Source: Candidatus Nitrospira inopinata | GTDB lineage: Bacteria > Nitrospirota > Nitrospiria > Nitrospirales > Nitrospiraceae | DNA: 32,000 nt | Assembly: GCF_001458695.1 (NCBI RefSeq) | Contig: NZ_LN885086.1 | Span: forward strand, 660,001-692,000 | Direction: 5' to 3' | Part shown: positions 1 to 32,000 of the stretch, piece after piece | Layout: each line of letters opens with the position of its first letter | Position numbering within the stretch: position 1 is the stretch's first letter | Translations under genes and position numbers: made by a program | The notes under the pieces: generated by a model | Seen by the model: the letters and a program-made list of their open reading frames with translations, nothing else | Database searches by the model: none | Told to the model about the DNA's origin: nothing

Positions 1-1066
1 GCAGGACGTTCATATGGCCCGGCATGCGGCCGGCGACCGGATGGATGGCGAATTCCACCTCCACGCCGCGAGCCCGCAACAGAGCCGCGAGCTGCGCCAC
101 CGCATGTTGCGCTTGAGACACGGCCATCCCGAATCCAGGCACGATCACAACCCGGCGCGCGGCGTCAAACAAGAGGGCGACTTCCTCCGGCGAGCCGGTC
201 TTGACCCGTCCTTTGTAGATGTCGTCGGCCTTTCCATCGCGAGGCTCGGACGGCGTGATCCCCGCCAGGACGTCGATGAGCGACCGATTCATGGCCCGGC
301 ACATGATCTGCGTGAGGATGAAGCCCGAGGCTCCCACGAGCGAACCGGCGATGATGAGCACATTGTTATCCAACACAAATCCCGTCGCCGATGCCGCCAA
401 GCCTGAACAGGAATTAAGCAGCGCGATGACGACCGGCATATCCGCCCCGCCCACCGGCAGCACCAGTAAGAGCCCGAGCAGCGACGACACGACGACGACA
501 AACCAATAGACCGCACACGGAGCCGGAACGAGCACCAGCCAGAGTCCGAGTCCTGCGGCCGCTGCCGCCAAGGCGAACGTAACGACACGCTGGCCGGGAA
601 CCCGAACCGACTCGTCCGCGATCAGCTCTTGCAACTTGGCGAAGGCGATCACACTCCCCCAAAAGGTTACGGCGCCGACGATCCCTGAGATCACCGCGGC
701 CACGGTGAAATGATGCAGCGCGGAAACCTCCGCGTTTCGGACCTCCAACAGGCCGACGCCCGCCACGAAGACGGAGGCGCCGCCTCCCAACCCGTTGAGC
801 AACGCCACCAACTGGGGCATGGCGGTCATGCGGATCTTCACCGCCAAGGTCGCGCCGATGACGGCCCCCAACGCCAGCACCACGACGATGGACTGCATAT
901 TCACGATGCGCCGGTCGAGCAACGTCAGCCCCACGGCGATCAACATGCCCGTCGCGCCCATCACGTTGCCGCGCGGCGCACTCCTCGGATGCGCCAGCCC
1001 CTTCAGCCCGGCGATAAAGAGGGCCGACGCGACCAGATAACCCAGATTGATGAGGGCCTGATTCAT
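1..1066 (-). CDS. pntB: NAD(P) transhydrogenase subunit beta (PntB); 3' end runs off the left edge of the window
   Basis: Absent from the ORF track because no stop codon is reached. My own minus-strand translation from the ATG at 1066..1064 reads MNQALINLGYLVASALFIAGLKGL...GGADMPVVIALLNSCSGLAASATGF...VIVPGFGMAVSQAQH...AIHPVAGRMPGHMNVL and stays open to base 1. It has a multi-TM N-terminal part followed by the soluble NADP(H)-binding dIII-type motifs typical of PntB. The ATG overlaps the TGA of the upstream ORF (ATGA at 1063..1066), indicating translational coupling. Confidence 0.9.
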   Translation of the reverse strand, partial: MNQALINLGYLVASALFIAGLKGLAHPRSAPRGNVMGATGMLIAVGLTLLDRRIVNMQSIVVVLALGAVIGATLAVKIRMTAMPQLVALLNGLGGGASVFVAGVGLLEVRNAEVSALHHFTVAAVISGIVGAVTFWGSVIAFAKLQELIADESVRVPGQRVVTFALAAAAAGLGLWLVLVPAPCAVYWFVVVVSSLLGLLLVLPVGGADMPVVIALLNSCSGLAASATGFVLDNNVLIIAGSLVGASGFILTQIMCRAMNRSLIDVLAGITPSEPRDGKADDIYKGRVKTGSPEEVALLFDAARRVVIVPGFGMAVSQAQHAVAQLAALLRARGVEVEFAIHPVAGRMPGHMNVL

Positions 1067-1356
1067 TGGTCGTGTCGCGCTTGTCCTCGAAACATCCTCA
1101 ACATCCGATGGGTCACGAGAAAACCGCCCACGACGTTGATCGTCGCGAAGAGCAGGGCGGCCAACCCCAACCAGTTCGAGACAGGGTCCCGCTCCGATCC
1201 GGCCGCCAATAGGGCACCGACGATCGTGATGCCGGAGATGGCATTGGCGCCCGACATGAGAGGCGTGTGGAGCGTGGGCGGCACCTTGGTGATGATCTCA
1301 AACCCTGCGAACAACGCCAGCACGAACACCGTCAAGCCCGCGATAAAGGTATCCAT
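1063..1356 (-). CDS. pntAB: NAD(P) transhydrogenase subunit alpha part 2 (small membrane subunit PntAB)
   Basis: 97-aa hydrophobic protein, MDTFIAGLTVFVLALFAGFEIITKVPPTLHTPLMSGANAISGITIVGALL...VVGGFLVTHRMLRMF, the classic split-PntA membrane piece. An SD GGAGGAGAA lies about 6 nt upstream of the ATG at 1356. It sits between the pntAA-like and pntB-like genes. Confidence 0.88.
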   Translation of the reverse strand: MDTFIAGLTVFVLALFAGFEIITKVPPTLHTPLMSGANAISGITIVGALLAAGSERDPVSNWLGLAALLFATINVVGGFLVTHRMLRMFRGQARHDQ

Positions 1357-1484
1357 CTTGTTCTCCTCCGGCGTTTTCTATCCAAAACTCGTCCAAATCT
1401 CGTCGGATCTCACGGACCTCAACAGACCGGAAACGGCGCTTGTCGGCGAACAAGGTTCCGTCCGCCGCGGCTCGCCGTTTCCTC

Positions 1485-2666
1485 TCAGCCTGCTTCCAGC
1501 AACGTGTTCACTCGTTGATGCACGACGCCGCCGCTCCGCGCGACGAGGATCTCCTTCACAATTTCATCATCGGCCGTCGGACCAACATCGCCTTCCTGGC
1601 CAAGCCGAGGCAGCAGATACTGCAACAGACTGACGAGATTCTTCCCATAGAGCTGGCTGGCATGCGTGGGAACGAGGGCAGGCAGATTGGTGGGGCCCAG
1701 CACGGTCACGCCGCGATGGACCACCGTCTCGTTCGGACAGGTCATTTCGCAATTCCCCCCTCGATCCGCTGCCACGTCCACCACCACGGCCCCTCGGCCC
1801 ATCCGCTGGATCATCTCTTCCGTGATCAGGATCGGTGCCTTGCGACCCGGCACCGAGGCCGTCGTGATGACCACGTCGCTGGCCTCCACCACCGGAGCCA
1901 ATCCAAGCCGTTGCCGCCTATAGGTCTCCTCGTCCAACGCCTTGGCATAGCCGCTCGCCCCTTCCACGTCGCGCATATCGATCGGAAACTCGACGACCTT
2001 GGCCCCGACGCTGCGAATGTCTTCCTTGGCGCTCGGCCGCACGTCGTACGCCGAGACTGCCGCACCCAAGCGGCGTGCCGTCGCGATCGCCTGCAGACCG
2101 GCCACCCCCGCACCAATTACTAACACACGGGCCGGCGGGATCGTCCCAGCCGCAGTCGTGAGCATCGGGAACAACTTGGGCGACGCCCCGGCCGCCAGCA
2201 GCGCCGCCTTGTATCCGGCCACCGTCGCCAAAGACGACAGGACGTCCATGCTCTGCGCGCGCGAGGTCCTTGGCATCAACTCCAACGCCAACAGGGTCGC
2301 GCCAGTCGCCGCCAATTCCCGCAAGGCACGAGGGTTTCCCAAGGGATCGGCCAATCCGATGACGAGGTGACCAGGCCGGAGGAAGGCCAGATCATCACGA
2401 CCCTTCTCCCGATTGGCACCGGGAGTCCTCACTTGAAGGATCATCCGCGCCACGCCGTATAACTCCCCCCGGACCGCAACCACGCGCGCTCCCACCGATC
2501 GGTACGCGTCATCCTCGAACCCCGCCGCCTCTCCCGCCCCGGATTCGATCGATACCTCAAATCCCATCTTCACGAGCAGGGGAACATGGGAGGGTACCAG
2601 CGCGACCAGCGTCTCGCCCGGAGCGGTTTCCCTCGGCACGCCGATCTGCATTGCTATTGCGCTCAT
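1485..2666 (-). CDS. pntAA: NAD(P) transhydrogenase subunit alpha part 1 (PntAA, alanine dehydrogenase/PNT fold)
   Basis: ORF 1485..2738. It carries the Rossmann motif VLVIGAGVAGLQAIATARRLGA, the N-terminal IGVPRE string typical of PntAA, and GYKAALLAA. I place the start at the ATG at 2666 (MSAIAMQIGVPRE...) rather than the track's first start at 2738; the start is uncertain by about 70 nt. Confidence 0.88.
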   Translation of the reverse strand: MSAIAMQIGVPRETAPGETLVALVPSHVPLLVKMGFEVSIESGAGEAAGFEDDAYRSVGARVVAVRGELYGVARMILQVRTPGANREKGRDDLAFLRPGHLVIGLADPLGNPRALRELAATGATLLALELMPRTSRAQSMDVLSSLATVAGYKAALLAAGASPKLFPMLTTAAGTIPPARVLVIGAGVAGLQAIATARRLGAAVSAYDVRPSAKEDIRSVGAKVVEFPIDMRDVEGASGYAKALDEETYRRQRLGLAPVVEASDVVITTASVPGRKAPILITEEMIQRMGRGAVVVDVAADRGGNCEMTCPNETVVHRGVTVLGPTNLPALVPTHASQLYGKNLVSLLQYLLPRLGQEGDVGPTADDEIVKEILVARSGGVVHQRVNTLLEAG

Positions 2667-2992
2667 CGTCTTCTCGGATCTCCCCTTTGACTCATTCGCA
2701 TCCGTTGGGTGGGAAAAGACGTCGCCGTTTGAAATCATCCAGAGAGCTCATACGGCCTGGCGAATAATACCCTTGCAGATGAGATGCCATCGCCGAACGG
2801 TTTCTCTCATTCCATCCTATAGACCTGTTGAGACAAACGGCCATGCAGAAAGGGATATTTTGGAACAGTAGGATGAACCGGTCTGTCGCTCATTGCCACA
2901 GCTTGCTTACAGGCTTTTTCGATAAACTCCTCCCCGGAAGACCGGAAGAATGGGACTTTGCTCATCTGAGAGGGCAAACGTTCGCTTTTTGT

Positions 2993-3008
2993 TGGCATGC
3001 AAGATGCT
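2993..3008 (+). promoter_or_regulatory. Possible sigma54 (-24/-12) type promoter upstream of the cupredoxin gene
   Basis: TGGCAT-GCAAG-ATGCT. The GG and GC dinucleotides have the canonical spacing of TGGCAC-N5-TTGCW, with two mismatches. It lies about 172 nt upstream of the ATG at 3180 in a 440-bp AT-richer divergent intergenic region. Pattern match only. Confidence 0.2.
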
Positions 3009-3179
3009 CAACCTGGCTCAGAGGAAAACCACATCCAAACCAAGAAGGAAAGGACAGTGCCCGTCGCTTGTGCGCCTCTATAGCAACGACTCAGCCGAGA
3101 ATTCGACCGGTAAAAGGTGTACACTGTGCTTGCAGGGTTGTTTGATTCGGACGCTCATCACAAGACCAGAGGACTTGCC

Positions 3180-3647
3180 ATGAGAGGCAGAACAATTCTC
3201 CTGATCGGGGGGGCGGCATGTGTCCTGACTGCCGGGATGCCGTTCAATGGGAGCGTAGGACAGGCCGAAACCGTCCGCTTCAGCGCCTATGAGATGGAGA
3301 GCCAGCAGGCGGCGTGGGCCCCACAGGAAGTGATGATCCGTCGAAATGACGACGGAGAGGATGAACTGATTTTCATTCTGAACAATCCGACCGAGAGAAC
3401 CCACGCATTTGAAGCTCCGGGCTTGCTCGAAGAGATCATCGATCAGGAAGGTTCTCCCCTCACAAGACCGCTCCGGGCCACAGTGGCGCCGGGGGAAACG
3501 ATGGAGGTCGTGATCCGTTTCGCGCCGGTCGAGAGCGGTCGTGAGACCGAGCCGTCGTGTCAGGCCGGCTCCACCTGTTACCGGTTCTATTGCCCCCTCC
3601 ATCGCGGAGACAACGACCCGGGCGGCATCATTCATCTTGTCCACTGA
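3180..3647 (+). CDS. Small secreted cupredoxin-like copper protein (plastocyanin/azurin superfamily, atypical ligand loop)
   Basis: ORF 3117..3647. I start it at the ATG at 3180, which has an AGAGGA SD 8 nt upstream. It has a Sec-type signal MRGRTILLIGGAACVLTAGMPFNGSVGQA. The mature part is about 125 aa, with an upstream His in TERTHAFEAPG and a C-terminal ligand loop YRFYCPLHRGDNDPGGIIHLVH (Cys-x2-His). No Met follows at the usual axial-ligand spacing. Confidence 0.6.
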   Translation: MRGRTILLIGGAACVLTAGMPFNGSVGQAETVRFSAYEMESQQAAWAPQEVMIRRNDDGEDELIFILNNPTERTHAFEAPGLLEEIIDQEGSPLTRPLRATVAPGETMEVVIRFAPVESGRETEPSCQAGSTCYRFYCPLHRGDNDPGGIIHLVH

Positions 3648-3740
3648 CTGGCTGCACGCTCTCTGAGTCGTTTTCTTCTCGCTCCAACGAGCCTTGCGCT
3701 CCTTGGGAGCATGGCGTCTCGCCTCGTGATCCTGTCCACC

Positions 3741-6131
3741 CTACCTTGTACGACGCCGTCCCGCCTGCTTCCGTCCCGCGCTCCATCGCCAGTTTCTGAT
3801 CTCCGGCATGTCTTCTCCATACTTGGCGATGTATTCCTTATGTTCGATGCGTTTGTCCCGCAGGGCCTGTTTGACGTAGGCCGCCCGCGACTCGCGCAAC
3901 GGAATTCGATCGATCACGTCGGCGACAAGATGAAATCGGTCCAGATCGTTCAGGACGGTCATGTCGAACGGCGTCGTGGTCGTCCCTTCCTCCTTGTAGC
4001 CTCGCACATGCAGGTTCTTGTGATTGGTCCGTCGATAGGTCAATCGATGAATCAGCCAGGGATATCCATGAAAGGCGAAGATGATCGGTTTGTCGGTCGT
4101 GAACAAGGTATCGAACTCTTTGTCGGACAATCCGTTCGGATGTTCGCCGGGCGGCTGGAGCTTCATCAGATCAACGACATTGATCACCCGCGCTCTCACT
4201 TCCGGCAGATACGTCCGCAGCAACGACACGGCCGCCAACGTTTCCATTGTCGGAATATCCCCGCAACAGGCCATCACCACGTCAGGCTCGCTCTCGTGGT
4301 CGTTGCTCGCCCAGTCCCACATGCCGATACCGGCGGTGCTATGTTTGACCGCGGTGTCCATATCGAGCCACTGGGGCGCAAGCTGCTTTCCGGCCACGAT
4401 GACGTTCACGAGATTTCGGCTGCGCAAACACTTGTCGGTCACATAGAGCAACGTATTGGCATCCGGCGGCAGGTACACCCGGATCACCTCGGCCTTTTTG
4501 TTGACGACATGATCGATGAAGCCGGGGTCTTGATGGCTAAACCCATTGTGATCCTGCCGCCAGACGTGCGAAGACAACAAATAATTGAGCGAGGCGATCG
4601 GGCGCCTCCATGGAATGTGATTACAGACCTTCAGCCACTTGGCATGTTGGTTGAACATCGAATCGACGATATGGATGAACGCCTCATAGCAGGAGAAGAA
4701 CCCGTGCCGGCCCGTGAGCAGATAGCCTTCCAGCCATCCCTGACATTGATGCTCGCTCAACATTTCCATCACCCGGCCGTCTGGCGACAAACTATCGTCG
4801 TAGGGATACCGTTCCGCCATCCACGTGCGTCCCGTGACTTGCAAGACATCCTGCCAGCGGTTGGAGTTGTTTTCGTCCGGGCTGAAGAGCCGAAAGTTCC
4901 GCTGATCCAGATTGAGCTTCATCGTGTCACGCAACAACATGCCCATGATGCGCGTGGCCTCGGCATCGATTGCACCCGGTTCTGTCACCGACACAGCGTA
5001 TTCTCGAAAATCGGGGAGGCGAAGATCTTTGAGCAACAACCCCCCGTTCGCATGCGGATTGGCGCTCATGCGGCGATCACCTTGGGGCGCCAGCTCGGCC
5101 AGTTCCGGTTTCAACCGGCCGGTCTCATCGAATAAGTCCTCCGGCCTGTAACTCTTCATCCACCGTTCGAGAATCTTGACATGCGCGACCTTGTCCATAT
5201 CCCCCATCGGCACCTGATGGGAGCGCCAGTAATCTTCCACCCGCTTCCCGTCGATCTCGGCCGGACAGGTCCAGCCCTTGGGCGTGCGTAGCACGATCAT
5301 GGGCCACACCGGCCGTTGGACAGCGCCGTTGGCCAGGGCGTCCCGCTTGATCTTCTTGATCTCTTCCACCACCACGTCGAGTGTTTCAGCCATCAAGCGG
5401 TGCATCGTTCGAGGGTCGCTGCCTTCGACAAAATAGGGGTGATGGCCGTAGCCCCGCAGCAATTGTTCCAGCTCATCGCGGCTGATCCGAGCCAGGATCG
5501 ACGGATTGGCGATCTTGTAGCCGTTGAGGTGCAGAATGGGCAGCACCACGCCGTCCGTGACCGGGTTCAAAAATTTGTTCGAGTGCCAGCTTGTCGCCAA
5601 CGGACCGGTCTCCGCCTCGCCATCACCCACGACACAGGCGACGATCAGGTCGGGATTGTCGAACGCAGCGCCATAGGCATGAGAAAGGGCGTAGCCCAAT
5701 TCGCCTCCTTCATGGATCGAGCCGGGAATCTCCGGCGCCACGTGACTGGGAATGCCGCCGGGAAACGAAAACTGTTTGAACAGCCGTTTCATGCCCGGCT
5801 CATCCTGCGAGACATTCGGATAGACCTCGCTGTAAGTCCCTTCCAGATAGGCATTGGCCACTAAGGCAGGGCCTCCGTGTCCCGGTCCGGTGATGTAGAT
5901 CATGTTGAGATCATACTGCTTGATGATGCGATTGAGATGGACATAGATAAAATTGAGCCCCGGCGTCGTCCCCCAATGGCCCAACAACCGCGGCTTGATG
6001 TGGGCTCGCGTCAGGGGCTTTCGGAGCAGCGGATTGTCGTAGAGATAGATCTGTCCGACCGACAGATAATTGGCCGCCCGCCAGTAGGCGTCGAGTTTTT
6101 CGAGGAAGTCCGCTGACGGTGATTTCTTCAT
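3741..6131 (-). CDS. xfp: Xylulose-5-phosphate/fructose-6-phosphate phosphoketolase
   Basis: 796 aa. The N-terminus [24 protein letters not shown]...[16 protein letters not shown], together with [16 protein letters not shown] and [10 protein letters not shown] (ThDP-binding), are signature strings of Xfp-type phosphoketolases. A GGAGGGA SD lies about 10 nt upstream of the ATG at 6131. Confidence 0.95.
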
Positions 6132-6167
6132 GGACGTTGCATCCCTCCGGTGAGATAGATTCCCGTT

Positions 6168-6232
6168 CGCTTGTCTATCTTGTTATCTTCGCTTGTTATC
6201 TTCGCCCGTTATCTTCGCTCATCATTCCGCTC
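6168..6232. repeat. Degenerate 12-13 bp tandem repeat array in the xfp upstream region
   Basis: Three near-perfect 13-mers are read directly: TGTTATCTTCGCT (6181-6193), TGTTATCTTCGCC (6194-6206) and CGTTATCTTCGCT (6207-6219). Degenerate copies flank them (CGCTTGTCTATCT at 6168-6180 and CATCATTCCGCT at 6220-6231). The array lies 37-100 nt upstream of the xfp ATG and downstream of the glgP stop codon. Confidence 0.7.
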
Positions 6233-6275
6233 ACCATCCCTCGTTTCCGGCGTTCCCGTGCGGTCTTTTCAACCG

Positions 6276-8027
6276 TCACCCGCGACGGGCATATTCTCCT
6301 GTCAGTCGATACGCTTTGTGGAGGTATTGTGAGACCATGCGCTGAGTATTGAAAAAGCCGCCGTTCAAGGCGATCGCATGGCGCATCATCTCAAGAAATC
6401 GCCCCCGATCGTTATAAAAGCAGGGAAGAATTTTCTCTTCGAGTTTTTGATAGAGTTCCGCCGCGTGGGAGGCGTCCGGATCCTGATTCGGTTCTTTTCC
6501 CGCTTCCCGGTCGCCGATCGACCAACCCGTCACGTCCTCCGCGTGCCCTTCGATCCACCAACCGTCAAGCACGCTCAGGCTGGGCACGCCGTTGATTGCC
6601 GCCTTCATGCCGCTGGTCCCCGACGCCTCCATGGGAGGAAGCGGCGTGTTCAGCCAGACGTCGGACCCGGCGCAGATCAGCCTCGCCAACGTCATATCGT
6701 AATTGGGCAGATAGACCACCGGGATCTTGCCGCGCAACGCCTGACGAATCTCGTGGATACGGCGAATCAACCGTTTTCCCTCGTGGTCGCGAGGATGGGC
6801 TTTTCCGCTGAAGACAATCTGAACGGGTCCCACCCGCTCGGCGATCGAGACCAGTCGTTCCACATCGTGAAAGATCAAGGTGCTCCGCTTATAGGCCGTC
6901 GCTCGTCTGGCACAGCCGATCGTCAGCACATCACGATCGAAGCCGGCGTTGGCTTCGCGGTTCGCATAGTCGATCAACGCGCGTTTGGCCGCGAGGTGGG
7001 CGTCCCAGATTTCTTCGAGCGGAATCCCGATCGCATAGCGCAATGAGAGTTGATCGCGCCGCCAATCAGGCAGCCGCCGATCGAACAACGTTTGAAAGGA
7101 GGGAGCGGCCCAGGTCACCGCGTGCACGCCGTTCGTAATCGAGTGGATTGGATAACCGGGGAACAGGCTGTTGGACACCTCGCCGTGTTTCATCGCCACA
7201 CCGTTGATGAACCGGGACCCGCGCAGCGCCAACTGCGTCATGTTCAAGCCATGGTTCTGGTTGCAGGCTTCCAGCCACATGCACCGCCGATCGCCGAGCA
7301 CGCGGCGCGCGAGGTCCGGAGGAAACTGATCGTGACCGGCGGGGACCGGCGTATGGGTCGTGAACACGCACTGTTCGCGAACGGCGTCAATCAGATCGGC
7401 GGGAACCGCGTGCTCGGACGAGCGGGAGGCCAACTTCTCTTCCAGCAACGCCAAGACCAGCAAGGCCGCATGGCCTTCGTTGAGGTGAAAGCGCCGAATT
7501 TGGCTATATCCCAGCGCCCGCAACAGACGATACCCGCCGAACCCCAGCACGACTTCCTGGCAGAGCCGGTACCGGTCATCACCTCCATAGAGCATGTCGG
7601 TCAGCGTGCGATCCCAGGGCTCGTTTTCGGGAAGATCCGTGTCCAGCAGATACACCGGCACTTCGCCGCCCGTTTCGCCCCGCACGCGGATCTGCCAGGC
7701 TCCGACCCGCACCGTCCGATTCTCGATCTCAACCGTCACACGCTGGGGGATCGGATGGCAGAAATCGTTGATCGGCCATGCCACCGGTTCTTCCCGTTGC
7801 CACCCCTGCTCATCCAGCCGTTGATAAAAATATCCCCGCCGGTGCAACAGCGTGACCGCCGCCAGGGGAATTTCCAGATCCGCGGCGGACCGGATCGTAT
7901 CCCCCGCCAACACCCCCAACCCGCCGGCATAGGTGGGCATGCCCGGATCGATCCCGATCTCCATGGAGAAATAGGCGACCAGCGGCTGTTCGTTTCCCGA
8001 TGTTTTGAGAAATTGTCCGTCCGCCAT
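6276..8027 (-). CDS. glgP: Alpha-glucan (glycogen/maltodextrin) phosphorylase, short GT35 type
   Basis: 583 aa. VAYFSMEIGIDPGMPTYAGGLGVLAGDTIRSAADLEIPLAAVTLLHRRGYFYQ is the typical N-terminus of the short alpha-glucan phosphorylase family. EASGTSGMKAAINGVPSLSVLDGWWIEG contains the PLP-binding Lys motif. Confidence 0.9.
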   Translation of the reverse strand: MADGQFLKTSGNEQPLVAYFSMEIGIDPGMPTYAGGLGVLAGDTIRSAADLEIPLAAVTLLHRRGYFYQRLDEQGWQREEPVAWPINDFCHPIPQRVTVEIENRTVRVGAWQIRVRGETGGEVPVYLLDTDLPENEPWDRTLTDMLYGGDDRYRLCQEVVLGFGGYRLLRALGYSQIRRFHLNEGHAALLVLALLEEKLASRSSEHAVPADLIDAVREQCVFTTHTPVPAGHDQFPPDLARRVLGDRRCMWLEACNQNHGLNMTQLALRGSRFINGVAMKHGEVSNSLFPGYPIHSITNGVHAVTWAAPSFQTLFDRRLPDWRRDQLSLRYAIGIPLEEIWDAHLAAKRALIDYANREANAGFDRDVLTIGCARRATAYKRSTLIFHDVERLVSIAERVGPVQIVFSGKAHPRDHEGKRLIRRIHEIRQALRGKIPVVYLPNYDMTLARLICAGSDVWLNTPLPPMEASGTSGMKAAINGVPSLSVLDGWWIEGHAEDVTGWSIGDREAGKEPNQDPDASHAAELYQKLEEKILPCFYNDRGRFLEMMRHAIALNGGFFNTQRMVSQYLHKAYRLTGEYARRG

Positions 8028-8126
8028 AGCGGCCTCCCCTCTCCAACGCGTCGAACGACCAGCGGATGAATGTCACGTTTTCTCTGGTGCGTGAACGGGA
8101 CGGTTCACGCGCTTCGACTCCGGCCC

Positions 8127-9299
8127 CTATTCAAGCTGTCTGCGGAACCGCCACATGCCCAGACCGAACAACGTTCCTCCCAACAGGGCCATCGCCAAGA
8201 TGGAATCCCACAGCACATCGACTCCCACTCCCTTGAGCAAGATTCCATACGTCACGTCGACGAAGTACCGGAGCGGAGACAGCGCCATGAGAGACTGCAC
8301 CCACGAGGGCATCGCCTCAAACGGCGTCGCGATGCCCGACAACAGCAGCATCGGCGAGATCACCAGCAGCGAGACCATCCCTATCTGTGCCTGGTTTCTG
8401 GTCACCGTGGCGGCGAACAGACCCAGCCCGGCCGTTGTGAAACTATAGAGCGCCGTCAGGACGAAAAACAGCGCGAGGCTGCCCCTCACCGGCACGCCGA
8501 AGACCGGCTTCAGCACGATCGCCATCGCGAGCGCCGTGGAGGCCAGAATCACCAGCGTCATGGCCAGCACCTTGGACAACATGATCTGGAGAGGAGTGAC
8601 GGGCGCCACGAGCAACTGCTCCACGGTGCCGTGCTCCTTTTCCCGGACGAGGGCCGCCGCCGGCAGCAGAAACGCGAACAGCGTGATCATGCGCAGAATG
8701 TGGGAAATCGACTGAAACCACGTTTCATCCTGATTCGGGTTATACCACACCCGATGGGCGCTCTCGACGACCGGCATGTCCATCCGGCCGCCCGATGCCC
8801 CGATGAGACGAGACGACGTCAGGTCGGAGGAAAACTCGCCGACGATACGGGCCGCATAGGAGGCCGCCGAAAGTCCTTGAGGCGCGTTGGTCGTATCGAC
8901 CTGCAACTGGATCGAGACCGGCTCGCGCCCGCGGATGGACTCGTGGAACCGAGGCGGAATGTCCAGCAGGAGCATCGCCGTTCCCCGATCCAGCCGCTCC
9001 AATCCCGTCTTCGGATCATGCACCTCTCCGTCGAACCGAAAATACGGCTCGCGGAACCGGCGAATCAGCTCGCGCGACGACTCGCTGCGGTCGCCGTCAT
9101 GCACCAACAAGCTGGCGTTGTTCAATTGCATCGTCATTCCGGCGCCGCTGATGTAGACCGACAGAGAGAAAGAATAGATCACGAAGAGGAGCAAGGGCAC
9201 GTCGCGCCTCAGTTGCAACAACTCCTTTCTCGTCATCACGAAGAGACGGAGCGCCCACACACGCGCGGCTTCGCTTCTCACGAGGCCGTTTTTCTTCAC
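8127..9299 (-). CDS. ABC-2 type transporter permease (YbhR/YbhS-like)
   Basis: 390 aa. It has an N-terminal cytoplasmic segment plus TM1, a large periplasmic loop, then a cluster of 5 TM helices (ABC-2 architecture). The GTG start at 9299 has a GGAGGAG SD 6 nt upstream. It follows a paralogous permease and a duplicated ATPase. Confidence 0.8.
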   Translation of the reverse strand: MKKNGLVRSEAARVWALRLFVMTRKELLQLRRDVPLLLFVIYSFSLSVYISGAGMTMQLNNASLLVHDGDRSESSRELIRRFREPYFRFDGEVHDPKTGLERLDRGTAMLLLDIPPRFHESIRGREPVSIQLQVDTTNAPQGLSAASYAARIVGEFSSDLTSSRLIGASGGRMDMPVVESAHRVWYNPNQDETWFQSISHILRMITLFAFLLPAAALVREKEHGTVEQLLVAPVTPLQIMLSKVLAMTLVILASTALAMAIVLKPVFGVPVRGSLALFFVLTALYSFTTAGLGLFAATVTRNQAQIGMVSLLVISPMLLLSGIATPFEAMPSWVQSLMALSPLRYFVDVTYGILLKGVGVDVLWDSILAMALLGGTLFGLGMWRFRRQLE

Positions 9300-9336
9300 C
9301 GTCGCTCCTCCGCGGTTCCCGTTCGAACGAACCGGC

Positions 9337-10491
9337 TCAGGCCTTCGGCCGCTTCGTAAAGAAGCCGTAGGCGACGAGCCGGAGCGCCACGGCGAAGCCC
9401 GTCAGCGCAAGCATATCCGTCCACATGGCGTTCAGGTCCAGACCCTTCAGAAAACTGGTCCGCGCCACATCGGTGTAGTACATGGCCGGAAACGCATGGG
9501 CCTGCAGCCGCGCCCCAGGACTCAACGACGACACCGGCACCAGCAATCCTGAAAAGAGGATGGTGGGCACCATCGCAATGATCATCGTGATGATCAGCGC
9601 GGCCATCTGCGTGCGCACCAGCAACGAAATGACAAGCCCGATCCCCGTGCCGCACAGGATAAACAGCAGAGAAGCCGCGACAAACACCGTCGTGCTTCCC
9701 TTGAACGGCACTTGAAAAAGCCAGACGGCGATCGCCCACAGCACGGCGACATTGATCGCCGAGATGACGAAATAGGGAGCGAGTTTGCCGGCCAGAAATT
9801 CGGCCTTGCCGACCGTGGAAGCGTAAATATTGTAGATCGATCCGGTTTCCTTCTCCCGAACCACGCCCAACGCCGTCAAGAGCGGAGACGCCACCATCAA
9901 CGTGAACATGATCAGCGCCGGTACCATGGACCACGTGCTGCGGACCTCCTCATTGTAGAGGTATCGGGTTTCCAACATCACCGGCTCCGCGAGCCTGCGC
10001 GCCTCCTCCGGCGTCATCCCTCTTGTGCGGGCTAAAAAACCGGCAAACAGTTCCTGCGAAAAAGCGCGGTTGAGGGCGATGACGTACCCCTTCGTCGTAT
10101 CGGCGTGGAGAGGGAAGGTTCCGTCCAACAGGGTTTGGACGGTCACGGCCCTTCCCGCCGACAGCCGTTCCTCGAACCGCTCGGGGATGACGATCGCCAG
10201 ACGGATCGCCGTATCGCCCAACATCCGGTCGATCTCCCGTTCATCCTGGACGGACCCTCGATAGTCGAAATAGCGCGACTCGATGAACCGGTAGACGTAA
10301 TCACGGCTCAACGATGACCGGTCCCGATCCAACACCGCAAAGGGGATCCGTTCGACGTCCAACACCAGCCCGTACCCGAACACCACCATCCAGAGCGGCG
10401 GGAGCAAAAAGGCCATGAGTAGAAACAGCCGGTTGCGGACCGTTTCCCTCCATTCCTTCCTCGCCACGGCGGCAACGCGCCTTGGATTCAT
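9337..10491 (-). CDS. ABC-2 type transporter permease (YbhS/YbhR-like)
   Basis: 384 aa with the same architecture as the neighbouring permease (KEWRETVRNRLFLLMAFLLPPLWMVVFGY..., C-terminal TM bundle). Its ATG at 10491 overlaps the TGA of the ATPase gene (ATGA, 10488..10491). Confidence 0.8.
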   Translation of the reverse strand: MNPRRVAAVARKEWRETVRNRLFLLMAFLLPPLWMVVFGYGLVLDVERIPFAVLDRDRSSLSRDYVYRFIESRYFDYRGSVQDEREIDRMLGDTAIRLAIVIPERFEERLSAGRAVTVQTLLDGTFPLHADTTKGYVIALNRAFSQELFAGFLARTRGMTPEEARRLAEPVMLETRYLYNEEVRSTWSMVPALIMFTLMVASPLLTALGVVREKETGSIYNIYASTVGKAEFLAGKLAPYFVISAINVAVLWAIAVWLFQVPFKGSTTVFVAASLLFILCGTGIGLVISLLVRTQMAALIITMIIAMVPTILFSGLLVPVSSLSPGARLQAHAFPAMYYTDVARTSFLKGLDLNAMWTDMLALTGFAVALRLVAYGFFTKRPKA

Positions 10492-12467
10492 GCGCCAACC
10501 GTTTGCCCGGACGGCCGTTCCGCTCGTTCGAGCCCCATGATGCGGTACACGAAGACGTCTTCCAGACTCAACGGCCGTTCATTCATCGACAGGACGTTCA
10601 GCCCGCTTTCTTCAAGCGCGTGGCGCGCACAGGCCTGGTCCCGATCGAGGTCTCGGCAAAAGAAATGCACTTTGGTCCCGTAGAGCGCCGTGCCGGGAAA
10701 GCCCGCCTGCTGCAATCGCGCCAATGCCAGCCCAGGCTGATCGACCGCGACTTCACACAGCGAGCCGGCTTCCCGCCTGACTTGACGCTTCATGTCCGTT
10801 GGCGTCCCTTCCGCCACGATCCGGCCTGCGTACATGAGCGCGAGTTTGTCGCAATGTTCGGCTTCGCTCATATGATGGGTGGTGATCAGAATCGCCACGC
10901 CTTCCTGCCTGGCGAGCCCCGTCAATACGTTCCAAAATCGTCGACGTCCGATCGGATCGACGCCCGAGGTCGGCTCATCCAGAAACAACACGCGAGGGCC
11001 GTGCACCAACGCGCACCCGAGCGCAAGCCGCTGGCGCATTCCCATTGGTAAGCGACCGGTCAAGCTGGATTCATACCCGGACAACCCCGCCATGGCGACG
11101 ATCCCCCGAACCCGCTCCCTCGTTGCGCGTTTATCAAGCCCGTACATCCCGGCGAAGAGCTTGATGTTCTCTTCCACGGTCAGATCAAGATAAAGCGAGA
11201 ACGCCTGAGACATGTATCCGATTCGTTCCTTGATGGAGCGAGCCGCCGTCTTCATGTCCGCCCCCGCCACCAGGCCGGCCCCGGCCGTAGGCGGGAGAAG
11301 ACCGGTCAGCATCTTGATGACCGTCGTTTTGCCCGCTCCATTGGCGCCCAGCAAGCCGAAGATTTCCCCTTGCTTGACCTGAAAGGTGACGTGATCCACC
11401 GCGCGAAACGATCCGAAATCCCGCGTGAGCGCTTCCGCTTCAATCGCCGCGTCGTCGCGATCGTGCGCCGCGGCCCCGACCTGCGCGGGAGCCGGCGCCT
11501 CCTGCCGCCCGCCCCTTTGAAGCAGCAGCGACACGAACACGTCCTCCAATTCCGGCTCGCTCACGCCGATCGCCGAGAGCGCCAGATCTCCGGCGACGGC
11601 CGCGACTTGTCGCCTCGCCTCCGACCGATCGTCGGCGTCGATGAAGACGCGCACCGAGGGACCGAACGAGTCGACCTGTCCGAACGACCGCTTCAATCGG
11701 GCGATCGCTTCAAGCTGAGACGCCGCTTCAAAGGTCACCGCGAAACCGGGAACCGTCGCCCGCACGTTCGCCGGCGTGCCGGAGGCCAAGACCTTGCCGT
11801 TCGAGAGAAAGGACAGGTGATGAAACCGCTCGGCCTCGTCCATGTAAGCCGTGGAGACCAACGCCGTCATTCCCTTCTCTTGCACCAGTTCGGACAGAAT
11901 CGACCAGAAATCCCGGCGTGAAAGGGGATCGACGCCCGTCGTCGGCTCATCCAGAACGGCCAGTTCCGGTTCATGAATGAGGGCGCAGATCAATCCGAGT
12001 TTCTGTTTCATCCCGCCGGACAGATGTTTCATGGGTCGGTCGCGAAATCGGTCGAGTCTGGTTATCGCCAGCAGTTCGGCCTTTCGCTCGTTCAGCGCGT
12101 CTCGCGGGACCGCGTGAAGGTCGGCGAAGAAATCGACATTTTCCTCAACGGACAACTCTTGATATAGATTCAGACCGAGTCCTTGAGGCAAAAATCCGAT
12201 CCTCGATTTGATGCGCTCCGCGGCCCGTTCCGAATCGACCGTGGTCCCGAACACTTCGACGATCCCTTCGTCATACGTCAGCACGCCGGCGACGGCCTTC
12301 ATCAGGCTGCTTTTGCCGGCGCCGTCTGGCCCGATCAAGCCGTAGATCGCGCCCTTGTTCACGGTGAGGTCGATCCCGTCGACGGCCACGTGCTTTTTGT
12401 ACCGTTTGCGAAGTCCCGCAACCCGGACGACCGGTGAGCCCGACCCATGTGAGGCGCCGTTCGTCAT
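10488..12467 (-). CDS. ABC transporter ATP-binding protein with two fused nucleotide-binding domains (YbhF-like)
   Basis: There are two Walker A motifs (GPDGAGKSS, GANGAGKTT), two ABC signatures (LSGGMKQKL, LPMGMRQRL) and two Walker B motifs (LAVLDEPTTGVD, VLFLDEPTSGVD). The track ORF opens at the GTG at 12509. I prefer the ATG at 12467 (MTNGASHG...), which has an AAGGGAAGGA SD about 8 nt upstream. Confidence 0.88.
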   Translation of the reverse strand: MTNGASHGSGSPVVRVAGLRKRYKKHVAVDGIDLTVNKGAIYGLIGPDGAGKSSLMKAVAGVLTYDEGIVEVFGTTVDSERAAERIKSRIGFLPQGLGLNLYQELSVEENVDFFADLHAVPRDALNERKAELLAITRLDRFRDRPMKHLSGGMKQKLGLICALIHEPELAVLDEPTTGVDPLSRRDFWSILSELVQEKGMTALVSTAYMDEAERFHHLSFLSNGKVLASGTPANVRATVPGFAVTFEAASQLEAIARLKRSFGQVDSFGPSVRVFIDADDRSEARRQVAAVAGDLALSAIGVSEPELEDVFVSLLLQRGGRQEAPAPAQVGAAAHDRDDAAIEAEALTRDFGSFRAVDHVTFQVKQGEIFGLLGANGAGKTTVIKMLTGLLPPTAGAGLVAGADMKTAARSIKERIGYMSQAFSLYLDLTVEENIKLFAGMYGLDKRATRERVRGIVAMAGLSGYESSLTGRLPMGMRQRLALGCALVHGPRVLFLDEPTSGVDPIGRRRFWNVLTGLARQEGVAILITTHHMSEAEHCDKLALMYAGRIVAEGTPTDMKRQVRREAGSLCEVAVDQPGLALARLQQAGFPGTALYGTKVHFFCRDLDRDQACARHALEESGLNVLSMNERPLSLEDVFVYRIMGLERAERPSGQTVGA

Positions 12468-12512
12468 CCCACGTCCTTCCCTTATCGTCATCGACCGCGC
12501 GACCGTCACCCG

Positions 12513-13619
12513 CTATCGCGGTTTCACCCATGCCACGTCGTCTTTCCATCGAATGACCGCGTCGGCCGGGAGGCCTGGCGTGAGGCGACGGTCCGGGTTC
12601 TCGTTCAGATAGAGCTTGACGGCGTAGACGAGCTTGACCCGCTCGTCCCGCGTCTGGACTTCCTTCGGCGTGAACTCGGCTTTGGAGGAAATATGGCGAA
12701 CGCTGGCCTCAAACGGACGGTCCGGAAAGGCATCGATATAGATCCGGGCCGGCAAGTCCAGCCGAACCTTCCCGATCTGCGCTTCCGGCACGTACACTTT
12801 GAGATACAGGAGGTCAAGATCGACCAGCTCAAGCAGGGGCGAACCGGCCGCGACGACCTCGCCCACGTTGACCATCCTTGCAGTGATCGTTCCACTCGCG
12901 GGAGCCGTAATGGTGAGATCTCCCAGCACACTTTCGGCCTCCTCGAGGACCGCGTAGGCGTGGTCACGCTGCCGCTCGAGGGAGGCCACCTCTTCCTCCT
13001 TGGCCTTGATCCGATTCCATCCGAGTTCCGCCTGCGCCAACTCTTTCTTCGCCTGTGTCAGCCCCGAGAACGCAGCCGCCACTTCATTGTGCGCCACGTC
13101 CCAGCGCATTTGGGCTTGATCACGCTGTTGGAGAGAGGCCTGGTCTTTGTCGGCCAATTGCCGGAATCGTTCCGCGTCGCTTCTGGCTTCCCGCTCCACC
13201 GCGATCGCCTTGTCCCAAAGCGCCTGGGCGCGAACCACCTGCGCCTGAGCCGCTTCGATCATCAAAGGCACCTCGAGGTTCAACACGGCGAGCTGGGTAT
13301 GCGCGGCCTCCACCTGTGCCTCCAACACCTCGACCGCGTGTTTCGCCTGCCGAACACGGGCGCCCGCCTGACTGTCGTCCAATCGAATCAGCACCTGGCC
13401 GGCCGCAACCGTCGCCCCTTCGCGCGCAAGCAACTCGCGGACGCGGCCCGGAAACTTGCTCGACACCGTGATATGGTCGCCTTCGATGCGACCGTTCGCC
13501 TGAATCAAGCCATCCGGCAATCCGTCGTCTCCGATCCAGCGATCGAGCGCAAGATAAGCCCCGGTTGCCAAGCCCATCACGAGCACCGCCATCCCAAGCC
13601 GCTTCCAGCCGAGCGTCAT
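12513..13619 (-). CDS. HlyD-family membrane fusion protein (YbhG-like adaptor of the ABC pump)
   Basis: It has a single N-terminal TM (LGMAVLVMGLATGAYLAL) and a barrel-sandwich motif (ANGRIEGDHITVSSKFPGRVRELLAREGATVAAGQVLIRLDD). A long Ala/Gln/Glu coiled-coil hairpin follows, then VYVPEAQIGKVRLDLPARIYIDAFP. The track start (TTG at 13772) would overlap the TolC gene, so I use the ATG at 13619. Confidence 0.82.
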   Translation of the reverse strand: MTLGWKRLGMAVLVMGLATGAYLALDRWIGDDGLPDGLIQANGRIEGDHITVSSKFPGRVRELLAREGATVAAGQVLIRLDDSQAGARVRQAKHAVEVLEAQVEAAHTQLAVLNLEVPLMIEAAQAQVVRAQALWDKAIAVEREARSDAERFRQLADKDQASLQQRDQAQMRWDVAHNEVAAAFSGLTQAKKELAQAELGWNRIKAKEEEVASLERQRDHAYAVLEEAESVLGDLTITAPASGTITARMVNVGEVVAAGSPLLELVDLDLLYLKVYVPEAQIGKVRLDLPARIYIDAFPDRPFEASVRHISSKAEFTPKEVQTRDERVKLVYAVKLYLNENPDRRLTPGLPADAVIRWKDDVAWVKPR

Positions 13620-13755
13620 GAAGCCTGCGCCGCCTTGTTCGCCGCGCGTCGACCATCCACCGTGGGAAGTTTCTCTTTTGTCTGATGGATGACGCTTGAC
13701 AAGTGACGCCCCTTTCTCCCGCGAGTGACGACCGACACATGACGGTTGACCGTCT

Positions 13756-15162
13756 TCAGAAAAGCTTCTCAATCTCTCCCTTGGCCCGAGCCAGGTTGAT
13801 GCGCGAGGCGTTGAACCGGAAAAGCGCCTCGATCTGATTGTCCCGCGCCCTCTCCAGAGAGGTTTGCGCGTTCGTCACGTCGATATTGGTCCCCAATCCG
13901 GCGGTAAACCGATCCCGTGCGAAGGCCAGTTCCTTCAGCGCCAATTCCATGCCCTTCTCGGCGACGGCGACCTGCTGAATCGAAGATTCCAGGGTCAACA
14001 GGGCGTTGCGCACCTCCAACGTCACTTGATCCGACACATCCTTCATGCGGATAAGCTCCTGCCTCACCCGGCTGCGAGTTTCGGAAATGCGGGCCTCCCG
14101 CTGACCTCCGTCGAAAATGGGAATCGAGAAGGTCAACCCGATCGAATGGGTCGCCATCGCGTCTTCCGGCTTGACCCCGATCCAGCCGTAATCCCCGTTG
14201 AGCGAGAGCGTCGGCACCCGCTCGCCCGCCACGGAACTGAGACTGAGCGACGCCAGTTTCTGCCGCGTTTCCTGCGCCTTCAATTCCAGCCGTTGCGCTC
14301 GTGCGGCGGCGAGCGCCTCCTCCGGCCGCTGGGATTCAACGGGCAGCAATTTCAATTCGTCGGTCAACGTCAACCGCACGTCGAAGGAAATGCCAAGGGC
14401 GCGAAGCAGGTTGAGCCGCGCGCTTTCCCGTTCATTCTGAGACATCAGCAGCCGCTGTTTGTGATTCTCCAGTTGGACTTCTTCCCTGGTCACGTCCAAG
14501 CCGGTCGCAATGCCGGCGGCCTTACGGTCTTGCGCCAACTTGAGCAGTTGTCGGCTGAGCTCGATGTCGGCCTCTCTTGCCTTCACGGCTTCGTCGGCCC
14601 GCAACGCCTCCATGTACAACAAGCCGACCGTCGCCATGACGTCGCGCTTGGTCACCTCCGCTTCCAGCGACGCCACGTCCACCCCCGTTTTGGCGGCGCG
14701 CCACCGCTGAATCAGGCTGAGGCTGAACAGGTTTTGCACCAGCGTTCCCCTCGCGTCATAGACTTGAAAGGGTTCGGTCACGCTCCGGGTCAATCCGAAG
14801 TTCGCAAATTGATCCATCGGAAGGCCGAAGGCGGCCAGGTTCACCGTCTGGCTTCGACCGTTGACGTATCCAGACACGTTCGGGAGCAGGGCTCCGAGAC
14901 TGGCGTCGGCCTGGGCCTGCGCGGCGGCGATCCGCTCCTTGAGCAAACGGACGTTGACGTTGTTATCGATCGCCGCTTCAATGGCGTCTCGCAAGCTGAG
15001 CCGGAGTTCAGGAGGCCCGGCCCCCGAAGGCTCCTCCGCGCCGACGACTCGACCGCCGGAAGCGACGAAGCCGAAGAACGCCAAGCACGCAACCGCTACC
15101 GTACGAATGACGCGACGGCCCTCTATCGTGCTTATTCTTCGTGCCCGCTGAAGAAGTGCCAT
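13756..15162 (-). CDS. TolC-family outer-membrane efflux factor
   Basis: The protein shows two repeats of the long-helix/beta pattern. These include LSLRDAIEAAIDNNVNVRLLKERIAAAQAQAD, PTLSLNGDYGW, VFDGGQREARI-type strings and a C-terminal NQIEALFRFNASRINLARAKGEIEKLF. The track ORF starts at 15231. I prefer the ATG at 15162 (MALLQRARR..., GGAG SD 6 nt upstream), which yields a signal-peptide-like N-terminus. Confidence 0.82.
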   Translation of the reverse strand: MALLQRARRISTIEGRRVIRTVAVACLAFFGFVASGGRVVGAEEPSGAGPPELRLSLRDAIEAAIDNNVNVRLLKERIAAAQAQADASLGALLPNVSGYVNGRSQTVNLAAFGLPMDQFANFGLTRSVTEPFQVYDARGTLVQNLFSLSLIQRWRAAKTGVDVASLEAEVTKRDVMATVGLLYMEALRADEAVKAREADIELSRQLLKLAQDRKAAGIATGLDVTREEVQLENHKQRLLMSQNERESARLNLLRALGISFDVRLTLTDELKLLPVESQRPEEALAAARAQRLELKAQETRQKLASLSLSSVAGERVPTLSLNGDYGWIGVKPEDAMATHSIGLTFSIPIFDGGQREARISETRSRVRQELIRMKDVSDQVTLEVRNALLTLESSIQQVAVAEKGMELALKELAFARDRFTAGLGTNIDVTNAQTSLERARDNQIEALFRFNASRINLARAKGEIEKLF

Positions 15163-15342
15163 AGGATGCTCCATCTCCCAACAACCATGCCAGGTGCGCG
15201 GCGAGACGAGCCGCGTCGCCGACAGGGACATTCCAAGGGTTAACGGCGGTTGAACCGTCTTGGCGAGAAGACGATCTCTTCACGCCGGGAATCCTGCGAC
15301 AGAAGAACTGAGGGCCTGTCGCAGAACGCCACAGCCGCCGAC

Positions 15343-18300
15343 TCATACCGGCACGTTTTCTTGGCGCGGCTGATGAACGGTTGCTTCGCCGTTTCCCACG
15401 ACGGTCTCGGCCGTCGGTTTCCCGGCCCCGGGCCACGCTTCTCTTCTCCCTACCAGGCGGTAGTACAGCACAGGGATCACGATCAGCGTGAGCAACGTGG
15501 AGGCCCCCACGCCGAACAGCAGCGAGACCGCCAACCCCTGAAAAATCGGATCGAGGATGATGACGAAGGCGCCGACCATCAGCGCCGCCGCCGTCAAGAG
15601 AATCGGCCTGGTCCTGATGACGCCCGCCGTGATCACCGCCTCCAGCGGGGGAACCCCGCTCCGCTCTTGAAGCTGGATGAAATCGACCAGCAGAATCGAG
15701 TTGCGGACGATGATGCCGGCCAGCGCGATGAAACCGATCATCGACGTGGCCGTAAAATACGATCCCATCAACCAATGGCCCGGCAAGATGCCGATCAACG
15801 TGAGCGGGATCGGCGCCATGATGATCAACGGCGTAAGAAACGATTGGAACTGGCCCACGATCAGCAAATAGATGAGCAACATCGCCACGGCGAACGCGAT
15901 CCCCATGTCGCGAAACGTTTCATAGGTGATGTGCCATTCGCCGTCCCATTTCATCGAGAGCTTGTCTTCCGACCAGGGTTGCGAGGCATAGTATTGCTCG
16001 ATCCGATAGCCTTCGGCCGGTCGATAGTCTTCCAGCTTCTTTCCGACGCCCAATACTCCATAGACCGGGCTTTCGGCTTTTTCCGCCCCTACTCCTCCCA
16101 CGTCGGCCACGACATACACCACCGGCTTCTGGTTCTTATGGTAGATCGATTTCTCTTGAACCGTTTGCTCGACCGAGAGCAGCTCCGACAACGGCACGAG
16201 CCCGCCGCTCTTGGTTCGCAACGCGATCTCTCCCAGGTGCTCAAGCCCCGTCCGCTCTTCCAAGGGGAAACGCAGGGTGATCGGCACCGGACGCTTTTCT
16301 TGCGGGATATGAACGGATCCGACCGCCGTTCCTTCCAACGCCATGCGCAAAGTGTGCACGATCTCCTCGGAAGGAATCCCGGCAAGCGCCGCCTTCGCCC
16401 GATCGACCGTTACTACGTACTTCGCCTGGTCCTCTTCGATCGAGTCGTCCACGTCCACGACGCCGGGCGTGGATTCGAACAGAGCGCGGATCTCCTTGGC
16501 CACAGCCCGTTGCCGTTGATAATCCGGCCCGTAGATCTCCGCCACCAGCACGGATTGGACGGGAGGGCCCGGCGGCACTTCGACGACTTTGACATTCGCT
16601 CCATACCGGCGCGCGATGTCCTGGATGGGCTGACGGATCCGTCGCGCAATTTCATGGCTTTGGGCCTCCCGCTCATCCTTGGCCGCCAGGTTGATCTGAA
16701 TGTCGGCCTCGTGCGGCTGTGACCGAAGAAAATAGTGGCGGACCAATCCGTTGAAGTTGAAGGGGGACGCCGTGCCGACGTAGGCTTGATAGTCGCGAAC
16801 CTCCGGAACCGTGCGGATGTAGGACGTGAGCGCCTTCGCCACACGGGCGGTTTCCTCCAACGTCGTCCCTTCCGGCATGTCGATCACGACCTGAATCTCG
16901 CTCTTGTTGTCGAACGGCAACATCTTCACGGCCACGTGGCGCGTATAGAACATGAAACAGGACCCGACTAGCAGGAGCGCCACCAGGGTCAAGAATGAAT
17001 AGGCCAAGAACGGCCGTTGCAACAGCGGCGTCAGCGCCAGCCGATAGATCCTTGCCGTCAGACCGGCTTCTCCCCCCTCATGTTCGACCCCCTTGACGGT
17101 CGCTCCCTCGCGGTAACAGGTGCGGCAGAACCACGGAATCACGACAAAGGCGACGAGCAGAGAAAAAAACATCGCAATGGATGCGTTGATGGGGATCGGT
17201 CTCATGTACGGCCCCATCAGACCGGAGACGAATGCCATCGGCAGAAGCGCGGCGATGACGGTGAACGTGGCGAGGATCGTGGGATTGCCGACCTCATCGA
17301 CGGCGTAGATCGACGCCTCGTCGTGGGGACGAAGTCGGAGCATCAGGTGCCGATAGGTGTTTTCGACGACGACGATGGCGTCATCGACCAAGATGCCGAT
17401 GGAGAAGATCAACGCAAAGAGCGTGACGCGGTTGATCGTGTATCCGATCAACATGGAGGTAAAGAGCGTCAACGCCAGGGTCAGGGGAATGGCGATCGAC
17501 ACCACCAAGGCCGGACGCGGCCCCAAGGCGACGCCCAGAAATACGACCACCGCAACAACGGCGACGGCCAGATGCCACAGCAGCTCATTGGCCTTTTCCT
17601 GAGCCGTCTCTCCGTAGTCACGCGTGACGGTGACGCGGACATCGGCCGGAATCAGCACGCCTTTCATCTCCTCGATCTTGCGGATGACCTGCTCGGCGAC
17701 GGTGACCGCGTTGATCCCGCCCTGCTTGGCGATGGCCACGGTCACCGCCGACTCTTCTTCGAAGAAAGGTTCCTGACCGTCTGGCCTCGACGCCGTCTCC
17801 CGGGATGCCGGCTCGGTGAACGATGAGCGGGCGGCGGCTTCCCCCTGTCCGAACCAGACATAACTGGTCACTTCAGCAGGCCCGTCGATCACATCGGCCA
17901 CCTGCCGCAAATAGACCGGCCTTCGCTCGTTGACGCCGACCACCAACCCTTCCAAATCTTCTCGCGAGCGAATGAACCGGCCGGTCTCCACCAGGAAACT
18001 TCGGTTCCGGCTGTCGAATCGGCCGGTCGGGAGGGCCTGATTCTCACCCCGGATGATTCCCGCGATCTGAAGCGGGGTCAGCCCATAGGCCTTCAGCCGA
18101 GCAGGATCGAGCTGCACTCGCAGTTCGCGAGGCCGACCACCGACGATGAACCCGCCCGCCGTCCCGCCGATTTTTTTGATCTCTTCCAGCGCCTGCTCGG
18201 CCAATCGAGACAGTTCGAATTCTTCATACCGTCGGCTCGACAGCGTGATCGTGACAATCGGCACGTCGTTCACGTCTTTGGGCTTGACCAGAAACGACTC

Positions 18301-18720
18301 CGCGCCCGGCGGCAGGAGGTCCTGATTCGACATCAGCTTGTCGTAGAGATCGACCAGACTCTGCTCCATCGGCTGACCCACGTAAAAGCGGACGATGATC
18401 AGCGCGCCGCCCGGGCGAGAAATCGAATAGACGTATTCGACGCCCTTGATCTCCGAGATCTTCCGTTCGAACGGCTTGGTCAATTGCTCTTCGACGATTT
18501 TGGCGGAGGCGCCGGGAAAGGGCAGCCAGACGTCGGCCATGGGCACGACGATCTGCGGTTCTTCCTCGCGTGGCGTGGCGATCACGGCGAACAGGCCGAG
18601 CAGCAAGGCCCCCAACATGATCAGCGGCGTCAGTTTGCTTCCGATGAAGAGGGCGGCGATGCGGCCTGACAGGCCGTATCGCACGCGGGGATTAGTGGAA
18701 GGTGTCGGATGACCAGCCAT
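15343..18720 (-). CDS. RND efflux transporter, inner-membrane permease subunit (HAE/AcrB-like rather than heavy-metal type)
   Basis: 1125 aa with a 12-TM/two-large-loop layout. The TM4 motif is GILVDDAIVVVEN; the Asp-Asp pair is as in AcrB-type pumps, not the DFG..DGA motif of CzcA-type pumps. An AAAGGAAGA SD precedes the ATG at 18720. Confidence 0.9.
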   Translation of the reverse strand: MAGHPTPSTNPRVRYGLSGRIAALFIGSKLTPLIMLGALLLGLFAVIATPREEEPQIVVPMADVWLPFPGASAKIVEEQLTKPFERKISEIKGVEYVYSISRPGGALIIVRFYVGQPMEQSLVDLYDKLMSNQDLLPPGAESFLVKPKDVNDVPIVTITLSSRRYEEFELSRLAEQALEEIKKIGGTAGGFIVGGRPRELRVQLDPARLKAYGLTPLQIAGIIRGENQALPTGRFDSRNRSFLVETGRFIRSREDLEGLVVGVNERRPVYLRQVADVIDGPAEVTSYVWFGQGEAAARSSFTEPASRETASRPDGQEPFFEEESAVTVAIAKQGGINAVTVAEQVIRKIEEMKGVLIPADVRVTVTRDYGETAQEKANELLWHLAVAVVAVVVFLGVALGPRPALVVSIAIPLTLALTLFTSMLIGYTINRVTLFALIFSIGILVDDAIVVVENTYRHLMLRLRPHDEASIYAVDEVGNPTILATFTVIAALLPMAFVSGLMGPYMRPIPINASIAMFFSLLVAFVVIPWFCRTCYREGATVKGVEHEGGEAGLTARIYRLALTPLLQRPFLAYSFLTLVALLLVGSCFMFYTRHVAVKMLPFDNKSEIQVVIDMPEGTTLEETARVAKALTSYIRTVPEVRDYQAYVGTASPFNFNGLVRHYFLRSQPHEADIQINLAAKDEREAQSHEIARRIRQPIQDIARRYGANVKVVEVPPGPPVQSVLVAEIYGPDYQRQRAVAKEIRALFESTPGVVDVDDSIEEDQAKYVVTVDRAKAALAGIPSEEIVHTLRMALEGTAVGSVHIPQEKRPVPITLRFPLEERTGLEHLGEIALRTKSGGLVPLSELLSVEQTVQEKSIYHKNQKPVVYVVADVGGVGAEKAESPVYGVLGVGKKLEDYRPAEGYRIEQYYASQPWSEDKLSMKWDGEWHITYETFRDMGIAFAVAMLLIYLLIVGQFQSFLTPLIIMAPIPLTLIGILPGHWLMGSYFTATSMIGFIALAGIIVRNSILLVDFIQLQERSGVPPLEAVITAGVIRTRPILLTAAALMVGAFVIILDPIFQGLAVSLLFGVGASTLLTLIVIPVLYYRLVGRREAWPGAGKPTAETVVGNGEATVHQPRQENVPV

Positions 18721-18844
18721 GAATGTCCTGTCTTCCTTTCACCCTGTCACGACTTTGGTTCTTGGTGTCACGTCCACAGCCTGACGCATGAAGCACACCC
18801 CATCACACGATGGCACTTCAGCCTTCACGCGGGGACGGCGCACG

Positions 18845-19897
18845 CTACGAGGTGACAGGACCGGCGCCCTCGGCCGGATTGACCAGCGCCCCGTCGACGC
18901 CGAGGACCGCCTCGCGCAACACCGATTCTCCGGCGTTCACGCCCGAGAGGATCTCCACCTGCTTGTCGAAGCGCCGGCCGGTCTTGACCCAGCGGAGTCT
19001 GGCGATGCCATCTTGGCCGACGACGAAGACGCTCACAAGCTGGCCTCGTTCGGCAACGGCGGTCTCCGGCAACAGGATGGTAGGATGGGTTCCTCTTTCT
19101 AATTGAAACCGTCCGAACATGCCGCTTTTCAGTCCCGGCGTCGGCGGCAGGTCCACCTTCACGGTGAACGTGTGGGTCTGAGGATCGCCGGCGGGAAGGA
19201 TCCGCGCGACGGTCCCGGTCAACACTCGCCCGCCCAGAGCATCGATGACCACGGAGATCTTCTCACCCGGAGACAAGGACTTGATGTCGCCCTCCGCGAC
19301 GGTCGCCTCAAGCCGCAATTGCCGCGTATTTTCCATCCGCAGCAGCGGCTGTCCCGGCGAGGCCAACTCCCCGGCCTCGACGAATTTTTCGGTGATCACG
19401 CCGTCAAACGGCGCCCTGACGACCGTATAGCTGAGCTGCGCTTCGATCGCCTTTCGATTGGCCTCGGCCACTTTGTAGGCGCGAACGGCGTTTTCCATCT
19501 CCTGCTTTGAAACGGCGTCTCTCTCAAAGAGCTGGTTCATGCGATCGAGGTGTGCTCGCGCATTGTCGATCTCGGCGACGGCTCGAGCCAATTCCGCTTC
19601 CACATCGCGACTGTCGAGTCGGATCACGGGCTGGCCCTTGGAGACCGCCGTCCCCTCCCGCACCAATAATGTGTCGATCGTCCCCTGAATGCGACTGGAG
19701 AGCGTGGCCTGAAAGACGGCCGCAACCTGCCCGGTCACCTCGACAAGGACCGGCACGGGAGTCTGTGCCACCTCGATCACCTCGGCGCGGATCATCTTCT
19801 TAGGCTCGGATGAGCTCGGAACGGCGGGCGATTCTTCCCTTGTCCCGCATCCGGCCACCAGCAAGGCAGCCATGACTATGATGACTCCTCGTTTCAC
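18845..19897 (-). CDS. RND efflux periplasmic adaptor (membrane fusion) lipoprotein
   Basis: It carries biotinyl/lipoyl-like and beta-barrel MFP motifs (GQVAAVFQATLSSRIQGTIDTLLVREGTAVSKGQPVIRLD, YTVVRAPFDGVITEKFVEAGELASPGQPLL). The track start is the ATG at 19945. The GTG at 19897 has a strong GAGGAGG SD 7 nt upstream and gives a textbook lipoprotein signal, (M)KRGVIIVMAALLVAG-C. Confidence 0.85.
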   Translation of the reverse strand: MKRGVIIVMAALLVAGCGTREESPAVPSSSEPKKMIRAEVIEVAQTPVPVLVEVTGQVAAVFQATLSSRIQGTIDTLLVREGTAVSKGQPVIRLDSRDVEAELARAVAEIDNARAHLDRMNQLFERDAVSKQEMENAVRAYKVAEANRKAIEAQLSYTVVRAPFDGVITEKFVEAGELASPGQPLLRMENTRQLRLEATVAEGDIKSLSPGEKISVVIDALGGRVLTGTVARILPAGDPQTHTFTVKVDLPPTPGLKSGMFGRFQLERGTHPTILLPETAVAERGQLVSVFVVGQDGIARLRWVKTGRRFDKQVEILSGVNAGESVLREAVLGVDGALVNPAEGAGPVTS

Positions 19898-19967
19898 TCC
19901 GCGCCTCCTCACAGTGTCCCATTCCGCCTTTGATGTCCAACCCATCGCCCGTCTCAGCCCCGCCCGC

Positions 19968-20156
19968 TTACTCCTGCACGCCCAGCTTCCGCAGCAAGGC
20001 CATCATCGGGCACCAGCCGGTAAAGGCCGACTGGATCAGGTTCACCGCCACGAAGGCCGCGAAATAATTCCAATAGGGATGGACCGTTGCACCCAAAATC
20101 ACGGCGACGAGAACAAACACACCGGCGATCAATCGCAACATTTCATTGAGATTCAT
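19968..20156 (-). CDS. DUF2892 (YgaP C-terminal-like) small two-TM membrane protein
   Basis: 62 aa: MNLNEMLRLIAGVFVLVAVILGATVHPYWNYFAAFVAVNLIQSAFTGWCPMMALLRKLG. It has the R-x-I-x-G, two-TM and G-x-C-P signature of DUF2892. A perfect AAAGGAGG SD precedes the ATG at 20156. It lies 50 bp downstream of sqr. Confidence 0.72.
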   Translation of the reverse strand: MNLNEMLRLIAGVFVLVAVILGATVHPYWNYFAAFVAVNLIQSAFTGWCPMMALLRKLGVQE

Positions 20157-20206
20157 GGACGCCTCCTTTCTGTTTGCTTATGTGAGGCGCCGTCCGTCCA
20201 AAGGAT

Positions 20207-21466
20207 TCACGTCTTCCCCGGCCCGGACTTGTCAAGCTTATCGATGCCCATAGTTCTCAGGATGGCCTTCTCGAAGAACGGTTCGCTCACGCCCCTTTTC
20301 ATTTTCATGAGGAAATACTTTTCCAGCCCGATTTTGGCCAGATGCACCCATTTGCCCTTCTTGGCCCAGGTGACGTTGCGCGGCGCCATTTGCGGCAACG
20401 CGACGAACGCCATGCCGGTGTCGCCCATGTCGGCCAGACAGACGGCGTTCCAGGTCGCCGTTTCTTTCTTATTGTCGTTCTCGATGTCCGCTTTGATATT
20501 GTGCACGGCGGCGGACACCATGGACTCGATCATGTAGCCGGTTTTAGGCGCACCGGTCGGAACCGGCGTCTGCTCCACCGGAGGAATCGCCACGCAGACC
20601 CCGACGGCGTAGATATTCCGATACTTGGGATTCGCCTGATAGGCGTCGATGTTGACGAAGCCCTTCGGGTTGCAGAGCCCCGGCGTGCTCGCCACGGCGT
20701 CGACGCCGGCGAACGGCGGAATCATCATGGAATAACGGAACGGCACTTCCTGTCCGTCTTCCAGAATCATCGTTCCGGGCCGCACTTCTTTAATCGAGGC
20801 GTTGGGAATCGTCTTGATCGCGTGCTCGGCGCATTCATCTTCCATCAGCCGGCGAGACCTGCCCACCCCCGCCAACCCCATGTGGCCGATATAGGGTTCC
20901 GGAGTCACAAAATACATGGGAACTTTTTTTCGCAGTTTTTTCTTCCGGAGATCGGCATCCAGGATGAAGGCCATCTCATAGGCGGGGCCGAAACAAGACG
21001 CCCCTTGCGCGGCGCCGATCACGACTGGACCGGGATCCTTGAGGAAACTTTGGTACGCCCCCCAGGCCTGTTCGGCGTGGTCCACGGTACACACCGATTG
21101 GGTAAACCCGCTGGGGCCGAGACCCGGCACCGCACCGAAGTTCAACTTAGGGCCTGTGGCGATGATGAGATAATCGTAGGGCACCTCGCCTTTCGACGTA
21201 ATGACTTGATTCTGCTCCGGTTCGATCCGCTCGGCTGCCGCATTGACGAATTCAATGCCTTTCTTCTCCAATACCGGCCCCAATGAAAAGCTGATGTCTT
21301 TTCTTGTCCGCCAACCGACCGCCACCCAGGGGTTGGAGGGAACAAAATGAAAGAAGTCCACATTCGAAATCACGGTGACTTTATGTTTCTTGTCCAACAA
21401 CGCCCGTGCTTCATAAGCGGCCGGAAGCCCTCCGATCGATGCGCCGATGATCACGACTCGTGCCAT
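20207..21466 (-). CDS. sqr: Sulfide:quinone oxidoreductase (type I-like flavoprotein)
   Basis: 419 aa. The FAD motif VVIIGASIGG is present, with FVPSNPWVAVGW, YDYLIIATGPKL, GAPKTGYMIESMVSAAVHNIKADIE and GVSEPFFEK. From memory these closely match the crystallised Acidithiobacillus ferrooxidans/Aquifex SQRs. The three catalytic-site cysteines are present (Cys126 in SVCTVDH, Cys158 in GASCFGPAYE, Cys343 in NAVCLADMGD). A GAGGAGG SD is present. Confidence 0.92.
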   Translation of the reverse strand: MARVVIIGASIGGLPAAYEARALLDKKHKVTVISNVDFFHFVPSNPWVAVGWRTRKDISFSLGPVLEKKGIEFVNAAAERIEPEQNQVITSKGEVPYDYLIIATGPKLNFGAVPGLGPSGFTQSVCTVDHAEQAWGAYQSFLKDPGPVVIGAAQGASCFGPAYEMAFILDADLRKKKLRKKVPMYFVTPEPYIGHMGLAGVGRSRRLMEDECAEHAIKTIPNASIKEVRPGTMILEDGQEVPFRYSMMIPPFAGVDAVASTPGLCNPKGFVNIDAYQANPKYRNIYAVGVCVAIPPVEQTPVPTGAPKTGYMIESMVSAAVHNIKADIENDNKKETATWNAVCLADMGDTGMAFVALPQMAPRNVTWAKKGKWVHLAKIGLEKYFLMKMKRGVSEPFFEKAILRTMGIDKLDKSGPGKT

Positions 21467-21660
21467 GCTGCACCTCCTCGCTGAATGTACGATGTTGCGA
21501 CTTCATGCCGGATCTTTTCGTTAACGGCTCGGTTCCTTTGAATTAGCCATCTCTCGGCACATCCGCCGTGCCAAAGAAACGTTTGATTGGAGGCGATTTT
21601 TCCCGGAAAGATTCATGCGAATCGGCACTTGGATCGGCCGGCCCCACGGAACCCAGGGCC

Positions 21661-22128
21661 CTATCGCGATTCGCCCAGACGGTACATCTCATGACAGGCC
21701 GTACAGCGGGCGGTCATATCCGAGAGGCGCCGTATGATCTCCTGCGTGGTCGCTCCTTCAGCGATCGCATCCGCCAGCGCATCCATGTCTTTATGGATCG
21801 ACATGCCCAGTTGTTTGAACGGCAGCGGCAGTTTGGCCATGATCGTCGGTTCAACGTCGGCCGCCATGCCCATGCCCGCTTCCCTTGCAATCATGGCCAA
21901 GACGCGCCGGTCAATCTCGACATCTCCGAGGCCGCGGAGAATGCCATCGACCGTTTTCAACAAGAGTCTCATCTCAGCCAAGATCTGATCCCGCTCCGCG
22001 GGTGCCAGGAGAATCTCCGTCCGGCCGTCGCTTCCCGATCTCGTCCATCCCCGCACAAAGAGCCAGGTGCCGACGGCCAACGTCATCAGCCACAGCAGAA
22101 TCGCAATGAGACAGATAGTTCGTTTCAT
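21661..22128 (-). CDS. Membrane-anchored helical c-type cytochrome with a single C-terminal CXXCH (class II / cytochrome c'-like)
   Basis: The track ORF (21661..22410) has an implausible Gly/Pro/Arg-rich N-terminal extension that would overlap the next gene. The internal ATG at 22128 has an AAGAGGTG SD and gives a 155-aa protein. That protein starts with the anchor/signal MKRTICLIAILLWLMTLAVGTWLF, continues as an Ala/Leu/Glu/Arg-rich helical body, and ends ...MTARCTACHEMYRLGESR (CXXCH at 21691..21705, 12 residues from the C-terminus). Confidence 0.6.
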   Translation of the reverse strand: MKRTICLIAILLWLMTLAVGTWLFVRGWTRSGSDGRTEILLAPAERDQILAEMRLLLKTVDGILRGLGDVEIDRRVLAMIAREAGMGMAADVEPTIMAKLPLPFKQLGMSIHKDMDALADAIAEGATTQEIIRRLSDMTARCTACHEMYRLGESR

Positions 22129-22307
22129 GGCACCTCTTGACTCGACCGAGACCAAATGCTGGGCGCGCGGCGGATCATGGATGGCCCCCTTTGCAGAAGG
22201 AACCCTACCAATGTCACCCCGTGATCTCAAGAGGCGACCGAGACCTGGTCTTTTGAAGCGAGAGCCGCGGTCGGGGTACATCCCCGGAGATGCACCGAGC
22301 GGGAAGG

Positions 22308-22784
22308 CTAGGAGCGTGCCAGGATGACCGCCACCACGATGACAACCAGCGACAGCAGCAGGGAAAACCGGGGCACCCAACGGGCCGTGCTCACCGCCAG
22401 CTTTTCCCACGCTGTTCGTGAAGAAGCGGGAATCGACGAGGCGCGACCGACTTGGGGCCCGAGCACCACATCATGAAGCACGGTGACGACAAGGAGCAAC
22501 AGCACGAGCCAGATTTTGACGGTCGCGACCGACGACCATGATGCGGGGTTCGTCAACATCATGCCTCGCCTCGCCAAAAGAACGGGACCGGTCGTCAGCA
22601 ACAGGGCGATGGCCGTCCATACGACGACGCGAAACCTGAGCGCCGCGGAGCGAAACAGCGCCATGAATTCCGGCGCTGCCTTCCGGTTTTTGACAAGAGG
22701 CGCGAGCACCAGACTTAAAAAAAGCATGCCGCCGATCCAGGCCACGGCGGCCAAGAGATGAAGCGCGACGAGCGCGTGATACAT
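22308..22784 (-). CDS. Four-TM membrane protein, CopD/HemJ-like N-terminal motif (family unresolved)
   Basis: 158 aa with 4 predicted TM helices. The N-terminus MYHALVALHLLAAVAWIGGMLFLSLVL resembles the His-containing first helix of CopD-domain/HemJ-like proteins. I saw no clear SD. Confidence 0.5.
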   Translation of the reverse strand: MYHALVALHLLAAVAWIGGMLFLSLVLAPLVKNRKAAPEFMALFRSAALRFRVVVWTAIALLLTTGPVLLARRGMMLTNPASWSSVATVKIWLVLLLLVVTVLHDVVLGPQVGRASSIPASSRTAWEKLAVSTARWVPRFSLLLSLVVIVVAVILARS

Positions 22785-22816
22785 GGCGCTATCATAGTCG
22801 ATTTCATCTCCAAATT

Positions 22817-23785
22817 GTGATTATTAGCACTCGATGCGTCATCGACTGCGTGGTCGACGCCGGCCTCCTTGACTCCGGATCCCGCGTCCCGGTACAGACT
22901 GGTATGGGCTGCGCATATTCTTCTTGGGTCAATGTCATGCTTATCGGCGCAGTTGTGGGATTGCCGTGGTGGAGCCAGGGAGCAGGGGCGGTTTCCCTCG
23001 GTCTCAAACAGGCCGAGCACATCGCACACGTTGCCGTGAGCTCTCCGCAAGAGGCCGTACCGGAGGGGTTTTTTCTAATGGGCACCCCCCGTCAGGGGAA
23101 ATTGTACGGTCTTGAGGTCCAATACGACGACACGGAGCAGCCCCAGCGACGTATTTGGCTCAGCGCCTTTCTGATCGACCGCTACGAGGTCAGTCTGGGA
23201 GAATTTCTGGATTGGCTCCAACAGGAGCGCCGCCCGCTTCCTGAAGAATTGCGCAAACTCATCGAACACATGACGACCGTGCATGCCATGCAGCCCGAGA
23301 CCGTGGCCCGTTGGCCCGCGCTGTACGTCACGTGGCGCGAAGCTTCAGAGTTTTGTCGCGCGCGAGGGAAACGTCTCCCCACGGAGGCCGAGTGGGAGAA
23401 GGCGGCCCGTGGGGAATCCGGCAATCTGTTTCCTTGGGGAAGCCAGCCTCCCTCTCCAGATCTCGCGAAGTTCGGCCAGTACCATGTCCATGAGATACCG
23501 ATCGTGGGAGCGGTGGACGGCGGCGAGGAGGGCCAAAGCCCCTATGGCCTGCACCACATGGCGGGAAACGCGGCTGAATGGGTCGCCGATTGGTTCGGAA
23601 TTGATTACTACGCCACGATGCCGACTTTGAATCCACCAGGCCCCAAGACCGGCCGCTACAAAGTGGTCCGGGGTGGATCGTGGAAGAGCTCGCCGGAGTT
23701 ACTGAGGACCGCCACACGAAGCGGCGCCTTGCCGGATCAACGAGCCGCGACCATCGGGTTTCGGTGCGCCAGATCGCTTGAGTAG
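22817..23785 (+). CDS. FGE-sulfatase (SUMF1/PvdO/NirV-like) fold protein lacking the FGE catalytic cysteine pair
   Basis: Domain strings: FFLMGTP, IWLSAFLIDRYEVSLGEF, YVTWREASEFCRARGKRLPTEAEWEKAARG, LHHMAGNAAEWVADW, VVRGGSWKSS and TIGFRCA. The start is uncertain (GTG 22817, ATG 22904 or ATG 22937, the last giving MLIGAVVGLPWWSQGAGA). After GGSW the sequence is KSSPELLRTATRS, with no Cys. Confidence 0.8.
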   Translation: MIISTRCVIDCVVDAGLLDSGSRVPVQTGMGCAYSSWVNVMLIGAVVGLPWWSQGAGAVSLGLKQAEHIAHVAVSSPQEAVPEGFFLMGTPRQGKLYGLEVQYDDTEQPQRRIWLSAFLIDRYEVSLGEFLDWLQQERRPLPEELRKLIEHMTTVHAMQPETVARWPALYVTWREASEFCRARGKRLPTEAEWEKAARGESGNLFPWGSQPPSPDLAKFGQYHVHEIPIVGAVDGGEEGQSPYGLHHMAGNAAEWVADWFGIDYYATMPTLNPPGPKTGRYKVVRGGSWKSSPELLRTATRSGALPDQRAATIGFRCARSLE

Positions 23786-23892
23786 AGGAGCCGTTCTCGA
23801 TCAGCCGAGGTGAGTGCGCGGTTGAGCGAAGCGCGCGGGGAACGAAACGACACGTCTTGATTGTTTGGATGAAGGAAATAAAGAGGACCCCC

Positions 23893-24501
23893 ATGAGATG
23901 GCTCTCGCTAGTAGGAATTCCGTTGGGGATCATGCTGTCGGCGCTGGGGGCTGTCGCTCCATCGGCGTTTTGCCTTGATGCTCCGGCCGGCTGGAAGCTG
24001 TATACAAACGCCCGATTCGGCTTCTCCGTTCGCTATCCCGACGGCTGGCGTCTGGGCAACCCCATGCCGGACGGGGCCGGCATCGTTCTTTACCCGCCTA
24101 TCGAACACAGCTTGGTGGCGTTATCGGGGCATTTGAATCTGATGGAAGGCAAGAGTCAGGATGGACGGCAGACACTTGATGAATTCGCCGCCGCCCATCG
24201 TCGCATCATCACGGACCTGTACAAAAAACGATCGATCACGGTGACGTGGGGAAAAGATCGCGACCTAGAACTGGCTGGGCTGCCGGCCAAGGAGTTGACG
24301 TTCGACTACGTGGATGAAAAGCGGGTGCCGATCATCGAACACCACTTCTTCACGTTAGGTCGCAATGAAGGTCGGGGAATCCGCATCAAAGTGCCTCGTT
24401 CTGAAGAAGCGAGCGTCATGTCGACGGTAAGGATCATGTTGGAGAATTATCAACCCGGACGCGACCAAGACGCAATCAGTCCATTGGTTCCCGCTCCTTG
24501 A
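23893..24501 (+). CDS. Secreted hypothetical protein (possible PsbP/DcrB-like alpha-beta sandwich; weak call)
   Basis: The ATG at 23893 has an AAGAGGA SD 6 nt upstream; the track start TTG at 23857 is less likely. The signal is MRWLSLVGIPLGIMLSALGAVAPSAFC. The mature N-terminus APAGWKLYTNARFGFSVRYPDGWRL matches the G-W...F-x-F-x-YP-x-x-W opening that I associate with PsbP/Mog1/DcrB-like folds. I recognised no catalytic motif. Confidence 0.55.
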   Translation: MRWLSLVGIPLGIMLSALGAVAPSAFCLDAPAGWKLYTNARFGFSVRYPDGWRLGNPMPDGAGIVLYPPIEHSLVALSGHLNLMEGKSQDGRQTLDEFAAAHRRIITDLYKKRSITVTWGKDRDLELAGLPAKELTFDYVDEKRVPIIEHHFFTLGRNEGRGIRIKVPRSEEASVMSTVRIMLENYQPGRDQDAISPLVPAP

Positions 24502-24591
24502 GCATGATGTTTCACTGTGGCTTTCTCTTTTAACTGCTTCAACTCGTGCCTTTTGAGACTTGGCCCCTCACAACCTGACACGAGCGTGTCT

Positions 24592-25119
24592 TTAGTACGG
24601 CCTCAGGTGGCGTCCTTTGATCTCCAGTGGCGCAGACGTCAGCTCCCGGTACAGACGATGGAACGATTCCGTCGTCAGCATTGGGTCCTGCAGCTTGGCC
24701 AGTTCCGAGGCGTCGATCGGATACTCAACGGTATCGTCGAAATTGGAAGAAGCAATGGTGATGAATCGGGGCGGGAAGAGTCGTTCCGGCAAAAGGATCT
24801 CGATGCCGCCGTTGTACTTAATGGCGAGACGGATGGCTTCTCTCGCCTTGTCCGCCGGAACATCGCGACCCAATCCGATGTTTTTAGGCGGGCGCCCCAT
24901 TTTAGCATATTGGAAATGAACGTTGGTCAGTCCAGCCTGGACAAATTCCGCTTTGATCTCGCTCTCTCGACTTTGGTGCTCTTTGGCGAGCACGGCTTCA
25001 ACGCGACTCACCGGCGGAACCTGCGTATCTTCACCGAAGACCGCGACGTGCGTCGGCCAGCCCGCCATCATGGCGAGGATCATGACTCCGGCTCGGAACG
25101 GATTACGAACGCGCATCAT
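24592..25119 (-). CDS. Secreted hypothetical protein immediately downstream of the giant multicopper oxidase
   Basis: The track ORF 24592..25284 would overlap the MCO stop codon. The internal ATG-ATG at 25119/25116 has a GAAGAGGA SD about 13 nt upstream and gives a 175-aa protein with the signal MMRVRNPFRAGVMILAMMAGWPTHVAVFG. I recognised no family. Confidence 0.5.
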   Translation of the reverse strand: MMRVRNPFRAGVMILAMMAGWPTHVAVFGEDTQVPPVSRVEAVLAKEHQSRESEIKAEFVQAGLTNVHFQYAKMGRPPKNIGLGRDVPADKAREAIRLAIKYNGGIEILLPERLFPPRFITIASSNFDDTVEYPIDASELAKLQDPMLTTESFHRLYRELTSAPLEIKGRHLRPY

Positions 25120-25174
25120 CTTGTGTTTTGAATCCTCTTCAACTTGAAATATGACGGGCGGCACCAGAAGCAAA

Positions 25175-25196
25175 CCGGGGGGCATAAGCCCCCCGG
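25175..25196 (-). terminator. Candidate rho-independent terminator downstream of the multicopper oxidase gene
   Basis: Perfect 9-bp GC stem CCGGGGGGC / GCCCCCCGG with a 4-nt loop (ATAA). On the minus strand it is followed by TTTGCTTCT (25166-25174). Confidence 0.45.
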
Positions 25197-25229
25197 CGTC
25201 ACACTCAGAATATCCGGCACACCGAGACG

Positions 25230-25267
25230 CGCGCGGCGTATCGGTGTTAAGCCCGATACGCCGCGCG
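25230..25267 (-). other. Very stable 15-bp stem-loop 7 nt after the multicopper oxidase stop codon (no U-tract)
   Basis: CGCGCGGCGTATCGG (25230-25244), loop TGTTAAGC, CCGATACGCCGCGCG (25253-25267); the complementarity is perfect. No T-run follows on either strand, so it looks more like a 3' mRNA-stabilising or processing structure than a terminator. Confidence 0.45.
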
Positions 25268-25273
25268 GCTGAT

Positions 25274-28200
25274 CTACTCTTCACTCATCGATGTCGGAGT
25301 AGCCTTTGCTTCCCCACTCGGCTGTTCCACCCGTTTGGTCGGTGGAACTTGCGGGTTCAAGGGCAGGATTCTCCGATCATCGACCGGCAAAACCTTGAAC
25401 AGACCCCACTGCCCTGCGTTGGCATAGGCCGGCCTCTGATTCTTCCAGATGTAATCGCCGACGATCTTGTTCGGACCACCGGCTCCTCCGGTCAGATACG
25501 CGTTGATGATCTCCGACCCGCCGAATTCCATCGTGCTGACCTGGTCGGCCCCCTTCATGTACGGCTCGTGCGGCCACTCGTGACCGTCCACCGTAAAGAG
25601 CTGGACCTGTTCGCTGAACGCACCCAGCACGTGGATGATCACCGGGTCTCCCACGTGAGCCTGCAACAAGGGCGTTGATGGAATCTCGCCCGCCTTCACG
25701 CAACTGAAGACTTCCGACACGTCACAGCCTTTCTCAACTCTCCAGGCTGCCGGCTCAGACCGATAGTTCACGGCCGTAATTCCCGCCACTTGCTGAATGT
25801 ACGGCATGAAGCTGACCCCCACGATGTTGTCCTCGTCTTGGAACATGAGCGAGAAGTCACGATAATTCTTTCGCTTCTCGTTCCCAGGGATCGTTCGATC
25901 GACAAGCACGTCGGCTCGCCAACTGCTCTTCATAGAGATATCTTCGCCGGTCACGGGGTCTCGATACTGAGAGCCTCTCGGTCCGACGATGATGGAGCCG
26001 AACAATCCGTTTCGAGGGTTCTCCACCACGTTGCCCCAATCCTGAATCAACGCGGCGACTTCCCCATACTCCGGATGAGCGTAGTACGTGTACGTTTTCT
26101 TTTCTCCCGGACCGATCGTCTGATCGCCGGGATTGTTGCCGACATTCGCCCCGAATGAGTCCTTCGGATCGAAGGCCATCATATCGACGTGGAAGCCGGC
26201 TCGCTCTTTCGCCATCTCGTTCTTGAGGTGGATTTTGACGCAATCTCCGACGTTGACGTGGAGCGTCAACGGACTCGGCTTCAACTCGCCGGCCTTGACC
26301 TTTCCACGATCGCCTTCGAGCACGTACATTTTGCCTTGTTCGTTCCCAAAGACCATCTTTCTCTCGAGATCGACTTCCATTACACCCGGCGCCCCTTCGT
26401 GATAACGGATCTGCTGATCGACCGCCGACACGTTAAACGACTTGACGGGGGCGTCGGCAGGACACACCGAGGAAGCAGATTTTTGAATCTCCTCGCGTCC
26501 CGGCAATGGTTTCAGGTCTTTCTGCAGCTCATCATACACACGGATGATTCCCCAGCTTCCCTCCGAGAAGTGGGAGGCTCTTCCGCTGTAGTACAGATAA
26601 TCGCCGGCCATTTTTTGTGGTCCTCCCGCGGCCGGAATGGCCGGATCATACCGCTCGCCGATGACCAGATGGATGGTGCTCCGAGGCATCGCCGTGGCCG
26701 CGTACCGCTCCAGCGGGAACCAGTGCCCCGTGACGTGCCACGTGTGTACCTCATTGGCCGAACCGACCAATGCTCTCACGAGAATCGGATCTCCCAGATA
26801 TGCCCGCAGCAACGGCGTGGCCGGATCACCGTGAATCCCCGAGACGAACAATTTCGACGGGTCCGGATCATTGGCCAGTCGCACGCTCAACGGCTCGACG
26901 CGCATGCTGTAGCCGCTGCCAGTCGTCGCCTCTCCACCGTTCAAGAACCACATGGGCGACTTGTTGATTCTTGGCGGGAATTGATGAGACGGCGGACCGT
27001 CCACGGTCACCGCCCCGACCTTGGCTTGCGGATTATCCGTTGTGATCAGCTCCGCCGTTCTGGCATTGCTGTCCATGATATGCATCATGACTTCTCGGAA
27101 GCTGCCGCGAATGTGCGCGGAGACGGGCTCCAACGTGTGAATGTCCGCGATGGGACCGCTCCGAATTTCTTTGCCCGTGACCGGGTCATGATACGTCGAG
27201 CGCGGCGGCTCCGTAATCAGGGCCGAGAAGAGCCCATGACCCCACGTATCGGTCCCGAACACGTGATCGTGCCAGTACACCGTTCCGAGATCCGCGTCGA
27301 TGTACCACCGCTCCCGAATGAACTCGACGCTCACAATGTCGTTTTTCTTATGCCCGTGCTTCAAAGGACGGTCAAACGTCACGGTCTTCCCATTGATGCT
27401 TTTGATTCTCGCAACTTCGAAATACTTGGGATCATCCATCCCAACGCCGAGTTCGATATTGACATGGAACTTCGACGGGTCCGCCACCGTAATGCTCGAT
27501 GCACCGGCCTTGACGTCCGCCGTCAGCACGGTATTGGCCGGCAGCGGCATACCCTCGTTCGGCGCAGGATCTTTCAACATCGTGAAGGCACGGAGCGACA
27601 TGTCATAAGAGAACCCGATCGTCGGCCCGTCCGACGCGCTGGTGTCGAACTGGAAGAAATGCGGATGGAGATTGATTTTATTCGCCCACCCCGTTCGCGC
27701 ATCGTCCGGAATTTCGTTCTTGAAAATGACGTCAACGCAGTCATACACGTTGGCCCGGATGACCAACGGCACCTGTTTCTCCGGTGTCTTCCTGACCTCT
27801 TCCTCCTCCTCGTGCAGCACATAAATCATGCCGATCGGATCCACGAGGGCCGGCGTTTTGGCCGTCGCTTTCTTCAAGGTAATCGGCAGCGTAATCGAAT
27901 GGATCGTGAAATACTTTCTCGGAGCATTCTCCGGACAGAGACTCCACGGCCCTTGCTCTCCGGGTCTGGCCGGTTCCGTACTCTTGGTTCCGTCTTCCCG
28001 CACATGGAACGGCTCCAGCCACGGAGCTCCTCCGTGATTCGGAGCAAAGGGCGGACGCTTCCCCAGGTGCGGACGAAGCCATGGGAACGCCAGTTTTCCC
28101 GTCTGCGGGTCAAACAGAATGGGGGGGCGCTTCAAAGGAGCCGGCGAGACGTAGTTGGCCCACTGATGCGGCGTCTCCGGCTCGTTCAGCGCCAGATTCC

Positions 28201-30007
28201 CTTCCCACTTCCAATTGACGACCGTGGCGTCATTGGCCTGCGCCTGCTTCACCTGGTCCTCGGTCTTCCCCGGCAGGCCCTGAGGCGGAAGCATGTACTC
28301 AACCCAATCCTTGATGGACACCTTCACCGGATTGGCTTTCCAATCCGTCTTGTCCTTAGTGATTTCGTACTTCTTGCCGCCGTACCAATCGACCATCGTC
28401 CCGACGAGTTTGTCAGACGTGACGGCCGGCTTGATCTTCCCCTTGCGATCCGGCAACTCAACCAACGGCTTCATGACGTCGGTTTGAAAACCGGGGGCTT
28501 GCAACGTGTTGTACACGCGCCAGAACCCCCACATGCCTGTTACATAGTGCTGGGGGATATGGCAGTGGAACACGAACTCTCCGGCGAGCGCCTGCAATCC
28601 TCCAGAACCACCCTCGATGACTTCGTCGTAGATTTCAGATGGCCCGATCGACTGGACGTCCAAACGATCCGACGTATCGTTGATGAGCGGGAACTTGACT
28701 GGTCCATTCTTGGACAGAGTCGGATCGAGCCTGCTGGTCTCGGGCTGTCTGGCCCAGCGAATCGACCCTCCATGCAGGTGATGCGAGTGCACGATTTCCG
28801 ATCCGCCGACCATGCGAAACTTGGCCGGATCCCCCAGATAAGAGCGAGGAATCGTGGTGGCGGGATCGCCGAACGTGTAAGAGCCGTACCCTTGCGACTC
28901 ATCCGCAAAACCGATCAAGTGAGCTTGCAACTCCAATCGTTCTCCATGCGGCTCGCTCCGATAGTTGAGCAGCCGGGCGGCCGGCCGATAGGTGTCGGTA
29001 TGAGCGTCCCGCTGCGGAAGCATGTCGCCCTTGCGGTTCAACAGCCGGAACGTCTCATCCCCCGCCTCATGGTAGAAAATGACGAACTCGCGAAAATCGG
29101 ATCCGCCCTCCACATCGATCATGGCTTCCCAGCCGCTCTTCATCTCTTCCCCGGTAAAGGGACTCAGATAACGGGAACCTCTCGGTTCGACTACGAGCGA
29201 TCCAAGCAAACCCAGTGAATATTGATCCCTGGTGGCATGGCTATGAAAAGCACGACCACCCTCCTGAAGATCGACCGGGATATACCATTCAAATTCCCCG
29301 ACCTTGCCCGGAGCGACGAGCGCGTCCGGGTTGTTGGCCGTCGCCGGCTTGCCGGTCGCAGCCACCAACATCTGCGACCCATTGATGATCATGTTCGTCG
29401 GCTCGCCGTCGATCGCGTTGCGCAGGGTAATCCGAAGACAATCACCCTGATTGGCCCGAATCACCAGCGGCTGGATCAAATCGCCCTGCAGGCCGGTCGA
29501 CACCGCCCCTCCGGCGAACGTCGGATCCTCGCTCTCGCGGGCCGCTCTATTTTTCTCTTCCTCCTCGCGAACGCCCGGAACATTTTCCGTCAGCGCATAC
29601 ATGTACCCGGGGTAAAAGTCTCCGAACCGATTCACGGTGATCTCGACGTTGATGGCCGTGATATCGTACGCCCGGACTGGAGCATGGGCGGGACAACGCA
29701 TCCCCTGGGTCACCTTCACCTTATCCTGATCCTCCGCCACCAGCAAAACTCCCTGCTGCATGGCGTGGGCGCTGGCCCCTCTGAATGGGCCCTTGGTCTG
29801 CACTTCCCGCTCGACCTGTTCGATCGCCTTCGACATTTTGTCTTGCAGCGTCGGGCCGGCCTGCCAATGCACGGGCTGCATCGGATTGGCCTTTGAATCA
29901 TGCGTATCGTGGGACGTGACGGCACCGACTGGAGGCGCCCCAGCCAATGTCAGGAAGATTGCACAGCCAAGGACTCCCGACCAAATCCTTTTGATTGAAG
30001 CAGTCAT
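25274..30007 (-). CDS. Giant secreted six-cupredoxin-domain multicopper oxidase (MnxG/MofA/ceruloplasmin-like architecture)
   Basis: 1577 aa, with a GAGGAGG SD 9 nt upstream of the ATG at 30007. The signal is MTASIKRIWSGVLGCAIFLTLAGAPPVGA. MCO ligand motifs: VHSHHLHGG (28769-28792), FHCHIPQHYVTGMWG (28532-28567), LHPHFFQFD (27659-27667) and YWHDH (27263-27277). The protein shows a three-fold internal repeat of a two-domain unit; see findings. Confidence 0.88.
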   Translation of the reverse strand: MTASIKRIWSGVLGCAIFLTLAGAPPVGAVTSHDTHDSKANPMQPVHWQAGPTLQDKMSKAIEQVEREVQTKGPFRGASAHAMQQGVLLVAEDQDKVKVTQGMRCPAHAPVRAYDITAINVEITVNRFGDFYPGYMYALTENVPGVREEEEKNRAARESEDPTFAGGAVSTGLQGDLIQPLVIRANQGDCLRITLRNAIDGEPTNMIINGSQMLVAATGKPATANNPDALVAPGKVGEFEWYIPVDLQEGGRAFHSHATRDQYSLGLLGSLVVEPRGSRYLSPFTGEEMKSGWEAMIDVEGGSDFREFVIFYHEAGDETFRLLNRKGDMLPQRDAHTDTYRPAARLLNYRSEPHGERLELQAHLIGFADESQGYGSYTFGDPATTIPRSYLGDPAKFRMVGGSEIVHSHHLHGGSIRWARQPETSRLDPTLSKNGPVKFPLINDTSDRLDVQSIGPSEIYDEVIEGGSGGLQALAGEFVFHCHIPQHYVTGMWGFWRVYNTLQAPGFQTDVMKPLVELPDRKGKIKPAVTSDKLVGTMVDWYGGKKYEITKDKTDWKANPVKVSIKDWVEYMLPPQGLPGKTEDQVKQAQANDATVVNWKWEGNLALNEPETPHQWANYVSPAPLKRPPILFDPQTGKLAFPWLRPHLGKRPPFAPNHGGAPWLEPFHVREDGTKSTEPARPGEQGPWSLCPENAPRKYFTIHSITLPITLKKATAKTPALVDPIGMIYVLHEEEEEVRKTPEKQVPLVIRANVYDCVDVIFKNEIPDDARTGWANKINLHPHFFQFDTSASDGPTIGFSYDMSLRAFTMLKDPAPNEGMPLPANTVLTADVKAGASSITVADPSKFHVNIELGVGMDDPKYFEVARIKSINGKTVTFDRPLKHGHKKNDIVSVEFIRERWYIDADLGTVYWHDHVFGTDTWGHGLFSALITEPPRSTYHDPVTGKEIRSGPIADIHTLEPVSAHIRGSFREVMMHIMDSNARTAELITTDNPQAKVGAVTVDGPPSHQFPPRINKSPMWFLNGGEATTGSGYSMRVEPLSVRLANDPDPSKLFVSGIHGDPATPLLRAYLGDPILVRALVGSANEVHTWHVTGHWFPLERYAATAMPRSTIHLVIGERYDPAIPAAGGPQKMAGDYLYYSGRASHFSEGSWGIIRVYDELQKDLKPLPGREEIQKSASSVCPADAPVKSFNVSAVDQQIRYHEGAPGVMEVDLERKMVFGNEQGKMYVLEGDRGKVKAGELKPSPLTLHVNVGDCVKIHLKNEMAKERAGFHVDMMAFDPKDSFGANVGNNPGDQTIGPGEKKTYTYYAHPEYGEVAALIQDWGNVVENPRNGLFGSIIVGPRGSQYRDPVTGEDISMKSSWRADVLVDRTIPGNEKRKNYRDFSLMFQDEDNIVGVSFMPYIQQVAGITAVNYRSEPAAWRVEKGCDVSEVFSCVKAGEIPSTPLLQAHVGDPVIIHVLGAFSEQVQLFTVDGHEWPHEPYMKGADQVSTMEFGGSEIINAYLTGGAGGPNKIVGDYIWKNQRPAYANAGQWGLFKVLPVDDRRILPLNPQVPPTKRVEQPSGEAKATPTSMSEE

Positions 30008-30044
30008 AACGTTTGGCCTCCTCGTTCAGACACAGATTTTTTAT

Positions 30045-30086
30045 GAGACAAAGACAACAAGGCAAAGAACAGAGAAGAGAAAGAAC
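30045..30086 (-). promoter_or_regulatory. Pyrimidine-rich (CU) tract in the leader just upstream of the MCO ribosome-binding site
   Basis: The plus strand reads GAGACAAAGACAACAAGGCAAAGAACAGAGAAGAGAAAGAAC, about 86% purine. The mRNA-sense strand is therefore GUUCUUUCUCUUCUCUGUUCUUUGCCUUGUUGUCUUUGUCUC, 38-79 nt upstream of the ATG. A weak sigma70-like pair overlaps it: TTGCCT (30060-30065), 16 nt spacer, TAAAAA (30038-30043). The function is not established. Confidence 0.3.
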
Positions 30087-30125
30087 TTGTTCGCGAAAGA
30101 ATGTGCTGGACCACGGCCATCCAGG

Positions 30126-30149
30126 TGCTGTTTATCGTGTTGTTTATCG
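30126..30149. repeat. Two tandem 12-mers in the MCO upstream region (possible regulator site)
   Basis: TGCTGTTTATCG (30126-30137) and TGTTGTTTATCG (30138-30149), 11/12 identical. On the gene-sense strand this reads CGATAAACAACA CGATAAACAGCA, 119-142 nt upstream of the ATG. Confidence 0.5.
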
Positions 30150-30599
30150 CAGTCGACGGGAATCTCTTTCGGCGCGGAACTGACACCGCTCTGCTTTGAT
30201 CTCCAGCCGAATGTTTATAACGATTCGAGCGGGATTTTTCAAGAGACCTTGCTTCCTCCTGCACCTTACCCCACAAACTCCGAGATGCGCCGCCGACTGA
30301 CCATATCTGCAACCATCTTACTACCTGTCGGGCGAAGAGGGAACCCTCCCTCCCGTAAAAAACGAGAGCCGGCCCCGCCGAGAAACATTGCTCGTCAGGT
30401 AAAGGAAACGCGAGGCTCCTCTCCGAGATGGCAACCGACCCAAAAAGGACGCCTCGGAGATGAGCGGGGTTTCCCATTCAGAGAAGAGGGGCAAGAAAAT
30501 GCGCCGCCACGGGGTCTCGTTAAATTCAACGTCGGCGTGTAACGGAGGCTTATCCCTTCCTCCTTACGGCCGCCTATCATACCCTTCATCTCGCTTTTC

Positions 30600-31037
30600 T
30601 TATGTTCCGTCGTCTTTCATGGCGGCGAGATGCTTCATCGCTTCTCGTGCCGCGGCGCGAGCCTTGATCGCAGGGTTCAGGCTGGCTCCCGGGTCCACCT
30701 TATCACCCATTTCTTCGACCCGTTTACAATGTTTGATGGCTTCCTCCAAATGCGGCGCGGCCTCCCTGCCTTGACTATTGCCGGCAGGCAACAGTTTGAG
30801 GATGGCCTGAGCTTGCCTGGACACTTCGGCGCAATGATGCAGAATAGCCCTCCCGTCACCCATTCCGCCGTGCATCACCATTTCCTCGGCGTCTCTTACC
30901 ATCGCCTGGCCTTGTTCTTGAATCTGCTTGATGGAGGCCGCGTGAACGGGCGCAGTCCCCATGACCAGCCAACCCAACAGCATGAATACAAAGAACTTTG
31001 GGGAGACCTTCCTTTTCATCATCGCCTGCTTGCTCAC
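30600..31037 (-). CDS. Small periplasmic helical His/Met/Cys-rich metal-binding protein (SmbP- or DUF305-like; family unresolved)
   Basis: 145 aa. The signal is (MSKQA)MMKRKVSPKFFVFMLLGWLVMGTAPVHA. The mature part is about 112 aa and helical, with MVMHGGMGDG and two related H-C motifs, ILHHCAEVSRQA and IKHCKRVEEMG, plus HLEEAIKH and AREAMKHLAAM. The GTG at 31037 overlaps the upstream stop codon (GTGA). ATG-ATG at 31022/31019 is an alternative start. Confidence 0.5.
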   Translation of the reverse strand: MSKQAMMKRKVSPKFFVFMLLGWLVMGTAPVHAASIKQIQEQGQAMVRDAEEMVMHGGMGDGRAILHHCAEVSRQAQAILKLLPAGNSQGREAAPHLEEAIKHCKRVEEMGDKVDPGASLNPAIKARAAAREAMKHLAAMKDDGT

Positions 31038-31804
31038 CTCGTCTCAAACACAAATTCGATCGCGGCCGTCCCCTTCGGTCCGACCGTCACGTCTTGTTCC
31101 CGAGCGCCCAGCGCCGGATGCCAGGCCTTGATACGGTAGGTGCCGGCCGGCAAATCGTCAATTATGAACGAGCCGGTCTCGCCGGTCACCGCATAATACG
31201 GATTGTCGATCGCATAGCCCCAGTTCTGCATATAGGGATGCATACCGCACTGCATGGTGAAGACCTTTCGGCCCTTGACAAGATTTACGACGTCCGTCGT
31301 GCCGGTCGCCTTCAGCGACGGCCTATGCAGAACAATGTCCACGCCCGATTGATCGTAGGCGTACCCCTGAATGTCGTGCGACACGGGATCTCGATTTGTG
31401 ACGGTCAACTGCCGTTTATCGCTGACGACCGTGACAAACGGTAAAAACTGGCAGACGACGGCCTCCACTTTGGCGTCCGTAAAGGTAAACGGCTTGCCGC
31501 TCTGGACTCCTTCTATCACGACCACAACGTCCTTGAGTCCCCCGCCTTGCCCGACCTGGACCTCCGTCATGAACCGCCGCCCGTTTCCATCCGACAACGC
31601 GCCGCAAAACACCTGGTCAGGATACCGGCGCAGCTCGAATTCCTTGGGCGGCGGAATCGCGCCTTGAAATGTGACGGTTCCTCGCACAGTGGCGCCGTCG
31701 GTCACAGTTCGCGATTCATAGGCCCAACTGTATTCATCTTGCGAGAGCCCTGCCGTGAACACCCAGGCAATCAGGCCGACTCCCATCATGGTGGATCGTT
31801 TCAC
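31034..31804 (-). CDS. Secreted type-1 cupredoxin flanked by beta-sandwich (carboxypeptidase-regulatory-like) segments
   Basis: 256 aa. The GTG at 31804 has a GGAGGAGGAA SD 6 nt upstream and overlaps the upstream stop codon (GTGA). The signal is MKRSTMMGVGLIAWVFTAG. Blue-copper ligand pattern: His143 (NRDPVSHDIQG) and Cys186-x2-His189-x2-Met192 (FTMQCGMHPYMQ), which has amicyanin-like loop spacing. The N-terminal GATVRGTVTF and C-terminal TGETGSFIIDDLPAGTYRIKAWHPALG are typical of CarboxypepD_reg-like beta-sandwiches. Confidence 0.65.
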   Translation of the reverse strand: MKRSTMMGVGLIAWVFTAGLSQDEYSWAYESRTVTDGATVRGTVTFQGAIPPPKEFELRRYPDQVFCGALSDGNGRRFMTEVQVGQGGGLKDVVVVIEGVQSGKPFTFTDAKVEAVVCQFLPFVTVVSDKRQLTVTNRDPVSHDIQGYAYDQSGVDIVLHRPSLKATGTTDVVNLVKGRKVFTMQCGMHPYMQNWGYAIDNPYYAVTGETGSFIIDDLPAGTYRIKAWHPALGAREQDVTVGPKGTAAIEFVFETR

Positions 31805-32000
31805 TGTTGTTCCTCCTCCGAATGTTGGCCGCCAGAAGACGGCGCTTGCATGGACTCCCGCGGAACCGCCGGGTCGAGTCGCTGGGGAAGCTCAAACAGG
31901 TAGGGCGACTGTTCGGTAAAGACGACTCTGCGGAACTCTTCCGACCACTGCCCCTGCTTGCTCACCGTCTTCAGGGGGAACCGTTGCGCCTTCGTCACCC
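31801..32000 (-). CDS. 3' end of an unidentified gene, translationally coupled to the cupredoxin gene (5' part outside the window)
   Basis: The frame is open to the right window edge, ...TKAQRFPLKTVSKQGQWSEEFRRVVFTEQSPYLFELPQRLDPAVPRESMQAPSSGGQHSEEEQQ*. The TGA at 31801-31803 overlaps the next gene's GTG. I recognised no family in the 66 visible residues. Confidence 0.4.
   Translation of the reverse strand, partial: VTKAQRFPLKTVSKQGQWSEEFRRVVFTEQSPYLFELPQRLDPAVPRESMQAPSSGGQHSEEEQQ

Follow-up and report, generated by a model that had tools for sequence, protein, structure and literature searches.

On the basis of sequence comparisons, we consider it reasonably probable that two tandem, paralogous multicopper oxidases (MCOs) of the MnxG family anchor a conserved Nitrospirota locus, and that they serve as extracytoplasmic, O2-reducing metal oxidases with dedicated partners. 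One of the two genes, MCO1, lies in the 32,000-nucleotide stretch of Candidatus Nitrospira inopinata DNA analysed here (the window), whereas the other is predicted to lie just outside it. In this arrangement, a short set of genes for secreted partners would follow each oxidase gene, a separate set for each. After export as an apoprotein, the oxidase would acquire its copper outside the cytoplasm; a reduced metal ion would then supply it with electrons, one at a time, at or close to its type-1 (T1) copper, and O2 would be reduced to water at its trinuclear cluster. For the partners, we infer roles in copper delivery, maturation and electron transfer.

The region carries nine genes, designated I, H, G, MCO1, E, D, C, B and A, rather than the ten counted in a preliminary description, although the coordinates given there match open reading frames (ORFs) found in the window. 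In A, C, D, MCO1, G and H, the N-terminus begins with charged residues and continues into a hydrophobic stretch, in agreement with the signal peptides or membrane anchors originally proposed, whereas that of E is weaker and falls below the hydropathy threshold. The proposal that these genes form a metal-oxidation module stands in so far as neighbours are conserved with the MCO, but the supposed dissimilarity to MnxG does not, and membership of cytochrome A is not supported.

MCO1 (25274..30007, minus strand) encodes a secreted protein of 1577 aa whose predicted Cu-oxidase domains are matched by Pfam Cu-oxidase_3 and Cu-oxidase_2, and whose N-terminus is signal-like without a twin-arginine motif. 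Contrary to the earlier impression that it lacks sequence likeness to MnxG, MCO1 is a homologue of this protein, aligning to PDB 9bxa with E=3e-94 over residues 112-528, 895-960 and 1031-1355. Its copper motifs occur in the order L3 (H407, H410, H412), L4 (H481-C482-H483, H487, M492), L1 (H781, H783) and L2 (H913, H915), and all four are invariant in 10 MCO sequences sharing 54-94% identity. With its motifs ordered as in MnxG, MCO1 retains a single T1 copper site and all eight histidines of the trinuclear cluster. Because all eight of these histidines are invariant, ordinary O2 reduction is expected. The top NCBIfam match is the MnxG equivalog, a model built on the Pseudomonas putida GB-1 type, at 141 bits versus a cut-off of 3100, which places MCO1 outside the NCBIfam MnxG orthologous group. 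Homologues of MCO1 number more than 1000, and every named taxon among the listed matches and loci belongs to Nitrospirota.

Comparison with the Mnx complex (mnxDEFG; MnxG plus an MnxE3F3 hexamer) from Bacillus sp. PL-12 reveals, beyond the homology and identical copper motif order of the oxidases, that in both clusters the oxidase gene has neighbours encoding small proteins with apparent copper sites. MnxG is the only characterised MCO reported to need accessory proteins (PMC5622069). However, the window MCO is ~350 residues longer than MnxG, and H, G, E and I have no detectable similarity to PDB chains named MnxE or MnxF. Window-type partners lie downstream of their MCO whereas Mnx partners lie upstream, and the predicted setting is periplasmic or secreted in a Gram-negative nitrifier rather than the spore coat.

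Two further systems invite comparison. In P. putida GB-1, the mnxG operon encodes an ABC transporter, a beta-propeller lactonase-family protein, MnxG, an SCO-family protein and a SurA-N protein (PMC8218464), and likewise combines a giant MnxG-type MCO with periplasmic helper genes, including one for a copper chaperone-type protein. Here, there are no SCO, SurA or ABC partners; instead, H, SMBP, E, I, FGE-like and DUF4149 proteins are encoded. The mofABC genes of Leptothrix discophora comprise the gene for a large MCO with a suggested part in Mn oxidation and accessory genes, with MofC being a cytochrome c (PMC8218464), and resemble the present cluster in the logic of the gene set. However, MofB is a PPIase that lacks a counterpart here, and cytochrome A of the window is not a conserved partner.

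For the comparative analysis, we used 80 Nitrospirota loci from ~70 species, which contain 79 MCO copies, and the neighbourhood recurs across this set more than would be expected by chance. The gene directly after the MCO is I, H or E in 69 of the 79 copies. H, E, G and I repeatedly and tightly adjoin MCO homologues at 53-99% identity, and the flanking genes are thus conserved with the oxidase, the opposite of what the preliminary description said would refute its proposal. Three close relatives (L001, L045 and L032+L040; MCO proteins 98-99% identical) share the order MCO2-I-H-G-MCO1-E-D(-)-C(-)-B-A. By synteny with the MCO2-I-H-G stretch of these relatives, the closest three, a paralogue of MCO1 and second giant MCO is expected just beyond coordinate 32000. 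Thus, I-H-G is in these relatives the tail of an MCO2-headed operon rather than a ‘leader’ set upstream of MCO1.

Elsewhere, the same families occur in other configurations. MCO1 is followed by H'-E-G' in most other Nitrospira, MCO1 is inserted between G and D in some loci but follows C in others, and MCO2-type copies are accompanied by H in 21 of 22 cases. Among distant lineages, Ca. Manganitrophus SA1 has the order B-MCO-H, L080 has MCO-H-FGE-FGE and a DUF4149 gene close by, and L059 has MCO-H-C-I. Both the FGE-like C, accompanied by D, and the DUF4149/CopD-like B recur in different arrangements, distant MCOs included. The core pair is the oxidase and H, while the C-D unit and B are looser, recurrent satellites.

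Gene H (31034..31804, minus strand; 256 aa, secreted) is present in 62 of the 80 loci. Its product is built as a CarboxypepD_reg/transthyretin-like sandwich (residues ~33-47 and 203-252) interrupted by a ~155-aa domain (48-203), a combination that constitutes a previously undescribed protein type. The insert holds a blue-copper-like site (H143 and C186-x2-H189-x2-M192) together with the pair C67/C118. The invariance of H143, C186, H189 and M192 in 23 homologues of 31-77% identity supports the original reading of H as a T1 cupredoxin; the His...Cys-x2-His pattern is invariant, and the Met that follows is near-universal, being invariant in the MCO-linked set. Pfam matches the C-terminal part of H only, and the mean pLDDT of its AlphaFold model is 48. 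A profile of the insert yielded one PDB match, to the T1 copper protein 5fc9 (E=0.068), with the ligands in register. This is the nearest solved chain among small blue copper proteins (amicyanin/plastocyanin family), with which H shares both His...Cys-x2-His-x2-Met and N-x-D-x-x-x-H in register. The H domain differs from these proteins by its insertion in a transthyretin-like sandwich, by its extra conserved Cys pair, and in that none of the cupredoxin Pfam families matched it. A cupredoxin fold is a candidate assignment for the insert.

The identity of an MCO and that of its adjacent H are strongly correlated (Spearman rho 0.88, 58 pairs), indicating that H co-diverges with its oxidase. Where a single genome holds paralogous H copies, these share only 41-49% identity, while their best matches in other loci reach 56-97% (70-97% in six of seven loci); the H and MCO paralogues were duplicated together. 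The constancy of H, which exceeds that of every other partner, and its co-divergence with the oxidase could also be accommodated by energy conservation, in which a metal such as Mn(II) is oxidised by the MCO and the electrons pass via H to the respiratory chain, partly or wholly instead of to O2 at the trinuclear cluster. H-type units are fused elsewhere to Cytochrom_C, PSCyt1 and di-haem peroxidase domains (c-type cytochromes), and B-MCO-H of Ca. Manganitrophus SA1 adjoins Rieske/cytochrome b-c and cytochrome c genes. In addition, it has been stated that lithotrophy by these MCOs would need electron transfer to a periplasmic carrier (PMC9040806). However, we regard this route as very unlikely, because the invariant trinuclear-cluster histidines lead one to expect ordinary O2 reduction, the proximity to bc-type genes is found in one locus only, and the hosts are mostly nitrite oxidisers with no known metal lithotrophy. 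In the O2-reducing oxidase system that we favour, H would be a tightly associated oxidase subunit or a one-electron relay.

The GTG start of gene G (30600..31037, minus strand; 145 aa, secreted) overlaps the TGA stop of H, and both of the GTGA start/stop overlaps described earlier, at 31034-31037 and 31801-31804, were found. Annotation of G as a small metal-binding protein rich in His, Met and Cys is upheld by a match to Pfam SMBP (small metal-binding protein; PF16785) at 29.9 bits versus a cut-off of 29 and by conservation of these residues, with HGGMGD..AI.HHC and a second Cys kept among 37 homologues. SmbP of Nitrosomonas europaea (PF16785; PDB 3u8v, E=0.16 versus G) is comparable in that G passes the Pfam threshold and is small, secreted, helical, His-rich and from a nitrifier; however, the match is marginal, conserved Cys and Met residues set G apart, and its gene sits in an MCO operon. 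G occurs in 34 of the 80 loci, and might buffer or donate copper.

Only the C-terminal 65-66 codons of gene I (31801..32000, minus strand) fall within the window. Full-length orthologues are ~200 aa with signal-peptide-like N-termini, and Pfam and PDB searches gave no match. Gene I occurs in 33 of the 80 loci, lies directly downstream of 20 MCO copies, and in relatives is the first gene after the paralogous MCO2. Gene E (24592..25119, minus strand; 175 aa) probably encodes a secreted alpha/beta protein, and its family has no match in Pfam, PDB or fold searches. It is found downstream of every MCO1-type copy (35 of 35), making it the most constant downstream partner of such genes, and in 45 of the 80 loci overall, including Manganitrophaceae-type loci in which E is on the opposite strand. 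The conserved MCO cluster includes several small secreted copper-type proteins that were previously undescribed as its partners.

Mn(II) is our leading guess, albeit unproven, for the substrate of the MCO, on account of the homology to MnxG and the ecology of the hosts; Fe(II) and Cu(I) are also possible. ‘Two novel MCOs’ are core genes common to Manganitrophaceae (PMC9040806), and mnxG-like genes are present in Nitrospira genomes from Mn-removing sand filters (bioRxiv 10.1101/2024.12.25.630300), although the same preprint warns that the substrates of these MCOs are poorly predicted by homology. The MCO family is carried by Nitrospira of many habitats beyond Mn-rich ones, and therefore does not point specifically to manganese. 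This distribution would suit copper or iron homeostasis, with the MCO oxidising Cu(I) or Fe(II) in the periplasm, as a cuprous oxidase or ferroxidase comparable to CueO or ceruloplasmin, and with SMBP, the CopD-like protein and H handling copper traffic for a copper-hungry nitrifier. All identifiable partners are copper-themed (the SMBP-family G, the CopD/DUF4149-like B and the T1-type site of H), and general precedents exist in the six-domain ceruloplasmin, which is a ferroxidase, and in SmbP of N. europaea, which binds Cu(II). We nevertheless find a homeostatic function unlikely. The Mn oxidase MnxG is by far the closest characterised relative, whereas CueO-type and laccase chains match MCO1 only at E>1e-4 and over one domain. 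Moreover, detoxification would hardly seem to call for two giant paralogues with dedicated partner sets, the cluster has no attached gene of the CopA/CusCBA or CueR type, and the neighbouring RND pump is generic.

The non-coding spacer upstream of MCO1 (30008..30599, minus strand) separates it from G by 592 bp, as initially reported, and is presumed to contain the promoter and 5′ region of the MCO1 unit. Compared with the three closest relatives, this spacer is 75-82% identical at the nucleotide level, against 87-95% for the flanking genes, and a 157-aa ORF within it is not conserved. An Rfam search of the spacer gave no match, and neither a sigma-70-like site nor a sigma-54 consensus match (≤2 mismatches) was found inside it. 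The spacer between MCO1 and E (25120..25273, minus strand) contains two strong RNA hairpins, has a fold energy of -75.4 kcal/mol (z = -5.9), and is conserved in L001, L045 and L040. In a terminator scan, the second hairpin (25174-25197) has 10 pairs, 9 of which are G-C, followed by a T-rich tail, and it looks like an intrinsic terminator. Rather than one unit, the region comprises at least four predicted transcription units on two strands. With a terminator-like hairpin between MCO1 and E, and with C-D on the other strand, co-expression is not implied.

Gene C (22817..23785, plus strand; true start probably at ~22904-22934) encodes a secreted or anchored protein that was correctly recognised as FGE-like, given its FGE-sulfatase domain (PF03781, 161 bits). 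However, the catalytic Cys pair of true FGEs is absent from all 14 aligned homologues, the position being occupied in the window protein by the stretch GGSWKSSPELLR. PvdO, a periplasmic protein with the FGE fold, is among its NCBIfam matches. FGE-fold proteins of the NirV type are encoded beside copper nitrite reductase genes, and C similarly is an FGE-sulfatase-fold protein encoded beside the gene for a cupredoxin-family copper enzyme. C is found in 32 of the 80 loci, and directly follows MCO-H on the same strand in L080 and L059. Gene D (23857..24501, plus strand; ~200 aa, secreted), which probably starts in reality at the ATG at 23893, is predicted to be co-transcribed downstream of C, and in the 24 loci (of 80) that carry it D nearly always immediately adjoins C on the same strand. 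Searches of Pfam and PDB with D gave no match, leaving the label ‘PsbP-like’ unverified. C and D might help maturation of the oxidase.

Gene B (22308..22784, minus strand; 158 aa) encodes a membrane protein with approximately four hydrophobic spans, and the CopD-like assignment is borne out by matches to DUF4149, at 24.6 bits and thus level with the cut-off, and to CopD, at 24.5 bits and below the cut-off. H9 and H103-D104 are conserved, and in Ca. Manganitrophus SA1 the gene directly upstream of the MCO encodes a 38%-identical homologue. B may move copper across the inner membrane. Its presence in only 10 of the 80 loci, and that of A in only six, could mean that no functional module exists past the MCO and one or two genes, the other neighbours being kept by the shared gene order of related genomes. 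Most loci come from one genus-level group, where synteny alone can persist, and the several transcription units and terminator-like hairpin are consistent with this possibility. Even so, we think it highly improbable. The same families occur in differing orders and strands, and so their order is not simply inherited; they recur in other families beside MCOs that are only 53-56% identical; and the H and MCO paralogues were duplicated jointly.

Gene A (21661..22128, minus strand; ~155 aa) encodes an anchored, cytochrome c'-like protein in which the N-terminal anchor and C-terminal CXXCH motif (CTACH) proposed earlier were both found, scoring 25 bits versus a cut-off of 26.5 for Pfam Cytochrom_C_2 (cytochrome c'). 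Its rarity argues against the suggestion that A is a partner in the module, and it probably lies outside the MCO system that we favour. A most likely belongs instead with the gene next to it, which encodes an SQR-like flavoprotein (window 20207-21466) and which it adjoins in three of its six loci (L001, L031 and L045).

The giant multicopper oxidase of the window (MCO, 1577 aa, 25274-30007 on the - strand, carrying Cu-oxidase domains) is, on the basis of its sequence, a member of the MnxG family with intact copper sites. A phmmer comparison aligns residues 112-528, 895-960 and 1031-1355 with Bacillus MnxG (PDB 9bxa_A; E=3e-94, 320 bits), which was the sole strong match when all PDB chains were searched. 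The preliminary description had noted no sequence similarity to the Mnx system, and this match shows the statement to be wrong for the oxidase. The copper motifs occur in the order L3/L4 then L1/L2 (HxxHxH at 407-412, HCHxxxHxxxxM at 481-492, HxH at 781-783 and WHDH at 912-915), and they make up one type 1 site and a trinuclear cluster with all eight histidines. Ten sequences sharing 54-94% identity all retain every one of the corresponding ligands (H407/H410/H412, H481-C482-H483/H487/M492, H781/H783 and H913/H915). The score against NCBIfam NF041487, the MnxG equivalog model of the P. putida type, is 140.9 bits and does not reach the cut-off of 3100; we classify the protein as a homologue of P. 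putida MnxG that falls outside its orthologous group. More than 1000 homologues were found, and the named taxa among the matches listed and the comparison loci are all Nitrospirota (Nitrospira and Ca. Manganitrophaceae).

Residues 205-210 of the oxidase (approximately window 29378-29395) hold a domain-1 motif that reads IING here and in both Nitrospira clades. Of six homologues aligned at 54-61% identity, four, some of them Manganitrophaceae-type, carry an additional HIHG motif at this position, and Bacillus MnxG reads HFQ; an extra copper site may have been lost here or become vestigial.

The observation that prompted this analysis, a run of exported and membrane-anchored proteins around the oxidase, is largely right, and its interpretation as one module is supported in part and requires restructuring. 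The ORFs we found agree with the arrangement described earlier, and the sequence bears out both GTGA overlaps and the 592-bp gap exactly, but the region 21661-32000 contains nine genes (designated A to E, MCO and G to I) rather than ten. A hydrophobic N-terminal segment was seen for A, C, D, MCO, G and H, and a weaker one for E. As previously stated, the window offers no regulator: the remainder (3741-19945) encodes a phosphoketolase, a glucan phosphorylase, an ABC-2 exporter, a TolC-like protein and a generic RND pump with two adaptors, among which neither a regulator nor a specifically metal-related gene was found. A copper-efflux link through the downstream RND, TolC and ABC-2 genes was considered and rejected, as these are of a generic multidrug type. 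Antisense to the oxidase lies a 1009-aa ORF (26189-29218, +) with an Arg-rich, low-complexity translation, which is probably a high-G+C artefact and not a gene.

Gene neighbourhoods were compared at 80 loci around MCO homologues in Nitrospirota (L001 to L080), 77 from species-representative genomes and three more with Pfam-annotated genes, by mapping the window proteins onto the loci with tblastn and iterated HMMs. Since tblastn by itself overlooked distant partners (for example, the B homologue of Manganitrophus), iterated HMM searches and the Pfam tables of the loci took its place. The three closest relatives, whose oxidases are 98-99% identical to the one in the window (termed MCO1 in this comparison), share the order MCO2-I-H-G-spacer-MCO1-E-D(-)-C(-)-B-A-SQR-like gene-RND pump. 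MCO2 is a paralogous giant oxidase approximately 72% identical to the MCO of the window (L045:2627-7390, L001:2522-7372, L032:3379-8202), and in these genomes it heads an operon with I, H and G. Given this layout, the window, which ends inside I (31801-32000, -, truncated), is expected by synteny to be followed immediately by a second giant MCO, predicted at approximately 1590 aa and, as in L045 and L001, ending some 60-130 bp short of the I start. It thus probably truncates a tandem two-oxidase locus, and I-H-G, whose start and stop codons overlap, is predicted to be the tail of the MCO2 operon.

Other arrangements of the same families were encountered. Where only the MCO2 type is encoded, the genes run MCO2-I-H-(G)-D(-)-C(-)-B...A. 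The MCO1 of most Nitrospira has a partner set to itself (MCO1-H'-E-G', in which H' and G' are further members of the H and G families) and is inserted after C, not between G and D, such that MCO1 has two distinct insertion points across the loci. Other Nitrospirota, including Manganitrophaceae, have oxidases 53-61% identical to that of the window in the arrangement MCO-H(-H), and there E is encoded on the other strand. Locus L059 has MCO-H-C-I all on a single strand, the order in L080 is MCO-H-FGE-FGE and a DUF4149 gene follows after 6 kb, and in Ca. Manganitrophus SA1 a B homologue (38% identical) lies immediately upstream of MCO-H.

Across the 80 loci, the families occur with the frequencies H 62, E 45, G 34, I 33, C 32, D 24, B 10 and A 6. 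Conserved synteny had been proposed as the check on the module, and H, E, G, I, C-D and B do recur with the oxidase, but A is rare. Among the 79 MCO copies followed by at least 1 kb of DNA, 69 have one of three families directly 3' (H in 38, I in 20 and E in 11). Pairwise identities of the oxidase and of the adjacent H are strongly correlated (rho 0.88, 58 pairs). Within a single genome, the two H proteins share only 41-49% identity, and each has a match of 56-97% in another genome (70-97% in six of seven loci), a pattern indicating that oxidase and H were duplicated together. The retention of these genes in changing orders, together with the co-duplication of MCO and H, is evidence for more than inherited gene order. 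H is a co-diverging, conserved partner with a blue-copper-type ligand set; SMBP-like, FGE-fold and DUF4149-like proteins are recurrent neighbours, and the relatives have a tandem-paralogue architecture.

Protein H (31034-31804, -) had been labelled a type 1 cupredoxin. The ligand set supports this label: all of 23 homologues at 31-77% identity retain C67, C118, H143, C186, H189 and M192, which include a His plus Cys-x2-His-x2-Met combination as in amicyanin-type blue copper sites. However, no cupredoxin Pfam model matches H, and a profile of its insert retrieved a single PDB chain, the type 1 copper protein 5fc9, at an E value of only 0.068, with His and Cys-x2-His in register. The sole Pfam match, CarboxypepD_reg, covers residues 203-252 in the C-terminal part. 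As the initial strands are at 33-47, the stretch that holds the metal site (48-203) is predicted to be an insertion in a transthyretin-like sandwich. An AlphaFold model built from a 26-sequence alignment (mean pLDDT 48, insert <50) was not used for claims about the fold. H-type units are rare, occurring in 458 of 1.84 billion representative proteins, and longer proteins carry them as fusions with a pair of cytochrome c domains, with a cytochrome c of planctomycete type plus a beta-propeller, or with a di-haem peroxidase. These cytochrome-fused relatives likewise keep C67, C118, H143, C186 and H189 without exception, and the fusions therefore argue for a redox role. We propose that H, with its blue-copper-like site, belongs to a new protein type. 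A more distant paralogue, 30-33% identical and retaining Cys-x2-His-x2-Met, is located slightly further downstream of some MCO operons (L014:10137-10931, L030:14041-14835, L056:14846-15640, L070:9017-10033, L074:10057-10992).

For the other partners, Pfam and NCBIfam scores were judged against family cut-offs. G (30600-31037, -) had been described as a small His/Met/Cys metal-binding protein, and this description is supported: it passes Pfam SMBP (PF16785) marginally, at 29.9 bits against a gathering score of 29, and HGGMGD...HHC and a second Cys are kept in 37 homologues. Its match to the PDB SmbP chain reaches only E=0.16. C (22817-23785, +) has the FGE-sulfatase domain as proposed (PF03781, 161.5 bits), but it lacks the FGE catalytic, copper-binding Cys pair, which we take to sit after the GGSW motif. 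At this position C reads GGSWKSSPELLR, and none of 14 aligned homologues has a cysteine there. PvdO is among its NCBIfam matches, and C resembles non-catalytic periplasmic FGE-fold members of this kind. At four loci, small separate clusters that combine two or three FGE-fold genes with an I-like gene precede MCO1 by 5-8 kb (L003:1331-4914, L022:1507-5083, L048:1277-4824, L010:1998-4536), and thus the association of the I and FGE-fold families also exists at a distance from the oxidase.

B (22308-22784, -) has approximately four hydrophobic spans and was thought to be CopD-like. Its DUF4149 score equals the cut-off exactly (24.6 bits), but it misses the CopD thresholds of both Pfam (24.5 bits, threshold 32.1) and NCBIfam (27.7 versus 195, with only the C-terminal half of the model aligned). 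H9 and an H-D pair are conserved in its alignment. The anchored protein A (21661-22128, -) has CTACH near its C-terminus and scores 25.0 bits against cytochrome c' (PF01322; cut-off 26.5). Its earlier placement in the module is unsupported, since it is rare (6 of 80 loci) and in L001, L031 and L045 it adjoins a gene for a type III SQR-like flavoprotein (window 20207-21466, -; NCBIfam 103 bits, below cut-off). The recurrence of this pair suggests that A and the flavoprotein form a separate small redox unit.

D (23857-24501, +), E (24592-25119, -) and I found no Pfam family even at relaxed thresholds and no meaningful match in PDB profile searches, and the PsbP-like label once given to D finds no support in these searches. 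Foldseek comparison of an AlphaFold model of E (pLDDT 63) with the PDB returned nothing below E=0.3. Between the MCO stop and the E start (25120-25273, -) are two very stable hairpins (z = -5.9), the second of which (25174-25197) is terminator-like and kept in close relatives; E may therefore be co-transcribed with MCO only in part. The 592-bp spacer upstream of MCO matches no Rfam family, and no sigma-70-like site and no sigma-54 consensus with at most two mismatches was found in it. It contains a 157-aa ORF that is not conserved, and its identity among close relatives is 75-82% versus 87-95% for the genes, indicating faster evolution. Possible roles for this spacer as a riboswitch or small gene were rejected on these grounds.

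Nitrospira dominate Mn-removing drinking-water sand filters, where their abundance is above what nitrite oxidation explains, and their relatives, the Manganitrophaceae, are to our knowledge the sole manganese chemolithoautotrophs described. Giant MnxG-like oxidases are encoded in both groups. Sand-filter metagenomes contained mnxG-like genes in all Nitrospira genomes recovered, although the authors of that study caution that homology does not predict function (bioRxiv 10.1101/2024.12.25.630300). Mn(II) is our best guess for the substrate of MCO, but a tentative one that we doubt more than we trust, and its main rival is Fe(II)/Cu(I) homeostasis instead of Mn(II) oxidation. In the reading that we favour, copper would be loaded outside the cytoplasm, G, B and C-D would contribute to copper supply and maturation, a metal ion would be oxidised with O2 as acceptor, and H would serve as a subunit or relay.

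The partners differ from those in known Mn-oxidase operons, which are MnxE/F in Bacillus (PMC5622069), SCO, SurA-N, lactonase-family and ABC genes in P. putida, and a PPIase and cytochrome c beside Leptothrix MofA (PMC8218464). No PPIase Pfam family matches any of the nine proteins, and H, G, E, D and I match no PDB chain bearing the name MnxE or MnxF, should such chains be deposited. The literature found names the oxidase genes only and does not describe this partner set, and a 2025 comparative genomics paper on Nitrospirales makes no mention of mnxG-like MCOs. Bacillus MnxG could be produced only along with its accessory proteins, and hence the oxidase studied here may likewise need partners for production. 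The conserved set defined here, including the new H protein that co-duplicates with the oxidase and is cytochrome-fused elsewhere, provides a concrete small gene list for co-expression.

H is also a specific candidate for an electron relay from metal oxidation to respiration. The core genes of Manganitrophaceae include 'two novel MCOs', whose use in lithotrophy would need electrons to reach a periplasmic carrier (PMC9040806). We regard it as quite improbable that MCO and H act as a metal:cupredoxin oxidoreductase through which the respiratory chain of Nitrospirota receives electrons derived from Mn(II) or a different metal. If they did, H would be the missing carrier that lets these MCOs serve lithotrophy, and ordinary Nitrospira would have a hidden metal-oxidising energy metabolism.

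Several further genes were recorded near the oxidases of relatives. A HalD/2OG-Fe(II) oxygenase-like gene recurs in two lineages distant from each other: it lies upstream of MCO2 in a Nitrospira locus (L045:735-1487) and downstream of MCO-H-FGE-FGE in L080 (18189-18935). Manganitrophaceae-type loci (L078:4723-9071, L079:1610-2884) encode a sigma-54 enhancer-binding protein just upstream of the MCO genes, and in Ca. Manganitrophus SA1 genes for a Rieske protein, a cytochrome b/c fusion and a cytochrome c precede it. A PQQ_2/BamB-like beta-propeller gene (L079:8373-9530) lies between two tandem MCOs, paralleling both the lactonase-family gene of the P. putida mnxG operon and the lactonase propeller fused to an H-type unit in protein P0499.

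Follow-up and report, generated by a model that had tools for sequence, protein, structure and literature searches.

Nitrospira are among the commonest bacteria of drinking-water sand filters, soils and wastewater plants, and Mn oxidation by these organisms is an open practical question, for which a giant multicopper oxidase (MCO) of Candidatus Nitrospira inopinata and its tandem paralogue are obvious candidates. We asked what this oxidase is and what it may act on, using a window of 32,000 nucleotides (the whole stretch of DNA analysed; contig NZ_LN885086.1, positions 660,001 to 692,000), in which the gene was recovered from the ORF list and its translation as a minus-strand open reading frame (ORF) of 1577 amino acids (aa). 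The paralogue (MCO-A), 70% identical to the oxidase described here (MCO-B), lies just outside the window. A preliminary description of the sequence had proposed a six-domain MCO with a permuted order of its copper-ligand motifs, which raises the further question of whether the locus holds a new enzyme architecture. The features discussed below are collected in Table 1.

Table 1. Positions within the window of the oxidase gene, its domains, ligand codons and signals, and of the neighbouring genes
Feature	Position	Strand	Basis or remark
MnxG-type six-domain multicopper oxidase gene, paralogue MCO-B	25274..30007	-	ORF, Pfam, 9bxa_A match, homologues
Putative Sec-type signal peptide, ~residues 1-29, MTASIKRIWSGVLGCAIFLTLAGAPPVGA/V	29921..30007	-	Reading of the translation
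Domain 1, residues 95-290	29138..29725	-	Cu-oxidase_3 E = 1.5e-6 (isolated domain), repeat alignment
Domain 2, residues 291-530	28418..29137	-	Cu-oxidase_2; aligns with two-domain laccases and MnxG residues 281-345
H407-S-H-H410-L-H412 codons	28772..28789	-	H407, T1; H410 and H412, trinuclear ligands
H481-C482-H483-x3-H487-x4-M492 codons	28532..28567	-	C482, H487 and M492, T1; H481 and H483, T3
Trp-rich linker between domains 2 and 3, 155 aa, residues 531-685	27953..28417	-
Domain 3, residues 686-960	27128..27952	-	Alignment with 9bxa residues 450-616
H781-P-H783 codons, trinuclear ligands, L1-type motif	27659..27667	-	Aligns with FHIHF of Bacillus MnxG
H913-D-H915 codons, trinuclear ligands, L2-type motif WHDH	27263..27271	-
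Domain 4, residues 961-1176, degenerate even domain, YSG replaces HCH	26480..27127	-	Repeat alignment
Domain 5, residues 1177-1360, degenerate odd domain	25928..26479	-	Cu-oxidase_3 E = 0.036 (weak), repeat alignment
Domain 6, residues 1361-1577, degenerate even domain, KNQ replaces HCH	25277..25927	-	Alignments
Terminator-like GC-rich hairpin	25174..25197	-	77 nt 3' of the oxidase stop codon
256-aa exported protein, C-terminal CarboxypepD_reg (transthyretin-like)	31034..31804	-	Pfam; 52/82 loci including Manganitrophus
140-aa exported His/Met-rich helical protein, weakly SMBP-like	30600..31022	-	40/82 loci
163-aa conserved neighbour	24592..25083	-	Called in related contigs; 46/82 loci
202-aa exported protein	23893..24501	+	30/82 loci
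FGE-sulfatase-family protein, 282 aa	22937..23785	+	Pfam PF03781 E = 2.5e-47; 35/82 loci
158-aa membrane protein, DUF4149 / CopD-like	22308..22784	-	Pfam and NCBIfam, weak

The oxidase is built from a two-cupredoxin unit repeated three times with divergence, giving six cupredoxin domains. The units matched one another in BLASTP far beyond chance (E = 1.9e-19, 8.3e-28 and 9.5e-24), and two Pfam families scored above their gathering thresholds, Cu-oxidase_3 (PF07732, residues 173-276; 50.2 bits, cut-off 21) and Cu-oxidase_2 (PF07731, residues 389-497; 30 bits, cut-off 20.4). Together with the alignment to 9bxa_A, these searches bear out the proposed build of three two-domain units, and the repeat motifs on which the proposal had been founded were reproduced exactly: CP..AP at C105, C691 and C1182, PL[VT][IL][RH][AV]N..DC at residues 180, 747 and 1246, GL[LF]..P[RP][GR]S.Y..P[FV]TG at residues 266, 925 and 1334, the GDP strands, and the W-G-x-x-[RK]-V ends. 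Four Cys pairs, one each in domains 1 (C105-C190), 3 (C691-C757), 5 (C1182-C1256) and 6 (C1428-C1436), are invariant in the clade and may form disulfides that stabilise the enzyme. Domain 3 also carries a beta-rich insertion of about 95 aa (approximately residues 800-895; pLDDT 83-95 in the AlphaFold model), and the linker between domains 2 and 3, modelled with moderate confidence and without a Pfam match, contains many invariant residues.

We found one complete set of copper ligands in this framework, comprising the T1 residues (two His, Cys and axial Met) and eight trinuclear His. H407, H410 and H412 align both with Bacillus MnxG (H281, H284 and H286) and with the small laccase 4m3h (HTFHMHGH), H481-C482-H483 and M492 correspond to H334-C335-H336 and M345 in the 9bxa alignment, and H487 falls at 9bxa position 340, the residue changed in the 'H340A' entry (A340). 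On the domain 3 side, H913 and H915 align with FFHDHLF of MnxG and YWHYHDH of 4m3h. All 12 ligands are kept in 124 of 124 homologues (≥52% identity), apart from one H487D sequence. HCH occurs at residues 481-483 only, the aligned positions in domains 4 and 6 reading YSG and KNQ, and the repeat alignment pairs the remnants in domains 1 (H255-S-H257) and 5 (H1273) with H913/H915 and H781, respectively. The claim that a single T1 and trinuclear ligand set survives, split over domains 2 and 3, is thus upheld at the level of residues and of their conservation among homologues. As judged from these alignments, domain 2 would be the only blue-copper domain and would carry half of the trinuclear ligands. 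An AlphaFold model of residues 95-1000 had a mean pLDDT of 69, with values below 50 in domain 2 (fragment residues 258-402), and we infer from homology that the domain 2 and domain 3 ligands meet in three dimensions.

On this assignment, H407, C482, H487 and M492 would bind a blue (type 1) copper within domain 2, and a trinuclear cluster at the domain 2/3 interface would be held by H410, H412, H481 and H483 together with H781, H783, H913 and H915, with domains 1, 4, 5 and 6 serving as degenerate, scaffolding copies. Single electrons taken from the substrate would enter at the domain 2 blue copper and, with H-C-H as the bridge, move on to the trinuclear cluster, where O2 would be reduced to water.

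The reversed motif order, put forward in the preliminary description as a novelty, is real, yet it is the family norm for MnxG-type oxidases. With Bacillus MnxG the order agrees residue by residue, and it recurs in 56 of 71 distant cluster representatives, in which all 12 ligands are present. Vasin et al. (2013; PMC3600357) described a domain 2/3 trinuclear site with blue copper solely in domain 2 for all bacterial six-domain MCOs analysed there, and a domain 2/3 trinuclear site also for algal Fox1. There is no new enzyme architecture here; a known oxidase family gains another member.

We further placed the oxidase among its relatives. More than 1000 homologues were found, the best being a Nitrospira sp. 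protein with 94% identity, and relatives were present at 589 loci or more, the best 80 of which all belong to Nitrospirota, among them Manganitrophaceae that oxidise Mn and Nitrospira from sand filters. MnxG-like oxidases of Nitrospira and Nitrospina have been under discussion since 2013 (PMC3578206), and Nitrospirota relatives are named "mnxG" in papers, where the Nitrospira 'mnxG' is proposed as a Mn oxidase. In Manganitrophaceae, which grow on Mn(II), the same oxidase family is a core feature, with two copies among the core genes of all members (PMC9040806). The kinship to MnxG-type Mn oxidases that had been pointed to for this protein is confirmed by the Bacillus MnxG structure 9bxa_A, its best PDB match in both sequence (phmmer, E = 3e-94) and fold (Foldseek with the AlphaFold model, E = 2.7e-32), and the only significant NCBIfam match was the Pseudomonas putida MnxG profile (NF041487, E = 2.3e-41).

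Based on these results, we regard it as reasonably probable that the protein is a Sec-exported, disulfide-stabilised MnxG-type six-domain MCO with one domain 2/3 copper unit that acts on a metal cation, with Mn as the foremost candidate. By analogy with the only relatives that have been characterised, the Mn-oxidising MnxG proteins of Bacillus and P. putida, a metal cation is the most likely physiological substrate, with Mn(II)/Mn(III) as the leading candidate. Speaking against a Mn oxidase are the failed NF041487 cut-off, the remote similarity to Bacillus MnxG and the finding of no MnxE or MnxF nearby; authors in the field also consider homology a poor guide to MCO substrates and point out that Mn oxidation has yet to be demonstrated for any nitrifier. 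We hold it highly improbable that the enzyme oxidises organic compounds instead of a metal, be it phenols, precursors of siderophores or pigments, or proteins in cross-linking. Many MCOs are laccases, and the FGE family represented at the locus includes PvdO of periplasmic pyoverdine maturation (a weak match), but metal oxidases are the oxidase's nearest characterised relatives, and chemolithoautotrophic Nitrospirota have no obvious phenolic substrate.

The N-terminus of the oxidase resembles a signal peptide, which suggests export via Sec, and no twin-arginine motif was seen in the translation when read by eye. The Glu runs that had been suggested as possible attractors of a metal cation (REEEEKNR in domain 1 and HEEEEEV in domain 3) sit on helices of these domains in the AlphaFold model and are conserved only in part; E149/E150 and E733-735 are near-invariant in the clade, whereas conservation outside it is weak.

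The small flanking genes, to which the preliminary description had also drawn attention, proved to include several conserved neighbours. The exception is a 157-aa ORF overlapping the oxidase start codon (30004-30477, minus strand), which was rejected as a gene: it was called on no related contig, was found by tblastn in 4 of 82 loci, mostly near-identical, and has an odd composition. Among the conserved neighbours, the 140-aa protein narrowly exceeded the cut-off of the Pfam family SMBP, small metal-binding protein (30 bits, cut-off 29), and weakly matched SmbP (3u8v, E = 0.063). The 163-aa protein shared 39-46% identity with its counterparts in Manganitrophaceae-type loci and gave no family match in profile searches, and no family or PDB match was obtained for the 202-aa protein. 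In Manganitrophus sp. SA1, the gene immediately upstream of the oxidase is the DUF4149 / CopD-like one, and a 204-aa protein is a further member of the conserved cassette. Searches at the sequence level with the 9bxa chains and the PDB detected no MnxE or MnxF homologue among the 256-, 204-, 202-, 163- and 140-aa neighbours; in the Bacillus Mnx complex (MnxG with MnxE3F3), which oxidises Mn(II) and Mn(III) to MnO2, the mnxE and mnxF genes are adjacent, and these two subunits are needed for activity (PMC5622069). The SMBP-like, CopD-like and FGE-family neighbours probably serve copper supply or maturation. A small CxxCH protein (21661-22128) is also encoded near the oxidase, and an RND efflux system is encoded downstream of it.

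This neighbourhood bears on whether the same enzyme and copper chemistry might serve periplasmic metal or oxidative-stress homeostasis and not Mn oxide formation, either by oxidising Cu(I) or Fe(II) as in CueO and ferroxidases, or through Mn(III) that scavenges superoxide. We consider such a role possible but rather unlikely. The SMBP-like, CopD-like and FGE-family genes hint at copper handling, although they are equally explained by the loading of four Cu into the oxidase, and the RND system, which would suit a homeostatic role, is of multidrug type by score and lies outside the conserved cassette in more distant loci. A copper-resistance island was likewise rejected, as the pump scores higher as a multidrug type than as a CusA/CzcA type. 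MCOs are promiscuous, and Lucker et al. (2013; PMC3578206) proposed a Mn(III)-based defence against reactive oxygen species for the Nitrospina/Nitrospira MnxG-like oxidase, because those organisms lack SOD and catalase; against a CueO-like function, we noticed no Met-rich Cu(I)-binding insert when reading the sequence by eye.

The 256-aa neighbour deserves separate consideration. Its N-terminal part carries the conserved residues NRDPVxH ... CGMHxxM, and this H ... C-x2-H-x2-M pattern, kept from Nitrospira to Manganitrophus, has the spacing of an amicyanin-type T1 site. If it were a blue-copper protein, it would be a candidate carrier, alongside a cytochrome c, for an energy-conserving metal-oxidation pathway in Nitrospirota, in which electrons would be exchanged with a periplasmic carrier and would not all pass to O2. 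The two core copies in Mn(II)-growing Manganitrophaceae (PMC9040806) and the nearby CxxCH protein are consistent with such a pathway, which we nevertheless judge highly improbable. The invariant, full O2-reducing trinuclear site argues for direct O2 reduction, and for Mn lithotrophy, Yu et al. (PMC9040806) prefer Cyc2 and porin-cytochrome complexes. As a cupredoxin, the 256-aa protein found no support in any test: there was no Pfam cupredoxin match, a PDB profile search matched transthyretin-like domains only, hhalign against an approximate amicyanin sequence aligned 13 columns with a probability of 3.9%, and the AlphaFold model had a pLDDT of 51. It is also highly improbable that the Nitrospirota MnxG-like clade forms a distinct, MnxE/F-independent metal-oxidising system, with tandem paralogues, a cassette of 204-aa, 256-aa, SMBP-like, FGE-like and CopD-like proteins, and perhaps a coupling to a blue-copper carrier and energy conservation; if true, Nitrospira and Manganitrophaceae could oxidise Mn(II) or another metal by this route. 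A Sec-exported MnxG-type oxidase acting on a metal cation remains our preferred reading.

We also inspected the signals around the gene. A GGAGG ribosome-binding site lies about 10 nt 5' of the oxidase ATG, and the hairpin beyond the stop codon (25197-25174), graded strong, has a 10-bp stem, 9 pairs of which are GC, and a T-rich tail after it. Since sigma-54 activators adjoin homologues in two related loci (L001 and L002), we searched for a sigma-54 promoter 5' of the oxidase (30008-30599) and found no match, with window-wide matches at chance level. Neither the gathering threshold nor a relaxed limit of E up to 5 gave an Rfam match to a riboswitch or other known RNA (e.g., the Mn riboswitch) in the 590-nt leader, and when 34 distinct upstream regions from B-type loci were compared, the ribosome-binding site alone aligned, with no other conserved regulatory block. 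Overall, this analysis adds a residue-level map of the single, putatively live copper site, sequence-level evidence against MnxE/F-type partners nearby, and a conserved accessory cassette around the oxidase.

Finally, we compared the oxidase with known systems. Ceruloplasmin, hephaestin and factor VIII likewise have six domains derived by triplication of a two-domain unit, and 4ejx and 2j5w were second-tier Foldseek matches (E ~1e-10 to 1e-9). The ceruloplasmin type, however, has its trinuclear cluster between domain 1 and domain 6, with T1 sites in domains 2, 4 and 6, a layout that the oxidase does not fit because YSG and KNQ stand in place of HCH in domains 4 and 6 and domain 1 keeps only H255/H257. 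The ferroxidase Fox1 of Chlamydomonas and Dunaliella is alike, by its published description, in the domain 2/3 position of the trinuclear site, but is eukaryotic and has T1 sites in domains 2, 4 and 6 (PMC3600357).

Closest is the MnxG of Bacillus sp. PL-12 / SG-1 (the Mnx catalytic subunit, 9bxa), which shares six cupredoxin domains, a T1 site in domain 2 only, and trinuclear ligands distributed in the same order over domain 2 (HxxHxH, HCH) and domain 3 (HxH, HDH). The two are only distantly similar, with 320 bits spread over six stretches and 19% identity when aligned by Foldseek, and the Nitrospira oxidase is 350 residues longer, with a domain 2/3 linker about 90 residues longer. It differs further by a putative signal peptide and by three Cys pairs placed at repeat positions, whereas Bacillus MnxG has I/L at the aligned Cys and its alignment starts past the C105 position; moreover, the one belongs to a Gram-negative nitrifier and the other to the spore coat. 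P. putida GB-1 MnxG, a giant exported proteobacterial six-domain MCO, is of the same superfamily, but the oxidase is not its orthologue, as it fails the NF041487 equivalog (140.9 bits over three short stretches, cut-off 3100), whose profile spans about 1900 residues against 1577 here. In the two-domain laccases (SLAC, 4m3h), the SLAC ligands align with HxxHxH and HCHxxxHxxxxM of domain 2 and WHxH of domain 3. The trinuclear sites of SLAC form between the subunits of a trimer; in the Nitrospira oxidase, the equivalent interface would be intramolecular, with two of the three sites lost.

The gene for the 1577-aa MnxG-type multicopper oxidase (MCO-B) is present as claimed in the preliminary description and lies on the minus strand, with a GGAGG ribosome-binding site upstream of its ATG and a strong terminator-like hairpin at 25197-25174, 3' of its stop codon. 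A 1009-aa ORF antisense to it (window 26189-29218, plus strand) is most likely a by-product of GC-rich coding sequence and not a gene (G+C of the window = 59.8%). All motifs and residue numbers reported earlier were reproduced in the translation, and the proposed triplicated two-cupredoxin unit was supported by BLASTP among the three two-domain units (residues 95-530, 686-1176, and 1177-1577; E = 1.9e-19, 8.3e-28, and 9.5e-24). Two Pfam matches exceeded threshold, Cu-oxidase_3 (residues 173-276) and Cu-oxidase_2 (residues 389-497). H-x-H was found at positions 255, 407, 410, 481, 781, 884, and 913, whereas HCH occurs only once, at 481-483, as had been read. In the repeat alignment, FHCHIPQHYVTGMWG of domain 2 lies opposite YYSGRASHFSEGSWG of domain 4 and WKNQRPAYANAGQWG of domain 6, H255/H257 lie opposite H913/H915, and H1273 lies opposite H781; judging from this alignment, H255/H257 and H1273 are remnants of lost copper sites.

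We further compared MCO-B with solved structures and found a single strong relative, chain A of 9bxa ('Structure of Mnx H340A complex from Bacillus sp. PL-12'; phmmer E = 3e-94, six stretches), which upholds the suggested kinship to MnxG-type Mn oxidases and is also the top Foldseek match for the model of residues 95-1000 (E = 2.7e-32). Alignment with Bacillus MnxG paired H407/H410/H412 with H281/H284/H286, H481-C482-H483 with H334-C335-H336, H487 with position 340 (mutated to Ala in the deposited entry, which explains 'H340A'), M492 with M345, H781-P-H783 with F-H-I-H-F, and W-H913-D-H915 with F-H-D-H; the canonical ligands of two-domain laccases likewise align with the MCO-B motifs. MCO-B has an intact and strictly conserved set of predicted T1 (blue copper) and trinuclear ligands, homologous to that of the solved Mn oxidase, and because the two proteins are in register, the order in which motifs L3/L4 precede L1/L2 is common to both. 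Across 124 of 124 homologues (≥52% identity) the 12 ligands do not vary, the one exception being an H487D sequence. When 1.84 billion cluster representatives were searched with phmmer, 310 clusters matched at E ≤ 1e-30, and all 12 ligands occupy the same positions in 56 of the 71 representatives of ≥1200 aa among the matches listed, the remainder mostly having alignment gaps there. The permuted order singled out earlier is thus real but not unusual. In algal Fox1, and likewise in all the bacterial six-domain MCOs that they analysed, Vasin et al. (2013, PMC3600357) placed the trinuclear site in domains 2 and 3, with blue copper confined to domain 2 in the bacterial proteins, and they remarked on leftover ligands from the lost 1/6 and 4/5 sites; the structural deduction was therefore correct, yet previously published, and the architecture of MCO-B offers little new. 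HCH also appears at the domain-4 equivalent position in three of the 71 distant representatives, and some superfamily members may have kept a second blue-copper or cluster site.

In the proposed mechanism, the T1 copper of domain 2 would accept electrons, which would travel via C482 and the flanking H481/H483 to a trinuclear cluster lying where domains 2 and 3 meet, and there O2 would be reduced to water. This cluster is predicted from the homologous ligand set; the AlphaFold model is poor in domain 2. MCO-B would reside in the periplasm, and neighbouring genes probably aid copper supply or maturation. When one genome per species was scanned, at least 589 loci with genes for relatives emerged, of which the best 80 all belong to Nitrospirota (Nitrospira MAGs and Candidatus Manganitrophaceae), several of the Nitrospira MAGs bearing rapid-sand-filter-style names (RSF1, RSF6, RSF12, CG24C). 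The best named homologue is from a Nitrospira sp. MAG (94% identity), and Manganitrophus genomes encode homologues at 53-62% identity; 'two novel MCOs' are among the Manganitrophaceae core genes (Yu et al. 2022, PMC9040806). Published papers record 'mnxG' in all sand-filter Nitrospira MAGs and suggest that it contributes to Mn removal, but stress that Mn oxidation by any nitrifier has not been demonstrated and that homology is a poor guide to MCO function. Homology and ecology make Mn(II) the leading substrate candidate, with roughly an even chance of being correct, the main rival being a role connected with Cu(I), Fe(II) or ROS. For the MnxG-like oxidase in the periplasm of Nitrospina and Nitrospira, a defence against ROS based on Mn(III) has been proposed (Lucker et al. 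2013, PMC3578206). Overall, the preliminary observation was confirmed and its interpretation partly supported.

Features of MCO-B and its neighbourhood
Feature	Window position	Strand	Remarks
MCO-A	L005:2641-7404 (same contig), just past window position 32000		tandem paralogue, 1587 aa; ~2.6 kb upstream of MCO-B
204-aa gene	31801-32000 (its end)		between MCO-A and 256-aa gene
256-aa exported protein	31034-31804	-	C-terminal CarboxypepD_reg
140-aa SMBP-like protein	30600-31022
MCO-B	25274-30007	-	1577 residues
Domain 3 beta-rich insertion	~27323-27607	-	residues ~800-895; model, pLDDT 83-95
163-aa protein	24592-25083
FGE-sulfatase-family protein	22937-23785	+	recurs beside MnxG-like oxidases
DUF4149/CopD-like membrane protein	22308-22784	-	recurs beside MnxG-like oxidases
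155-aa membrane-anchored protein	21661-22128	-	single C-terminal CxxCH; between CopD-like gene and SQR-like flavoprotein
SQR-like flavoprotein	20207-21466

MCO-A is 70% identical to MCO-B with all 12 copper ligands, and many Nitrospira MAGs contain oxidases of both types. The genes are arranged as MCO-A, 204-aa, 256-aa, 140-aa, a 590-nt gap, MCO-B, and 163-aa, followed on the other strand by a 202-aa protein and the FGE-sulfatase-family protein, then the CopD-like protein. FGE is a copper enzyme in its own right, and genes of its family (NirV) occur alongside those for copper nitrite reductase. Since loci with an A-type oxidase alone keep the same cassette genes directly after it, MCO-B and the 163-aa gene seem to have been inserted into a cassette that is older. 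In Manganitrophus sp. SA1, a CopD-like gene precedes the oxidase and a CarboxypepD_reg gene follows it; a Rieske/cytochrome b/cytochrome c cluster also lies nearby, and in this genome and GCA_016200325.1, both of more distant Nitrospirota, a sigma-54-dependent activator gene is directly upstream of the oxidase gene(s). In the 256-aa protein, NRDPVxH ... CGMHxxMQxW is retained from Nitrospira to Manganitrophus. Its C-x2-H-x2-M is spaced as in amicyanin-type blue-copper sites, so the protein may serve as a cupredoxin-like partner; no confirmation of this identity came from Pfam, a PDB profile search, hhalign, or AlphaFold (pLDDT 51). The 155-aa protein matches cytochrome c' weakly (E = 4e-5, under the Pfam cut-off). 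In the gap (window 30008-30599), searches found neither an Rfam family nor a sigma-54 box nor any conserved block, and the sequence diverges strongly among close relatives, save for the ribosome-binding site. A 157-aa ORF overlapping the MCO-B start codon (30004-30477, minus strand) is not a gene because it is neither conserved nor called in relatives.

Several features set the MCO-B clade apart from Bacillus MnxG, including what reads in the translation as an N-terminal Sec-type signal peptide, a conserved, Trp-rich 155-aa linker joining domain 2 to domain 3, and a beta-rich insertion of ~95 aa between H783 and H913. The insertion has no Pfam match, and its pattern (AG..SI.V.....F..G..I.IG......E...I..I.G.T.TF..PL...H..G..V) may resemble a small beta-barrel module of secreted actinobacterial proteins. 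Glu runs on modelled helices also distinguish the clade; of those highlighted before, near-invariance is confined to E149/E150 and E733-735 and does not extend beyond the clade. Cys pairs C105/C190, C691/C757, and C1182/C1256 sit at two matching positions in each of domains 1, 3, and 5 and are frequent in distant relatives; with C1428/C1436, all four are invariant in the clade, whereas Bacillus MnxG has I/L at those positions that align. Their retention suggests stabilisation in the periplasm, where they probably form disulfides. MCO-B scores below the equivalog cut-off for P. putida MnxG, and the MnxE/F partnership of the Bacillus Mnx complex was not found, its small neighbours resembling, at sequence level, neither MnxE/MnxF nor any solved structure; the protein should thus be named MnxG-like, not MnxG. 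MCO-B belongs to the known family of MnxG-type six-domain oxidases as an uncharacterised member from Nitrospira, and its moderate interest rests solely on the testable question of its substrate in nitrifiers.
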